In this document: positions 1 through 57,795 of the stretch, piece by piece
Position numbering within the stretch: the stretch's first letter is position 1
How the letters are laid out: every line of letters begins with the position of its first letter
Assembly (NCBI GenBank): GCA_964359945.1
Contig: CAYHUM010000001.1
Span: 1-57,795, forward strand
Length of the DNA stretch: 57,795 nucleotides
Reading direction: 5' to 3'
Source of the DNA: Candidatus Woesearchaeota archaeon
GTDB taxonomy: Archaea; Nanobdellota; Nanobdellia; SCGC-AAA011-G17; CAYHUM01
Program-made: the position numbers and the translations under genes
Notes under the pieces: generated by a model
What the model saw: only the letters and a program-made list of their open reading frames with translations
The model's database searches: none
What the model was told of the DNA's origin: nothing

Positions 1-245
1 TTAGACTCTTGAATTTTCTTTTTTTCTTCTGATGCTAAATTAATATAATAAGGAGAATGTATAGAGAGTTTAATATTAAAATTTTTATTAACATCATGAA
101 TTTTCTTTGCTAAGTCAACAGACATATGAACCCCTCTTACAAATTGCACTTCCATTGCTTGTAAACCAACTTCTTTTACATATGGTATACCTTCTAAAGT
201 TGAAGTTTTAGGAGAACCAGCTGGCCCTAGAAAAATTTGTTGCAT
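1..245 (-). CDS. endonuclease IV-like / AP endonuclease family 2 TIM-barrel protein, 5' part only (gene continues past window start)
   Basis: Hand translation from ATG (245..243): MQQIFLGPAGSPKTSTLEGIPYVKEVGLQAMEVQFVRGVHMSVDLAKKIHDVNKNFNIKLSIHSPYYINLASEEKRKFKS. The GPAG...AMEVQFVRG...SIHSPYYINL pattern is typical of archaeal Nfo-like proteins. It is absent from the ORF track because no stop lies in the window. Confidence 0.5.
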   Translation of the reverse strand, partial: MQQIFLGPAGSPKTSTLEGIPYVKEVGLQAMEVQFVRGVHMSVDLAKKIHDVNKNFNIKLSIHSPYYINLASEEKKKIQES

Positions 246-246
246 T

Positions 247-390
247 TTATACTTCTTTAAATTTAGACATTTGTTTTATTATTGCTTGATGTATAAAATC
301 AACTTCATCTTGAAACATATTAGTTTTTTTAACTAAAACTCTTATGCTTTCCATTAAAGGCTTGGGTAATTGAATAGTTTCATGTTCCAT
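247..390 (-). CDS. 47-aa hypothetical protein, possibly ribbon-helix-helix (CopG-like)
   Basis: Hand translation: MEHETIQLPKPLMESIRVLVKKTNMFQDEVDFIHQAIIKQMSKFKEV. It is below the ORF-track size cut-off. Its stop at 247..249 is 1 nt from the downstream ATG at 245. The fold assignment is only suggestive. Confidence 0.35.
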   Translation of the reverse strand: MEHETIQLPKPLMESIRVLVKKTNMFQDEVDFIHQAIIKQMSKFKEV

Positions 391-402
391 TTTAAGACCT
401 CC

Positions 403-633
403 TTATTTTGGGTTTTTTAATGTTAATGTTATTATAAATAATATTAAGATTAAAGCAATTAATATATAAAACATTCTCTTGTCATTAGCAAATCCAAATG
501 GAATAAACCCTATAAAACCTCCTACTGCAACTTTAGTGTTTTCTTGCTTAGAAGTAAAAGAACTAATAATTATAAAAATAACCCCAATCATTATTAAAGA
601 AAGACCTATAATGAATGGAATTTGATTATTCAT
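403..633 (-). CDS. small two-TM membrane protein (DUF131 / TIGR00304-like)
   Basis: 76-aa ORF with two hydrophobic helices flanking GGFIGFIPFGFANDKR, which resembles the GG-IGPIPI-FG core of archaeal DUF131 proteins. It overlaps the upstream gene by 4 nt. Confidence 0.5.
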   Translation of the reverse strand: MNNQIPFIIGLSLIMIGVIFIIISSFTSKQENTKVAVGGFIGFIPFGFANDKRMFYILIALILILFIITLTLKNPK

Positions 634-923
634 TTTTCATGAAGTTTTATATATTCTTTAACTTGTTTCTCGAAACCATAAATTGAATGTCCAAAAGGTA
701 TAAGTAAATCAATATTTAAATTTTCTAAGCCTACTGGTAAATCACATATTCCATAATTAGTAGACATCCATATGAGACATTTAGCATCTGTATTTTTTTC
801 TATAAAATTAACTATTTCTGTAGCTTTATTTTTTAAACCATCTGGTAATTGAATACATACCAATTTAGCTTTTTCTTCTTTAATTTTAGATATTACTTTG
901 TCTAATTCTAAGTCATAATTCAT
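630..923 (-). CDS. dph2: diphthamide synthase Dph2, N-terminal domain only (split gene, part 1)
   Basis: From the internal ATG (923..921): MNYDLELDKVISKIKEEKAKLVCIQLPDGLK...STNYGICDLP. This is the Dph2 N-terminal signature, including the first Fe-S cysteine (YGxCD). The track start at 971 is a TTG that abuts the divergent ATG at 972. The ORF stops after about 97 aa, where domain 2 should begin. Confidence 0.65.
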   Translation of the reverse strand: MNYDLELDKVISKIKEEKAKLVCIQLPDGLKNKATEIVNFIEKNTDAKCLIWMSTNYGICDLPVGLENLNIDLLIPFGHSIYGFEKQVKEYIKLHEK

Positions 924-944
924 AAGAATAGTATGGAAAACAGG

Positions 945-953
945 TTTTATAAA
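945..953. promoter_or_regulatory. near-palindromic TATA-like element (TTTTATAAA) between divergent genes
   Basis: It lies 19 nt upstream of the plus-strand ATG at 972 and 22 nt upstream of the minus-strand ATG at 923. This spacing matches other TATA-to-ATG distances in the window. Confidence 0.3.
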
Positions 954-971
954 CTTTCTCCTTAAAACCAA

Positions 972-2282
972 ATGAAAAAATTTATAAGAGCATTATTTAT
1001 ATACTTTGTAATGAAAAAACATAAGGAGCATAGTCTTTTAAAAGGCAGTTTAATATTATTAATTGCTACTATTTTAACTGGAATATTACAATATTTATTC
1101 TTTTCATATATAGCTAGAAAACTAGGACCTGAAAAATATGGAGAAGTTATAGCTTTATTATCTATTTATTTTATAGCTGTAATAGCGAGTGGAGCTATAA
1201 ACTCATTATTAGTAAGGTTTGTTACTTATTTTAAATCTAGAAGTCAATACGATAAAATTAATAGATTATTTAAGAATTCATTTAGATTATTTTTATTAGT
1301 GGGATTTTTAGTTTTCTTAATAATTCTTGTTTTAAGTCCAGGAATAAGTGCTTTGTTTAAAATAGATTCTGTAATTCCAGTATTAATTCTAGGATTATTT
1401 ATTTGGGTCTTTTTTGTTTTAACTATTTTTATAAGCATCTTAAATGGACTACAGAAATTTACTGAAATTGGATATGTAAGAGTAGTTGGTTCATTATTAT
1501 ACTTAATTTTTGCTGTAATTTTTATTCCTATAGGCTTAGGTGTTAATGGAGCAATGTTAGCTTTGTTTTTAGGGACTTTTTTAAGTATCATTCCTTCATA
1601 TAGATCTCTAAAGGATTTAGTTTCTATAAAATCTACTGATATAGGTAAAAGTGAAATTTATAAGTATACTATTCCAGTAGCAGTTACTTCTTTAATATTA
1701 GCTTTGATGTTTAGTTTAGATGTTATTTTAGTTAAAGCTTTTTTTAGTAAAATTAATGCTGGTTATTATGGAGCAGCTTCATTACTTGCTAAAATAATTT
1801 ACTTTGCTTCTTTTTCTATAATAACTGTTTTATATCCTAAAGTAAGTGAATTAAGTTTTAATGGTAAAGACCCTTCTAGATTATATAGAAATAGTATTAT
1901 ATATACATTTTTAATATCAGCATTTGTTACTACAGCTTATTTTATCAATCCAGAATTCTTTGTGAATTTATTATTTGGACATGAATATCAAGTTTCACAT
2001 ATTCTTGGGCTATATGCATTAGCTATTAGTTTATTTTCATTGATTAGTGTTATTGTTGTTTATAATTTAGCTATAAAAGATTATAGATTCATGAAGTTTT
2101 TATTACCATCTTTTATTTTAGAGTTTATTTTGATAATTTTATTCCATAGATCATTAATGCAAATTGTTATAATCTTAAATATTGTTATGGGACTATTGTT
2201 TTTATGTTTAGTTTATATAGATAGACATGAATTTAAGAAATTATTTAAATTTAGAAGTAAAAGTAGATTTAAATTATCATAA
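972..2282 (+). CDS. polysaccharide/oligosaccharide flippase (Wzx/MOP superfamily) membrane protein
   Basis: 436 aa, polytopic and hydrophobic throughout. The N-terminal LLKGSLILLIATILTGILQYLFFSYIARKLGPEKYG resembles Polysacc_synt family starts. Confidence 0.6.
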   Translation: MKKFIRALFIYFVMKKHKEHSLLKGSLILLIATILTGILQYLFFSYIARKLGPEKYGEVIALLSIYFIAVIASGAINSLLVRFVTYFKSRSQYDKINRLFKNSFRLFLLVGFLVFLIILVLSPGISALFKIDSVIPVLILGLFIWVFFVLTIFISILNGLQKFTEIGYVRVVGSLLYLIFAVIFIPIGLGVNGAMLALFLGTFLSIIPSYRSLKDLVSIKSTDIGKSEIYKYTIPVAVTSLILALMFSLDVILVKAFFSKINAGYYGAASLLAKIIYFASFSIITVLYPKVSELSFNGKDPSRLYRNSIIYTFLISAFVTTAYFINPEFFVNLLFGHEYQVSHILGLYALAISLFSLISVIVVYNLAIKDYRFMKFLLPSFILEFILIILFHRSLMQIVIILNIVMGLLFLCLVYIDRHEFKKLFKFRSKSRFKLS

Positions 2283-2594
2283 AATTCTTACTTCTTTTAG
2301 ATTTACATCATCGCCATCATTTACTTTTGGTATGGAATTACATCTTGGACAAGAGAATAATGTATAATCTGAACCTTTTTGTAAAATTTTTGCTGGTCCT
2401 TCATAACCACATGTACAAGATACATCAGAAGTTTTATTTTCTATTTCTATTCTCCAATTAGTTTTTTCTCTTAATAATGATTGTATTTCTACTGTATTTA
2501 ATGGAAAAAGTTCACCTACTTCTAGTTTTATTGCAGTAACTTTTCCGTGTTTTTTAGCTTCCTCAATTATATCTTCTATTATTATTTCATGCAT
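2277..2594 (-). CDS. HypA-like zinc-ribbon metallochaperone family protein
   Basis: The MHE N-terminus, a CxC (CTC) plus CPRC zinc-site arrangement and the 105-aa length match HypA/HybF architecture. Confidence 0.5.
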   Translation of the reverse strand: MHEIIIEDIIEEAKKHGKVTAIKLEVGELFPLNTVEIQSLLREKTNWRIEIENKTSDVSCTCGYEGPAKILQKGSDYTLFSCPRCNSIPKVNDGDDVNLKEVRIL

Positions 2595-2595
2595 T

Positions 2596-4086
2596 TTATA
2601 TTATTTTACCTAATTTTTTTAATTCTACTCCAGATAAAAATTTGTTTATAGTTTGTTTTAAATCTTGTAAAGAAATTCTTATTTGTTTCATAGTTGTAAT
2701 ATCACGAAGAGTAACTGTATTATCATTTAAAGTTTGATGATCTATAGTAATCATTGCCGGAACCCCAATTTCATCTACACGTCTATACATTCTTCCTATG
2801 CTACCAGAATAATCAGATATAACTTTATAATCATTCTTTAATAAGTTGTAAACTTCAGTAGCTTTTTCTGGTAATCCATCTTTATTTACTAAAGGAAATA
2901 CTGCTACTTCTACAGGAGCTATTGTAGATGGGAATAAAAATAAAGTTCTATCTTTTTCTTCTTTATAAAAAATATCCATTAATGCCCAAATGTTTCTGTC
3001 TATACCAAAGCTTATTTCAAGGACATGAGGAATAAACTTTTTGTTATTATAAAAAACTTCCAGACTTTCATTGCTTGCTTGTTGATGATTTATTAAATCG
3101 TAATTTGTTCTATAATGTAACCCTGAAACTTCCTTAAATCCATCTAAAGTTTCCATGTCTAATTCAATGTCAAAATGAATTGTGTTGTAGAATGCTTTTT
3201 CTTTTTCTGATAATTGTCTAAATCTAAATTTTTCCTTAGGTATTTTTAATGAATCTAAATAAAATTGTTGTATTTTTGCAAGATAATATATATAAAATTT
3301 AGGTATATTATTTTTATTTAAATCATTACATGAAATTTCTTTTACTTTTTTTTCTTTTTCTAATAAAACTTGCAATTTGTAGTTCTCTATTTCTTTCCAA
3401 GATTCATGTTCATTTAGTTTGTCTGGATCAAAGAAAATTTGAAGTTCTGCTTGTATAAATTCTCTTAGCCTAAAAAAACCTTGTCTTGGGCTTATTTCAT
3501 TTCTAAAAGCTTTTCCTATTATAGCTAATCCCATAGGTAATTTTTCTCTTAATGCTGAAAATTCACGTTTAAAACTTAAATAAGAATTTTGAGCTGTTTC
3601 AGGACTTAAATAACCTAATTCATTACCGGTTGCTCCAATCTTTACATCAAACATCATATTAAAGAATTTTACAGGCATTAATTCTGATTTACAATTAGGA
3701 CATTTTATTTTATTTTCTTTTATTAAGGATGTAAGTTCTTTTTCATCTAGAGCAACAACTTTTTTACCTATTTTTTCTTCTATTAAATCATCTGCTTTAT
3801 ACCTTATATGACATTTATTACATTCTGTTAAAGGATCATTAAAGTTTTTTAAATGACCAGATGCCTGAAATACTTTTTCTGGTAAAATATCAGATCCCTC
3901 AATCTCATAAAAATTAGGATTTAATTTTAAGAAATAGTTACGCCATAGATTTTCAAATTTATTCTTCATTAATTTTCCTAGATGACCATAAGTCCAAAAT
4001 CCTGCTTTAGTATTATAGATTTCAGCTGTAGGGAAGAAAAATCCTCTTTTAGTAGCTATATTCATTATATTTTCAGATTTATTCAT
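2596..4086 (-). CDS. glyS: glycine--tRNA ligase, archaeal/eukaryotic-type class II
   Basis: KRGFFFPTAEIYNTKAGFWTYGHLG at the N-terminus. The motif-2-like segment is GKAFRNEISPRQGFFRLREFIQAELQIF. It has a CxxC...CxxC insertion and a C-terminal anticodon-binding-like region. Confidence 0.9.
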   Translation of the reverse strand: MNKSENIMNIATKRGFFFPTAEIYNTKAGFWTYGHLGKLMKNKFENLWRNYFLKLNPNFYEIEGSDILPEKVFQASGHLKNFNDPLTECNKCHIRYKADDLIEEKIGKKVVALDEKELTSLIKENKIKCPNCKSELMPVKFFNMMFDVKIGATGNELGYLSPETAQNSYLSFKREFSALREKLPMGLAIIGKAFRNEISPRQGFFRLREFIQAELQIFFDPDKLNEHESWKEIENYKLQVLLEKEKKVKEISCNDLNKNNIPKFYIYYLAKIQQFYLDSLKIPKEKFRFRQLSEKEKAFYNTIHFDIELDMETLDGFKEVSGLHYRTNYDLINHQQASNESLEVFYNNKKFIPHVLEISFGIDRNIWALMDIFYKEEKDRTLFLFPSTIAPVEVAVFPLVNKDGLPEKATEVYNLLKNDYKVISDYSGSIGRMYRRVDEIGVPAMITIDHQTLNDNTVTLRDITTMKQIRISLQDLKQTINKFLSGVELKKLGKII

Positions 4087-4125
4087 ATATTTAAAAGAAA
4101 TAATTTAGTTTATATGTTTTTTGTT

Positions 4126-4767
4126 TTAAAGAACACCAGCACCATAAATCTCATTAATATCAATTATTTTCTTACCTTCTATTCTTGCACATGCAGTATT
4201 TACCCAGTATTCAATATCAGGGAAATTTTCAAAGTCAAGTTCACTAACATTATTTGTAATAAAGATATGAGATTCTTTTTTATCTTTAAGTAATTCTTTT
4301 AATTCAAGAGCTTTTTTAAGATTTTGTTGTCCTGGTTTTACAGAAACTATAATACCTACTTTTTTAGAATTTAAGAATTTTAGTAATCTGCCTTTACCTC
4401 TTCTTTCCTCTACCTCAATGTCTTTTGGATCTAGTAAAACTATTTTATTATCATAAGGATTAGCCATATAAACATTTTTCTTGGTTTTAAATGAAACTTC
4501 TAGGGGATGAAATCTTCCTGAACCAATATACAAAAAAGCATCTACGTCTTTATTTATTTTTACAGCATTAGTTGCATTACATCCAATTACTTGTCCACCT
4601 AATACAATTTCATGACTAGGAAGTGCTTTTTTAATATCATCAATTGCATGTAAAAATTGTATAGTTGTAACTACCCCAAGTTTTTTCTCAGAGAATTTAT
4701 ATTTACTTAATTTATTTAAGAAATCTTGATCAAAATTAGATTTAGCTTGTACTATGAATAATTTCAT
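4126..4767 (-). CDS. dph2: diphthamide synthase Dph2, domains 2-3 only (split gene, part 2)
   Basis: GGQVIGCNAT and WVNTACARI match the second and third Fe-S cysteines of Dph2. The 213-aa protein lacks the N-terminal domain, which is encoded at 630..923. Confidence 0.75.
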   Translation of the reverse strand: MKLFIVQAKSNFDQDFLNKLSKYKFSEKKLGVVTTIQFLHAIDDIKKALPSHEIVLGGQVIGCNATNAVKINKDVDAFLYIGSGRFHPLEVSFKTKKNVYMANPYDNKIVLLDPKDIEVEERRGKGRLLKFLNSKKVGIIVSVKPGQQNLKKALELKELLKDKKESHIFITNNVSELDFENFPDIEYWVNTACARIEGKKIIDINEIYGAGVL

Positions 4768-5285
4768 TTTTTTAATTTTTCAACTATGGCTTTTTCTGAT
4801 ATTATGGCAGAATTTCCATTAGGATCTTCTATAATAATCTTTAATGGAATATCTCCACATTCAACTTTCCATATTTTTTTAAGTAAATTCTTTGCATTTT
4901 GTCTTGTTTCATCATCTTCTGCAGAATCACGCTCAGCTTCTAATATTTTTTTGATTCTATTTAGTACACCTTCAATATTACTTATGTAACCTTCAGATGC
5001 AGCTCCTGGTTCAATAGTAATTTTAAGTTGAGGTATTTTTACAGTAGCTGTAGATGATTTAACTATACGAACATTAAGGTCTTTTGTATTTTCTACAGTA
5101 AATGTATATCTTGAAGGTTCTTTTGATTCTGATAACTCAATATCACTTTCTTTAAAATCACAATTTGAACATTCCATAGAAAATATAAAGACTTTTCCAA
5201 AGTAAGGAATATCTTGTTCATCCTCTGTCAAACTTAAAGTTTTCCCTCTGCATACAGGACAAGTTTCGTTTTTAATTTGATTCAT
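4764..5285 (-). CDS. ZPR1-type zinc-finger protein
   Basis: From the internal ATG (5285..5283): MNQIKNETCPVCRGKTLSLTEDEQDIPYFGKVFIFSMECSNCDFKESD, which is the ZPR1 C4 finger plus beta-rich domain. The longer track ORF (to 5384) would overlap sepF. Confidence 0.75.
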   Translation of the reverse strand: MNQIKNETCPVCRGKTLSLTEDEQDIPYFGKVFIFSMECSNCDFKESDIELSESKEPSRYTFTVENTKDLNVRIVKSSTATVKIPQLKITIEPGAASEGYISNIEGVLNRIKKILEAERDSAEDDETRQNAKNLLKKIWKVECGDIPLKIIIEDPNGNSAIISEKAIVEKLKK

Positions 5286-5320
5286 AAAATAAAATAGAAA
5301 AAATAAATTTATAAAAGTTT

Positions 5321-5710
5321 TTATTGGGGAGCAGGAACTTGTTCGCGATAGATATTGGCAAAGGATGGAGTAACAACAAGCCAATCATCACCAAAACCAG
5401 CTATATCTCCCTCAATAGCATCGCATGTTTTCTTTAATTTATTTACTGCCCTTTTAAGTTCAACTATATCTTTTTCCTTTAATGGTCTTATATTAAGTAA
5501 AGCTATAGTATAACCTTCACGTAATGCATCTATAGGATGTTTTATATCAGCGAAGTCTTCTATGATAAATGGCCTTATAGTAATTTTTGATTTAAGGCCA
5601 GCCTCAACTTTAGTATCAAGCTCAACAAAATCCTCTGAGAAATCATAATCATCCTCTGATTTGAATGTCTTAATTATACTCTCTTTTATTTTTCTGAATG
5701 TATCCTTCAT
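5321..5710 (-). CDS. sepF: cell division protein SepF (DUF552)
   Basis: IRPFIIEDFADIKHPIDALREGYTIALLNIRPL...DIAGFGDDWLVVTP is the SepF core. AAGAGGT lies upstream of the ATG. Confidence 0.75.
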   Translation of the reverse strand: MKDTFRKIKESIIKTFKSEDDYDFSEDFVELDTKVEAGLKSKITIRPFIIEDFADIKHPIDALREGYTIALLNIRPLKEKDIVELKRAVNKLKKTCDAIEGDIAGFGDDWLVVTPSFANIYREQVPAPQ

Positions 5711-5787
5711 TTTTTACCTCTTTTGTGTTATAATACAATAAATATATAAACATTTCTATTTATCATTGTGTTCATGAGTTAGTAGTA

Positions 5788-6060
5788 TTACTTTATTGAT
5801 TCTAGTTTTGTTACTATATGCCATATTTGTGTTCTGGTGTAACTTGGAATGTTTTGATTGTCTGAAATTTCATCTATTTGCTGTAAAGCTTTATTTATTT
5901 TTATGGCTAAATCATGATTATTATCCTTTAAAGCTTCTCCAGCCTCTTTTATCTTTATTCTTACGTTTCTAGGAACAGACAAGTCATTTTCAATTTGATC
6001 TAGAAATTCAATAACCTCAAGAAGATGTGGTTCATAAATGTCTAGTATAGGTGCCTTCAT
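5788..6060 (-). CDS. UPF0147 family protein
   Basis: LDQIENDLSVPRNVR...QQIDEISDNQNIPSYTRTQIWHIVTKLE matches the archaeal UPF0147 pattern (VPRNIR ... HTRT-IW). Confidence 0.6.
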   Translation of the reverse strand: MKAPILDIYEPHLLEVIEFLDQIENDLSVPRNVRIKIKEAGEALKDNNHDLAIKINKALQQIDEISDNQNIPSYTRTQIWHIVTKLESIK

Positions 6061-6389
6061 TTTTTTAATTCCTTCATTACTTCTGATTGTATCTCATTTG
6101 CTTTTTCTTTAAGCTTATCTTCTTGCTTTTCTAGATTTTTTATTCTTATATTTAAAATTTCCCTTTTTGATTCAAGATCTTTTTTTACTTCTACTTTATT
6201 AGAACTAACCATTATAGAGCCAACAATTCTATAAATAGGTTCTTTTGCAGAGTCTAATTCAGAAATAGCATTTTCAATTTCAAATAATTTATTTTGGAAA
6301 GTTTGTTTTTGAAGTAAGAAATTTTGGACGTTTTGTTCAATTAATTGTAATTGTGAAATTTTATCTTGAGTTTCTTTACTTGGTTTCAT
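6057..6389 (-). CDS. pfdB: prefoldin subunit beta
   Basis: 110-aa coiled-coil / beta-hairpin / coiled-coil layout (QLQLIEQNVQ...YRIVGSIMV...LEKQEDKLKEK). It sits in the conserved L37Ae-RpoP-prefoldin neighbourhood. Confidence 0.8.
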   Translation of the reverse strand: MKPSKETQDKISQLQLIEQNVQNFLLQKQTFQNKLFEIENAISELDSAKEPIYRIVGSIMVSSNKVEVKKDLESKREILNIRIKNLEKQEDKLKEKANEIQSEVMKELKK

Positions 6390-6390
6390 T

Positions 6391-6528
6391 TTACACTGCT
6401 TTTACTTTAGTGTTTACTACTCTAGATTTAAATAATATTTTAGATCCACAATATGGACATCTAATCTTTTTCTTAGTATATTCTTCCTTTATAAGTTTAT
6501 TGCAATTGAAGCATTTATAATTTACCAT
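6391..6528 (-). CDS. rpoP: DNA-directed RNA polymerase subunit P (Rpo12)
   Basis: Hand translation: MVNYKCFNCNKLIKEEYTKKKIRCPYCGSKILFKSRVVNTKVKAV. It has CxxC...RCPYCGSKI and ends in VKA-like residues. At 45 aa it is missed by the ORF track. Confidence 0.75.
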   Translation of the reverse strand: MVNYKCFNCNKLIKEEYTKKKIRCPYCGSKILFKSRVVNTKVKAV

Positions 6529-6530
6529 TT

Positions 6531-6746
6531 TTATTCAGGGAAATAAGCTCCTCCTGTGAATTTTACATAACATTTTCTGCATTCATAAATTCCTGGTGAG
6601 ACTCTTTTTACTTTTATATAATTACAATTAGGACATTTAAATTTAGCTCTTTGTTTTTTCTCTATTTCTACTATTTTTGCCCTTAATGTTCTACCATAAC
6701 GAGCTCCAAATCGGCCTGATGAATGTACTTTTTTAGTTCTTGTCAT
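6531..6746 (-). CDS. rpl37ae: 50S ribosomal protein L37Ae (eL43)
   Basis: From the internal ATG (6746..6744): MTRTKKVHSSGRFGARYGRTLR...CPNC...CRKC. The longer track ORF would run into tRNA-Pro. Confidence 0.85.
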   Translation of the reverse strand: MTRTKKVHSSGRFGARYGRTLRAKIVEIEKKQRAKFKCPNCNYIKVKRVSPGIYECRKCYVKFTGGAYFPE

Positions 6747-6762
6747 TTTTATTATTTTTATA

Positions 6763-6836
6763 TGGGGCTGCCCGGATTTGAACCGGGATCCCAAGGTCCC
6801 AAACCTTGTATCTTAACCAAGTTGGACTACAACCCC
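6763..6836 (-). tRNA. tRNA-Pro (anticodon UGG)
   Basis: Reverse complement: GGGGTTG TA GTCC..GGAT.. CAAGG TTTGGGA CCTTG .. CCCGG TTCAAAT CCGGG CAGCCCC A. The acceptor stem has 7 bp (one GU). The anticodon loop UU-UGG-GA has G37. No CCA is encoded. Confidence 0.85.
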
Positions 6837-6873
6837 CTTTGAGAGAGAGGTTATAGTAAATTTATAAATATGA

Positions 6874-7608
6874 CTATTTCTTAGTTTCTTTTTTAGGCTT
6901 TTCTTCTTTCACTTCAGTTTTTGTTTCCTTAACTTCTTTCTTTTCTCCTTCAGTAGCTTTAACTTCTTCTGTAGGAGCAGCTTCTGTAGGTTTTTCTTCT
7001 TTCTTGCCCTTAAGTTCTTCTTCAAGGGCTTTTGCTTTCTCAATTTCTTTCTTAAGTCTTTCTTGAACTTGTATTAATTGTTCTTGTAATCTAGTTTTTT
7101 TCTCTTCATTTACCTCAGTTATTTCTTTTTTAATTACAGCATCATAATATCCAGAATCAATTTCTTTGTTTATTTCCTTAGAATTAAGGCCCTCTACTAA
7201 AATACCCATAGAATTAGCTGAACCTATGACAGACTTAATACCCGCTTTTAAATCATTTATTAACATAGCATCATATTTCATTTTAGCAATTTTAATTATT
7301 TGTTCCATGGCTAAATTAGCTACTTTATTTTTATCTGGTTCTGAAGATCCTTTTTCGAGACTAATTTCTTTTTTAATTAATTCTGAAGTAGGAGGACTTC
7401 CTATGTTTAATGAAAAATCTTTAGATACAGGATCAACTACAACTTTTACAGGAACTTTCATGCCCTTAAATTCAGATGTTTTTTTATTGATTTCATCTAC
7501 GACTTTACCAACATTTATTTTTAGAGCACTTAAACTAGGTCCTAAAGGAGGGGCTGGTGTTGCTTTTCCACCTTCTACTAATACTTCAACTATTTGTTTT
7601 TTACTCAT
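6874..7608 (-). CDS. rpl11: 50S ribosomal protein L11 (uL11) with a C-terminal K/E-rich extension of about 80 aa
   Basis: [20 protein letters not shown]...MKVPVKV...[12 protein letters not shown]...[11 protein letters not shown] is the canonical L11 sequence. Residues from about 164 to 244 are coiled-coil and KE/PT-rich low complexity. Confidence 0.9.
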
Positions 7609-8080
7609 CTTCTTCTTTAGTTTCAGTTTCTCTTCTTATAACTTTTACTGTATCTAATTTAACAACCATTGGAATAGGAACAGGTGCTTCTAATAATTCA
7701 ATAACAACTTCTTCTTTTGTTTTATCTATTCTTACTACACGAGCTTGATCTCTTTTAAATGGGCCAGATATAATTTCTACTATATCCCGAGGTTGAATAT
7801 TTAATTGAGTTTTAACTTGTTCAAGCATTGGTTCTATTTCTGAGTATTCAACGGGCTTCTTTAATAAACCACGTGCATATGGAACTCCTGTACATGCTTG
7901 TTCTGCTTCTTCATAACTACTTGCTTCTAGGAAAATATAACTTCTTAATCCATGAGGTCTTATTATGGAGTAAACGTCAAGACCTTTTTTCTTTATGTTT
8001 GCAACTAGGAAATCCACTACTTGATCTTCTCTATTAGCTGTAGTCCTTAATGAAAATATTAAACTTTGTTGTTCTGTCAT
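7601..8080 (-). CDS. spt5: transcription elongation factor Spt5 (NusG family)
   Basis: NGN domain ([14 protein letters not shown]...) plus KOW ([31 protein letters not shown]). It lies between secE and rpl11, as is usual in archaea. Confidence 0.85.
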
Positions 8081-8081
8081 T

Positions 8082-8285
8082 TTATCTGAAAAAACTTAGA
8101 TATATCATTTGAATTATAAATCCCATTAATCCTATGATTATTACTCCTATTCCAGTTACTTTTACAATTAATTTAAACTCTTCTGATGTTGGTTTTTTGG
8201 TTACATTAAATACCCTCTTACTTTCCATTACAAATCTTTTTAACTTTGTAAAAAGAGTTTGTTTTTCTTCAAATTGGTTTTCCAT
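8082..8285 (-). CDS. secE: protein translocase subunit SecE (Sec61 gamma)
   Basis: 67 aa with a single C-terminal TM helix (VTGIGVIIIGLMGFIIQMI), preceded by KKPTSEEF. It is in the conserved secE-spt5-rpl11 order. Confidence 0.7.
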   Translation of the reverse strand: MENQFEEKQTLFTKLKRFVMESKRVFNVTKKPTSEEFKLIVKVTGIGVIIIGLMGFIIQMIYLSFFR

Positions 8286-8339
8286 TTTTAGAATTGAGTT
8301 AATTTTTATTCATAAAAAAGGCTTTATAAAGCTTATCTT

Positions 8340-11300
8340 TTAAATGGTAAATGTATCTTGCATATTTACCCAATATCCTTTACCAGGAATAAAGTAATCT
8401 AAGGATTTGTTTAATTCTATATAATTACTTCCATTGAAATCAAATACAGATAATGAGTTATTTGTTATTAATGAATCTATTTTAACATTATTTAAGGAAT
8501 TTACACCTATTAAATTCCATCCTTGATTTAAGGTTAAAGATGGTTTAGTACCATTAGCGTAATTCAAAGTTCCATTTATAGATATATTAAAATTAGTTTT
8601 AACTATAACAAAGTATGATCTTAAAGGTTCAATAATATTTAAATTTGAAGGTAAACTTATGTTACTATGATATACTTTCCATGTATTGTTATCATAACTA
8701 TAAATATCTACTTCATTACTTCCAAATATAGCTGAGATAGTATTATTATCAACTATTATTGGAATACTAATTAAATTTACAGTTTGATTTAAAGTTATGT
8801 TAAATAAATTATTACTTATAGTTAAGAAATGAGTTTCAAAAACTCTTGTATAATTTTCATTGCCTTCATATATAGTAGTAATATTATATATGCCTAAACT
8901 ATATGTATTTAAATATTGTATAGGGCTTATTGCATTTGCTACTAAAATATCATCTATAAATAATTTTATTGTACCAAGGCCATTTAATAAATATGCACTA
9001 ATATTTACTGTGTCTTGAGGACTTGCGGTTATATCATTGTCTTGTCCATTTAATAATAAATTAATTATAGATACTCCTTTATTAATTGTAACTGTAAATG
9101 TTAAACCTGTGCTATTTTCAGTATAATTTTGGTTGCCTGTACTATTTATTTTATATGAATAAGTTCCAGGTATTAAAGTAATATTTAATCCATTTTCATT
9201 GTTTATACTTATTCCATTCCGATATAAACTCATTACCCTAGCTGAACTAGTACCAGTAGCATTAAGTTGTTGAGGATAATTAATGTTTATATTTTGATTT
9301 AGTAATGAATTTAGATAAAGATTAACTGAATTAGATGCTTTGTTTATAGTGTATCCACTTACAAATACAGAGCTAGTAAAGTTTTGTGTATTTGGAGTTC
9401 TACATTCATATGAATAAGAATTTGCTCCCAATAATACGAATAAATTATTTTCTGGGGTAACATCAACAGAATTTCTAAATAATGAAGTAGCTGAAGTTTC
9501 AGGATTACTAGAACTACAAGATGCATTTATAGAAGTACCATAGATTACTGGGCTAGATGGATTAAATACTAATGATATAGAAGGATTGTTACTTTTATTT
9601 ATTTGATAGTTAAATATGGGAGTTAAATTTAAATTTCCACTAGTATCATTAGCATACCATCTATACTGATAATTACCTGCAGCCAAATCACTTATATTAT
9701 AATAATATTCATTTCCATTATTTAATACAGAATAATTTCTTAATAGGCCTTCAAAATCATGTTCTATGAATACCTTATCTACTGCAACATTATCAGTCCA
9801 TGTAATATTAAATTGATATGTATTATTCTTTATGTAATTTGAATATGAGTTTACAGATGTTTTATTATTACTCCATAATGGAGGAGGGTTATAAAATTCT
9901 TCTATGTCTATAGTAAATGAAGGTTCTGGAGAAGTGTAATTAGCTAAAAATACCCAATCTATTGACATAGTATGCAAGAATCCAACATTATGGAATTTAA
10001 TTGCTAGAGAACTATTAGTTATGGCTGATGGAGCTACCCAACCTGTAGTTGAATCAGTTCTAGATTTGTTCACAAACCATTCTATTCTAGTTTGAGGAAT
10101 CCATTTTATTTCATAAGTATAGGATTTATTTGCTATAAAAGTTTGAGCGTATCCACTATATATACCAGCACCTCCAAAATACTCAGCTCTTAGTCCTAAA
10201 CTATCTCGTGTAAATCTAATAACTGGATCATTTGTACAGTTCTGATATGTTACATTACATTGGAATCCCAACATCCAATTAGGATTAGCACTAAATGAAT
10301 TACTTGTATGTAATACTTTACTTTCAAATACTTGAGAACCAGTAATATTAAGATTACTAATCAACCATTTAGGAGAACCACTTAAGTTTGCTAAACCTCC
10401 TGAAACAATAGTACCATTATTAGTCCATTTACTTAAATCAAGACTATTAAAATCATCAAAGAACCAAAATATATTACTTCCATTTCTAGGAGGGCTTATA
10501 GCAGAACTATAACCATAATACATCCAATAATTATCATCAAAACCTAAAGGAGCAATATTATTTTGTAGTTTAAACCATAAACTTGTATTAACATTATTAA
10601 ATATATAATCATCAAACCTATCTAATTCTGTATTACTAACACTATTCCAATAAACTATCCTTAAATCATCTCCATTAATTAAACTTTTACCTTGAGAAAC
10701 TAAGTTAGTATGGTTAAATAATATGTTAACTGGGTTTTCTGCATTTAAAGTACTACCCATACTATTTATTATAATAATTCTTTTTCTATACAAATAATTA
10801 GAATCCCACCAAGGAACATATTTTTCGGTTATTGTTAATGTTCTATTAGTAGAGAAACTACATTGGCTTGAATTATCACAAGCACTTATTGCCCATATAT
10901 TACTTCCATTTGGTAATTGTTTTGTAAACAAGTAGTTACCCATTATACCAGAACTGTTAGTTTCATTCAAATGCCACTTTGGATAAGAATGCCATAGTGA
11001 TACATTTATAATTGAATTAGGTGATACATTTATAATTGAATTAGCATCAAAAATTGTTGCATTAAATACTATTGTGTTAATTACAGTATTAAAATTATCT
11101 TGTGGAGAATTCAAAATTATTATAGTCTGCCCTAATGGTATGCATTGTCCTGCCTGGTTTACTTCACCAGAAGCCAAATAAGTCACATTAAATCCACTTC
11201 CATTATAGTAAGCAGTAGCAAATGCACATGGTGTTTGTGTTTTGAATATGTCTTGAGTTTTCCATTCTACAAAATAATTCCCTGTATTGCAAGTGATGTT

Positions 11301-14300
11301 TTTGAGTTCAGGCGGCCAGCTAAAAGTAGAAGGGAAAAGGCATGAAAGCGCCCAAATATCTTCATAGTTTGCTACATTGCTTTTTTGTGTAGCATCTGTG
11401 TCGGGCCAAGTAACATTCAGATAGCCGCTGTAGTCCCTAATAAGATTTATATAATAGAATGGCAATGAATTTTCTTGCAGCCCTAAAAACTCACCAAATA
11501 AGCCTCGCTCATTCTGGAAGCAAGCAATCCAATACCAAGAAGTACAGCTTGCTAAAACACTAGCTTTGAATGGTGGTTTGAATAAGGCATAGTGGCTTTT
11601 TAGAGGCGGATTGTTTACAGGACGTTTGGTAAGATCAAAATTAAGAGGCCCGTCATCCCACCTCTCCACCCTTGCAAGCTTAAAAGTCGTGATAAAGTCA
11701 GTCCGGCCAAAACCAACAATCCAATAGTGGCAATTTTCACAGGTGGAATTTCTTATAATATACTTTTTCGTTTTCGGAAATGTTTCATTCCAAATCCCCA
11801 CCCCTAGAAGAGGCAGAAATTCAGAATAGACAGCCATCGCCATCCCCACCTTTGTAAAATCTTTAAATGGGTTATCAAGCTCAAATTTTATTTCTGCTAA
11901 TTCTGAAGCAGGAATTTCTATATCCAAGGAATTAAATGGATAATAAATTATAAATGGTAGAAATGCAAAGTCTGTGGCTGGTAAAACAAAAGGTTGTCCA
12001 ACAACAGGAATAATTGCACCGAAATCAAAATCTTTAATACCTCCCCAAGCCCCCTCAAAGTGATATTCTGGAGAAACGTCAGTTGGGTCTAAGGCAAATT
12101 CATAATCGAAACTTATTCTTTCCCTGGCTTCGGTTGCTGTCTGTAACCCACACCTTGCATTTGGCGCACTACCAGCAAATTTGCACGGCCTTGAAAGAAA
12201 TGCATATACACTATAGTTTGTATAATTACCTTGGGCTATTATGTTGGGTTTAATGAATGTTATTTTCTTGGCATCCCTTTCGTCAACAGAAACTGTTATA
12301 GAACCGCTTGGGGGTATGCTCACATTCCTTACAAATGATGCATGTTTATACTTATATTGAGCCCCACCTAATCCTCCAGATTTAGCATAAATAGTGAAAA
12401 GCAAGAAATTTATATCAAATGATTCGTTATTAACTAATAGACTGATTTGTGAGTTTTCATCGAAAATATAATTCGCAGATTCACTCATCCAGTTCCCATC
12501 CTTGTCAATGAATTGAGCTGCAAAATAATGGAATTCATAGCCAGGATCACCTGGTACCCAAGTCACATTAGGCCAGGTAACATTTATTGTCAAATTGTAA
12601 AACTTCCCGAAAGAAATCGGTATTGTAACATTTGCTAATTTTTGCGTGAAAGAACAGTCAGAATAAATTGTAAGGTTGAGATGACCAGCAAAAAAATCAG
12701 TGGGTAAAGAAGCTATGTTCCCACTAACTGGGATTGTAGCCGGCGATGAAATGCATCCTTGCTCATTTATTTCAATTGGATAAGAATTATAAGAGTTTTT
12801 ATCTGCAATCTTAATTGCAAAATCTTTTAAAACATATCCAATATTACCAGATTTATTAAAGGATAAATTAAATGCAGTTGAAAATGAACTTTGAGCTGGA
12901 TTTATTATCCCCAAATTAATAGAATTCGGCTCTGTAAATGAATTGCTATGAATCGAATTTTTTAAAATAAGTCTTCCAGCCCCTTGCTCAAAAATATTTA
13001 CCAAATAATAATCTATAAGAGGGCTTGACCTATAAAGTTGAACTGAATTACCCATGAGAGCGCTTTTTATTTGATTCGGAGTCCATGAAGGATTTGCCTG
13101 AAGCATCAACGCAACAGCTCCCGCAACATGAGGTGTTGCCATGGAGGTTCCGCTCAAGGCAATATATTCTGGATTTCCGCAATTCTGCGGCAAATATATG
13201 TCAAACAGGCTATTTTTAGCCCGAGCAGCACATATATTAACCCCAGGAGCCACAACATCAGGCTTTAAGTTATATTTAGGTCTGGCAGGACCTCTGCTGC
13301 TAAAATCTGCAACAGCATTAACATTATCAGACTGTCCAGATAATAGCTGACTGCTTGCCCCAACAGTTATGGCCTCTTCCGTAATACCCGGAGTATTAAT
13401 AGTGAAATATCTCGGTCCATGATTCCCTGCAGCTACTACTACAGGGACTCCTTGCAAAACAGCTTGCCTTACCCCTTCTTCCATAATAGGAGAGCTTCCA
13501 AAACCTCCCAAACTCATACTTATAACATTCGCATTATTTGTAACTGCCCATTCTATTCCTGAAACAATCCACGATTCAAATCCAGAGCCAGAATCATCTA
13601 AAACCTTTCCGTTTAAGATATAAGCCTGAGGAGCAACCCCAACAAACTTGTAATTTGAAGCCTGTCCAGTTCCTGCAGCAGTGCTTGCCACATGGGTTCC
13701 GTGGCCTACCAAATCAGCAGGACCTGTTGCTCCGCCTGTAAAGTCAGCCTCAGCAATCACCTTTGGATCACTGGTTATAGGATTATCATCCAGATCATCC
13801 AAGTCGGGGTGTGATTTGTTTATACCTGTATCAATTATAGCAATTTTAATCCCAGAGCCATTGTAACCATAAAGCGGATTTGAGTTCCATGTGGTTCGAT
13901 TCATACCAAGGATAACCGGAACGCTGTTGTTCAATTGCATTCTTAATTTAGAATCCAACCTTAATCCCTTCACTTTTGGAGCTGATTTAATTGCAAGCGC
14001 AACATTTTTTAAATTTTCTTTCTTAGCTTTCAAAGAAACAGCAGCTACAGATTTGAATGTTAGCCTGAAGGTAGCGCCCTTTTGCTTAGCAATTGTTTTA
14101 ATGCTTGAAATTGTTTGTGCATTTTCCGGAACTACACTCAAATCCTTTACAACAGTTAACGAAGCAATTGCAGCTTTCAGAGAGGGCTTGCTAGCAGTCT
14201 GCCTCAATTCAAAATCCTTTCTTTTCTGTGGGTAATATGCTACAGGAGAATCATAGCTCACAAGAACTGGTATTTCAGGTGATAAAGCATAATCCACCAG

Positions 14301-14978
14301 GTCTTGTTTTGTATATTCAATGCCAGCCTTTATCAGAATCTCTTCAAATAATCTCTCATCTGTGGTTCTTAAAGTCTCAGTTGAAGGAAGCTTGATTTCA
14401 TTTTTTACAATTGCTGGTCCCTTTTCAGAGAACTGTTGATCAATAGGCAAAATCCCAATCTCAGGATTCGTTACAATCAAGCCATCTCTATACAAGCTAA
14501 CACTCGATGCATTTGTATAAGAAGGACCTACTAAAGGACTTAATGCTCCTTGAATTCCTATACTTTGACTAACACTTAATTGATTTGAAGAGATTATTTC
14601 ATTACTAGGATTATTTAATTCATAAACTTTAAAGTAATATTCTGGATCACCTGAAGAATCTTCTTGATATTCTGCACTCCAAGTAAATTTAACAATACCA
14701 TGATTTAATGTTAGTATTTGAGGATTAATATTTACTTTATCATCACCATTGCCAAATACTTCATCTATAAAACTATCATCTTCCCATATAGTTACATTAA
14801 TTTCTTGACCATCACAATTAGTTGCAGTTATAGTAGCATCTACTAATTCATTTTCACCAGCAGAAGTTTGATCCCAAGAAGCAGAAGTAAGAGTACATGC
14901 ATTTACTGATTTTATAAATAAAAAAATAAATAAAGGTACGATTAAAATTACAGCACTCTTTTTTAGATTATTATACAT
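8340..14978 (-). CDS. giant secreted multidomain subtilisin-like (peptidase S8) surface protein, 2,212 aa
   Basis: Signal peptide MYNNLKKSAVILIVPLFIFLFIKSVNA. S8 catalytic residues are present: IAIIDTGI (Asp), HGTHVASTAAG (His), AAGNHG (Asn) and GTSMATPHVAGAVALM (Ser). Further on come a DUF2341-like segment (YRKRIIIINS...DDLRIVYW), a LamG-like segment (FDDFNSLDLSKWTNNG), Ig-like repeats and a C-terminal GWNLIG...PGKGYWV module. Confidence 0.85.
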   Translation of the reverse strand: MYNNLKKSAVILIVPLFIFLFIKSVNACTLTSASWDQTSAGENELVDATITATNCDGQEINVTIWEDDSFIDEVFGNGDDKVNINPQILTLNHGIVKFTWSAEYQEDSSGDPEYYFKVYELNNPSNEIISSNQLSVSQSIGIQGALSPLVGPSYTNASSVSLYRDGLIVTNPEIGILPIDQQFSEKGPAIVKNEIKLPSTETLRTTDERLFEEILIKAGIEYTKQDLVDYALSPEIPVLVSYDSPVAYYPQKRKDFELRQTASKPSLKAAIASLTVVKDLSVVPENAQTISSIKTIAKQKGATFRLTFKSVAAVSLKAKKENLKNVALAIKSAPKVKGLRLDSKLRMQLNNSVPVILGMNRTTWNSNPLYGYNGSGIKIAIIDTGINKSHPDLDDLDDNPITSDPKVIAEADFTGGATGPADLVGHGTHVASTAAGTGQASNYKFVGVAPQAYILNGKVLDDSGSGFESWIVSGIEWAVTNNANVISMSLGGFGSSPIMEEGVRQAVLQGVPVVVAAGNHGPRYFTINTPGITEEAITVGASSQLLSGQSDNVNAVADFSSRGPARPKYNLKPDVVAPGVNICAARAKNSLFDIYLPQNCGNPEYIALSGTSMATPHVAGAVALMLQANPSWTPNQIKSALMGNSVQLYRSSPLIDYYLVNIFEQGAGRLILKNSIHSNSFTEPNSINLGIINPAQSSFSTAFNLSFNKSGNIGYVLKDFAIKIADKNSYNSYPIEINEQGCISSPATIPVSGNIASLPTDFFAGHLNLTIYSDCSFTQKLANVTIPISFGKFYNLTINVTWPNVTWVPGDPGYEFHYFAAQFIDKDGNWMSESANYIFDENSQISLLVNNESFDINFLLFTIYAKSGGLGGAQYKYKHASFVRNVSIPPSGSITVSVDERDAKKITFIKPNIIAQGNYTNYSVYAFLSRPCKFAGSAPNARCGLQTATEARERISFDYEFALDPTDVSPEYHFEGAWGGIKDFDFGAIIPVVGQPFVLPATDFAFLPFIIYYPFNSLDIEIPASELAEIKFELDNPFKDFTKVGMAMAVYSEFLPLLGVGIWNETFPKTKKYIIRNSTCENCHYWIVGFGRTDFITTFKLARVERWDDGPLNFDLTKRPVNNPPLKSHYALFKPPFKASVLASCTSWYWIACFQNERGLFGEFLGLQENSLPFYYINLIRDYSGYLNVTWPDTDATQKSNVANYEDIWALSCLFPSTFSWPPELKNITCNTGNYFVEWKTQDIFKTQTPCAFATAYYNGSGFNVTYLASGEVNQAGQCIPLGQTIIILNSPQDNFNTVINTIVFNATIFDANSIINVSPNSIINVSLWHSYPKWHLNETNSSGIMGNYLFTKQLPNGSNIWAISACDNSSQCSFSTNRTLTITEKYVPWWDSNYLYRKRIIIINSMGSTLNAENPVNILFNHTNLVSQGKSLINGDDLRIVYWNSVSNTELDRFDDYIFNNVNTSLWFKLQNNIAPLGFDDNYWMYYGYSSAISPPRNGSNIFWFFDDFNSLDLSKWTNNGTIVSGGLANLSGSPKWLISNLNITGSQVFESKVLHTSNSFSANPNWMLGFQCNVTYQNCTNDPVIRFTRDSLGLRAEYFGGAGIYSGYAQTFIANKSYTYEIKWIPQTRIEWFVNKSRTDSTTGWVAPSAITNSSLAIKFHNVGFLHTMSIDWVFLANYTSPEPSFTIDIEEFYNPPPLWSNNKTSVNSYSNYIKNNTYQFNITWTDNVAVDKVFIEHDFEGLLRNYSVLNNGNEYYYNISDLAAGNYQYRWYANDTSGNLNLTPIFNYQINKSNNPSISLVFNPSSPVIYGTSINASCSSSNPETSATSLFRNSVDVTPENNLFVLLGANSYSYECRTPNTQNFTSSVFVSGYTINKASNSVNLYLNSLLNQNININYPQQLNATGTSSARVMSLYRNGISINNENGLNITLIPGTYSYKINSTGNQNYTENSTGLTFTVTINKGVSIINLLLNGQDNDITASPQDTVNISAYLLNGLGTIKLFIDDILVANAISPIQYLNTYSLGIYNITTIYEGNENYTRVFETHFLTISNNLFNITLNQTVNLISIPIIVDNNTISAIFGSNEVDIYSYDNNTWKVYHSNISLPSNLNIIEPLRSYFVIVKTNFNISINGTLNYANGTKPSLTLNQGWNLIGVNSLNNVKIDSLITNNSLSVFDFNGSNYIELNKSLDYFIPGKGYWVNMQDTFTI
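10997..11044. repeat. perfect 2 x 24-bp in-frame tandem duplication inside the giant gene
   Basis: gtgatacatttataattgaattag occurs at 10997..11020 and again at 11021..11044. It gives the peptide NSIINVS(P/L) twice. Confidence 0.9.
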
Positions 14979-14979
14979 T

Positions 14980-15486
14980 TTAATATCTAAGTAATTCTAA
15001 ATACGATTTTACCTCATCATGAAAACTATAAATCTTACTATAAGCTGCTTTTTGGTGGTTTTCTAGACTTGATCTAATTAAGACATTTTCATAAAACTTC
15101 TTAAAAAATCCACTATCTTTGTATTTATTTTGTCTATTTGTAACTAAATCTGAATTAAAATATATTATTACTGTACCAGAATTCATTTTTATCTTTCTAC
15201 CTTCCTTTTGAACTTCTACTTCTTTTAATCCTAATATTAAAAAATCTATTGTAAATAATATACTAAAATAATCATCTATTAATTTTTCTCCTATCCATTT
15301 CACTTCTAGTTGTTTACTAGGACCTTTTATACGTTCAACATAACGTTCTTCTATAAAATTATTTTTCTCATCGCCATAACCATTAAAGTCCAGCCAGAAT
15401 TTCATTTTTTTGTATAATTCTTCTAAATGAAAGATACCTGTCCACTGTAGTTTAAGCCTAGAACATATATTTATCTTCTCTGACAT
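14980..15486 (-). CDS. hypothetical protein, paralog 2 (168 aa), translationally coupled to the giant protease
   Basis: No signal peptide or TM helix. It shares GIFxxExLYKxxKxWxD ... W..E(R/K)..D.Y with the ORF at 15527..16012. Its stop TAA (14980..14982) is 1 nt from the protease ATG (14978). Confidence 0.6.
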   Translation of the reverse strand: MSEKINICSRLKLQWTGIFHLEELYKKMKFWLDFNGYGDEKNNFIEERYVERIKGPSKQLEVKWIGEKLIDDYFSILFTIDFLILGLKEVEVQKEGRKIKMNSGTVIIYFNSDLVTNRQNKYKDSGFFKKFYENVLIRSSLENHQKAAYSKIYSFHDEVKSYLELLRY

Positions 15487-15526
15487 AAGAATTACAGATA
15501 AATTTTAATTAATAATCTTTTCGGTT

Positions 15527-16012
15527 TTAGATATGAATATTAATCACGGATTTTATTATGTCTAAAAGCTCTTTCACTTCGTTATCTAGCTTGGAATTAT
15601 AATCATTAATTTTCTCTTTAATTATATAGTTACTATATATATTAAACAAAAATTTTTTAATTGCACTTGTATGCCAATTATTTTTATAGTCTAATTCTAA
15701 AAATGCTTTTGTGGTTATCTCCATATCTCCTTTATATAATTGTTTTTCTCTTATTTTTATTTTTGTTATGTATCTTATAAAAAAACTTGTTTCTATATTG
15801 AATTTTACATATCCATCTACTTTACGTTCAGCAACCCATTGTATTAAGTACTCATCCCCTATATCACGAATTTTTTCCGTATGCTCTTTTTCTTGAAATG
15901 TATAATTCTTAGAATCAAACCACGATTTAGCTTCTTTGTACAAGGTTTCTATATCAAATATACCAACCTCTTTTATTTTTATATCAGCTACACTAACTTT
16001 TTTACCTATCAT
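15527..16012 (-). CDS. hypothetical protein, paralog 1 (161 aa)
   Basis: Same strand as the 168-aa ORF and 40 nt upstream of it. VGIFDIETLYKEAKSWFDSKNY...IQWVAERKVDGYV aligns with TGIFHLEELYKKMKFWLDFNGY...VKWIGEKLIDDYF. Confidence 0.6.
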   Translation of the reverse strand: MIGKKVSVADIKIKEVGIFDIETLYKEAKSWFDSKNYTFQEKEHTEKIRDIGDEYLIQWVAERKVDGYVKFNIETSFFIRYITKIKIREKQLYKGDMEITTKAFLELDYKNNWHTSAIKKFLFNIYSNYIIKEKINDYNSKLDNEVKELLDIIKSVINIHI

Positions 16013-16056
16013 TACTAAATAAATTTTTAATGTTATTAATATATTTTATGGTTTCA

Positions 16057-16072
16057 GGAAGATTTAAAAAAT
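16057..16072 (+). promoter_or_regulatory. BRE/TATA-like element (GGAAGATTTAAAAAAT) upstream of nop5
   Basis: It ends 21 nt before the ATG at 16093. No Shine-Dalgarno motif lies between them, which suggests a leaderless or near-leaderless mRNA. Confidence 0.35.
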
Positions 16073-16092
16073 AATACTTATTTGGTGTATTT

Positions 16093-16752
16093 ATGAATTT
16101 AAAAGAATTAAGAAAAATAAATCTAGATGAAACAAGTAAAAAAATTAAAGAAAGTTTTAGTAAAGATTTGTTAATTATAAGAGCTATTCATAATCTTGAT
16201 GAGCTAATCAAGGTAATAAATAAGTTAATGGGATCTTTACGTGAATGGTATTCTTATTATTATCCTGAATTAATTAGAAATATTCAGACTAATGAGGAGA
16301 TTTTAGATTTAATTTTAAGCAATAAAAAAAGAAATGATAGTATAGGTTATGATTTTAATAATGAAGATTTAGATTTAATAAATAATTTTGCTAAATCCAT
16401 AAAGAATTTGTATAGTATTAAGCAAGAACAAGAAAATTACATAGATAGAATAATAAAAGAAATTTGTCCTAAATTAAGTAAAATAACTGAAACTTTGGTT
16501 ATTGCAAGATTAATAGAGAAAGCAGGTAGTTTAAAGAATTTAGCTCAATTACCAAGTAGCACAATTCAAGTTTTGGGGGCTGAAACTTCTTTCTTTAAAG
16601 GTCTGAAAACTAAGAAATCACCTAAATTTGGGGTGGTTTTTTCAAGTTCACTCGTTGTAAATGCGAGAAAAGAAGATAAGAGTAAAATAGCTAGAAAATT
16701 ATCAAATAAAATAGCTTTGGCAGCAAGACAGGATTATTATGGTAAACATTGA
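16093..16752 (+). CDS. nop5: box C/D RNP protein Nop5 (Nop56/58), short form lacking the N-terminal domain
   Basis: LLIIRAIHNLDELIKVINKLMGSLREWYSYYYPEL ... AQLPSSTIQVLGAETSFFKGL ... KIARKLSNKIALAARQDYY is the coiled-coil plus Nop domain. The protein is only 219 aa. Confidence 0.8.
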   Translation: MNLKELRKINLDETSKKIKESFSKDLLIIRAIHNLDELIKVINKLMGSLREWYSYYYPELIRNIQTNEEILDLILSNKKRNDSIGYDFNNEDLDLINNFAKSIKNLYSIKQEQENYIDRIIKEICPKLSKITETLVIARLIEKAGSLKNLAQLPSSTIQVLGAETSFFKGLKTKKSPKFGVVFSSSLVVNARKEDKSKIARKLSNKIALAARQDYYGKH

Positions 16753-17416
16753 AAAGACTAAATTTGAAGGTATTTATTTTTATTGGAAAGATAAAAAGAA
16801 AATTTTACTAACTAAAAATTTAACTCCAAGTAAAAAATACTTCAATGAAGATTTAATTTCTGAAAATAATATAGAGTATAGAGAGTTTGATGTTAGAAGA
16901 AGTAAATTGGCTAGTGCGGTATTAAAAGGAATAAATTTTCTTCCGTTTAAACAAGATAGTATAGTTTTGTATTTAGGAGCTTCTTATGGGTATACCTCAA
17001 GTTATGTTTCCGATATATGTAATAATGGTTTTATTTTTGCTTTGGATTTTGCCCCCAGAGTTTTAATGGACTTGTATTTTTTATGTAAAGAAAGAGAAAA
17101 TATGACTTGTTTATTATATGATGCTAATCAACCTGAATTATATAAAGATAAAATTATAGAAGTAGATATAATTTATCAAGATATTGCACAGAAAAATCAA
17201 GTTGAAATTTTCTTGAAAAATATAGCAAGATTTTTAAAGAAAAAAGGTTATTGTATAATTGCAATAAAAGCAAGAAGTATAGATACACTAAAAAAACCTG
17301 ATAATATATATAAAGAGGTGGAGAAAGAATTGGAAAAAAATTTAAGGATCATAGATAAGATTAAATTAGATCCATTTCAAAAAGATCATTGTTTTTTTGT
17401 TTGCCAGAAAAAATGA
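16739..17416 (+). CDS. flpA: fibrillarin-like rRNA/tRNA 2'-O-methyltransferase
   Basis: YREFDVRRSKLASAVLKG...VLYLGASYGYTSSYVSDI...FALDFAPRV...DANQP...DIAQ are the fibrillarin SAM-binding motifs. It overlaps nop5 by 14 nt. Confidence 0.9.
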   Translation: MVNIEKTKFEGIYFYWKDKKKILLTKNLTPSKKYFNEDLISENNIEYREFDVRRSKLASAVLKGINFLPFKQDSIVLYLGASYGYTSSYVSDICNNGFIFALDFAPRVLMDLYFLCKERENMTCLLYDANQPELYKDKIIEVDIIYQDIAQKNQVEIFLKNIARFLKKKGYCIIAIKARSIDTLKKPDNIYKEVEKELEKNLRIIDKIKLDPFQKDHCFFVCQKK

Positions 17417-18258
17417 GAACTATAGAAGATGCTATTGGATTAGCTGCTACTAAAATTGCTAATGATATAGATGCTAATTGTATTGTTTCTGTTACAGGCA
17501 TGAATAATAAAAAAGAAGGTATAGAAGAAGATCATTTACATTTAGACGTACAAGTTGCTATTTTCAAGCAGGTTAAAAAAGGGGTTTATAGTAAAATTGA
17601 TTATCAAACTAGTATTAGCAAAGTTTCTTATGGTTCTATTGTTCCTATTAAAGAAATATTAATGGAGGGTATAAGTAAAAATTATATTAAGAAAGGTGAT
17701 AAAGTAGTGTGTGCCGCAGACGCAAGTATAGGTTCAGGTTATAAAGGATTATTATTTGTATTTGATGTAGATAGGGTATTCTTTAATATAAGTACTCATA
17801 ATTTAGCTGAAAAAACTAGTCCTGATGTTATAGAAACTTTAGTTAATATAGCTTTAGAAATATCAAAAGAAGGTAGAGAAGGAAGAAGAGTAGGAACTGC
17901 ATTTGTAATTGGGGATAAACAAGAAATTTTAAAATATATTAAACAATTAATTATTAATCCATTTGCGGGATATCCTGAAAGTGTAAGAAAAATAACTAAT
18001 CCTGCTTTAAAAGAAACCATAAAAGAATTTTCTCAATTAGATGGAGTATTTGTTGTAGATAATTCAGGAATGGTCGTTACAAGTGGGGCTTATATTGATA
18101 TACCTACTTTAGATTTAGAAATGCCACAAGGTTTAGGAACAAGACATAGGAGTTGTGCTGCTATTACTAAAGAAACAGGGTCTATTGCAATTGTAGTTAG
18201 TCAAAGTGGTTCAGTAAGGGTTTTAAAGTCTGGTAAAATAGTTTTAAAGTTGCAATAA
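17413..18258 (+). CDS. dacZ: diadenylate cyclase, DacZ-type (PK_C-like N-domain plus DAC domain)
   Basis: From the ATG at 17413, which forms an ATGA overlap with the flpA stop (the track start at 17389 is TTG). DAC motifs are present: GTAFVIGD...LDGVFVVDNSGMVVTSGAYI...GLGTRHRSCAAITKETGSIAIVVSQSGSVRV. The N-terminal half resembles the pyruvate kinase C-terminal domain. Confidence 0.8.
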   Translation: MRTIEDAIGLAATKIANDIDANCIVSVTGMNNKKEGIEEDHLHLDVQVAIFKQVKKGVYSKIDYQTSISKVSYGSIVPIKEILMEGISKNYIKKGDKVVCAADASIGSGYKGLLFVFDVDRVFFNISTHNLAEKTSPDVIETLVNIALEISKEGREGRRVGTAFVIGDKQEILKYIKQLIINPFAGYPESVRKITNPALKETIKEFSQLDGVFVVDNSGMVVTSGAYIDIPTLDLEMPQGLGTRHRSCAAITKETGSIAIVVSQSGSVRVLKSGKIVLKLQ

Positions 18259-18265
18259 TTTTTCT

Positions 18266-18341
18266 GGGCCTGTAACTCAACCTGGATTAGAGTACCAACC
18301 TCCTAAGTTGGAAGTTCTGAGTTCAAATCTCAGCAGGCCCG
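18266..18341 (+). tRNA. tRNA-Arg (anticodon CCU)
   Basis: GGGCCTG TA ACTC AACCTGGATTA GAGT A CCAAC CTCCTAA GTTGG AAGTT CTGAG TTCAAAT CTCAG CAGGCCC G forms a perfect cloverleaf. It abuts the stop codon of the convergent GT4 gene. Confidence 0.85.
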
Positions 18342-19466
18342 CTAAAATTTCTCAAAGACTTTAATTAATTCAGAAGAAGTTTTTTTCCATGAAAACATTT
18401 TAGTTACTGTTTTACGAGCATTTTTTCCTATTTTTAATCTTAATTTTTTATCTTCTATTAATTTAACTAAATTTTCCTTTAAAGATTTTTCACTATTTAG
18501 CTTAATAAAAAATCCATTGTAACCATGATGAATATACTCTTTAATTGCACCTATAGGAGTTGCTATCACAGGAATTTCAGTTGACATTGCTTCTATAGTA
18601 GAAATTGAACTTGTTTCTGTTAATGAAGGTAAAACATAAATATCCATTGCTTGTAAGTATGGAGCAACATCTTTTACAAATGAGGTAATTCTTATGTCTT
18701 TTCCTATTAAATCTCTTTTTGCTTTTTCTGAACCATCGTCTCCAACTAAAAGAAGATATAATTTATATTTATCTTGTAGTTCCTTAAATGTTTTTACAAG
18801 TAAAGATAAATTTTTTTCATGGCTTATACGTCCAGAATAACCTATAACAATGTAATCAGAGTTAATTCCTATTTTTTTCTTCGCTAAATTTTTATTTTTC
18901 GTTGGAATAAATTTTTTTGAATCAAGACCAACCCTTATTACAGTTTTTTTAGTTTTGATTCCAGCTTTTTCTAAAGTTATAGAAGTATTTACTGAAGGGA
19001 CTATTAATAAATTACATTTGTTATAAAGATTTTTTGAAATAATTTTCATTAAAGAAGTTGCATGTATTTTTAGAATTTTAGGAAAATTAATTGCTTTAAT
19101 GAATAATTCCCATTCTATTGAGTGTGTGAATGCTATTGATGGTTTATTTAATTTACTAGCATAGATTATTGATAATGCTCCTATAGGACCTATAGTTTGA
19201 GTAAAAATAATATCATGACTTAAAACATGATTTTTGATTAATTCACGATTTAATTTGGCTGGTCTATAATTTGCTATATTTATTTTTGTGATAGGAATTT
19301 TTATTATTTCTACATCTTTATAATTAATATGATTTCCAGGATATTCAGGAGCAATAATAGTTATTTTATATTTTTTAGCTAATAATGGAATTAGATTATG
19401 AAGAAAAATTGCTATACCATCTATTCTAGGTAAAAAGGAGTCCGTACATATTAATAATTTTTTCAT
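18342..19466 (-). CDS. glycosyltransferase family 4 (GT-B)
   Basis: C-terminal PSLTETSSISTIEAMSTEIPVIATPIGAIKEYIHHGYNGF is an E-x7-E-like GT4 signature. Confidence 0.8.
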   Translation of the reverse strand: MKKLLICTDSFLPRIDGIAIFLHNLIPLLAKKYKITIIAPEYPGNHINYKDVEIIKIPITKINIANYRPAKLNRELIKNHVLSHDIIFTQTIGPIGALSIIYASKLNKPSIAFTHSIEWELFIKAINFPKILKIHATSLMKIISKNLYNKCNLLIVPSVNTSITLEKAGIKTKKTVIRVGLDSKKFIPTKNKNLAKKKIGINSDYIVIGYSGRISHEKNLSLLVKTFKELQDKYKLYLLLVGDDGSEKAKRDLIGKDIRITSFVKDVAPYLQAMDIYVLPSLTETSSISTIEAMSTEIPVIATPIGAIKEYIHHGYNGFFIKLNSEKSLKENLVKLIEDKKLRLKIGKNARKTVTKMFSWKKTSSELIKVFEKF

Positions 19467-20112
19467 CTATCTCACTTGGTAAAATCGTTCTGCATACTTG
19501 CAATTATTATTTAATCCATTAATTAATGCTCTAAGATAAATCCACGGCATTAATTGGAATATTACAAATTTTTGACTTTTAATTACTTTTAGTGCTTTTA
19601 ATTTAGTTTTAAAACTATCTGTTATGTCTGTATATAAAATAGGATAATTAGTTTTATTCATAGTTAATGGATTCCAAACATCAAAGGTAAAAACTTTAAT
19701 ATCATTTTTAAAACTATCAAGTGTTTTATTTACTATTGAGTTTACTGCTCTATGGTCAGGATGTATATCAGCAGAAGAATGAGTAAAGATTCTTTCTGGA
19801 TTATATTTTTTAATTATATCTTTTAATTTTTTCATTAATAAGTTGTCATCAACGAATTTTGAAATCTTTACATCAGGTAATCCTAAAAAAATAGTTTCAG
19901 TTGTTCTTATTATTTTACTAGATATTTTTGTTTCTTTAATTCTTGTTTTTGTAAGTACTTCTTCTTTTAAGATTGGGTCACTTTTTTCACCGTATGAAAA
20001 AATAACTACATTAACCTTGTCCCCTCGTTTAATATATTCTATTAAGGTTCCTCCACATCCTATTACCTCATCGTCAGGGATGAGCGCAAATAACTAAAGA
20101 AGTTTTGCGCAT
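19467..20112 (-). pseudogene. PIG-L/LmbE family deacetylase interrupted by a 1-nt frameshift (CCC-TGA-C) in the AHPDDE motif
   Basis: Frame A from the ATG (20112..20110) reads MRKTSLVICAHP then TGA (20076..20074). Shifted by +1, the sequence reads DDEVIGCGGTLIEYIKRGDKVNVVIFSYGEK...MKKLKDIIKKYNPERIFTHSSADIHPDHRAV, in frame with track ORF 19467..19835. Removing one C restores AHPDDE. Sequencing error and programmed +1 frameshift remain possible alternatives. Confidence 0.6.
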
Positions 20113-21002
20113 TATACCACCCCCCTTGTAAGCGTTTTTATCTCTATAAGTCGTTCAGACAAATTTGATTTTGGTTGTAAATAACCTTTTAATTTCCACA
20201 ACATTATTCTACTTAAAATCCTTAAATTAGAGAAACCTATATGGTACATCCATTTTTTAAGATTATTTGGTCCATCAAGATTTATTGTATTAACAATCCA
20301 ATTATAACCTCTCCTGTCCTTTACTCCTCTGTTATATTTAGTATTTAAGGTAAATCCAAATTTTCTTAATGAAAATTCAAGATCTCTAACTAGATTTTCT
20401 GAAGCAAATTGAGCAGATATTCTAGGATAAAAATTTTTATTAGTATGTTTTTTTGTAAAAATTATCGTAAAATCAGTATCGGATATGCCTTTGATACAGT
20501 ACTTAAGTAATTCATCATTGACTTTAATCTCTTCTGGTATTCTAACTGTTTTAGACTTATTTTCTTTTATACCAAATTTGAATAAAAACTCACAAAATGA
20601 TTTACCTGTAAATTGTAAAATATAAGCTCCGTTCTTACCCATAAAAGGTTTAATTTCCTTACCAATACATTTTTTAATTAATTCCGGTAAGTAATTCTCC
20701 ATATAATCTTTATCTTCAATTGGATTTCCACTTATAAATATTCTATATTGATTTGAATTCCAATATTTATTAATACAACCATCACCAATAATTACACCAA
20801 TTAACTCTGCCATATCAGGGTTTAAGCTATATTCTTTCTTATATCCCCATCTACAGTACCATGAACAAAATTTTCCCCGATTATTAAGATTCCTATTTTT
20901 TTGAACTAGGAATGTCTTACTACAAGTTTTACATTCTTTTTTTACAGAACCTATTCCTTTATTCCACGGTTTATGTCCAACTTTAAATCTTGTTTTCTTC
21001 AT
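20112..21002 (-). CDS. free-standing LAGLIDADG-family homing endonuclease-like protein with N-terminal zinc-ribbon region
   Basis: It has two LAGLIDADG-like motifs, ELIGVIIGDGCI and YCIKGISDTDFT. The N-terminus carries GHKPWNKG and CKTC...CSWYC. Confidence 0.7.
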   Translation of the reverse strand: MKKTRFKVGHKPWNKGIGSVKKECKTCSKTFLVQKNRNLNNRGKFCSWYCRWGYKKEYSLNPDMAELIGVIIGDGCINKYWNSNQYRIFISGNPIEDKDYMENYLPELIKKCIGKEIKPFMGKNGAYILQFTGKSFCEFLFKFGIKENKSKTVRIPEEIKVNDELLKYCIKGISDTDFTIIFTKKHTNKNFYPRISAQFASENLVRDLEFSLRKFGFTLNTKYNRGVKDRRGYNWIVNTINLDGPNNLKKWMYHIGFSNLRILSRIMLWKLKGYLQPKSNLSERLIEIKTLTRGVV

Positions 21003-21016
21003 TTTTTCATTTTAAA

Positions 21017-21102
21017 TGCGCCGACCGGGATTCGAACCCGGATCATCGGCTTACTCCTTGTTTAATGGAAGGCCGAGATTCTAGCCATTGAACTATCGGC
21101 GC
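21017..21102 (-). tRNA. tRNA-Gly (anticodon UCC) with a 14-nt intron at the canonical 37/38 position
   Basis: Reverse complement: GCGCCGA TA GTTC AATGGCTA GAAT C TCGGC CUUCCA [UUAAACAAGGAGUA] A GCCGA TGAT CCGGG TTCGAAT CCCGG TCGGCGC A. C32-U-U-C35 can pair with the intron GGAG, flanked by two 3-nt bulges (BHB-like). Confidence 0.8.
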
Positions 21103-21235
21103 TTAAAAATAAGGAATTTGGAATGTTTATAAAATTTGTGAATAATTATAATATACATTAATATATATTTTATACTATAGAAATGTATTTATATTGAATT
21201 TAACTCAATTTTATTACTAAAAAAGGTGCTAAAAA

Positions 21236-22117
21236 TTGGTAAACAAAGATAACGCCATAGTATTTCTTGCATTATTAATAGTTGCGGCTATAGCCTTTAT
21301 AGGTATAATTTATCAAAATAATTTAAGTGGATTAGCTGTTAAATCTTACACTCCTCAAGAAGGAGAGGGACAATTAGCAGTTTTAACTACAGCTGCATGT
21401 TCTGAAACTGATAATGGTTTTGATGTTTTTGTAAAAGGAACATGTAAAAAAGGTAGTAGACAATATACTGATTATTGTTCAGGAGGAGGAATAGTAGAAT
21501 CAGTGTGCGATGGTAATAAATGTATACTTAATGCCACAGCATGTCCTAGTGGTTATACTTGTAATAATGGTGCTTGTATTACTGTAAAATGTTTAACTAA
21601 TAATGATTGTAATGATAACAATGATTGCACTAAAGATATTTGTAATCTACCAGGTACAGATAGTTCATATTGTTCAAATACTATAATAACTCCATGTAGT
21701 GGAAATGGCATTTGTGACCCTGGAGAAACTTGTACTAATCAAGATTGTGAAGGACGCCAAAATGGATGTACTTTTGGATATGTTTGTAGAAGTGGAGGTT
21801 GTATATTTGTAGGAAATACTTCAATTTTCTCAACTACAACTAATGAATATAATGCTCCTCTATCTGGATTATCAGAAACTACTTCTGTTTCATGTAAAGA
21901 TAGTGATGGAGGCATAAAATACTATAATTATGGATCTGTTAATATTGTAGATAATTCAAATGGAGCGATAATTTCAACGTATTATGATTATTGTGGTATA
22001 TTTACTAAAGGGAATAATTTAAAAGAATATTATTGTAGTAATAATCAAGCATACTCAGCATTTTATAAATGTCCTTTTGGTTGTAGTGGTGGTAAATGTC
22101 TTTTAGAAAGTGGTTAA
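21236..22117 (+). CDS. secreted/anchored cysteine-rich modular protein (293 aa)
   Basis: TTG start preceded by AAAGGTG. It has an N-terminal hydrophobic anchor or signal (IVFLALLIVAAIAFIGII). There are about 40 Cys, arranged in modules shared with the ORFs at 23496..25655 and 31932..32384. Confidence 0.6.
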   Translation: MVNKDNAIVFLALLIVAAIAFIGIIYQNNLSGLAVKSYTPQEGEGQLAVLTTAACSETDNGFDVFVKGTCKKGSRQYTDYCSGGGIVESVCDGNKCILNATACPSGYTCNNGACITVKCLTNNDCNDNNDCTKDICNLPGTDSSYCSNTIITPCSGNGICDPGETCTNQDCEGRQNGCTFGYVCRSGGCIFVGNTSIFSTTTNEYNAPLSGLSETTSVSCKDSDGGIKYYNYGSVNIVDNSNGAIISTYYDYCGIFTKGNNLKEYYCSNNQAYSAFYKCPFGCSGGKCLLESG

Positions 22118-22163
22118 TATAATAAAGATTAAATTCTATTGTTAAGTTTTAACTATAAAACAC

Positions 22164-22181
22164 AAAACTTTTAAATTTATA
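22164..22181 (+). promoter_or_regulatory. BRE/TATA-like element (AAAACTTTTAAATTTATA)
   Basis: It ends 16 nt before the ATG at 22197. The same AAAACTTTT-TAAAT core recurs upstream of 28786 and 29427. Confidence 0.35.
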
Positions 22182-22196
22182 TTAATTAATGATATT

Positions 22197-22940
22197 ATGA
22201 AAAGTAAAAATATATTTGTATTTATTTTAGTAATTATTATATTTTTAGGAGGAATTTATTTAGGTAGAACTTTGTTTAGTGATAAAACTATAGAAGAGAA
22301 AATAGTATATAAAGAAAGTAGTGTAAAAGATTTAAGAAGAAATGAAATAGGAATACCAGCTGTAAATGAAAATAATAATGGTGTAATTGCAACTTTAGTA
22401 ACAGAAGTCAAGCCTGGTAATGGTTTGGTTTTAGTTAATATTAATGATATATTAGCTGATTTTTACACTCAGTTTAGTGCAAGAACTGCTGCTAGTGTTG
22501 CCAGTAATTATACAGGAGTTAATTTAAGTAATATTGATGTTGTTTATCAAATTAAGGCTAATGCTTCTATTGTGGGGGGTCCAAGTGCTGGAGCTGCTAT
22601 GACTATTGCTACTATAGCTTTACTTAGTAATAATCAATTAAAAGAAGATGTTATGATTACTGGAGCTATAAATGAAAATGGAAATATAGAGAGAGTTGGG
22701 GCTGTTCCACAAAAAGCAGAAGCAGCTAAAGCTATAGGTATTAAATTGTTTTTAATTCCAGTAGGAGATAATTTTTTAGCTACTGAATATGAAAGAGAAA
22801 AATCATGTAATACTTATAATGGCAAGGAATTTTGCCAAGTAGTTTATAAGGCTAAAGAAATTAGGGCTTTTAGTGATAGTGATTTAGAGATAAAAGAAGT
22901 TAAAAATATAGATGAGGCTGTAAAACTATTCTTAAAATGA
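22197..22940 (+). CDS. membrane-anchored Lon-like serine protease domain protein (peptidase S16, no ATPase)
   Basis: N-terminal TM helix. The Lon proteolytic core is present: IVGGPSAGAAMTIATIALL (Ser) and ITGAINENGNIERVGAVPQKAEAAKAIGIKLFLIP (Lys). Confidence 0.75.
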   Translation: MKSKNIFVFILVIIIFLGGIYLGRTLFSDKTIEEKIVYKESSVKDLRRNEIGIPAVNENNNGVIATLVTEVKPGNGLVLVNINDILADFYTQFSARTAASVASNYTGVNLSNIDVVYQIKANASIVGGPSAGAAMTIATIALLSNNQLKEDVMITGAINENGNIERVGAVPQKAEAAKAIGIKLFLIPVGDNFLATEYEREKSCNTYNGKEFCQVVYKAKEIRAFSDSDLEIKEVKNIDEAVKLFLK

Positions 22941-23509
22941 AAAAATCAAAGAAAAAAGTAAATAAATTATTAGTATTATTAACATTAATTTTCATAGGAA
23001 TTATTTTCTTTAATTTTTATACAATTAATTACTATAAAAAAGCTATTAATACTTTTGATCAAGTAAAAGAAGATAGATTAAAAGAAATTAGGACCATAGA
23101 TGAAGAAGAGATTAAAGATGCTTTAAATTTAGATAATTATTTAGAAGCTACCATAAATTTAACTCAGAATAATTTAGTTTTTATAAGTAATTGCAGTGCA
23201 TTAGTTATGACTATAGTAGATGCACAAGCTATTTCTATTTATCAAGGTATGAACAAAAAAATAGATGTAAGGCCTTCTACACATGACTTAATAGTTGATG
23301 TTTTTGATGATTTTAATATTACTACATTAATGATTAAAATTGAGCCTTTAGGGAGTGAGTTATATGCAGCAAGATTATTCTTAAAACAAGGAAATAAAAT
23401 ATTAAGTTTAGATACAAGACCAAGTGATAGTGCAGGTATAGCTGTAAGATTAAATACACCTGTTTATATAAATAAAGAATTGTTACCTAGAACTGTTAAG
23501 ATTTGTTAA
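22937..23509 (+). CDS. membrane-anchored bifunctional nuclease (BFN/DUF151) domain protein
   Basis: ATGA overlap with the S16 gene. It has a K-rich N-terminus followed by a TM helix. The BFN core is ALVMTIVDAQAISIYQGMNKKIDVRPSTHDLIVDVF...LYAARLFL...LDTRPSDSAGIAVRLNTPVYI. Confidence 0.7.
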   Translation: MKKSKKKVNKLLVLLTLIFIGIIFFNFYTINYYKKAINTFDQVKEDRLKEIRTIDEEEIKDALNLDNYLEATINLTQNNLVFISNCSALVMTIVDAQAISIYQGMNKKIDVRPSTHDLIVDVFDDFNITTLMIKIEPLGSELYAARLFLKQGNKILSLDTRPSDSAGIAVRLNTPVYINKELLPRTVKIC

Positions 23510-25655
23510 TTCTTTTTCTTATTAAATAGAATGAAACTAATACTATTATTACTAATATTATATTTAGTGTTGTGAAGAATGGTATTTTTGTTCCAGGCAA
23601 TGGTGAACAAGTTCTATTTGTAATTAACATATTTGTTATTGGTGGGTTTGCAGTTAAATCATAAGTTGTTAAATTAACTGTTTGCAAATAAATCCCAGAA
23701 TTAATAGGATTTTCTGAACATCTACCTACTTGTTCTACATCATATACATCTGGGCTATAGTAATTATATGTATCACATGTTTCTGTTGGAGGGCAACATG
23801 TTTCACCATTACCACAGGTATAATTAGCTATTACATTACCACTACATGTTTGAGAACTACTACAACAAGTTCCAGGACAAGGTTCACCTGGATCTATACA
23901 TAAATTTACATCAGTACATCCCCATATACCAGTTTGATTACAACATACTTTATTAGCTAATTGATCACATGGGAAGTTATCTGGATCACTATAACAATCT
24001 CCACCACCTTGACATGCTCCATCAACACAATTCATTCCTATACTAGCACAATCAAAACTAGATTCTGATAAAAATCCAGTTGAATTGCAATAAATTTCAT
24101 TTAAATTAGTGCTACTAATACAACTATCAGTTAGTGTTGTGTTGAAATATTCAATGAGTATATATTTACTCTTAACACCATAGGCTGTTCCTTTTATAGT
24201 GTAATTTTGAGTTGGTAAATCAGTATCACTACAATCGACTTTACAAGTAAAAGGATCTTTACATCCGAAAGGACATATATAAGTATCAAATACAGTATTA
24301 TTTCCATTACATTTATACTCTTTTAAAATTCCATTACTACAAGTATCATTATAAACAACGTTTCCAGGATTTATTGTTACACCAGCTTTAAAGTAAGCTG
24401 GTCTGTATGATAATCTATAAATATCTCCTCCATCACTGTTATCTGGAGTACAAGTTTGAGAAGAACTAACACAAGCTCCATTCTGGCATACTAGTCCGTC
24501 TGAAACACAATTATGAGTTTGAGAAGCATTAATGTTCCCATTACAATAATATTCTCTTAACGTATCTGAATTTCCTACACAAAAATCAGTGTAGCTATAC
24601 CCTATGCTATTATAATTTCCAGTAATTGTTCCTTGTGTAGGATAAGTTATACCACTATCAGTATCTGAACATGTATCAGAAATAGCGCCTGCAAATTTAA
24701 AATTACCTGCTAAATTATTTGTCCCACTTACATAACTTCCAGGAATATAATTAGGATTGTTGTATAATGAAGCATTTCTAGGATAGACTCTTTTAGTTAG
24801 ACAATCATTGGTTATGTCAGGAACTATCCAATTAGTACTTATAGTTTGAGGGGTTAGAGTATTTGTCATACTTAAACTTCCAAAAACTCCACTTATATCA
24901 CCACCAGTTTTTGTTACATTACAAGAAGGATTAATTATAGAGGTATCGTTTGCATCTACTTGTATGTATTTAGTTCCTGCACATTGTCCTGTATATGTAA
25001 TAATTATGGCAACTGGGTCTCCTTTTTCACAATCAGAACTAGTTCCATAAAAAGGACATAAAACTCCGCTTAACTCTACTTTTTGTAATATACAACCACA
25101 ATCAGGATCATTATTATCAACTAAACCATCACAATCATTATCATAACCATCTGTACATCCATTTCCAAAATTACCTTGTTCTGTAGTAGGAGCATTTCTA
25201 CTCCATGTCCAAGGATTTGCAAGTTTTCCTACATTTCCTACATTACAAATTAAAGGAGAACCACCACAATCATAAAAAGATTGATTACATTGTTTTGATT
25301 GATCACAAATTTCAGAAAGAACTGGAACACAAGTAGGAGAATATGGATAATAGTAATATATACTATTTATGTTTTGATCTGGGCATTTATCATAACATTC
25401 TGAAGGAGGTGAAATTGGATTACAACCTTCTATTGGTTCACAAGTACATGTACAGATAGGTGGTTCAGTTTTTGGTGTTGCAGCATAACATACATTACAA
25501 TTATTTTGAGTAACTTTGCACACAGTTCTGCCACCTTGGTTTTCAGGTACTGCCTTACAATCACCTTGAGATTTAACGTTATTGGTTAATGTTAATGAAA
25601 ACATTACTAGAATAATTAATAGAAAAATATTTTTAAGTAAAACACCTTTTTTCAT
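23496..25655 (-). CDS. cysteine-rich modular surface protein with signal peptide and C-terminal TM anchor (719 aa)
   Basis: Signal MKKGVLLKNIFLLIILVMFSLTLT. It contains the metal-binding-like motif CTDGYDNDCDGLVDNNDPDC and three copies of the CxD(S/T)D...L(R/K/N)E(Y/I)(Y/K)C...C..G.C module. The C-terminus is PLPGTKIPFFTTLNIILVIIVLVSFYLIRKR. Confidence 0.65.
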   Translation of the reverse strand: MKKGVLLKNIFLLIILVMFSLTLTNNVKSQGDCKAVPENQGGRTVCKVTQNNCNVCYAATPKTEPPICTCTCEPIEGCNPISPPSECYDKCPDQNINSIYYYYPYSPTCVPVLSEICDQSKQCNQSFYDCGGSPLICNVGNVGKLANPWTWSRNAPTTEQGNFGNGCTDGYDNDCDGLVDNNDPDCGCILQKVELSGVLCPFYGTSSDCEKGDPVAIIITYTGQCAGTKYIQVDANDTSIINPSCNVTKTGGDISGVFGSLSMTNTLTPQTISTNWIVPDITNDCLTKRVYPRNASLYNNPNYIPGSYVSGTNNLAGNFKFAGAISDTCSDTDSGITYPTQGTITGNYNSIGYSYTDFCVGNSDTLREYYCNGNINASQTHNCVSDGLVCQNGACVSSSQTCTPDNSDGGDIYRLSYRPAYFKAGVTINPGNVVYNDTCSNGILKEYKCNGNNTVFDTYICPFGCKDPFTCKVDCSDTDLPTQNYTIKGTAYGVKSKYILIEYFNTTLTDSCISSTNLNEIYCNSTGFLSESSFDCASIGMNCVDGACQGGGDCYSDPDNFPCDQLANKVCCNQTGIWGCTDVNLCIDPGEPCPGTCCSSSQTCSGNVIANYTCGNGETCCPPTETCDTYNYYSPDVYDVEQVGRCSENPINSGIYLQTVNLTTYDLTANPPITNMLITNRTCSPLPGTKIPFFTTLNIILVIIVLVSFYLIRKRINKS

Positions 25656-25664
25656 ATTATTACC

Positions 25665-28208
25665 TTATTTTTGCTTTATATTTAAACTTTTTCTTTTAAA
25701 GGCTTCATCTATTTGTTTTTTAGTCCATCCTTTTAATAATAAAGCTTGTCTTATTCTAAATTCAGGAATACCTTTTTTTAAACTACTATTAACATAATTT
25801 TCAAGAACAATTTGTTGAACTTTATTTTTAAATATATTTGGTTTAATTATATCTTTAATATGAATTTTACCTTTAACAAAGAAATATGTCAAAGCTAAAA
25901 TACCTAAAAGTAATGGTATTAAAATTAACCATATTGAAGAACCTCTTTTACAATCTTGAGGACACCAATTACTATCTTCTATAGGTTTTTCACATACCTT
26001 ATTACCACATTCATATGTTATTTCAGGTTCTTTAAATACAATTGTTTTAGTATTTCTTATATCTTGTAATTGTCCTTCTGGTAATAAATAAATATATTCT
26101 ATGTAATCATTAACATTACTAAATTTAGCTGCATTATTATTAAAAATCTCTAAATCTTTAGTTAGGAAAATTGCTTCTTCTGGATTACATTGAGTAGAAC
26201 AAATATTAGCTAGTCCATTAAGATCTTCAAGTACAATTAAATTATTTCCATTGTTTATTGAAATTTGTTTCTTTACTAGTCTTTTACTTTCTTCTTTATC
26301 ATTAATATATTTTATTTTTACTCCATATACATTAGTATTAATAACAACATCTCTTTGATTTAGTTCATATGTAGAAGTTTTGTATTCTATGGTAGAAGGT
26401 AAATCTATTATTCTTGGATTAATGTCATCTATGTTACTTATTTTTGCGTTTGTCTGAAATGAACTTATAACAAAAAATGATTTAGGAGTAGTGTCTTCTA
26501 TATTTGTAATTTTATTAAAAATATCTTCGTAAGTAGGATCTTTTTCTTCCATACTTACATTAGAATTAAGAGTTTCTTCATATTTTGATTTTAAATCATC
26601 TAATTCATCTAAACTAGAATCTAAATAAGGCAAATAAATATTATAAATATCTTTTATTACTCCTTTTTGATTTTGAAATAAATTCTTAGTTTTTTTTATT
26701 GTATTTTTATTTGAATTTATAATGCTACCAATATTATCTTCTAAAGCTCCTATGTAGATAATCTTTGATATAGAATTTTTAATATTATTTATTGTTTTTA
26801 CTGTTAATTTTATTGTATAATTTCCAGGCAATAAATAACTATGAGTGGCTTCTTTAGTAAATGCACTTGAATTATCTCCAAAATTCCATTCCCATGAAGC
26901 TATTACGTCTTTAGATTCTCCTATAAATTTAATTTCTTCATTTTCTAAAGCAAAGTTTTTATTTAGTGTAATAGAAACATCTGGCAATGAAGTAACATTA
27001 AAGTCTTGAGATGTTTCTTTATTGTTTAAATTAAAGGTTAGTTTATATTTACTTATTGTGTTAGGAGTAATTAAATTAGGTATTGTTTCTAGATTAATTA
27101 AAGCATAATCAAAGTTTATTTTTTCTGGAATTTGATTTATATTATATAAGGTAGATCTTTTTATGCTTTCTTCTCTTATGTCTAAATTATCTAAGGATAT
27201 AGAACCTTTAGAACTTGAACTTATGTTAATTGGAATAAGACAGAAATTATTATTATCAAGAGTACATGTTCCTAAATAGTCATTTATAGCATCTATAAAT
27301 TTATTATTTGAAAATGTAGTCTTATTTTTTAATTCTGTATCGTAAATTGCATATCTTAAATTGTAGTAATATGAATAACTATAAAGAAATTCAAATACAG
27401 GCATACTATAATAATCTTTTACTTGAGAACTTTTACTATACAAACATATACTATGAATTCCAGAACTAGGATTAGGTATTTTAACAGAGCAAGATACTTT
27501 AGTTAAGGTAGTTCCGGGCTCAGGTAATTTACATTCTGCAATATTATCAAAAGAAGCTGTTAAGTTCCCTCCATCTGAAACTTTTTGTACATTAGCTGTA
27601 ATCTCTATCAAAGTTTCATTTAATAGTTCATTTAAAGTTATATTTATATCTTCACATATTTTACTATTTTTTATAACTGCACTTCCTGTTGGTGCTTTAC
27701 TTTCAGAAATTCCTTCTTGATAAATTGGATTACTCCATCTTAGAAAATTTCCTGCATATTCATACTCTGCTTTATGGTCATTACCTATATCTATAATAAC
27801 ATCTTTTGGAAATGACCCTTCTAAATTCAATCCTAGAATATCTAAAGAAGCATAATTTACTAGATTTTTTATCTTAACTCCAAATAAAAATGATTCTCTA
27901 CTATTAAAATTCTTTACTAAGGTAGCAGAACCACCACTTTCTACATAATAAGATTCATTTATATTAAATAATATAGAATTACTTTCCAATAAATCCTTTA
28001 TAGAAATTCTTGTTAGTTCATTATTATCTATTTTTGCTATTAATGGTGTGGATGAAGGTATATCATATACTGAAGTTATATTTAAATAACCATTAAATTG
28101 CTGTAAAGGACCATATTGCAATTGGTTTAAACTTAGATTTAAATCTAGAGAATTTACTAATGGTATTATGAGAAATATAAGTAATACTACTAATACACCT
28201 CTTTTCAT
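25665..28208 (-). CDS. secreted PKD-domain surface protein with C-terminal TM anchor and short cytoplasmic tail (847 aa)
   Basis: Signal MKRGVLVVLLIFLIIPLVNS. PKD signature WEWNFGDNSSAFTKEATHSYLLPGNYTIKLTV. A juxtamembrane CGNKVCEKPIEDSNWCPQDC is followed by a TM helix. Confidence 0.65.
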   Translation of the reverse strand: MKRGVLVVLLIFLIIPLVNSLDLNLSLNQLQYGPLQQFNGYLNITSVYDIPSSTPLIAKIDNNELTRISIKDLLESNSILFNINESYYVESGGSATLVKNFNSRESFLFGVKIKNLVNYASLDILGLNLEGSFPKDVIIDIGNDHKAEYEYAGNFLRWSNPIYQEGISESKAPTGSAVIKNSKICEDINITLNELLNETLIEITANVQKVSDGGNLTASFDNIAECKLPEPGTTLTKVSCSVKIPNPSSGIHSICLYSKSSQVKDYYSMPVFEFLYSYSYYYNLRYAIYDTELKNKTTFSNNKFIDAINDYLGTCTLDNNNFCLIPINISSSSKGSISLDNLDIREESIKRSTLYNINQIPEKINFDYALINLETIPNLITPNTISKYKLTFNLNNKETSQDFNVTSLPDVSITLNKNFALENEEIKFIGESKDVIASWEWNFGDNSSAFTKEATHSYLLPGNYTIKLTVKTINNIKNSISKIIYIGALEDNIGSIINSNKNTIKKTKNLFQNQKGVIKDIYNIYLPYLDSSLDELDDLKSKYEETLNSNVSMEEKDPTYEDIFNKITNIEDTTPKSFFVISSFQTNAKISNIDDINPRIIDLPSTIEYKTSTYELNQRDVVINTNVYGVKIKYINDKEESKRLVKKQISINNGNNLIVLEDLNGLANICSTQCNPEEAIFLTKDLEIFNNNAAKFSNVNDYIEYIYLLPEGQLQDIRNTKTIVFKEPEITYECGNKVCEKPIEDSNWCPQDCKRGSSIWLILIPLLLGILALTYFFVKGKIHIKDIIKPNIFKNKVQQIVLENYVNSSLKKGIPEFRIRQALLLKGWTKKQIDEAFKRKSLNIKQK

Positions 28209-28240
28209 AAGTTTAAATTAACTACCTTAGTATATAAAAT

Positions 28241-28747
28241 TTATGATTTAATAAGTTTTTTACCTTTAGATTGAGGAACTATTTTAATCTTAGGATTTTT
28301 AAAATCTTTATATTTTCCTTTGAATAATTCATGAAGAAATATAGCTAATGCTCCTGCTTCTGAATGTGGTTGATTTGTAATTGAAATATTATAATTAGCT
28401 AAATGATAAATTTCAGGAGGAACTTTTTCTGAACCTATGATAATTATTTTATCTTTTTTAGATTTTCTTATTTTGTTTATTACTTTACTTAAAGGAATTC
28501 CATAAACTGTAAGATGAATTATTTCTGAATTTTTATTTAATAACTCTTTATAATTTTTGATGTATTCAATACTAAAAGGACCACCAAATTTCTCTGTAAT
28601 TTTATTTATCGAGTCTATTAAAGATTTGTCATGTTGTCCAGTAAATAAAATTTTATCTGCTCCTAAAGCCCTTGAAATTAAAGCTACATGTGTAGTTAAT
28701 CTTTTATCCCTTTCAATTCTATGACCTAACCTAAGAACCGTAATCAT
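28241..28747 (-). CDS. trm56: tRNA (cytidine56-2'-O)-methyltransferase aTrm56 (SPOUT)
   Basis: MITVLRLGHRIERDKRLTTHVALISRALGADKILF is the characteristic aTrm56 N-terminus. The length of about 170 aa also fits. Confidence 0.8.
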   Translation of the reverse strand: MITVLRLGHRIERDKRLTTHVALISRALGADKILFTGQHDKSLIDSINKITEKFGGPFSIEYIKNYKELLNKNSEIIHLTVYGIPLSKVINKIRKSKKDKIIIIGSEKVPPEIYHLANYNISITNQPHSEAGALAIFLHELFKGKYKDFKNPKIKIVPQSKGKKLIKS

Positions 28748-28749
28748 AG

Positions 28750-28765
28750 AAAAACTTTATAAAAT
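28750..28765 (+). promoter_or_regulatory. BRE/TATA-like element (AAAAACTTTATAAAAT)
   Basis: It ends 21 nt before the ATG at 28786. Confidence 0.35.
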
Positions 28766-28785
28766 GCATATTAAAAAACTTTTGT

Positions 28786-29388
28786 ATGATAAAAGCTATT
28801 ATTTTTGATTTAGGTAATGTTGTCGTATACTTCGATCAAATGATAACTGCAAGAAAATTAGAAAAATATTCAAATAGAGACTCTAATTATATTTTTGAAG
28901 TAATCACAGATAAAAATCTTGTAAGTTTGATTGAAACCAGTAAAATAACACCAGAAGAATTTTATAAAAGAATAAAAGAAAGAATAGGTTTAAAACTTGA
29001 TTACAATGCTTTTGTAGAAAAATTCGAGAATATGTTTACCTTAAATCACGATGTTTATAATCTTCTAATAAAATTAAAAAATAAATATAAAGTATATGCA
29101 TTATCTAATGTGAATAAAATACATTTTGATTATCTACATAATAAATATAAATTTTTAGATATTTTCCATGATATTACCTTATCATATAAAGTTAAAGCCC
29201 GAAAACCAGATAAAAAAATATATGAATATGCTATAAATAAAGCTAAAGTAAAGCCAAATGAAATTGTTTATATAGATGATATAAAGGAGTTTTCTGACAT
29301 GGCTACTGAACTAGGCATAAATGGAATAAATTACACAAATACAGAAAAATTAATACAAGATTTAAGGAAATTAAATGTTAGTATATAA
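28786..29388 (+). CDS. HAD-superfamily hydrolase (subfamily IA-like)
   Basis: IIFDLGNVVV is motif I (DxG variant of DxD). SNVN is motif II-like, and K...YIDD are motifs III/IV. Confidence 0.7.
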   Translation: MIKAIIFDLGNVVVYFDQMITARKLEKYSNRDSNYIFEVITDKNLVSLIETSKITPEEFYKRIKERIGLKLDYNAFVEKFENMFTLNHDVYNLLIKLKNKYKVYALSNVNKIHFDYLHNKYKFLDIFHDITLSYKVKARKPDKKIYEYAINKAKVKPNEIVYIDDIKEFSDMATELGINGINYTNTEKLIQDLRKLNVSI

Positions 29389-29391
29389 AAC

Positions 29392-29408
29392 AAAACTTTT
29401 TAAATATA
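29392..29408 (+). promoter_or_regulatory. BRE/TATA-like element (AAAACTTTTTAAATATA)
   Basis: It ends 19 nt before the secF ATG at 29427. Confidence 0.35.
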
Positions 29409-29426
29409 GTCTTTTTAAAATTAAGC

Positions 29427-30326
29427 ATGGAAGATAAAAAATCAAAAATAGAGAGAACTTATTTTAAATATTATAAAATATTAATGTTTATTCCTATTGT
29501 CATATTAGTAATTTCATTATTAATAGTAGGAATAAAATATGCAAGAACAGGAGATTTTTTTGATAAGGATGTAAGTTTAAAAGGAGGAGTTACAGTAACA
29601 ATTTATATTTCTAATGAAATCGATATTAATAGCCTAGAAAATGATATAAAAAATAATTTTATTAATTCAGATGTAGATATAAGAAGATTGGGTGAATTTG
29701 CTACTACACAAACAAATGGAATTACAATAGAAGTTTCTGATGTTAAAGAAGAAGATTTAAGGAAGTTTTTAGAAACTAAATTAAATATAAAATTAAATCA
29801 AGAAAATTATAGTGCAGAAGAAACTGGACCTAGCTTAGGACAATCATTTTACAAGGAATTAATTATTGCTATAATATTTGCATTTATTTTAATGTCTATT
29901 GTGGTATTAATTACATTTAGAACTTTTATTCCTAGTATTGCTGTAATATTTGCTGCTTTTACTGATATAATGTTTGCTTTAGCTATGGTTAATTTACTTG
30001 GAATGAAAATTTCTTCAGGGGGGGTAGTTGCTTTCTTAATGTTAATTGGTTTTTCTATAGACACAGATATTTTACTTACAACAAGAGTAATAAAAAGAAG
30101 AGAAGGTGCTTTATTTGAGAGAATGTTTAGTGCTTTTAAAACAGGAATTACCATGACTTTAACAGCTATTTTTGCTTTAGCTGTAGCTTATTTTGTAACG
30201 AATTCAGAGGTTTTAAGACAAATATTTTTGATTATTGTTATAGGTTTGATTATGGATATTTTTAGTACATGGTTTACTAATACAGGTATGTTGGTATTAT
30301 ATTGTAAAAAGAAAAATATAACTTAA
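29427..30326 (+). CDS. secF: protein-export membrane protein SecF
   Basis: N-terminal TM helix, a periplasmic domain (DVSLKGGVTVTI) and a C-terminal 5-TM RND-like bundle. It lies immediately upstream of secD. Confidence 0.85.
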   Translation: MEDKKSKIERTYFKYYKILMFIPIVILVISLLIVGIKYARTGDFFDKDVSLKGGVTVTIYISNEIDINSLENDIKNNFINSDVDIRRLGEFATTQTNGITIEVSDVKEEDLRKFLETKLNIKLNQENYSAEETGPSLGQSFYKELIIAIIFAFILMSIVVLITFRTFIPSIAVIFAAFTDIMFALAMVNLLGMKISSGGVVAFLMLIGFSIDTDILLTTRVIKRREGALFERMFSAFKTGITMTLTAIFALAVAYFVTNSEVLRQIFLIIVIGLIMDIFSTWFTNTGMLVLYCKKKNIT

Positions 30327-30327
30327 A

Positions 30328-31899
30328 ATGAAATTAACTAGAATATTTAAAAAATGGAGAGTAATTTTATTAGTAATTGTTTTATTACTTAGTTATTTAA
30401 TTATAAGTCCAAGTTTTTCTAGTCAAGGTGTGGCTATAAAAAATATAGAACAAAATTCTAGTGCAAGTACAGCAGGAATGCAAGGACCAAGTGCAACTGC
30501 TACTCTAAAATCAAGAGAAAAAATTTTAGCTGTAGAAAATACACAAATTAAAACATTAGATGATTATGCTAAAGCTACTTCTATAATACCTTTAAATAGA
30601 ACTTTAAGGATATATACTGATAAAAATCCAAGTGGTTATGTTTTACTTAAAGATTCTGAAGATTTGGGTGTAGTAGTTGAAGAAGCAGCTACTTCTAATT
30701 TAAAAAAAGGTCTTGAATTACAAGGAGGAACTAGGGTTTTATTACAACCAGTAGAAAAAATTTCAGATCAACAAAGAGACGATTTAATTGCAGTAATGGA
30801 GAATAGACTTAATACTTATGGGTTAAGTGATATAAGAATTAGGAAAGCAGATGATTTACTTGGAAATAAGTACATTGTTGTTGAAATAGCAGGAGCTAGT
30901 AAGCAAGATGTTAAGGATTTAATTGAAAGTCAAGGTAAATTTGAAGCTAAAATTGGAAATGAATTAGTTTTTACTGGTGGAAAAGAAGATATAACCTTTG
31001 TTTGTAGAAATGATGGTACTTGTTCGGGGATAAGACAATGTAATCCTGGGCAAAATGGCTATTTCTGTGAATTTGAATTTACTATAAGATTAAGTCCAAC
31101 AGCAGCAAAAAGACATGCAGAAGTTACTAAAGATATTCCTCTAAATACAACTTCTCAAGGTGGTCAAATATTATCTAAGAATATTGATTTTTACTTAGAT
31201 GATAAGTTAGTAGATAGTTTACAGATAGCTGCTAGTTTAAAGGGTGTAGAGGCAACTCAAATTGCTATTTCAGGACCGGGCTTAGGAGCTACTCAAGATG
31301 AAGCTATTCAAACTGCTTTAAAATCAATGAATAGATTACAAACTATTTTAATTACAGGAAGTTTACCTTCAAAATTAGAAATAATTAAGATTGATAGCAT
31401 AAGTCCATTATTAGGAAAAGATTTTACAAGGAATGCTATGATTGCTGGGTTGCTTGCATTAGCTATGGTTGCCTTAGTTATGTTTGTTAAATATAGAAAA
31501 TTAAAAATTACTATTCCAATTATGATTACTTCTTTAAGTGAAGTTACTATAATTTTAGCTATATATGCATTATTTAAGGCTAATTTGGATTTATCTGCTA
31601 TTGCTGGTATTGTTGTAGCAGTAGGAACTGGAGTAAATGACCAAATTGTAATTACTGATGAATTTTTAGCTAAAGAAACTCAATATTTAAATTGGAGACA
31701 AAGAATAAAGAGAGCATTTTTTATAATATTAAGTGCATATGCTGTTGGTGTAGCTTCTATGTTGCCTTTATTAAGAGCTGGTGCGGGATTATTAACAGGA
31801 TTTGCTTTAACTACAATTATAGGAATAACAGCAGGAGTATTAATAACTAGGCCTGCATATGGAGCTGCAGTAGAAGTTTTATTATCAGATGAAAGGTAA
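30328..31899 (+). CDS. secD: protein-export membrane protein SecD
   Basis: LELQGGTRVLLQP...YIVVEIAG...ISGPGLG are typical SecD P1-domain motifs, followed by a C-terminal TM bundle. It starts 2 nt after the secF stop. Confidence 0.85.
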   Translation: MKLTRIFKKWRVILLVIVLLLSYLIISPSFSSQGVAIKNIEQNSSASTAGMQGPSATATLKSREKILAVENTQIKTLDDYAKATSIIPLNRTLRIYTDKNPSGYVLLKDSEDLGVVVEEAATSNLKKGLELQGGTRVLLQPVEKISDQQRDDLIAVMENRLNTYGLSDIRIRKADDLLGNKYIVVEIAGASKQDVKDLIESQGKFEAKIGNELVFTGGKEDITFVCRNDGTCSGIRQCNPGQNGYFCEFEFTIRLSPTAAKRHAEVTKDIPLNTTSQGGQILSKNIDFYLDDKLVDSLQIAASLKGVEATQIAISGPGLGATQDEAIQTALKSMNRLQTILITGSLPSKLEIIKIDSISPLLGKDFTRNAMIAGLLALAMVALVMFVKYRKLKITIPIMITSLSEVTIILAIYALFKANLDLSAIAGIVVAVGTGVNDQIVITDEFLAKETQYLNWRQRIKRAFFIILSAYAVGVASMLPLLRAGAGLLTGFALTTIIGITAGVLITRPAYGAAVEVLLSDER

Positions 31900-31911
31900 A
31901 GTTTATATATT
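31896..31911 (+). promoter_or_regulatory. TATA-like element (GTAAAGTTTATATATT) overlapping the secD stop
   Basis: It ends 21 nt before the ATG at 31932. Confidence 0.3.
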
Positions 31912-31931
31912 AAATTAATTTTTTATTTAAT

Positions 31932-32384
31932 ATGAACAAAAGAGGTTATGTAGGTTATTTAATTGTAATTTCTTTACTTCTTGTTATAGCTTTAATTGGT
32001 TTTGTATATACAGGAAGAGTTACTACAGATAATAAATTTTGTAGTGATTCTGATTTTGGTAAAAGTATTCATACTAAGGGAACATGTTCATCTGCAAGAA
32101 ATACATTAAGAGATGGTTGTACTAGTCTTACTAATTTATATGAGGCTTTTTGTACTTCTGATATTAACGGGCAATTTTGTATAAGAGAAGGTATAAATTG
32201 TCCAACTGATTATTATTGTTATAATGGAGCTTGTATAAATAGACAAAGTAATTTTGCTTGTTATAATGTTACAGATTGCAATGATAAAAATCCTTGTACT
32301 ATAGATTTATGTAATTTTCCAGGTACTAATCAATCATGGTGTTTAAATAGAAAGATAGATGGATGTAGTATCAATGTTAAGTGA
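31932..32384 (+). CDS. small secreted/anchored cysteine-rich protein (150 aa), paralog of the N-terminal half of the 21236..22117 product
   Basis: It has an N-terminal anchor. The module FCSDSDFGK...LYEAFC...CPTDYYCYNGAC is followed by CYNVTDCNDKNPCTIDLCNFPGTNQSWC, which compares with CLTNNDCNDNNDCTKDICNLPGTDSSYC in the 293-aa protein. Confidence 0.6.
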   Translation: MNKRGYVGYLIVISLLLVIALIGFVYTGRVTTDNKFCSDSDFGKSIHTKGTCSSARNTLRDGCTSLTNLYEAFCTSDINGQFCIREGINCPTDYYCYNGACINRQSNFACYNVTDCNDKNPCTIDLCNFPGTNQSWCLNRKIDGCSINVK

Positions 32385-32429
32385 TTAATAAAGCTTATAT
32401 ATGAATTATAATAAAATAAAAGAGGTGAT

Positions 32430-32582
32430 ATGATGGCTGCAATTGAATTATATATTTTACTAGGAGCAGTAGCTGGTATGATTTATGGTTTAAGAAGAAT
32501 TTATATTTTAGAGAATAAAATTGAGATTTTGGATGAGAAAATAGAGAGGATGATAGAACATTTACAGAAAAAAAAGAAGTAA
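32430..32582 (+). CDS. 50-aa single-TM hypothetical peptide
   Basis: Hand translation: MMAAIELYILLGAVAGMIYGLRRIYILENKIEILDEKIERMIEHLQKKKK. AGAGGTGA lies 2-9 nt upstream. It is below the track cut-off. Confidence 0.3.
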   Translation: MMAAIELYILLGAVAGMIYGLRRIYILENKIEILDEKIERMIEHLQKKKK

Positions 32583-33335
32583 TTATCTTTCTAAATTTTT
32601 ATAGTATTTTTCTGCTTCTTTTAAAGATTCTATTGTACCAATATCAAACCATTTTTCTTTAAAGACGTAACCATATACTGACTTGATTTCTGATAAATAT
32701 TTAATGAAATTTCCTAGGTTGTCTTTATGGTTATTTTGTTTTATATATCTATTAAGATAATAGGTGATATCTTCTGATTTAAATTTATAGCAAGCTGTAC
32801 TTACTAAAGTTGATTTTGGATTATTTGGTTTTTCTTCAAAATTAAGTATTTTTTTCTTATCATCAATCTCTACAACACCAAATCTTTTAGCTTTTTCTAG
32901 ATTTTTTATATTATACAATGCTACGCAAGTCTTATCTTTAGAATATTTTATAAAATCTTCAATATCAAACTCAAATAAATTATCCCCTCCTATAACTAAT
33001 AAATCTTCTTCTTTAGGATTATAAAGTGTACGTAACCCTGTAAAAAAATGCATATCCCCAACTGCCCCTAAACGTTTCTCTATTGTTTCCGTCTCATCAC
33101 TTATTAGTCTTATATCAGAATTTATTGGTCGACTTATAAATAATGAATTAAACCATCTTTGGAAATCATCATAGAATTTATTATTAGTTAATATCCAGAT
33201 ATCATGAAAATTTAGTTTATCTATAATTCTTTCTATTACAGGTTTCTCATTTATTTTAAGTAGGCATTTAGATTTATCTTTAGTTAATTCATTTAATCTT
33301 GTTCCGTATCCTGCTGCTAGTATTAAGGTTTTCAC
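32583..33335 (-). CDS. sugar-1-phosphate nucleotidyltransferase (NTP_transferase family)
   Basis: MKTLILAAGYGTRLNELTKDKSKCLLKI is the G-x-G-T-R-L pyrophosphorylase signature. Confidence 0.8.
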   Translation of the reverse strand: MKTLILAAGYGTRLNELTKDKSKCLLKINEKPVIERIIDKLNFHDIWILTNNKFYDDFQRWFNSLFISRPINSDIRLISDETETIEKRLGAVGDMHFFTGLRTLYNPKEEDLLVIGGDNLFEFDIEDFIKYSKDKTCVALYNIKNLEKAKRFGVVEIDDKKKILNFEEKPNNPKSTLVSTACYKFKSEDITYYLNRYIKQNNHKDNLGNFIKYLSEIKSVYGYVFKEKWFDIGTIESLKEAEKYYKNLER

Positions 33336-33826
33336 TTTATTACTCTCAATTCAATATAGATATCTGTTGCAGGAAATATATAAGCTAGGTTAGTATCGTA
33401 AATTCTTGGAAATTTATTGGCAAACCATTTAATAAAAAATCTCAGTTTGGAGAATAAAATCTTTCTTTTTACAACTTTAAATTTATTTTTTAGATTTTCA
33501 TGTTCAAATGTCGTTGCAGCAAATCCTCTCTTATGTTGTATATCTTCCCAACAATAACCAGAACTGAAATGAGGTGTAAGAATTTTAATTATTGTATTAT
33601 TCTTACTTACTCTATGTAACTCTTTCATAACGCTATAAGGATTATTTAAGTGTTCTAGGATATTATACATTAATATTTCTTCAAACTGATTGTCTTTAAA
33701 TGGATAGGGTAATTTATTTAAATCATAAACTAAATCAATCCCCTTTATTTTTTCAAAATCAACATTAAAATACCCTTTTCTAATATCTTTTCCACATCCT
33801 AAATTTAATTTATTTTTAATTTTCAT
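33332..33826 (-). CDS. class I SAM-dependent methyltransferase
   Basis: LNLGCGKDIRKGYFNVD is motif I. ILMYNILEHL is motif post-II. It overlaps the downstream gene by 4 nt. Confidence 0.7.
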   Translation of the reverse strand: MKIKNKLNLGCGKDIRKGYFNVDFEKIKGIDLVYDLNKLPYPFKDNQFEEILMYNILEHLNNPYSVMKELHRVSKNNTIIKILTPHFSSGYCWEDIQHKRGFAATTFEHENLKNKFKVVKRKILFSKLRFFIKWFANKFPRIYDTNLAYIFPATDIYIELRVIK

Positions 33827-33900
33827 TTTTGATTTGTTATTTCAATTTATAAAAAGATATTTAAAAGTTTCCGCATAATATAAAGTATAATTTAATTAAG

Positions 33901-33984
33901 CGCAGAGGAAGGGATTTGAACCCTTATATCCTTGCGGAAACCAGTTTTCGAGACTGGCGCACTACCAGATTATGCGACCTCTGC
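33901..33984 (-). tRNA. tRNA-Ser (anticodon CGA), long variable arm
   Basis: Reverse complement: GCAGAGG TC GCA..TGC G CCAGT CTCGAAA ACTGG [long variable arm TTTCCGCAAGGATAT] AAGGG TTCAAAT CCCTT CCTCTGC G. This is a type II tRNA with G73. Confidence 0.85.
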
Positions 33985-34091
33985 AAAACTATTTAAAATG
34001 TGGCAAACAAGAATATAAAAATGTTACTTATGTCTCACAATTTATGAATTTAAAAGGAATGTTTTTAAATACTTCTAAACCAAACATATTT

Positions 34092-35612
34092 ATGGTAAAC
34101 GAGAATCTTAAAAAAATAGTTAAAGGAGCAGCTTTAGTTTTTATAGGAATAATTATATCTAAAATATTTACATATTTCTACAGATTATACATTGCTCGTT
34201 ATCTAGGAGCAGAAAATTATGGTTTATTAAATCTAGGATTTGCTGTTTTAGGAGTTGCTACAGCAATTAGTCTTTTGGGATTGCCAAGTGGGGTTCTAAG
34301 ATATGTTTCATATTATAAAGGGAAAGAAAATTATAAGAAAGTTACGTCAACTATAATATCAAGTTTAAAGATTACCATTCCATTAAGCATTATTATAGGT
34401 ATTCTGCTATTTATATTTTCTAAAAACATATCAATTCATTTATTTCATACAGAGAAACTTATTATAATAATAAAATTATTTGCTATTTTAGTTCCATTTT
34501 CTGTAATTTTATCGAATTTAGAAGTTATTACACAAGCATTTCAGAAGATTAAATATAATATATTTATAAGAAATATTTCTGAAAGTAGCATTCAATTATT
34601 TTCAACGATTTTATTAGTATCTATTGGATTAGGAATATTGGGAGCTGTTATAGGATATATGATAGCTATATTTTCTAGTGCTTTATTGTTTTTTTTAGTT
34701 GTACAAAAAAAGGTTTATCCATTTATTAATGCAAAGATAAAAATAGAAAATAATTATAAAGAAATATTATTTTATTCATGGCCACTAATCTTTGTTTATT
34801 TATTAGGTATGATAATTGCTTGGACTGATAATATTTTTATAGGATATTTTAAAGATGCTTCTAGTGTTGGATTGTATAATACTGCTTTACCAACATCAAG
34901 ACTGTTAATGATAATACCAACTACTATAATATTTCTTTTTATTCCTATAATAACTGAACTTTATGGGAAGAATAAGAAAAAAGAAGTTGAAAAGGTATAT
35001 AAAACAACCACTAAATGGACATTTTTCTTGAATTTTCCTATTATGTTACTTATGATATTATTTTCTAAACAAATATTAAATTTTTTATTTGGTAAAGAGT
35101 ATTTAGGAGCTGCTTCTGCTCTAGTAGTACTCTCACTTGGACATTTTTTTTATTCATTAACACAATTATCTAGCAGTGTATTACAAAGTATTAAAAAAAC
35201 AAAAATAATATTGTTAAATTCAATAATAATAATAATATTGAACCTAATACTAAACATTTATTTAATATCTAAATATGGTATTTTAGGGGCGGCTATTGCA
35301 ACTAGTATCTCTTTTTTTGTTAGTAGCATTCTTTTTTACTTTGAAGCCTATATTTTTACAAAGATTCAACCAATTACAAGTAATATGCTTAAGTCTATGA
35401 TCGCAGGAGTTTTATCTACAGCTATAATATATTTAATTATAAAATTCATATTTGTTGATTTATCTTTATTACTAGCAATCCCACTTGCAATTATATTTTT
35501 TGTATTATACATAATCTTATTATTAATCTTTAAGAGTTTTGATAAAGAAGACTTATTGATAATTAGATCTATCCTAAATAAATTTAATATTAAATTATTT
35601 AAAAAATCATAA
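34092..35612 (+). CDS. oligosaccharide flippase (Wzx / Polysacc_synt family)
   Basis: Start chosen at MVNENLKKIVKGAALVFIGIIISKIF. The longer track ORF from 33972 overlaps tRNA-Ser. The protein has about 12-14 TM segments. Confidence 0.7.
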   Translation: MVNENLKKIVKGAALVFIGIIISKIFTYFYRLYIARYLGAENYGLLNLGFAVLGVATAISLLGLPSGVLRYVSYYKGKENYKKVTSTIISSLKITIPLSIIIGILLFIFSKNISIHLFHTEKLIIIIKLFAILVPFSVILSNLEVITQAFQKIKYNIFIRNISESSIQLFSTILLVSIGLGILGAVIGYMIAIFSSALLFFLVVQKKVYPFINAKIKIENNYKEILFYSWPLIFVYLLGMIIAWTDNIFIGYFKDASSVGLYNTALPTSRLLMIIPTTIIFLFIPIITELYGKNKKKEVEKVYKTTTKWTFFLNFPIMLLMILFSKQILNFLFGKEYLGAASALVVLSLGHFFYSLTQLSSSVLQSIKKTKIILLNSIIIIILNLILNIYLISKYGILGAAIATSISFFVSSILFYFEAYIFTKIQPITSNMLKSMIAGVLSTAIIYLIIKFIFVDLSLLLAIPLAIIFFVLYIILLLIFKSFDKEDLLIIRSILNKFNIKLFKKS

Positions 35613-36611
35613 TATTTTTTCTCTTTTCATTATTTCCTTTATTTCATCTTTAGTTAAAATTTTTTTATTAAAAGTTTTTGGAGATTTTATATTTTTAAAT
35701 TTAGCTTGTTGAGGAAGTATTACATACATATCATCCATCTCTATTGTTCTACTTACTTCTTCTTCAGTCATTAAAGATTCATTCATTTTTTCTCCTGGAT
35801 AACTGCCTATATAATTAATATTTATATCATTTGGATCATAATTATATTTAGGAGCTAACTCTTTTATCATAACATCTGCTATATCTGTTATTTTAGCTAT
35901 GGGCATTTTTAAAACAAATATTTCCCCTCCTTTTGCTATTGTTGCAGATTTTAAAACTAAATTAACTGCACTTTTTACAGACATTAAAAATCTTGACATT
36001 TCTTTATCTGTTATTGTAACAGGTCCTTTTTTGATTATCTGCTCTTTAAACAAAGGTATAACAGACCCCCTAGAATTTATTACATTACCGAATCTCACAG
36101 TAGTAAATATTGGTTTAGCAACCTTTCTGTAAAATGTAGCCCAGCTCATTAATTTTTCTGCTAATAATTTGGTTGTTCCCATTGTACTATTAGGATTAAC
36201 TGCTTTATCTGTACTAATAAGAATTACTTTCTCTACACTTTTTTCTCCCAAGGCAACCTTTATTACATTTTGTGTTCCAGTAATATTTGTTTGAATAGCT
36301 TCGAAAGGATCATATTCACACCATCTAACATGTTTTAAAGCTGCAGCATGAAAAATAAAGTTGATATCTTCTATTGCTCTCTTTAATCTTTCTAGATCTC
36401 TAATATCACCTAATAAATATCTTACTTTAGTATCTGGACCTTGTGGAAGTTCTTTTTCCATTTCATATTGCATGTGTTCATCATTACTGAGAACTCTTAT
36501 AACTTCTGGATCATATTTAAGTAATTGTCTAACTATTTCACTACCTATAAAACCTGTTCCTCCTGTAACTAAAATTCTTTTATTTTTAAATATATTATTA
36601 GTTTTTTTCAT
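35607..36611 (-). CDS. nucleotide-sugar (UDP/GDP-GlcNAc) 4,6-dehydratase, extended SDR (PseB/LegB/CapD/PglF family)
   Basis: ILVTGGTGFIGSEIVRQL is the Rossmann motif. STDKAVNPNSTMGTTKLLAEK has Met in place of the SDR Tyr, as in CapE/PglF-type enzymes. Confidence 0.8.
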   Translation of the reverse strand: MKKTNNIFKNKRILVTGGTGFIGSEIVRQLLKYDPEVIRVLSNDEHMQYEMEKELPQGPDTKVRYLLGDIRDLERLKRAIEDINFIFHAAALKHVRWCEYDPFEAIQTNITGTQNVIKVALGEKSVEKVILISTDKAVNPNSTMGTTKLLAEKLMSWATFYRKVAKPIFTTVRFGNVINSRGSVIPLFKEQIIKKGPVTITDKEMSRFLMSVKSAVNLVLKSATIAKGGEIFVLKMPIAKITDIADVMIKELAPKYNYDPNDININYIGSYPGEKMNESLMTEEEVSRTIEMDDMYVILPQQAKFKNIKSPKTFNKKILTKDEIKEIMKREKIL

Positions 36612-36616
36612 TTTGA

Positions 36617-37735
36617 TTATTTATATTTGGATATTACTTCTTCTAAACTATTACAAACTCTTTCTATTGTTTTATCATCCATCTGAGTAAAGAAAGGTAA
36701 GGCCAAAGTTGATTTACTTACTTTTTCACAAACAGGAAAATCTCCTTCTTTATAACCAAACATTTTTTTATAAATTGGTTGTAGATGTATACAAGGAAAA
36801 TAAAAGTTATTAGATATACCTTTATCATTTAATTTATCCATAACTATTTTTCTATCAATTGAATCATCTAACCTAATAACATAAACAAACCAACTTTTTT
36901 TAACATCGTTATTTATTTGTGGTATACTTACTCCATCAATATTTTTTAATATTTCTTCATATTTTTTAGCAACATTTTCTCTTTTTTCAAGTATTTCATT
37001 TATCTTTTTTAGTTGAACTAATCCTAAAGCAGCACTCATTTCATTTAACCTATAATTATATCCAATATTATCATGAACTAGCCATTCTCCATTTCCAGAT
37101 CTTCCTTGGTTTGATAAACTTTTAATCATTTTGTAATAATCTTCATCATCTGTAACAATCATACCGCCTTCACCTGTTGTTATTTGTTTATTTGGGTAGA
37201 ATGCAAATACTGCTGTTTCTCCGAATTTTCCTGTTTTAATTCCTTTATATTCTGCTCCTATACTTTCACATGCATCTTCAACTACTCTTAGATTATTTCT
37301 TTCTGCAATTTCAATTATTTCATCAATATTACAAGGATGTCCAAAAACATGAACTGGCAAAATAGCTTTTGTTTTATTATTTATTTTATCTTCAATTTTA
37401 CTTACATCAATATTAAAAGTTTTTTCATCAATATCAACAAAAACAGGCTTAGTTCTTTCATAAATAATACAATTAGAGCTTGCTATAAAACTAAAAGGTG
37501 TTGTTATAATTTCATCACCTTCTTTAAGATCAAGAATTTTCATACATAAATGTAAACCACTAGTCCCACTACTAACACCAGCAGCATATTTTATGCCTAT
37601 GTATTTAGCAAATTCTTCTTCAAACTCTTTTAATTTAGGTCCAAGACTATGTCTGCCTGATCTTATTACTTCACTAACTGCATTTACTTCTTCTTCATCT
37701 GTGTATGGTTTACTTAAAGGTACTATTTCTTCCAT
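36617..37735 (-). CDS. DegT/DnrJ/EryC1/StrS-family PLP-dependent sugar aminotransferase
   Basis: Typical LGPKLKEFEEEFAKYIG...SSGTSGLHL...FSFYPNKQITTGEGGM, which carries the PLP lysine. Confidence 0.85.
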   Translation of the reverse strand: MEEIVPLSKPYTDEEEVNAVSEVIRSGRHSLGPKLKEFEEEFAKYIGIKYAAGVSSGTSGLHLCMKILDLKEGDEIITTPFSFIASSNCIIYERTKPVFVDIDEKTFNIDVSKIEDKINNKTKAILPVHVFGHPCNIDEIIEIAERNNLRVVEDACESIGAEYKGIKTGKFGETAVFAFYPNKQITTGEGGMIVTDDEDYYKMIKSLSNQGRSGNGEWLVHDNIGYNYRLNEMSAALGLVQLKKINEILEKRENVAKKYEEILKNIDGVSIPQINNDVKKSWFVYVIRLDDSIDRKIVMDKLNDKGISNNFYFPCIHLQPIYKKMFGYKEGDFPVCEKVSKSTLALPFFTQMDDKTIERVCNSLEEVISKYK

Positions 37736-37738
37736 TTT

Positions 37739-38725
37739 TTAATTACCTTCTTTTTTTTCTACTATATAATCTAGTGGATCTATACCAAGTTTAACACCCA
37801 AATGCTTAAAATATTTTATTGCATCAATCTCTTCATCCCAATTAGTTCCGATTTTCTCTAATACTAGATAGTTGTCTAGAGTGCTAACTTTTAAACCTTT
37901 TTCGGTTCTACCAAAAATAAGACCTAAGGGACTATGAATATTTTTATAGTCTTTTGGTAAAGATGCTTCCCATAAATATAACTTTTTCCCATTATGGTAA
38001 GTAAATGCTCCTGGATATGGTTTTGTTAATGCTCTTATATTATTATATATACTTACTGTATCTTGGTTCCAATCTATTACACCATCTTTTGGGGTTCTTC
38101 TAGGAAAATAAGTAGCATCATCTTCATTTTGTTTAATAGGTTTTAATGTGCTTTCTTGTATTTGTTTTACAGCTTCTGAAATTAATTTTGGATATAAAGG
38201 AAGACATTTTTTAAGTACATTAATTGCAGTATCATTAAGATCAATTTTTACTTTTTCTTGAGTTATTATGTCTCCACTATCTATTCCATTATCAACGAAA
38301 TGAACTGTTACTCCAGTTTCTTCTTCCCCATTTATTATTGCCCAGTTTATTGGGGCTCTTCCTCTATATTTAGGTAGTGGAGAGTTATGTGCATTTATTA
38401 TTTTATATTTACTTATTAATTCTTCTTTTATGATTGAATGATATGATACTATTGTAATTAGATCAGGATTTAAAGATTCTATTTTTTTAATAAATTCTGG
38501 GTTATTTACATCATTTGGTTGGAATAATTGTAATCCTTTTTCCTTTGCTAAATCTTTTAATGAACCATAAAAATCATATTCTTTAAATCTTTCATAATTT
38601 TGTTGCTCTTTTTTATCAAAGTCGTCTGTTTCTGTTACTACTCCAACTATTTCATGTTTATTTTCTAATAAAGCTTCAAGGCTTAGGCATGCCCATTTTT
38701 GATGACCCATAAATAATATTCTCAT
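37739..38725 (-). CDS. Fmt/ArnA-like formyltransferase (predicted sugar N-formyltransferase)
   Basis: MRILFMG...NAHNSPLPKYRGRAPINWAIINGEEETGVTVHFVDNGIDSGDII is the Formyl_trans_N catalytic motif (N..H..D). A C-terminal Fmt-like domain follows. Confidence 0.8.
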   Translation of the reverse strand: MRILFMGHQKWACLSLEALLENKHEIVGVVTETDDFDKKEQQNYERFKEYDFYGSLKDLAKEKGLQLFQPNDVNNPEFIKKIESLNPDLITIVSYHSIIKEELISKYKIINAHNSPLPKYRGRAPINWAIINGEEETGVTVHFVDNGIDSGDIITQEKVKIDLNDTAINVLKKCLPLYPKLISEAVKQIQESTLKPIKQNEDDATYFPRRTPKDGVIDWNQDTVSIYNNIRALTKPYPGAFTYHNGKKLYLWEASLPKDYKNIHSPLGLIFGRTEKGLKVSTLDNYLVLEKIGTNWDEEIDAIKYFKHLGVKLGIDPLDYIVEKKEGN

Positions 38726-39849
38726 TTTTGTAAAAATTCTCCATTTATTTCTAATTCAGATAATATTTTTGCTACTCTTGGTCCTGTTTTTCCATCTCCA
38801 TATTTACTTTTACAGTCTTTAATTTTATTTTTAAATTCATTAATTATTATATAATTTATAGCACCTAATATTTCTTCTTTTTTATATCCTACATTAATAA
38901 CGTTTTCAGATTGTTCTCTTCCATATTGTCTAGTTCCTATATTTATAGCTGGTAATTTAAATTCTGGAGCTTCTGTAATACCACAACTTGAGTTTCCTAT
39001 AATTGCATTTGCTATACTCATAAGTCCTAAGAAATCTTTTCGTGGTATATTTTGATATATAATTATATTTTCCTTATTTTCATATGATTTAATAACTTCT
39101 ATCATTTTTCTACCGCCTGGATCTGCATTAGGATAAATAACTATAGTTTTAAGTCCTGAGTCTATTATAGCCTCTAAGGTTTCTTTAATTTGGATAGGTG
39201 CTTCTTCTATTTCATTAGTCACAGAATGTTGCAATAATAATAAAATATTATCATCTTTTAAATTGTATTTTCTTTTTATTTCTTCTTTATTAGTGTAATC
39301 TCCATTTACAATTTGGTCTAATCCTGGATCACCCACTATAAAAATTCTTTTAGGATCTTCTCCAATTTTTTCTAAGTATTTTACAGAATTAGTATTTGAA
39401 ACAAGATGAATATGAGCAAATTTAGATATAGCATGTCTTGCTGGATTATCTATTGTAGAAGTTATTTCCCCTCCTCTTAAATGAGCTATTGCTATTCCTG
39501 AATAAGCTGCTGATACAGCTGCACCTAACATTTCTGCCCTGTCACCCAATAATAACATTATGTCAGGATTATTTCTTTTAATAGAATCAGTAACACCAGT
39601 AACGCAACCTGAAACATACATTGCCATTGATGTTTTTGTATCATCTTTTTGGGTTACCTTCAAACCTTCATGCTTAAAATTATCTTTTCTAACTTCATCA
39701 ATAGTATAGCCAAATTCAGGCATTAAATGCATTCCAGCTACTAAAACATAAAGATCCAAATTTTCATCTTTAGTTATAGCATTTAATACTGGACGTAAAA
39801 GCCCATAGTCTGCTCTTGTACCAGTAATAGCGCATATCTTCTTTTTCAT
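38722..39849 (-). CDS. neuC: UDP/GDP-N-acetylglucosamine-type 2-epimerase, hydrolysing (NeuC/LegG family)
   Basis: MKKKICAITGTRADYGLLRPVLNAI...GDRAEMLGAAVSAAYSGIAIAHLRGGE matches the NeuC pattern. Confidence 0.85.
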   Translation of the reverse strand: MKKKICAITGTRADYGLLRPVLNAITKDENLDLYVLVAGMHLMPEFGYTIDEVRKDNFKHEGLKVTQKDDTKTSMAMYVSGCVTGVTDSIKRNNPDIMLLLGDRAEMLGAAVSAAYSGIAIAHLRGGEITSTIDNPARHAISKFAHIHLVSNTNSVKYLEKIGEDPKRIFIVGDPGLDQIVNGDYTNKEEIKRKYNLKDDNILLLLQHSVTNEIEEAPIQIKETLEAIIDSGLKTIVIYPNADPGGRKMIEVIKSYENKENIIIYQNIPRKDFLGLMSIANAIIGNSSCGITEAPEFKLPAINIGTRQYGREQSENVINVGYKKEEILGAINYIIINEFKNKIKDCKSKYGDGKTGPRVAKILSELEINGEFLQK

Positions 39850-39914
39850 AAGGAAAAATAGGTTAGAAAAGATTAAAAACCTTTTTATTATTGCCTTTTA
39901 AGAATGGTAACAAA

Positions 39915-40523
39915 TTATCCTTGGTTTAACTTCAAAAACTTTTTCTCTTTTTTTAATAAATTATATTTTTTTTCATCACGTTGACCTATTAATTTAGCAG
40001 GATTTCCTCCAACTATAGATAACTTAGGAACATCTTTAGTAACAACTGAACCTATTCCAATTATAGAACCTTCACCAATTTTCACTCCAGGGGCTATAGT
40101 AACTCTTCTACCAATCCAAACATTATCTTCTATAATAACAGGCTTGAAAATTCTCTCTTTACTAAAAGGTAGAACATTAGAGTTTTTATAATCATGATTC
40201 CATGTATATATTAATAATTCTGATGATATACTACAATTATTGCCTATTATTAATCCTCCTTCACCTGATATTACAGAGTTTTTTCCTATATAATTATTAT
40301 TACCTATTGAAATTTTATCCATACCACTTATATCTGATGGTTGTGCTATTAAAACATTTTTACCTATTTTTTTTATTCTTGTTCTTAAGTAATCATCTTT
40401 AATTAAATTGTAATAAGCATTTTTCTTGTCTATTACATATAATAGTATCTCGTTAAAGAACCTCCATATATACATTAAAGGAGGGATTTTCAAAATAGCA
40501 TATAATAATTTAGATGGTTTCAT
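39915..40523 (-). CDS. left-handed beta-helix (hexapeptide repeat) acetyltransferase
   Basis: Repeating [LIV]-G-x4 hexapeptides: IGNNNYIGKNSVISGEGGLIIGNNCSI...VWIGRRVTIAPGVKIGEGSIIGIGSVV. Confidence 0.75.
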   Translation of the reverse strand: MKPSKLLYAILKIPPLMYIWRFFNEILLYVIDKKNAYYNLIKDDYLRTRIKKIGKNVLIAQPSDISGMDKISIGNNNYIGKNSVISGEGGLIIGNNCSISSELLIYTWNHDYKNSNVLPFSKERIFKPVIIEDNVWIGRRVTIAPGVKIGEGSIIGIGSVVTKDVPKLSIVGGNPAKLIGQRDEKKYNLLKKEKKFLKLNQG

Positions 40524-40619
40524 ATTATTACATATAAATAGAAAATCTTATAAAAGTATTTTTTATTATATCCATAATTGATTTAGTAGTTTATATTTTA
40601 ATAACTTTAATATTTATAT

Positions 40620-42083
40620 TTAAATAGGAGTACACTTTGGTTTAAGTCCTCCCTTAAAGACATAATTTACTAAATAAATTATATCACCTAATGACACATA
40701 ACCATCTCCATTAGCATCAGCAGCCCATAATGAAACAGGACGAGTACTATCTTTAAAAATGAAATTTACTAGGTGTATAATATCTTCTAAATTAATTTTA
40801 TTATAACCATTAATATCACCACATAAATAGTCTATTTTTACATTTATGGGTATTGAAACTGTGTCATAACCATCGTTTACTGTGACTAAGAAGCTGTATT
40901 GTCCTACATCTAAATAATTATTAGTTTTCCATGTAAATTCATTATTGTTTTGAGTAAATCTAGAATCATTTATTTCATAAGTTAAATTATCATTATCTAA
41001 ATCATTAGCATTTACAATTATTTTTATAGTATCATATACAGTGGCATTAATATTATTTATTGGTTCTATAACTGATAATTGATTTTTTACTGTAAATGTA
41101 TAATCAGAATCTGCAAATATACAATTATTATTTACATCACAAGCTAAACAGTTCCAAGTGTAAGAACCAGGTAGGATTTTCTTTTCAAAATGTAATAAAT
41201 GGTAAGAAGGACCATAACTACTATTTACAATTTGTTGAGTCTCTATAGGTTCAAAATTACCTGTCCAATTACCATATAAAGTTATGTTACTTATTGGGCT
41301 AAATGACAAAGCAGCACAATTAAAATTTATATCTCTACTTTGTAGGATTTCGTTGTTTAAAGGGGATTCAAGATTAACTCCATCTTTAAATGAGATATTT
41401 CTTATTATTACTTCATCTATTACACCGTCAAAATAAAAAGGAGGTGAATTGTCTAGGGAGAACTTACCTATTTCAAGGTTATCTGTGCTATGTATTATGC
41501 TACTATTTGGAACTACACCTACTTGATCTAAAACTCCATTCAAATAAAGTCTAGTTGTTCCAGTAGTATGATCAAAGGTAGCAGCAACATGGTACCATTT
41601 ATCTATATTTAATGTACTAACACCTCTTATTAAAATGAAACTTATAGAGGGGGGGCTGATATAAGTAAAAGTTAATCTACCTTGATTAATGGACAAATAA
41701 TATCCTGCATTATCTGTTTTACGCCACTTACTTAATATCATGTCATGATTCGCATCAATACTCTTTGCTTTAATCCAAGCGGAAATTGTAATACTTTTTG
41801 GATTTAAAGTTGGATTGTTTTGGACTTCAATATAATCATTTATTCCATCAAGATTAAGAGAATATTGATTATTATATATTGGTGCATTATCAACTGTCCA
41901 TGTTGGTCCAATTAAAGTCCCATTATTAATTCCGGTTTCATCATGAATAATATTCCCTGAACCCTCATCAAAACGCCATAGTGCAACTGTATATGGATCA
42001 GGTTCATAAGGTTGAGCTTTAACAAAATAACTTAAATTAAATAAAATTACAAGAATTATTAATGATTTTAGTCTAAACCCCAT
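40620..42083 (-). CDS. secreted LamG (Laminin_G_3) / cadherin-like / dockerin-domain protein
   Basis: It has a signal peptide. The LamG region reads ALWRFDEGSGNIIHDETG...SAWIKA...WYHVAATFD...LYLNG...DGVIDEVII. The C-terminal dockerin duplicate is DINGYNKINLEDIIHLVNFIF ... DANGDGYVSLGDIIYLVNYVF. Confidence 0.7.
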   Translation of the reverse strand: MGFRLKSLIILVILFNLSYFVKAQPYEPDPYTVALWRFDEGSGNIIHDETGINNGTLIGPTWTVDNAPIYNNQYSLNLDGINDYIEVQNNPTLNPKSITISAWIKAKSIDANHDMILSKWRKTDNAGYYLSINQGRLTFTYISPPSISFILIRGVSTLNIDKWYHVAATFDHTTGTTRLYLNGVLDQVGVVPNSSIIHSTDNLEIGKFSLDNSPPFYFDGVIDEVIIRNISFKDGVNLESPLNNEILQSRDINFNCAALSFSPISNITLYGNWTGNFEPIETQQIVNSSYGPSYHLLHFEKKILPGSYTWNCLACDVNNNCIFADSDYTFTVKNQLSVIEPINNINATVYDTIKIIVNANDLDNDNLTYEINDSRFTQNNNEFTWKTNNYLDVGQYSFLVTVNDGYDTVSIPINVKIDYLCGDINGYNKINLEDIIHLVNFIFKDSTRPVSLWAADANGDGYVSLGDIIYLVNYVFKGGLKPKCTPI

Positions 42084-42107
42084 AATAATAGAAATATGAC
42101 AAATTAT

Positions 42108-42704
42108 TTAAAGGTTTCCAGAAAACCTACTTAAAATAATATTTCCTGCTTCATCTAAAGTTTTTCCAAAACTAATAATTCCTTCTTTATGCCCACCCAT
42201 TACAATTATTCTTTCTAGACTAACGTTAGATTCCTTAAACAATCTTTTTACTTCGTTTGCCATTTCTGGAGTTCCATATGAAACATCCTTATTTGTAGTA
42301 GGCACTTTATCAATAAGTTTTTCCCACATATTAATATTGTGAATATGAATAACAGCATTTATATCTGAATATTCATAAATTACTGCATGGGATAAAGATT
42401 CAGAAGATGCTTTAATTGGTCCTTTACAAGTAAGATTATTTTTTTCAAGATCATAATTATTTACTAAGGTATAATGATTTTCATTTAGCTTTTTAAGATT
42501 TCCAGTAGTAGAACCACTGATTATAAAAGTATTATCTTTAAATCTTATACTAATATTACCAAAACCTATTCCATTATTATAAGCACCAACCAATTTGAGG
42601 TTATATAATTTAGCTCTCCATTTATTGATTTCTAATAATTTATTTAGGGATATTGGCTTAGATTTTATCCAATTGCATTTAAATTTAATGTAACCTTCAT
42701 CCAT
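42108..42704 (-). CDS. class II aldolase/adducin-family protein
   Basis: GFGNISIR...IISGSTTG...ASSESLSHAVIY...AVIHIHN...MGGHKEG are the metal-binding His and phosphate-binding motifs of the FucA/MtnB/Ald2 family. Confidence 0.75.
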   Translation of the reverse strand: MDEGYIKFKCNWIKSKPISLNKLLEINKWRAKLYNLKLVGAYNNGIGFGNISIRFKDNTFIISGSTTGNLKKLNENHYTLVNNYDLEKNNLTCKGPIKASSESLSHAVIYEYSDINAVIHIHNINMWEKLIDKVPTTNKDVSYGTPEMANEVKRLFKESNVSLERIIVMGGHKEGIISFGKTLDEAGNIILSRFSGNL

Positions 42705-43815
42705 TTTGTCTCTTATATTCTTGGTATAGATTTAGAATACTTTCTTCATTAGCCTTACATATTCCTCTTTCTGTAATCAATCCTGTAATTAATCTTGCAG
42801 GTGTTACATCAAAAGCATAGTTTTTTGCCTGGCTTTTTTCTGGAGTTAGCAAGACTTTTTTAATTTCACTATCACATAACCCTTGGATATATTTAACTTC
42901 TTCAGGATCTCTTTCTTCAATTGGTATTTCCTTTAGACCATCTTTAATTTTCCAATCAAAACTTGATGAAGGAAGTGCAACATAAAATGGAATATTATTG
43001 TCTTTTGCAGCTAAAGCTTTTAAGTAAGTTCCAATTTTATTAGCAACATCCCCTGTATATGTAGTTCTATCTGTTCCAACAATAATTAAGTCTACTAATC
43101 CATGTTGCATTAAATACCCACTAACATTATCAGGGATTACGGTATATGATACTCCGTGTTTTTCTAGTTCCCAAGCAGTTAGTCTTGCTCCTTGATTACT
43201 AGGTCTTGTTTCATTAACCCAAACATGAACATTAATTCCTTTTTCAAATGCTGCATATATTGGAGAAGTGGCTGAGCCATAATCAACAAATGCCAACCAA
43301 CCAGCATTACAATGTGTAAGTACATTTACAGTATTATCATTCTTTTGTTTGTTTATGTTTTCAATAATCTTTACTCCATGAACTCCAATCCTTCTACAAT
43401 AATCCGCATCTTCATCTGCGATTTCCTTTGCGGTTTCAAATGCGATAGAAATCTTATCATCTATTGAAGTTTTGTTTTTTATAGCACTTAATTGTCTTTC
43501 TACTGCCCATTCAAGATTAACAGCAGTTGGCCTAGTTGCTTTGAGTTTTTCACTAGATTTTATTAGATATTCATCAAAGAAATCATTTTTAGGAGCTTCC
43601 AATGAGGCAATATACATTCCATAACCTACTGTTGCTCCAATCAATCCTGCTCCTCTAACATGCATATCTTTAATGGCTCTAGCAACATCATCAGTAGATT
43701 TTAGATCTTCTATAATAAATTCATGAGGTAAATTTCTTTGATCAATAATCTGAATTATTTTTTCATCTCCTTGCTTTACCCATATAGTACGATAATGTTT
43801 TCCGTCTACATTCAT
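42697..43815 (-). CDS. mtnA: MtnA-type (methylthio/deoxy)ribose-1-phosphate isomerase, eIF-2B alpha/beta/delta family
   Basis: An N-terminal extension with IIDQRNLPHE, followed by IKDMHVRGAGLIGATVGYG...THCNAG...ETRPSNQGARLTAWEL...VGTDR. Confidence 0.8.
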   Translation of the reverse strand: MNVDGKHYRTIWVKQGDEKIIQIIDQRNLPHEFIIEDLKSTDDVARAIKDMHVRGAGLIGATVGYGMYIASLEAPKNDFFDEYLIKSSEKLKATRPTAVNLEWAVERQLSAIKNKTSIDDKISIAFETAKEIADEDADYCRRIGVHGVKIIENINKQKNDNTVNVLTHCNAGWLAFVDYGSATSPIYAAFEKGINVHVWVNETRPSNQGARLTAWELEKHGVSYTVIPDNVSGYLMQHGLVDLIIVGTDRTTYTGDVANKIGTYLKALAAKDNNIPFYVALPSSSFDWKIKDGLKEIPIEERDPEEVKYIQGLCDSEIKKVLLTPEKSQAKNYAFDVTPARLITGLITERGICKANEESILNLYQEYKRQNG

Positions 43816-44858
43816 TTTAATTTTTCAAACTTTATTAGTTCATCTTTTTTAATATCACTAACAACTTTCTTCCCTAAAATTTTATTTATATCTATTGGAC
43901 TTATTCCATAACCAGGTCTCTTTATTATTAACATTTCTTTTTTAATTAAACTTCCTTTTTTAATATTAACAGCTGCTACTAAACTTTTCCTAGCTATTTT
44001 CATTATTTCTTTTTCTGACTTTGTAATGTCTTTTTTGTGTGACCCTAATATCTTTTCAACATGTCTTATTGCTTTAACCATTTCTTTAAGTTCAGATGGA
44101 TTTAATGATGCCTTATGATCTGGTCCAGGTAAATTCTTATCAAGAGTAAAATGTTTTTCTATAACAACAGCACCATGAGCTACAGCAATTTGTGGTACGA
44201 TTATTCCTTCTGTATGATCAGAATAACCGACTAAAACATTACATTCATTTTTTATAGTATTCATAGCTCTTAAGTTTACATCTTCAATTTTAGAAGGATA
44301 ATCAGTAGTACAATGTAAAACTATTAAATTTTTATTATATTTTTTAATTAAATTTACAGCTTTTTTTACATCATCTAAATTTGACATACCTGTAGATAAA
44401 ATTATAGGTAAACCTTTTTTTGCTATATGCTCTAAAAATGGTAAATTTGTTGTATCTGTAGAACTTATTTTAAAAAATTTCATTCCAATATTATGTAAGA
44501 AATCTGCACTTTCTTCATCAAAAGGAGTACATAAAAACATTATTCCTTTTTTATTAGCATATTTAATTAATTCTTTATAATCTTCATCTTTTAATTCTAG
44601 TTTTTTTAACATTGAATATTGTGTTTCATTTTTCCCAATGTTTTTATGTTGATAAGAAGCCATTTTTGCATCTTTTGTAGCTAATTTTTCTGCTTTAAAT
44701 TTCTGAAATTTTACAACATCTGCTTTAGCATCAACTGCAATATCAATAAGTTTTTTTGCTAATTCTAAATTACCATTATGATTAACTCCGGCTTCAGCTA
44801 CTATAAGTGTTGGATACCCATCTCCAATAATCCTATTTCCTACTAAAACTTTTTTCAT
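43812..44858 (-). CDS. neuB: nonulosonic acid synthase (NeuB/LegI/PseI family) with C-terminal SAF domain
   Basis: IIGDGYPTLIVAEAGVNHNGNLELAKKLID...VKFQK...YSDHTEG...IEKHFTLD...GPDHKASL. Confidence 0.9.
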   Translation of the reverse strand: MKKVLVGNRIIGDGYPTLIVAEAGVNHNGNLELAKKLIDIAVDAKADVVKFQKFKAEKLATKDAKMASYQHKNIGKNETQYSMLKKLELKDEDYKELIKYANKKGIMFLCTPFDEESADFLHNIGMKFFKISSTDTTNLPFLEHIAKKGLPIILSTGMSNLDDVKKAVNLIKKYNKNLIVLHCTTDYPSKIEDVNLRAMNTIKNECNVLVGYSDHTEGIIVPQIAVAHGAVVIEKHFTLDKNLPGPDHKASLNPSELKEMVKAIRHVEKILGSHKKDITKSEKEIMKIARKSLVAAVNIKKGSLIKKEMLIIKRPGYGISPIDINKILGKKVVSDIKKDELIKFEKLK

Positions 44859-45555
44859 TTCTTTCTTTCATAATAAATTCTATGATTTTAAAATCTAGAG
44901 GCGTGTCTACATCCAAAGAAGATTCTTCGTTCATTACATAAATCCCTAAACTATCTTGAAAAACTAATTTACATTCCTTATAAAGCCTTTCTCTCTTAGT
45001 TATATAAATTGCTCCATTTGCTTGATAAACTTTTGGTAATTGTTGTCTTTCTAATAAATAAGGATCTTCACCACTCTCAAGCTTTATTATAGGAACAGCT
45101 TTATGATTATTTAACTTTAACATCCACCATGGAGGAAAACTTTCTTTTACACTGATTAAAGAATCTAGGCCACTATTTAAAAATTTATTAACAGATTCTC
45201 TTATATGTACTTCATTTCTTAATGGTGATGTAGGTTGTAATGTAACAACCGTATTTATTTTATAATTCCTCTCAGATTCTAGATATTTTACAGCATGATC
45301 TATTACAGGAGGGGTATGTGTAGTATCTTGTGCTAAATAACTTGGTCTTATAAAAGGAATTTCTGCACCATATTTTTTAGCTACATCAATTATCTCTTGA
45401 CTGTCTGTTGTAACTATTACTTTATCTAAAACTTTACTATTTAAAGCTGATTCTATTGTATAAACGATTAACGGTTTACCATTCAGCATTTTAAGATTTT
45501 TACCAGGAAGTCCCTTAGAACCTGCTCTTGCTGGAATAATTGCTACAGTTTTCAT
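44833..45555 (-). CDS. neuA: CMP-nonulosonate cytidylyltransferase (NeuA/LegF family)
   Basis: MKTVAIIPARAGSKGLPGKNLKMLNGKPLI is the family signature. Confidence 0.85.
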   Translation of the reverse strand: MKTVAIIPARAGSKGLPGKNLKMLNGKPLIVYTIESALNSKVLDKVIVTTDSQEIIDVAKKYGAEIPFIRPSYLAQDTTHTPPVIDHAVKYLESERNYKINTVVTLQPTSPLRNEVHIRESVNKFLNSGLDSLISVKESFPPWWMLKLNNHKAVPIIKLESGEDPYLLERQQLPKVYQANGAIYITKRERLYKECKLVFQDSLGIYVMNEESSLDVDTPLDFKIIEFIMKERNEKSFSRK

Positions 45556-46778
45556 TTTTCCATATTCCTTAAATCATCAAGATTTTCAAATACTTTTTCA
45601 AAACCATTTACAATGTCTTTCATATCTTCTTCATTATTAGGATGCATAATTTTTCTTATCCATATAGCAGTTTCAAAACATAATTTTTCAGCTACTGGAT
45701 TTAAACCTTTTTTATATATGCCTTTTCCATCTTCTAAAAAAATTGGATTTAGATATAAAGGATGAGGATAACCTTTATCTACTTCAATACCTTCTGCATT
45801 AAGTGCTTTTAATAAAATATCTCTAGACACTTCACTTATATTTTTATCATAAAGTAAAGCATATGCGTGATAAACATTAACAGAATTATTTCCGGGGGTT
45901 ATAATTTTAGACAATCCGTTTAAATTACTTACACTATCTAATATTTTTGCATTGTTTATTCTTAATTGATTCATACTATCCATTTTTTTAAGTTGCTCAA
46001 TACCAATTGCAGCTTCAATTTCAGTCATTCTGTAATTCCAACCTAGAATACTTGATAAATAACTTCTTCCTTTATCAACTAAAACTTCTCCATGACTTCT
46101 AACAAGCCTTAATATGTTATTATATTCTTTATTATTAGTAATAATCATCCCACCTTCTCCAGTAACTATATTTTTTGTCTCAACGAAGCTAAAACAACTA
46201 ATATCACCAAATGTTCCTACTAGTTTATTTTCATATTTTGCTCCAGGAGACTGAGCACAATCTTCAAGAACTTTTAGATTATTTTTTTTAGCAAAATCTA
46301 AGATTGAATTCATATCGCATGGATTACCAAGAAGATGAACAGCCATTATAGCTTTTGTTTTTTCGCTAATTAGGGATTCTAAATTTTTAGTATCTATATT
46401 TAAAGTATTTTCATCAACGTCACAAAAAATGGGTGTGGCATTGCACATTAGAATAGAAGAGGCACTTGAAGTAAACGTATAACTAGGAACAAGGACTTCA
46501 TCATTATCTTTTATACCCAATGCAACCAAACCAGCATGAAGCGCAGCAGTTCCTGAATTTACTCCTATAGCATAATTTGTATTGTGATAATTTGCAAAAT
46601 CTTTTTCAAATTCTTGTAATTTTGGTCCACCAGTTTTATAATCTTTATAAAATCCTGAGAGTAGTCTGCTTTCTAGTACAGAATTTACTGCAGCTTTCTC
46701 TTTTTCATCGTAGTTTGGATAGTATTCAAAAGGTTTTTTTCTTACAGGTTCTCCACCCAGTATAGCTAGTTTACTCAT
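45552..46778 (-). CDS. second DegT-family sugar aminotransferase (WbpE-like)
   Basis: AILGGEPV...NSGTAALH...FSFVETKNIVTGEGGM. It is coupled by a 4-nt overlap to the upstream oxidoreductase gene. Confidence 0.85.
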   Translation of the reverse strand: MSKLAILGGEPVRKKPFEYYPNYDEKEKAAVNSVLESRLLSGFYKDYKTGGPKLQEFEKDFANYHNTNYAIGVNSGTAALHAGLVALGIKDNDEVLVPSYTFTSSASSILMCNATPIFCDVDENTLNIDTKNLESLISEKTKAIMAVHLLGNPCDMNSILDFAKKNNLKVLEDCAQSPGAKYENKLVGTFGDISCFSFVETKNIVTGEGGMIITNNKEYNNILRLVRSHGEVLVDKGRSYLSSILGWNYRMTEIEAAIGIEQLKKMDSMNQLRINNAKILDSVSNLNGLSKIITPGNNSVNVYHAYALLYDKNISEVSRDILLKALNAEGIEVDKGYPHPLYLNPIFLEDGKGIYKKGLNPVAEKLCFETAIWIRKIMHPNNEEDMKDIVNGFEKVFENLDDLRNMEK

Positions 46779-47845
46779 TTTGGAAGTTTCCCATCCTTTG
46801 TAAATGATGTTTCTCTAGCAAGAACTTTACGTGATCTTTCATTTAAAGGTAAATAAACTCTTTTACCTCCTAAATAATCAGATTCATAAAAAGCCATTGC
46901 CATTTCTAAAGTAGCCATTCCATCATATCCACTTTCTAAATTATATTCGTTATTATCTAGACGCTCAATAATAGTTTCGAGTGCTTTTAAATAAGGTGAT
47001 GAAATATTTGGTTCATTTACTTTTTCTTCAACTAGTTCATAAATTCCACTTTCTCCTTGACTTTTTCTTGTTTTAAATAATTCAATTTGTCTACCACTTC
47101 TTATCATTCCACCAACTTTAATTATACCTTCAGATCCAATTAAATCTAATTTAAAATAACAATAATCTCTCCATCTACAATCAAAAGTAGCATGAACATT
47201 ATTTTTAAATCCTATAGTTCCATATGCTCCAGGATCTGTTGTTTCATCTAGTATTATATTTCCACTAATCCATTTTGCATCACCAGCATAAAATCTAAGT
47301 AAATCAAATAAATGGCTTCCACCATTAAGTAAACCAACTGTTGCGTAACTATCTATTTTTTGAAGATTACCTATTTCTTTATTATCTAACATTTTTTTTA
47401 CATGAATAAAAGAATTATCATATCTTCTTGTATGGTCTAATAACAATAAAACATTGTTTTTTTCACATGATTCTATCATTTCTTGACATTCTTCGAGGCT
47501 CATTGCCATTGGTTTTTCACAAAATATAGCTTTTACTCCATTATTAGCTGCATATACACAAATATCTTTATGTGAATCATTATGAGTGCAAATACTAAGA
47601 ATATCTAACTTTTCTTTGTCTATCATCTCTCTATAATCTTTATATAATCTTTCTACACCACGATCTTTCTTAAAATCTTGTAATCTGGATTCTAGAATGT
47701 CACAACCAGAAACTAAATTAGTTCTTTTACACTCTTGATAACAACCAGCATGAGAAGCTGGTTTATTTTTTATTAAAAGGTCTCGGTCAAATAGGTTTCC
47801 AATACGACCTAGGCCTACTATTCCTGCATTATAGATTTTTTCCAT
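46775..47845 (-). CDS. Gfo/Idh/MocA-family NAD(P)-dependent sugar oxidoreductase (WbpB-like)
   Basis: N-terminal Rossmann AGIVGLGRIG, followed by CEKPMA, a motif typical of Gfo/Idh/MocA. Confidence 0.8.
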   Translation of the reverse strand: MEKIYNAGIVGLGRIGNLFDRDLLIKNKPASHAGCYQECKRTNLVSGCDILESRLQDFKKDRGVERLYKDYREMIDKEKLDILSICTHNDSHKDICVYAANNGVKAIFCEKPMAMSLEECQEMIESCEKNNVLLLLDHTRRYDNSFIHVKKMLDNKEIGNLQKIDSYATVGLLNGGSHLFDLLRFYAGDAKWISGNIILDETTDPGAYGTIGFKNNVHATFDCRWRDYCYFKLDLIGSEGIIKVGGMIRSGRQIELFKTRKSQGESGIYELVEEKVNEPNISSPYLKALETIIERLDNNEYNLESGYDGMATLEMAMAFYESDYLGGKRVYLPLNERSRKVLARETSFTKDGKLPK

Positions 47846-47900
47846 AAGAATAATAGATTAAAAAAATTTATAAAAGTTGTTAAAAAGAAACTTTATTTAT

Positions 47901-49112
47901 CTATACATTTAAAGGACTTATTACAACACCCTCTTTCTTCTTTGTTTCTAACCAATTTGTATATTCAGGACTATTTGTATATTTGGTCCAATCGTCTGGA
48001 TGATGATTCTTTATTATTGTGTCTCTATAACCACAAGAGTTACAAGGTCCCATATTATGAGATTCACCTTTTAAATGTAATTGTCTGAAATAATTTAGTT
48101 TTTGGCTTTGCCATATATCTTGTAAACTATCTTTATATGCATTACCAACAACTTGTTTACTATAAACATCACCACAACATAAAGTTATTCTACCATCGAA
48201 ATTAACAAACAATCTTTGCCATAATTGATCACAAGCAAATTTTGGAGCTACCACAGCTGGTCTTCCATTTTCATGATAATCATTACAGTCTTCTACAGCA
48301 ACATGATCAGCATATTGACTCCAGAACTTTATATAATCATCACTATCTATTTGTTCTTTATTTAGATCTTGATAAACAGCCTGTACTCTTATATATGGCT
48401 TATCTCTTCCTTGTTTGTCTCTTAAATATTTTAAAGTAGCAATATTTCTAACTACAACATCAAATAATCCTTTAATGCGTCCTTTATGCCCTTTTCTTAC
48501 TTCTTCATATACATCCGGAGTAGAACCATCCATCGAAAAGATTATTTTATCTAAACCAGCTTCAATAAATCTTAAAGCTCTTTTTTCATCAAGTAAATTT
48601 CCATTTGTATTAAACATAGTTTCAATAACACCTTTTTGTTTTGCATAGGCAACCATATCTTCAAGTTCTTTATGCATTAATGGTTCTCCTCTATATTGTA
48701 ATTTAATAGATCTTAGTCTATCATCCACAGTTGTTCCATTTACTTGGTAGATTAAGCTGTCAGATCTTCCTTCATCAATGATTTTTTTAAATAAACTCAT
48801 AGGCATATCTCCATAATGTGTTGCTTTGCCTTCTCTTTCTTCTTGAGGTTTACGATCGTATATGTAGCCAAATTTATTTCTCCAGCCTGTTTCAGGAGTA
48901 TGATCGGATTGAAAACACATAACACACTCTAAATTACATCTTGCAGTAGATTCTAAATCAACATGGATTGGAAACTTACCTAATTTATGTAGTTTAGGAT
49001 AGTTTTCCCATCTCGATCTATATTCCTTATATAGATCTGACTCGTCATCTTTCTTTTTTACTTTCAAATGGAAAGTAGGGTTTACTATTGTTTCAACTTC
49101 AGTGTTTGTCAT
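47901..49112 (-). CDS. radical SAM enzyme with C-terminal SPASM-like cysteine cluster
   Basis: ESTARCNLECVMCF is the CxxxCxxC motif. C-terminal cysteines are CDQLWQRLFVNFDGRITLCCGD...GPCNSCGY. Confidence 0.8.
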   Translation of the reverse strand: MTNTEVETIVNPTFHLKVKKKDDESDLYKEYRSRWENYPKLHKLGKFPIHVDLESTARCNLECVMCFQSDHTPETGWRNKFGYIYDRKPQEEREGKATHYGDMPMSLFKKIIDEGRSDSLIYQVNGTTVDDRLRSIKLQYRGEPLMHKELEDMVAYAKQKGVIETMFNTNGNLLDEKRALRFIEAGLDKIIFSMDGSTPDVYEEVRKGHKGRIKGLFDVVVRNIATLKYLRDKQGRDKPYIRVQAVYQDLNKEQIDSDDYIKFWSQYADHVAVEDCNDYHENGRPAVVAPKFACDQLWQRLFVNFDGRITLCCGDVYSKQVVGNAYKDSLQDIWQSQKLNYFRQLHLKGESHNMGPCNSCGYRDTIIKNHHPDDWTKYTNSPEYTNWLETKKKEGVVISPLNV

Positions 49113-49169
49113 TTTTAGAAATTAATAATCTTTAGTTAGTAACTTACTTATATTTATAAAGATTTCGTT

Positions 49170-50990
49170 TTATTTTTTAACTACTTCTTCTATTAATTTT
49201 ACTAAACGTTGTGTAGATTTACCATCTAATTTATAGAAAGTATCTTCTAATATTTTTTTCATATTTTTCTTTAATTTTTTAATTATCTCTTTATTGTATA
49301 AAACTTCATTAATGGTTTTAGGTAAATCTTCACTTTTAAAAACACCATAACAAGCACCACTTTTAGTGTAAGGAAAATCTTCTTTTTTATTAGTTAAATT
49401 TAGTGCAATAACTGGCTTATTAAAAGCAATTGCTTCTAGAGCAGTAGTTGAATTAAAAGATAAAACTATATCACAAATATAAAACAAATCATAAAGATCT
49501 TCATTTTTAATTAATATATTTAAATTAAATTTCTTGGCCATTTCATAATATTCTTTATCTTCTATTTGATCTCCTGGATGTTTTTTAATAACTAGTTGTT
49601 TGTCTAATTTTTTAGCTGCTTTAACAGCTGCAAGAAACATTGGTATATTAATTTCTTTATGTACAGCTGTTGTTAATAATATAATTTTTTTATTAGGATT
49701 CAAATTAAATTTTTTATATAAAAAATTTTTATCTCTTTTATATTTTGGTATATAATCTAATTTAGGTAACCCTGTTATGTAAATTGAATTTTTGTTTGCT
49801 CCTCTTTTAGTAAAAAAATCAATATCTCTTTTCCCATAAACAGCTATTTTATCTACTAAAAAGTTTTTATATGATGTTGGTTCTCTATTACTTAGAATGC
49901 CATGTTGTAAATAAATTATAGGTATTTTTTGGGATATTGCATATTTAAATAATGGTTTTACTAAAGCAGAAGATTCATCCATGCTAACTATAACTCCAGG
50001 ATTTTCAGTATTTATAATTTCTTTTGATATTAAATGAAAACTAATTACTTCTCCTATCCAAAATCTACTATCAAAGAAATAATCAAATATATCATCTACC
50101 AAATTCCATAAATTTATTCCTTGATATAAAAATGAACTCCTAAAATTTTTATCCCTAATAAGGTAATTCCATCTTCTTTTATACACCTCTTTAAATTCTC
50201 TAATTTTTTCTCTTACGCCTTTGTTAGTGTAACTCTCAAAGTCATTATAATCAATTTTTTCCTTATCTAACAAATTTCTTAATTGATCTTTAACTCTTAT
50301 TTCTTGTCTTATTACAATAACATTATTTGAATATTTTTTCCTTAATAATTTTATTGCAGGCTCTATAGTGAAAAAAGAACTAGGGATTGTTAAAAATATT
50401 ATGATCTTTTTATCTTTGGTAATTTTTTGAATTTTGTGCTTTCTTAAATAAGCCTTTATATTTCTAATATATCTTATAAGATATTGTTTATATTTTTTAT
50501 TTTTCTTAAAATTTAATACTTCATAATTGACTTTTGTCGATCTAGAAACTGCAATAGCAGCTCTACAAGGTACATCGAAATTATTTGAAATAATCAATTT
50601 TGATGGTTTCTCTTTTAACAATATTAATTTCATTAATTTTGTGTATTGTAATCTTTCATCATAATGCTCAATCAATTTACTAACGAAATTAGATTCTATA
50701 CAATCCCACAAATCAAGATCCTTATAACATAAAAAATCTTTAAGTGTTTTACCATTTTCTAATTTTATACTACCCCATTTTCTAAATGTTAAAACTCCTT
50801 CAAAAAATGCGTCTTTATTTATATCACCTATATAATTATACTCATTTTTCCACCTAATTTTTTTGTTTAATAGTTTATGTGTATTTCTAAAAGCTAAAAC
50901 TAAGTAATTATCATAAATTCTAATTTTGTTCAATACACTATCTAAATCTTCTTTATTTGATGTGATAAATAAAACTTTATTTTTTATCAT
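49170..50990 (-). CDS. GT-B-like transferase of uncertain specificity (TagF/capsule-synthesis-like C-terminal half), 606 aa
   Basis: The C-terminal half has IIYLQHGIL...AVYGKRD...ITGLPKLD...IILLTT...LVIKKHPGD...SFNSTTALEAIAFNKPVIAL. This resembles CDP-glycerol glycerophosphotransferase and capsule transferase folds. I do not recognise the N-terminal half. Confidence 0.4.
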   Translation of the reverse strand: MIKNKVLFITSNKEDLDSVLNKIRIYDNYLVLAFRNTHKLLNKKIRWKNEYNYIGDINKDAFFEGVLTFRKWGSIKLENGKTLKDFLCYKDLDLWDCIESNFVSKLIEHYDERLQYTKLMKLILLKEKPSKLIISNNFDVPCRAAIAVSRSTKVNYEVLNFKKNKKYKQYLIRYIRNIKAYLRKHKIQKITKDKKIIIFLTIPSSFFTIEPAIKLLRKKYSNNVIVIRQEIRVKDQLRNLLDKEKIDYNDFESYTNKGVREKIREFKEVYKRRWNYLIRDKNFRSSFLYQGINLWNLVDDIFDYFFDSRFWIGEVISFHLISKEIINTENPGVIVSMDESSALVKPLFKYAISQKIPIIYLQHGILSNREPTSYKNFLVDKIAVYGKRDIDFFTKRGANKNSIYITGLPKLDYIPKYKRDKNFLYKKFNLNPNKKIILLTTAVHKEINIPMFLAAVKAAKKLDKQLVIKKHPGDQIEDKEYYEMAKKFNLNILIKNEDLYDLFYICDIVLSFNSTTALEAIAFNKPVIALNLTNKKEDFPYTKSGACYGVFKSEDLPKTINEVLYNKEIIKKLKKNMKKILEDTFYKLDGKSTQRLVKLIEEVVKK

Positions 50991-52116
50991 TTTGTAATTT
51001 TATATAAATCTTTTCAATTTTTTTGTTAATTATATTCCAATCGTACTTCAATGCAGTCTCTTTACATTTTTTACTCATGATTTTTCTTAATTTTTCATTA
51101 CTATACAAAATTTCTATTTTTTTTATTATATCTTTATAACTTTCTTCTACTATAAATCCATTTACCTCATTTATAACTAAATCTTTTGCCGCACCAGTAT
51201 TTGTAGTTAAAACAGGTAAACCTGCAGCCATAGATTCTAACATTGGAATACCAAAACTTTCATTACGTGAAGTCATTAAATAGATGTCTGATGAAAGATA
51301 GTATGGTATTATTTCCTTTAGAGTAAGTTCTCCTTCAAACCTAACCTTATCTTTTATTTTTAACTTTTTAATTAAATTTTTTAATTCATTATAATAATCT
51401 TTATCAATAACCTTTCCAACATGAATAAAAAGAACATTTTTTATTTTAATTTTGTTTATTACATTGAGTATTATTTCTAACCTTCTTTTTCTTACTATGC
51501 TACTAACATTAAGAATTATAAACTTATTTCTAAAATTTAAATTATTTCTGATATTCTTTTTGTTTATGTATTTTTTAAATAAGTTATTGTCAACACCAGA
51601 GGGAATTATATATATTTTTTCTGGATTTATCTTTATTCTTTTTGATAATTCCTTCTTTTGATCTTCAGTGAATACAGTTATAGCGTCACATAGTTCAGCT
51701 GGCTTTCTTATAAACAGATAATAATAGAATTTGTAAAATAGGTTTGGTTTAGGGATGTTATCAACGTCTATATCTGCAAACAAAACTAATTTATACTTTT
51801 TAATTAATTTTAAATAGCCAGTAACAAATGTAGAAAAGAAACCCATAACGTGAGTATGTACTATATCAGGATTCTTTCTAAACAATATTTTAAAAATAAC
51901 ACCTGGAAATATTGCTTTTTTAAAAAATTTAAAACCTTTAAATCTGGTAACACTAACTTTTGATTCTTCATTTTTAGAATCAAAAATACTTAATTTTACA
52001 TTTGATGTATATACTTCTAAGTTATGACCAAGCTTTTGCATTCCTTCAATTATATATCTCGTAGAATGGCCTGTTGAGCTACCATAACCGTCTAAAACGT
52101 GGAGTATTTTCATCAA
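50977..52116 (-). CDS. glycosyltransferase family 4
   Basis: NESFGIPMLESMAAGLPVLTTNTGAAKDLVINEVNGF. Confidence 0.8.
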   Translation of the reverse strand: MMKILHVLDGYGSSTGHSTRYIIEGMQKLGHNLEVYTSNVKLSIFDSKNEESKVSVTRFKGFKFFKKAIFPGVIFKILFRKNPDIVHTHVMGFFSTFVTGYLKLIKKYKLVLFADIDVDNIPKPNLFYKFYYYLFIRKPAELCDAITVFTEDQKKELSKRIKINPEKIYIIPSGVDNNLFKKYINKKNIRNNLNFRNKFIILNVSSIVRKRRLEIILNVINKIKIKNVLFIHVGKVIDKDYYNELKNLIKKLKIKDKVRFEGELTLKEIIPYYLSSDIYLMTSRNESFGIPMLESMAAGLPVLTTNTGAAKDLVINEVNGFIVEESYKDIIKKIEILYSNEKLRKIMSKKCKETALKYDWNIINKKIEKIYIKLQNDKK

Positions 52117-52136
52117 ATTCTAACATAAAATAAATT

Positions 52137-57795: not shown

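What the first reader, a model, noticed from the sequence alone, without database searches (positions are those of the whole stretch)
630..4767. Diphthamide synthase Dph2 encoded as two separated ORFs, with domain 1 apart from domains 2-3
ORF 630..923 encodes only the Dph2 N-terminal domain: YDLELDKVISKIKEEKAKLVCIQLPDGLK ... NYGICD, with the first cluster cysteine. ORF 4126..4767 encodes only the remainder, with GQVIGCN and NTACARI as the second and third cluster cysteines. The two give about 97 and 213 aa, which together roughly equal a normal archaeal Dph2. They are on the same strand but 3.2 kb apart. GlyRS, a HypA-like gene and an opposite-strand flippase lie between them, and the C-terminal piece is upstream of the N-terminal piece. 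Because the [4Fe-4S] cluster of this non-canonical radical SAM enzyme is ligated by one Cys from each domain, a functional enzyme would need the two polypeptides to assemble in trans. Split genes are a hallmark of highly reduced nanoarchaeal-type genomes.
Basis: partly seen in the sequence, partly recalled or inferred. Interest (0 to 1): 0.6.

Follow-up and report, generated by a model that had tools for sequence, protein, structure and literature searches.

The report
Split diphthamide synthase gene, already known
This small Woesearchaeota-type (DPANN) archaeon encodes the diphthamide-synthesis enzyme Dph2 as two separate, intact, conserved genes that together make one complete enzyme, a real arrangement that has already been published for this group of archaea.

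Summary
ORF 630-923(-) is Dph2 domain 1 with the first cluster cysteine. ORF 4126-4767(-) is domains 2-3 with the second and third cysteines. The two join without a gap or overlap at the domain 1/2 boundary.

The 772-kb genome (95% complete) has no full-length dph2. It does have dph5, dph6 and an EF-2 carrying the target His motif HEDAIHRGPAQ.

The same split recurs in about 30 of 40 genomes of the same order and in most of 300 genomes of the class. Both halves are under purifying selection (dN/dS 0.05-0.13). Each half folds alone into the matching part of solved Dph2 structures.

It is not new. Split Dph1/2 in DPANN was reported by Podar 2013, Narrowe 2018 and Dombrowski 2019. This scan has also noted it on other DNA (148 notes, at least 137 genomes).

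Side observations that I did not find in those papers:
- All split C pieces form one clade.
- Some Nanoarchaeia keep the two halves adjacent, N first.
- The C piece sits in a conserved ZPR1-Dph2C-GlyRS string.
- Unsplit relatives carry a divergent full-length dph2 in that same slot on the opposite strand.

The parts
630..923 (-). dph2-N: stand-alone Dph2 domain 1 (97 aa from ATG 923; in-frame TTG at 971 is unlikely to be the start). It carries the first [4Fe-4S] cysteine in YGICD (Cys60 of the 97-aa form, Cys76 of the 113-aa form) and the invariant GH at the end of the domain.
   Evidence: PF01866 positions 1-57 and TIGR00322 positions 1-84. Aligns to 6q2d residues 6-88. 345 stand-alone homologues of 79-98 aa exist in public data. 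AlphaFold pLDDT 78; best Foldseek hits are Dph2 domain 1, TMq 0.67-0.73. C, D, G and H are invariant in 21 genomes.
4126..4767 (-). dph2-C: Dph2 domains 2-3 (213 aa). It carries the second cysteine (GQVIGC, Cys63) and the third (NTACARI, Cys193), plus the conserved Arg195. It is about 25-40 residues shorter at the C-terminus than full-length archaeal Dph2, as in the whole split clade.
   Evidence: PF01866 positions 67-271 and TIGR03682 positions 81-274. Aligns to 6q2d residues 96-296, and to 3lzc Cys199 and Cys323, which are PhDph2 Cys163 and Cys287. pLDDT 90; Foldseek TMq 0.82-0.84 to M. smithii Dph2. Alignment.
4764..5285 (-). ZPR1 zinc-finger homologue. Its stop overlaps the dph2-C start by 4 nt (ATGA). 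It is the conserved upstream partner of dph2-C. The TTG at 5384 listed by the ORF finder is probably not the start.
   Evidence: TIGR00340 at 2.1e-53 and PF22794/PF03367. Sequence. ZPR1 lies directly upstream of dph2-C in 18 of 20 relatives, often with the same 4-nt overlap.
2596..4086 (-). Glycyl-tRNA synthetase (class II), the conserved downstream neighbour of dph2-C. It is not part of the enzyme.
   Evidence: PF00587 and PF03129. GlyRS lies downstream of dph2-C in 18 of 20 relatives.
2277..2594 (-). HypA-like zinc-ribbon protein lying between the two dph2 pieces. It was not found at this position in the relatives.
   Evidence: PF01155 at 3.5e-8. No hits in relatives' loci.
972..2282 (+). 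Polysaccharide-biosynthesis (MOP/Wzx-type) flippase, divergent from dph2-N.
   Evidence: PF01943 at 6.7e-17.
945..953 (.). Palindromic TTTATAAA(A) element in the 48-bp gap between the flippase ATG (972) and the dph2-N ATG (923). It lies about 22-26 nt from each start. It is a possible bidirectional archaeal TATA box for leaderless transcripts; this is inference only.
   Evidence: Read directly from the sequence. No promoter tool for archaea was available, and the genome is 75% A+T, so chance is not excluded.
403..633 (-). 76-aa two-helix membrane ORF (weak DUF131 match). Its start overlaps the dph2-N stop by 4 nt (ATGA).
   Evidence: PF01998 at 0.0019, below cut-off. The same ORF lies directly downstream of dph2-N in G001, G016 and G026. 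Sequence.

Best explanation
This is a genuine gene fission of archaeal Dph2, the 2-(3-amino-3-carboxypropyl)histidine synthase that carries out the first, radical-SAM step of diphthamide synthesis on EF-2. One gene (630-923, minus strand) makes domain 1 with the first cluster cysteine. The other (4126-4767, minus strand) makes domains 2-3 with the other two cysteines. The most likely mechanism is that the two polypeptides associate non-covalently to rebuild one Dph2 protomer. Its [4Fe-4S] cluster would then be ligated by one Cys from each of the three domains, and so would bridge the two chains. By analogy with homodimeric archaeal Dph2, the protomers would pair into an (N.C)2 complex that transfers the ACP group of SAM to the His of HEDAIHRG in EF-2. 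Dph5 and Dph6 would complete the pathway. Shown here: complementarity of the halves, intact catalytic residues, conservation, purifying selection, and presence of the pathway. Inferred: physical association, cluster binding and activity.
For: The profile coverage of the two halves is complementary and non-overlapping, and both exceed the Pfam cut-off. They align to residues 6-88 and 96-296 of solved M. smithii Dph2. All three Cys motifs are present and invariant in 21 genomes of the order, and two of them map to PhDph2 Cys163 and Cys287. The genome holds no other dph2. It does hold dph5, dph6 and aEF-2 with HEDAIHRGPAQ. The same split, with N at profile positions 1-58 and C from about position 60, occurs in about 30 of 40 genomes of the order. 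These include single-contig genomes with the halves 158-490 kb apart. It also occurs in most of 300 genomes of the class. dN/dS is 0.045 (N) and 0.125 (C) for G006 versus G033, and 0.12 and 0.08 for G039 versus G014. Each half folds on its own into the matching part of Dph2. The literature reports two-gene Dph1/2 in DPANN.
Against: There is no direct evidence of association, cluster binding or activity, and no multimer prediction was possible with these tools. Neither piece, nor the sum of both (52.8 + 129.3 bits), reaches the TIGR03682 equivalog cut-off of 202.8 bits. The split clade also lacks about 25-40 C-terminal residues of canonical Dph2. The N-piece model is least confident around the Cys loop and at residues 79-82, as expected if it needs its partner, though this is also compatible with a poor model.
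Confidence: 0.87

Rival explanations
1. The two ORFs are decaying remnants of a broken dph2, and the organism no longer makes diphthamide.
For: Some archaea are known to lack dph genes altogether (PMC6143161). The two pieces are not co-transcribed, and the C-terminus is shorter than in canonical Dph2.
Against: Both ORFs are intact in every one of 21 genomes examined, with invariant Cys, GH and R residues and dN/dS of 0.05-0.13. Hundreds of stand-alone N pieces exist in public data. dph5, dph6 and the target His of EF-2 are retained.
Confidence: 0.03
2. The halves have become functionally independent. The C piece would work alone, or as a homodimer with a cluster held by two Cys plus another ligand. 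The N piece would have taken on another role, for example with its conserved small membrane-protein neighbour.
For: The two genes are dispersed and have different neighbours. The C piece is translationally coupled to ZPR1, and the N piece to a small membrane ORF in 4 of 21 genomes.
Against: The cluster Cys and the GxCD and GH motifs of the N piece stay invariant, which is hard to explain for a non-Dph2 role. N and C pieces co-occur: most genomes with a C piece also have an N piece, and genomes with a full-length gene have neither, G200 being the one exception.
Confidence: 0.07
3. A single polypeptide is restored after transcription or translation (trans-splicing by a split intein, or RNA-level joining), or the split is an assembly artefact.
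For: Nanoarchaeum equitans joins its split DNA polymerase halves by a split intein and joins tRNA halves at the RNA level (own knowledge; tRNA halves listed in PMC3655853).
Against: The pieces have no room for intein halves. The N piece ends 2-18 residues after the domain, and the C piece starts directly with the next strand. The split occurs in closed or single-contig genomes (G001, G033), and adjacent two-gene forms have ordinary stop and start codons. Here the C piece lies upstream of the N piece, so read-through cannot join them.
Confidence: 0.03

Closest known systems
Two-gene (NTD + CTD) Dph1/2 of DPANN archaea (Narrowe et al. 2018, PMC6143161; summarised by Dombrowski et al. 2019, PMC6349945; Nst1 genes Nst222/Nst440 in Podar et al. 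2013, PMC3655853)
   Same: It is the same phenomenon: separate genes for the N-terminal and C-terminal parts of Dph2 in Woesearchaeota, Pacearchaeota, Parvarchaeota, Altiarchaeota and a nanoarchaeon. The window's C piece lies in one clade with Woese-, Pace- and Altiarchaeales C pieces.
   Different: Nothing essential differs. The passages of these papers that I read (term searches) do not give the breakpoint, selection, synteny or structure; I did not read the papers in full. In this genome the halves lie unusually close (3.2 kb), with the C piece upstream.
Canonical homodimeric archaeal Dph2 (P. horikoshii 3LZC/3LZD, Ca. Methanoperedens 6BXM, M. smithii 6Q2D with EF-2)
   Same: Same fold (TMq 0.82-0.84 for domains 2-3 and about 0.7 for domain 1), the same three cluster cysteines, and 31-37% identity.
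   Different: It is one 320-345-aa chain, against two chains of 97 and 213 aa here. The split form lacks a roughly 9-residue insert before GQVxGC and about 25-40 C-terminal residues.
Eukaryotic Dph1-Dph2 heterodimer
   Same: The enzyme is built from two different polypeptides of the same family (own knowledge).
   Different: The eukaryotic subunits are two full-length three-domain paralogues that arose by duplication. Here a single three-domain protomer is cut between domains 1 and 2.
Split protein genes of Nanoarchaeum equitans (reverse gyrase, AlaRS, RNA polymerase B and others; listed in PMC3655853)
   Same: Dispersed gene halves in a reduced DPANN genome, cut between domains and presumed to assemble in trans.
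   Different: They are different proteins. N. equitans itself lacks Dph2.

Membership tests
Dph2 / Diphthamide_syn (PF01866, arCOG04112) | Significant match to the family profile above the curated cut-off | tested here: met
   PF01866 gives 39.5 bits (N) and 128.2 bits (C) against a cut-off of 33.2. TIGR00322 gives 74.1 and 122.7 bits against a cut-off of 35.
Dph2 / Diphthamide_syn (PF01866, arCOG04112) | Equivalog-level score to archaeal Dph2 (TIGR03682, cut-off 202.8 bits) | tested here: inconclusive
   The scores are 52.8 bits (N) and 129.3 bits (C). Each is a fragment, and even their sum (182) falls below the cut-off. The model was built for one-chain proteins with the C-terminal extension.
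Dph2 / Diphthamide_syn (PF01866, arCOG04112) | Three conserved cysteines, one per domain, that ligate the [4Fe-4S] cluster (PhDph2 Cys59, Cys163, Cys287) | tested here: met
   The motifs are YGICD in N, and GQVIGC and NTACARI in C. They are invariant in 21 genomes. The C-piece cysteines fall on 3lzc residues 199 and 323, which are Cys163 and Cys287 after removing the 36-residue tag. The N-piece cysteine aligns with the GACD of 6q2d and 6bxm.
Dph2 / Diphthamide_syn (PF01866, arCOG04112) | Three-domain alpha/beta fold of Dph2 | tested here: met
   Separate AlphaFold models were made. For the C piece (pLDDT 90) and for the N piece (pLDDT 78), the top 15 Foldseek PDB hits are all Dph2, covering domains 2-3 and domain 1 respectively.
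Dph2 / Diphthamide_syn (PF01866, arCOG04112) | Pathway context: substrate EF-2 with the target His, plus Dph5 and Dph6 | tested here: met
   dph5 scores 243.6 bits. dph6 is one gene cut by two contig ends, with overlapping sequence. aEF-2 scores 969.6 bits and carries HEDAIHRGPAQ.
Dph2 / Diphthamide_syn (PF01866, arCOG04112) | SAM-dependent ACP transfer to EF-2 by a [4Fe-4S] enzyme | not testable with these tools
   This needs biochemistry.
Split (two-gene) Dph1/2 of DPANN archaea | Separate genes for the N-terminal and C-terminal parts, and no full-length copy in the genome | tested here: met
Split (two-gene) Dph1/2 of DPANN archaea | Host is a DPANN archaeon | tested here: met
   The genome is 772 kb with about 27% G+C. 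The nearest C and N pieces come from records named Ca. Woesearchaeota, Nanoarchaeia and Nanoarchaeota. The window's own record name is not shown.
Split (two-gene) Dph1/2 of DPANN archaea | Common descent with other split Dph2 genes | tested here: met
   All 51 split C pieces form one clade with SH-aLRT 97, in a quick IQ-TREE run on domains 2-3. The root is not resolved.

The most novel reading that the evidence does not exclude
The fission happened once, early in DPANN. Several Nanoarchaeia still keep adjacent N|C gene pairs as the intermediate stage. In Woesearchaeales, the conserved ZPR1-[dph2]-GlyRS slot acts as an exchangeable cassette. It holds either the co-oriented split C piece or, on the opposite strand, a divergent full-length dph2 of a separate clade. 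The patchy mix of split and unsplit genomes within single families would then reflect in-situ replacement by recombination between the conserved flanks, not repeated fission or fusion.
Probability: 0.35. Interest if true: 0.35.

Novelty: already known. Interest (0 to 1): 0.15.

Why it matters
The split itself is a published peculiarity of DPANN genomes, so this window adds another instance and not a discovery. It matters in three practical ways. First, Dph2 is used as a single-copy marker for genome completeness, and a split gene miscounts. Second, annotation pipelines call the halves truncated, hypothetical or partial. Third, it offers a natural test of whether a radical-SAM [4Fe-4S] site can be built across two polypeptides, which nobody appears to have tested biochemically. 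The side observations could support a small evolutionary study of how gene fission proceeds and is reversed. These are the single clade of split forms, the surviving adjacent N|C intermediates, and a shared ZPR1-GlyRS slot occupied by either the C piece or an inverted full-length gene.

Tried and rejected
- **Single-protein scan.** A related-loci scan of genome contigs with the C piece found no relatives. The alignment-based scan did.
- **Pairwise dN/dS.** The first script timed out. I redid it from one codon alignment. Only two genome pairs had unsaturated dS, so the selection estimate rests on few comparisons.
- **PhDph2 domain boundaries.** A literature search for the published boundaries returned nothing relevant. 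The statement that the break lies at the domain 1/2 boundary therefore rests on the alignments to solved structures and on the separate folds, plus my own knowledge of the Zhang et al. 2010 structure.
- **Heteromer prediction.** This was not possible. Structure prediction folds single chains only and accepts only unaltered sequences, so I did not submit a concatenated N+C chain.
- **Split intein or read-through joining.** Considered and rejected on length, stop/start codons and gene order.
- **Proximity as a fission remnant.** I considered whether the 3.2-kb proximity of the halves is a relic of in-situ fission. I rejected this because the order here is C then N, whereas the adjacent forms are N then C. 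In relatives the halves lie on different contigs or 158-490 kb apart.
Full report
**Observation**

The window is A+T-rich (about 25-30% G+C). It is contig C1 of a 772-kb, 60-contig genome estimated to be 95% complete. Two minus-strand ORFs sit at the stated coordinates.

- The ORF at 630-971 gives 113 aa from TTG, or 97 aa from the ATG at 923. It matches only the first 57 positions of Pfam Diphthamide_syn (PF01866, 39.5 bits, cut-off 33.2) and positions 2-68 of 308 of the archaeal Dph2 model TIGR03682.
- The ORF at 4126-4767 (213 aa) matches PF01866 positions 67-271 (128.2 bits) and TIGR03682 positions 81-274.
- Against the solved M. smithii enzyme (6q2d, 337 aa), the N piece covers residues 6-88 and the C piece residues 96-296.

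The real start of the N piece is almost certainly the ATG at 923. Relatives begin with the equivalent MEYDLELEK, and the public gene call is the 97-aa form.

**Are the pieces complementary and intact?**

I aligned the N and C pieces of 21 genomes of the same order on five full-length Dph2 proteins from unsplit relatives.

- Every N piece ends a few residues after the conserved ..DLLIxFGH.
- Every C piece starts (MKxxFIxAK) with the very next strand of the full-length protein, so nothing is lost at the joint.
- The first cluster cysteine (G-x-C-D) is in the N piece. The second (GQVxGC) and third (NTAC[PA]RI) are in the C piece.
- All three cysteines are invariant in the 21 genomes, together with the GH at the end of domain 1 and R195 after the third Cys.
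- Counting along the alignment to the P. horikoshii chain (3lzc, which carries a 36-residue tag) puts the two C-piece cysteines on Cys163 and Cys287. That these are the known cluster ligands is my own knowledge of the Zhang et al. 2010 structure.
- The split C pieces lack a roughly 9-residue insert before GQVxGC and about 25-40 C-terminal residues of canonical Dph2. This is a feature of the whole split clade and not damage in this genome.

Folded separately from alignments of public homologues, each piece resembles the matching part of Dph2. The C piece gives a confident model (pLDDT 90). Its 15 best PDB matches are all Dph2, with TMq up to 0.84 and rmsd 2.4 A. The N piece gives a moderate model (pLDDT 78, weakest around the Cys loop). 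Its 15 best matches are all Dph2 domain 1.

- The genome contains no other PF01866 match, so there is no full-length copy.
- The rest of the pathway is present. dph5 is on C8 (243.6 bits). dph6 is one gene cut by two contig ends whose sequences overlap. aEF-2 carries the target motif HEDAIHRGPAQ.

**Conservation**

In 40 relatives of the same order, every genome has Dph2. About 30 show the same two-piece pattern, with N at profile positions 1-58 and C from about position 60. The pieces lie on different contigs or far apart, for example 187 kb versus 678 kb on the single contig of G001. Five genomes have an uninterrupted full-length gene and no pieces.

In a 300-genome sample of the class:
- 297 genomes have a match.
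- About 26 have a full-length gene.
- Six have N and C adjacent.
- The rest show only the partial matches.

Names on public records of the nearest C and N pieces are Ca. Woesearchaeota, Nanoarchaeia and Nanoarchaeota, with Pacearchaeota and Altiarchaeales IMC4 further out. There are 345 stand-alone N pieces of 79-98 aa in the protein collection.

For the two genome pairs with unsaturated synonymous change, dN/dS is 0.045 and 0.12 for the N piece, and 0.125 and 0.08 for the C piece. Both halves are therefore maintained by selection, which excludes decaying fragments.

**Mechanism**

The best-supported reading is non-covalent assembly. The 97-aa domain 1 docks on the 213-aa domains 2-3 and rebuilds a Dph2 protomer. 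The [4Fe-4S] cluster, held by one Cys from each domain, bridges the two chains. By analogy with homodimeric archaeal Dph2, the result would be an (N.C)2 complex that transfers the 3-amino-3-carboxypropyl group of SAM to the EF-2 histidine.

Covalent rejoining is unlikely. Neither piece has room for intein halves, and adjacent forms have ordinary stop and start codons. Here the C piece lies upstream of the N piece, so read-through cannot join them. Association, cluster binding and activity are inferred.

**Known or new?**

The phenomenon is published.
- Podar et al. [quoted passage not shown] - Narrowe et al. [quoted passage not shown]
- Dombrowski et al. 2019 list Parv-, Pace-, Woesearchaeota and Altiarchaeota (PMC6349945).

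This scan has also met the split many times before on other DNA: 148 notes in at least 137 genomes, and the follow-ups shown reach the same verdict. The finding is therefore correct but already known.

**Side observations**

I did not find these in the passages of those three papers that I read.

1. A quick maximum-likelihood tree of domains 2-3 (106 rows) puts all 51 split C pieces in one clade (SH-aLRT 97). This clade includes Pacearchaeota and Altiarchaeales. All 24 Woesearchaeal full-length proteins form a separate clade (SH-aLRT 100). Relations to Bathyarchaeia and Methanosarcinaceae are unresolved. The window's C piece scores better against those outgroups (1e-27 to 1e-32) than against Woesearchaeal full-length Dph2 (1e-11 to 1e-21).
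2. Seven Nanoarchaeia genomes keep N and C as adjacent genes, N first and 0-60 nt apart. This is a plausible intermediate stage.
3. The C piece sits in a conserved string: Zn-ribbon(RpoP-like)-prefoldin beta-UPF0147-SepF-ZPR1-Dph2C-GlyRS. The ZPR1 stop and the Dph2C start often overlap by 4 nt, as they do here.
4. In 30 of 48 loci with the Woesearchaeal full-length gene, that gene lies in the same ZPR1/GlyRS slot but on the opposite strand. None of 32 outgroup loci has these neighbours.
5. One genome (G200) has both a full-length gene and a split C piece on one 1.0-Mb contig.

Together these suggest a single old fission followed by dispersal, and later replacement within a shared slot. The tree is a quick one and unrooted, so this remains a hypothesis.

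**Local details**

- The N piece is separated from the divergent flippase gene by 48 bp. This gap contains a palindromic TTTATAAA about 22-26 nt from both ATGs, a possible bidirectional TATA box. This is inference only, in a genome that is 75% A+T.
- The N-piece stop overlaps the start of a 76-aa membrane ORF with a weak DUF131 match. The same ORF follows the N piece in three other genomes.

Noticed in passing
window 4126-6528, and loci L021-L059: A conserved gene string, all on one strand: RpoP-like Zn ribbon (6391-6528), prefoldin beta (6057-6389), UPF0147 (5788-6060), SepF (5321-5710), ZPR1 (4764-5285), Dph2-C, GlyRS. ZPR1 and Dph2-C overlap by ATGA in many genomes. This links a ZPR1 homologue (by my own recollection, a chaperone of elongation factor eEF1A in eukaryotes) with an EF-2-modifying enzyme.
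   Followed up: partly
L003-L007 and L141-L188 (unsplit Woesearchaeota relatives): The full-length dph2 of unsplit relatives occupies the same ZPR1/GlyRS slot as the split C piece, but on the opposite strand (30 of 48 loci). It belongs to a separate clade of the gene tree. The window's C piece scores higher against Bathyarchaeia and Methanosarcinaceae Dph2 than against these full-length proteins.
   Followed up: partly
L223-L228 (G186, G158, G119, G210, G185, G172) and L139: In these Nanoarchaeia genomes the Dph2 N and C pieces are adjacent genes, N first and 0-60 nt apart. They are possible intermediates of the fission.
   Followed up: partly
L221 and L222 (G200, one 1.0-Mb contig): One genome carries both a Woesearchaeal-type full-length dph2 and a split-type C piece, with a third match that is probably the N piece. 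The two forms are therefore not strictly exclusive.
   Followed up: partly
window 403-633 (-) and 247-390 (-): A 76-aa two-helix membrane ORF (weak DUF131 match) overlaps the dph2-N stop by 4 nt and recurs downstream of dph2-N in G001, G016 and G026. A 47-aa ORF (MEHETIQLPKPLMESIR...) recurs nearby in G018, G026 and G027. Earlier notes of this scan also mention a small membrane gene beside split dph2 halves.
   Followed up: partly
window 945-953: A palindromic TTTATAAA is centred in the 48-bp divergent gap between the flippase ATG (972) and the dph2-N ATG (923), about 22-26 nt from each. It may be a bidirectional TATA box for two leaderless mRNAs.
   Followed up: no
window 2277-2594 (-): A HypA-like zinc-ribbon protein (PF01155 at 3.5e-8, far below the NCBIfam equivalog cut-offs) in a 772-kb DPANN genome. 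It was not found at this position in relatives. I did not check whether the genome has any hydrogenase or urease.
   Followed up: no
G000 contigs C41/C53 and C18/C32: dph6 and aEF-2 are each cut by contig ends. The dph6 halves share DIQYLLSIKPNRTDCY. These are assembly breaks and not gene splits, and they could be mistaken for further split genes.
   Followed up: yes

What the first reader, a model, noticed from the sequence alone, without database searches (positions are those of the whole stretch)
11130..14580. In-frame compositional mosaic: a GC-richer block of about 3.4 kb inside the AT-rich 2,212-codon protease gene
Hand counts on individual 60-nt lines give about 35-45% G+C inside roughly 11,130-14,580. 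Examples are lines 11281, 12001 and 13201 at 45%, 42% and 45%. The same gene gives about 18-30% on either side: lines 9001, 10561, 11041 and 14581 give 30%, 18%, 20% and 18%. The shift shows at synonymous positions. For example, YEDIWALSCLFPSTFSWPPELKNITC uses GCG, TGC, TTC, AGC, CCG, CTC, AAC and ATC codons that are almost absent elsewhere in the window. So amino-acid composition alone does not explain it. All four plus-strand shadow ORFs of the ORF track within this gene (11145..11345, 13141..13350, 13681..13866, 13891..14235) fall in this block, as expected when stop-rich AT composition is relaxed. The block encodes residues from about 133 to 1283: the propeptide-like region, the S8 catalytic domain and an unrecognised beta-rich region of about 600 aa. 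The signal peptide with first domain, and the DUF2341/LamG/Ig C-terminal half, look native. This pattern suggests a recent cassette replacement or horizontal acquisition fused in frame at both junctions.
Basis: seen in the sequence. Interest (0 to 1): 0.72.

Follow-up and report, generated by a model that had tools for sequence, protein, structure and literature searches.

The report
Foreign protease module inside archaeal surface-protein gene
A 3.4-kb stretch inside one giant secreted-protease gene of a very AT-rich groundwater DPANN archaeon has the codon usage of a different, GC-richer archaeon. It matches the mature part of a stand-alone protease, so it is best read as a borrowed protease module spliced in frame into a resident surface protein: a clean example of a known process.

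Summary
In the 2,212-codon gene 8340..14978 (-), third-position GC is 0.296 in codons 157-1284 (window about 11,112-14,510). It is 0.058 and 0.126 in the two flanks and 0.128 in 48 other ORFs of the window (block vs host chi-square p = 4.5e-58; flanks vs host p = 0.41).

The block is collinear with almost the whole length of stand-alone ~1,100-aa archaeal S8 proteases (32-35% identity). Those homologues sit in 32-37% GC contigs and have flat GC3 matching their neighbours, so constraint does not explain the step.

The replicate assemblies examined (three, separately assembled) from the same aquifer well show no alternative junction. Each of the three spans the N-terminal junction; one also spans the C-terminal junction. 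A chimera is therefore very unlikely.

Both flanks carry domains that co-occur in other surface proteins, some with an S8 domain, but none in this arrangement.

Best reading: a pro-subtilase module of foreign origin fused in frame into a native adhesin-like scaffold. "Recent" and "cassette replacement" are not demonstrated, because no donor or alternative allele was found. This is a new member of a known kind, of modest interest.

The parts
8340..14978 (-). Single ORF of 2,212 codons encoding a secreted multidomain S8 protease.
   Evidence: ORF list and translation. Pfam finds Peptidase_S8 at residues 374-645 (188.9 bits) and DUF2341 at 1437-1520. The only hydrophobic segment above the usual membrane threshold is residues 10-28, a signal-peptide-like stretch.
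14511..14978 (-). N flank, codons 1-156, with host-like composition. It holds a signal peptide, one copy of a ~110-aa repeat domain (residues about 25-140) and a short linker.
   Evidence: GC3 is 0.058 and the codon log-likelihood ratio is -0.32 per codon. The domain matches 443 cluster representatives at E <= 1e-3, usually as multiple copies in giant proteins. It co-occurs with LamG and cohesin domains.
11112..14510 (-). Compositionally foreign block, codons 157 to about 1289. It holds a propeptide-like region, the S8 catalytic domain (D383, H426, N519, S612), a beta-sandwich region and a family-specific C-terminal region of about 500 aa.
   Evidence: GC3 is 0.296, four-fold-site GC is 0.249 and the codon log-likelihood ratio is +0.139 per codon. 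The block is collinear with stand-alone proteases: P0001 residues 69-1031 of 1115, and P0007 residues 98-1096 of 1125. The AlphaFold model has pLDDT 67.4, and its top Foldseek match is ProN-Tk-SP (3afg, E 8e-38).
14483..14531 (-). N-terminal breakpoint, given as its support interval. The first G/C-ending run begins at the TCG codon near 14,507.
   Evidence: Change-point support interval is codons 150-166. The sequence was read. The junction is spanned at 100% identity by L011 (replicate 3) and L006 (replicate 1), and by L012 (replicate 2) with one mismatch in the block.
11073..11289 (-). C-terminal breakpoint, given as its support interval. The last G/C-ending run ends near 11,124, just before 'TIIILNSPQDNF', which I read as the start of the next Ig-like domain.
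   Evidence: Change-point support interval is codons 1230-1302. The sequence was read. The P0007 alignment ends at query residue 1276, 29 residues before the end of P0007. The junction is spanned by L006 at 100% identity.
8340..11111 (-). C flank, codons about 1290-2212, with host-like composition. It holds an Ig-like domain, DUF2341, a LamG-like region (by homologue annotation only), Ig-like repeats at about 1700-2055 and a conserved ~150-aa C-terminal domain (2061-2212).
   Evidence: GC3 is 0.126 and the codon log-likelihood ratio is -0.19 per codon. Homologues are surface proteins, nearly all of the named ones from DPANN archaea, at 27-57% identity over at most 63% of the query. The C-terminal domain co-occurs with the N-flank domain in about 14 other proteins.

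Best explanation
The host is an archaeon with 27% GC. It is a DPANN archaeon of the Woesearchaeota type, recovered from the 0.1-um fraction of Hainich aquifer well H51.

Its giant secreted protease gene is a composite. The segment coding for an almost complete mature pro-subtilase came from another archaeon whose genome is GC-richer, roughly 35-40% GC, probably also a DPANN lineage. This segment covers the propeptide-like region, the S8 catalytic domain, a beta-sandwich region and a family-specific ~500-aa region, about 1,130 codons in all.

The segment now sits in frame between two host-type parts. Upstream is a leader made of a signal peptide plus one ~110-aa repeat domain. Downstream is a tail made of an Ig-like domain, DUF2341, Ig-like repeats and a conserved C-terminal domain. 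Both breakpoints fall at domain boundaries.

Mutation pressure toward A+T has not yet erased the donor's codon usage, so the module stands out at synonymous sites.

Functionally, the product is predicted to be an exported, catalytically competent subtilase carried on an adhesin-like scaffold.

**Shown:** the compositional step, its boundaries, the collinearity with stand-alone proteases, the absence of the step in homologues, and the agreement of replicate assemblies.

**Inferred:** the direction of transfer (into this genome), the donor's GC and lineage, the order of events (insertion into an existing scaffold rather than accretion of host domains around an acquired gene), and the enzyme's activity.
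For: **1. Composition.**
- Block GC3 is 0.296 and four-fold-site GC is 0.249. The host values are 0.128 and 0.083; the flank values are GC3 0.058 and 0.126, and four-fold-site GC 0.049.
- The codon log-likelihood ratio is positive only in the block.
- The block is the only compositional anomaly in 57.8 kb.

**2. Not expression-linked codon bias.** Ribosomal protein L11 and Spt5, which lie next to the gene, have GC3 of 0.14 and 0.12.

**3. The block is one evolutionary unit.**
- It aligns collinearly with nearly full-length stand-alone proteases P0001 (1115 aa) and P0007 (1125 aa), and with the N-terminal 1,060 aa of P0002.
- The GC3 breakpoints fall within about 20 residues of where the mature stand-alone proteins begin and end.

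**4. Homologues are compositionally native where they live.** Locus GC is 0.32-0.37. Protease GC3 is 0.21-0.27, flat along the gene and close to its neighbours. The block's values fit that range.

**5. Amino-acid composition.** The ratio of G+A+R+P to F+Y+M+I+N+K residues tracks genomic GC. It is 0.78 in the block, 0.42 in host proteins and 0.46 and 0.37 in the flanks.

**6. The flanks belong to one scaffold family.** The N-flank domain and the C-terminal 150-aa domain co-occur in about 14 other proteins without the block-type protease between them.

**7. Assemblies.**
- ENA assemblies of replicates R1, R2 and R3 all span the N-terminal junction.
- R1 also spans the C-terminal junction, at 100% identity from window 9,352 to 27,416.

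**8. Genome context.** The gene lies between SecE-Spt5-L11 and Nop5-fibrillarin, which is core archaeal context.
Against: - No donor or close relative of the block exists in 5.8 billion proteins. The best full-length match is 32-35% identical, and the best match over the catalytic domain alone is about 50%. Phylogenetic incongruence is therefore not demonstrated.
- The block and the C flank have their named best hits among DPANN archaea, and the host's fibrillarin hits Woesearchaeota. The N-flank search gives no organism names.
- No flanking direct repeats, integrase or other mobile-element traces mark the junctions.
- No related genome with or without the block could be found. The nearest fibrillarin is only 63% identical.
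- Only 57.8 kb of the host genome is available. Paralogues elsewhere, and genome-wide GC3 heterogeneity, are unknown.
- Read-level coverage across the junctions could not be examined.
Confidence: 0.74

Rival explanations
1. GC-biased gene conversion or frequent homologous exchange. The protease module is a recombination hotspot, being a surface protein under diversifying selection and possibly having paralogues elsewhere in the genome. Repeated conversion tracts would then have raised GC3 locally, with no single transfer from a GC-richer donor.
For: - The step is confined to one exchangeable module whose boundaries lie at domain borders.
- DPANN surface proteins shuffle these domains heavily.
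- The C-terminal boundary is less sharp than the N-terminal one.
Against: - No paralogue of the block occurs in the window.
- The block's non-synonymous composition (GC1, GC2 and the GARP/FYMINK ratio of 0.78) is also shifted toward a GC-richer proteome, which conversion bias alone does not readily give.
- Homologues in other AT-poor DPANN contigs show no GC3 excess over their neighbours.
- Population variants differ by at most one base in the block.
Confidence: 0.09
2. Selective or functional constraint. The nucleotide composition of the block would be maintained by selection, for example for codon choice that tunes translation and folding of the protease, for mRNA structure, or for an overlapping antisense gene or RNA.
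For: - The block contains the most conserved part of the protein.
- Four antisense ORFs of 61-114 aa occur there.
Against: - Five homologous genes in other genomes show no internal GC3 step and match their neighbours.
- Highly expressed host genes keep GC3 near 0.12-0.14.
- The elevated GC3 extends over poorly conserved parts of the block as well.
- The antisense ORFs have no Pfam match, and no Rfam family lies in the block. Antisense ORFs are expected wherever stop-rich AT composition relaxes.
Confidence: 0.05
3. Assembly chimera. A metagenome assembler joined DNA of two organisms twice, producing an apparent in-frame fusion.
For: - The sequence is a low-coverage metagenomic contig. ENA contig names give coverage of 3-5x.
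- Two Logan contigs stop at 14,583 and 14,679, before the junction.
- Reads could not be inspected.
Against: - Three replicate samples, assembled separately, give the same N-terminal junction (L006, L011, L012). One of them plus the window contig give the same C-terminal junction.
- Both joins preserve one 2,212-codon reading frame and fall at domain boundaries matching the ends of a known protein module.
- The Logan contig ends lie 73 nt or more from the junction, and at two different positions. This fits breaks caused by low coverage rather than a fork in the assembly graph at the junction.
Confidence: 0.04
4. Reverse order of events. A complete foreign protease gene was acquired first. Host-type domains were later added at both of its ends by duplication or fusion with neighbouring host genes, rather than the module being inserted into a pre-existing scaffold gene.
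For: - The family is variable in this respect. P0002 and P0006 carry C-terminal CARDB extensions, and other S8 proteins carry the N-flank-type domain downstream of the protease.
- The composition data are equally compatible with this order.
Against: - It needs two separate in-frame fusions instead of one insertion.
- The N-flank domain and the C-terminal domain co-occur in many proteins as one scaffold type.
- This is a variant of the best explanation (same foreign origin of the block), not an alternative to it.
Confidence: 0.2

Closest known systems
Compositionally atypical, horizontally acquired DNA that is later ameliorated (Lawrence and Ochman 1997), and lateral transfer of gene fragments or domains (Chan, Beiko, Ragan and co-workers, 2009). 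Both are cited from my own knowledge.
   Same: The segment has foreign GC3 and codon usage inside a genome of very different composition, and synonymous sites are the most strongly shifted. The transferred unit respects protein-domain boundaries.
   Different: The unit here is an internal 3.4-kb module of a single ORF with two in-frame junctions, in an uncultured DPANN archaeon. No donor, vector or mobile-element trace was identified, and no amelioration dating is possible.
Mosaic genes made by interspecies homologous recombination, such as the pbp genes of Streptococcus and Neisseria (cited from my own knowledge).
   Same: There is a block of foreign sequence inside an otherwise native gene, the reading frame is kept, and the breakpoints are sharp.
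   Different: In classical mosaics the foreign block replaces a homologous native block and is 5-25% divergent from it. Here no native counterpart or alternative allele is known, the breakpoints coincide with the module ends rather than lying within homologous sequence, and the closest relative is only about 32% identical in protein.
Tk-SP, the pro-subtilisin-like protease of Thermococcus kodakarensis (PDB 3afg), and long stand-alone DPANN S8 proteases (P0001, P0007).
   Same: It has an N-terminal propeptide-like region, an S8 catalytic domain with a D-H-S triad, and a following beta-sandwich domain. Foldseek gives E 8e-38 and a target-normalised TM-score of 0.69. It is collinear with P0001 and P0007 over about 1,050 residues.
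   Different: The module has no signal peptide of its own. It is embedded between a host-type leader domain and a 920-aa adhesin-like tail. The ~500-aa region after the beta-sandwich has no Pfam match and only a low-confidence model.
SPEARE proteins of Nanohaloarchaeota (PMC6642349).
   Same: It is a giant extracytoplasmic DPANN protein that combines a serine-protease region with LamG or Ig-type adhesion domains. It is plausibly used at the interface with a host cell.
   Different: SPEARE proteins are defined by a C-terminal transmembrane anchor and a cytoplasmic type III restriction-enzyme region, which is their most conserved part (PMC6642349). This protein has no such Pfam match and no hydrophobic segment other than the signal peptide. 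It is not a SPEARE protein.

Membership tests
Peptidase S8 (subtilase) | Match to the family profile above the curated threshold. | tested here: met
   PF00082 scores 188.9 bits against a cut-off of 21.8, covering residues 374-645 and profile positions 1-273 of 288.
Peptidase S8 (subtilase) | Catalytic Asp-His-Ser triad in that order, with the oxyanion-hole Asn, in the conserved motifs. | tested here: met
   D383 (IIDTGI), H426 (HGTHVAS), N519 (AAGNHG) and S612 (GTSMATP). The corresponding columns are invariant in the 25-sequence alignment.
Peptidase S8 (subtilase) | Subtilisin fold with a propeptide. | tested here: met
   The AlphaFold model has pLDDT of 80-97 over the catalytic domain. Its top Foldseek matches are ProN-Tk-SP (3afg, E 8e-38) and pro-subtilisin E (3whi, target-normalised TM-score 0.86).
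Peptidase S8 (subtilase) | Proteolytic activity. | not testable with these tools
   This needs expression and an enzyme assay.
Horizontally acquired segment (sub-genic transfer) | Synonymous-site composition and codon usage significantly different from the resident genome. | tested here: met
   GC3 is 0.296 against 0.128 (p = 4.5e-58). Four-fold-site GC is 0.249 against 0.083. The codon log-likelihood ratio is positive only in the block.
Horizontally acquired segment (sub-genic transfer) | The anomaly is not intrinsic to the gene family: homologues elsewhere match their own genomes. | tested here: met
   In L001, L003, L004, L008 and L009 the protease GC3 is 0.21-0.27, flat along the gene and close to its neighbours.
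Horizontally acquired segment (sub-genic transfer) | Phylogenetic incongruence or an identified donor lineage. | tested here: inconclusive
   The best hits to the block are DPANN archaea at 32-50% identity. The C flank's named best hits are also mostly DPANN, and the host's fibrillarin hits Woesearchaeota. The N-flank search gives no organism names. No close donor was found.
Horizontally acquired segment (sub-genic transfer) | Traces of the transfer mechanism, such as flanking repeats, an integrase or a viral or plasmid relative. | tested here: not met
   There are no direct repeats at the junctions. Viral contigs hold only generic S8-domain matches. This feature is not obligatory for the class.
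Mosaic gene by homologous cassette replacement | Alternative alleles or cassettes at the same position in related genomes. | tested here: inconclusive
   No related genome or allele was found in the species-representative genomes, the JGI metagenomes or the protein collection. Population variants from the same well all carry the same block.
SPEARE proteins (PMC6642349) | C-terminal transmembrane anchor plus a cytoplasmic type III restriction-enzyme region. | tested here: not met
   There is no Pfam match of that kind. The only hydrophobic segment above 1.6 on the Kyte-Doolittle scale is the N-terminal signal peptide.

The most novel reading that the evidence does not exclude
DPANN archaea may treat whole enzymatic 'warheads' as exchangeable cassettes on conserved surface scaffolds. 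The scaffold would be a leader domain, then the cassette, then an adhesin tail with a shared C-terminal domain. This would resemble the swapping of toxin domains in bacterial polymorphic-toxin systems. On this reading, the gene is a freshly caught exchange in which a pro-subtilase module from another DPANN lineage was slotted between domain boundaries. It would imply a recurrent mechanism that retargets how these episymbionts attack or attach to their hosts.
Probability: 0.1. Interest if true: 0.6.

Novelty: new member of a known kind. Interest (0 to 1): 0.3.

Why it matters
- Sub-genic horizontal transfer and domain shuffling are well known. Cases where the foreign piece is still visible at synonymous sites, with both breakpoints mapped to domain borders and confirmed in replicate assemblies, are uncommon in uncultured DPANN archaea.
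- The case shows that these reduced-genome episymbionts remodel their large surface proteins by importing whole enzymatic modules. These proteins are the presumed tools of host contact.
- It gives a concrete target for expression studies: the protease module with and without its scaffold.
- On the practical side, a strong internal GC step in a metagenome-assembled gene need not be a binning or assembly error.
- It does not open a new class of mechanism.

Tried and rejected
- **Exact look-up of the 2,212-aa protein** found nothing. The contig is nevertheless in the collection; the R1 assembly calls the gene as two pieces because of a scaffold gap.
- **Scans for close relatives** of the whole protein in species-representative genomes and JGI metagenomes found nothing useful.
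- **Paralogues or internal repeats** at sequence level within the window or the protein: none.
- **Direct or inverted repeats marking the junctions:** none beyond chance-level short matches.
- **A second-level mosaic,** suggested by the GC3 dip at codons 643-732, was rejected (scan permutation p = 0.11).
- **A viral vector:** the viral-contig scan returned only generic S8 catalytic-domain matches at 28-41% identity.
- **An antisense gene or structured RNA in the block:** no Pfam or Rfam match.
- **Taxonomic names** for the contigs carrying the best homologues: cluster look-up gave function names only.
- **More assemblies across the C-terminal junction:** the replicate-2 contig reaches only 96 codons into the 3' end of the gene.
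- **SPEARE membership** was considered and rejected.
- **Literature searches** for an existing description of this gene or of sub-genic transfer in DPANN surface proteases found nothing specific.

Full report
**Observation**

The window is one complete 57,795-bp metagenomic contig with 27.2% GC. The gene at 8340..14978 on the minus strand is a single 2,212-codon ORF.

GC in 300-nt windows rises from 0.22-0.30 to 0.34-0.45 between about 11,050 and 14,500. No other 1-kb bin of the window exceeds 0.32. The shift is present at synonymous sites.

| Segment | Codons | GC3 |
|---|---|---|
| N flank | 1-156 | 0.058 |
| Block | 157-1284 | 0.296 |
| C flank | 1285-2212 | 0.126 |
| 48 other ORFs | - | 0.128 |

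- In the 441 sixty-codon windows of those other ORFs, the maximum GC3 is 0.267.
- GC at four-fold degenerate sites is 0.249 in the block, 0.049 in the flanks and 0.083 in the host ORFs.
- Block vs host gives chi-square p = 4.5e-58. Flanks vs host gives p = 0.41.
- I also scored each codon, given its amino acid, under a "donor-like" and a host codon model. The cumulative score has its minimum at codon 156 and its maximum at codon 1289. The block scores +0.139 per codon, while every one of the 48 host ORFs is negative.
- Two-log-unit support intervals are codons 150-166 for the start and 1230-1302 for the end.
The four plus-strand ORFs do all lie inside it.

Two corrections apply. The synonymous shift starts at about 14,507-14,510, not 14,580, because codons 133-156 are all A/T-ending. 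The apparent internal dip at codons 643-732 is not significant (p = 0.11).

**What the block is**

Pfam places Peptidase_S8 at residues 374-645. The triad D383, H426 and S612 and the oxyanion-hole N519 are intact.

A search of the 1,128-aa block returned thousands of S8 proteins, but only a few cover it end to end:
- P0001: 1,115 aa, 93% coverage.
- P0002: 1,735 aa.
- P0007: 1,125 aa, from a Nanoarchaeota MAG.

Pairwise alignments are collinear. Query residues 215-1265 align with P0001 residues 69-1031. Query residues 215-1276 align with P0007 residues 98-1096. P0001 and P0002 begin with what read as signal peptides; their mature N-termini project to about query residue 173-175.

By eye, the last residues of the block (QCIPLGQ, 1279-1285) resemble ECVPIIG near the end of P0007. 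This is my hand reading, not an aligned result.

So the compositional block corresponds, to within about 20 residues at each end, to the mature part of a stand-alone protease.

The AlphaFold model has mean pLDDT 67.4. It is high over the propeptide-like region, the catalytic domain and the following beta-sandwiches, and low over block residues about 760-1070. Its best match is ProN-Tk-SP of Thermococcus kodakarensis (3afg, E 8e-38).

**Is the GC pattern intrinsic to the family?**

No. I fetched the DNA of five homologues.

| Locus | Protein | Locus GC | Protease GC3 | Neighbouring genes' GC3 |
|---|---|---|---|---|
| L001 | P0001 | 0.37 | 0.27 | 0.19-0.42 (mostly 0.3-0.4) |
| L003 | P0002 | 0.32 | 0.25 | 0.17-0.34 (mostly ~0.25) |
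| L004 | P0007 | 0.36 | 0.21 | - |
| L008 | P0006 | 0.32 | 0.27 | 0.20-0.25 |
| L009 | P0009 (same Hainich sample) | 0.36 | 0.23 | 0.26 (one gene) |

In each, GC3 is flat along the gene. The block's GC3 of 0.30 is what such genomes have and what the host lacks.

Highly expressed host genes next door (L11, Spt5) have GC3 of 0.14 and 0.12, so expression-linked codon bias is not the cause.

The block's amino-acid composition is shifted too. The ratio of G+A+R+P to F+Y+M+I+N+K residues, which tracks genomic GC, is 0.78 in the block. It is 0.42 in host proteins, 0.46 and 0.37 in the flanks, and 0.54-0.67 in the homologues. This hints that the donor was at least as GC-rich as those genomes.

**The flanks**

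The N flank is a signal peptide plus one ~110-aa domain (residues 25-140). That domain occurs, usually in several copies, in 443 cluster representatives. It is found together with LamG, cohesin and other extracellular domains.

The C flank holds DUF2341 (Pfam), Ig-like repeats at about 1700-2055 and a conserved 150-aa C-terminal domain. Its homologues are surface proteins, nearly all of the named ones from Nanoarchaeota, Woesearchaeota, Pacearchaeota and Aenigmatarchaeota. Identity is 27-57% over at most 63% of the query.

In about 14 proteins the N-flank domain and this C-terminal domain occur in the same protein, often adjacent, without a block-type protease between them. Both flanks therefore look like parts of one adhesin-like scaffold family.

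The C-terminal breakpoint falls just before "TIIILNSPQDNF...", which I read as the first strand of the next Ig-like domain (inference).

Some S8 proteins carry these same accessory domains in other orders, so domain shuffling around S8 modules is common in these lineages.

**Host and context**

The neighbours are SecE, Spt5, L11, Nop5, fibrillarin, diphthamide synthase and ProRS, so the host is an archaeon and the gene sits in core context.

Fibrillarin's closest named relatives are Candidatus Woesearchaeota, at only 57-63% identity. No close relative of the host is in the collections. The contig comes from the 0.1-um fraction of Hainich aquifer well H51.

**Chimera test**

Separately assembled replicates agree.
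- The R1 scaffold (L006, L010, L095) is 100% identical to the window from 9,352 to 27,416. It spans both junctions. Its only differences cluster at 9,186-9,351, beside a scaffold gap.
- The R3 contig L011 is 100% identical over 16,688-11,918.
- The R2 contig L012 spans 16,968-13,620. Of its 42 mismatches, 41 lie at its far end (16,605-16,961) and one lies in the block.
- Two short Logan contigs end 73 nt or more before the junction, at two different positions. This fits low coverage.

A double, in-frame chimera that respects domain borders and is reproduced across replicates is very unlikely.

**Mechanism and limits**

No repeats, integrase or viral relative mark the event. No Rfam family or credible antisense gene lies in the block.

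No donor was found, so "recent" means only "not yet ameliorated". Insertion into a scaffold, replacement of an older module, and accretion of host domains around an acquired gene cannot be told apart without a related genome.

GC-biased conversion at a recombination hotspot remains a minor alternative.

**Comparison with known things**

The enzyme module is a member of peptidase family S8 and resembles Tk-SP-type pro-subtilases.

The evolutionary phenomenon is sub-genic horizontal transfer, that is, a mosaic gene detected by compositional atypicality. This is a long-known kind (my own knowledge: Lawrence and Ochman 1997; Chan et al. 2009).

The protein resembles the extracellular part of nanohaloarchaeal SPEARE proteins in combining a protease with adhesion domains. 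It lacks their defining transmembrane anchor and restriction-enzyme region (PMC6642349).

**Verdict**

This is a new member of a known kind, with interest of about 0.3.

Noticed in passing
window 21017..21102 (-): ARAGORN calls this a 'tRNA-Stop' with anticodon TTA, and Rfam confirms it is a tRNA (60.2 bits). Reading the sequence by hand, the anticodon stem TCGGC/GCCGA encloses CTTCCA, then 14 nt, then A. That fits an archaeal tRNA-Gly(UCC) with a 14-nt intron at position 37/38, not a suppressor tRNA.
   Followed up: partly
window 10997..11044 (-): There is a perfect 24-nt tandem duplication (GTGATACATTTATAATTGAATTAG twice), giving the repeated peptide NSIINVS(P/L). It lies about 80 nt downstream of the C-terminal breakpoint, in the host-like flank. 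It is also present in the independent R1 assembly, which is identical there. It looks like a very young in-frame slippage or duplication event.
   Followed up: partly
window 9186..9351 (L006 2255..2613): All 12 differences between the window and the R1 scaffold cluster here, in the Ig-like repeat region of the C flank. They sit next to a 10-N scaffold gap and 167 nt of unmatched sequence in L006. In that assembly this splits the gene into 1,914-aa and 371-aa calls. It is either strain-level variation in one repeat domain or a repeat-collapse problem.
   Followed up: partly
window 16605..16961 (L012) and 17703..17742 (L007): Replicate-2 contig L012 and Logan contig L007 are identical to the window except for dense SNP clusters. 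L012 has 41 differences in about 360 nt across the Nop5/fibrillarin overlap. L007 has 6 in 40 nt inside the DAC-domain gene. These may be short recombination tracts from a related strain, or graph cross-overs near contig ends.
   Followed up: no
window 23496..28208 (-) and 40620..42083 (-): The same contig carries further large predicted surface proteins: 719 aa with no Pfam match, 847 aa with PKD domains, and 487 aa with Laminin_G_3 plus dockerin. All have host-like GC3 of 0.09-0.15.
   Followed up: no
window about 33,900..56,700: This is a long, mostly minus-strand cluster of polysaccharide and glycan biosynthesis genes. It includes a flippase, a DegT-type aminotransferase, a radical-SAM/SPASM protein, glycosyltransferases and an epimerase-like protein. 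It is presumably a surface glycosylation locus.
   Followed up: no
window 17389..18258 (+): A DisA-type diadenylate cyclase (DAC) domain protein lies directly downstream of fibrillarin, overlapping its end. This suggests cyclic-di-AMP signalling in this reduced archaeon.
   Followed up: no
L009 (ENA ERZ1292623 contig, 5,610 bp): The same groundwater sample holds another Nanoarchaeota-type contig (GC 0.36). It carries an S8 protease 43% identical to the block's catalytic region, followed by a gene for a protein with weak LamG and faint dockerin Pfam matches. It shows that GC-richer DPANN carrying related proteases coexist with the host, but it is not the donor.
   Followed up: partly
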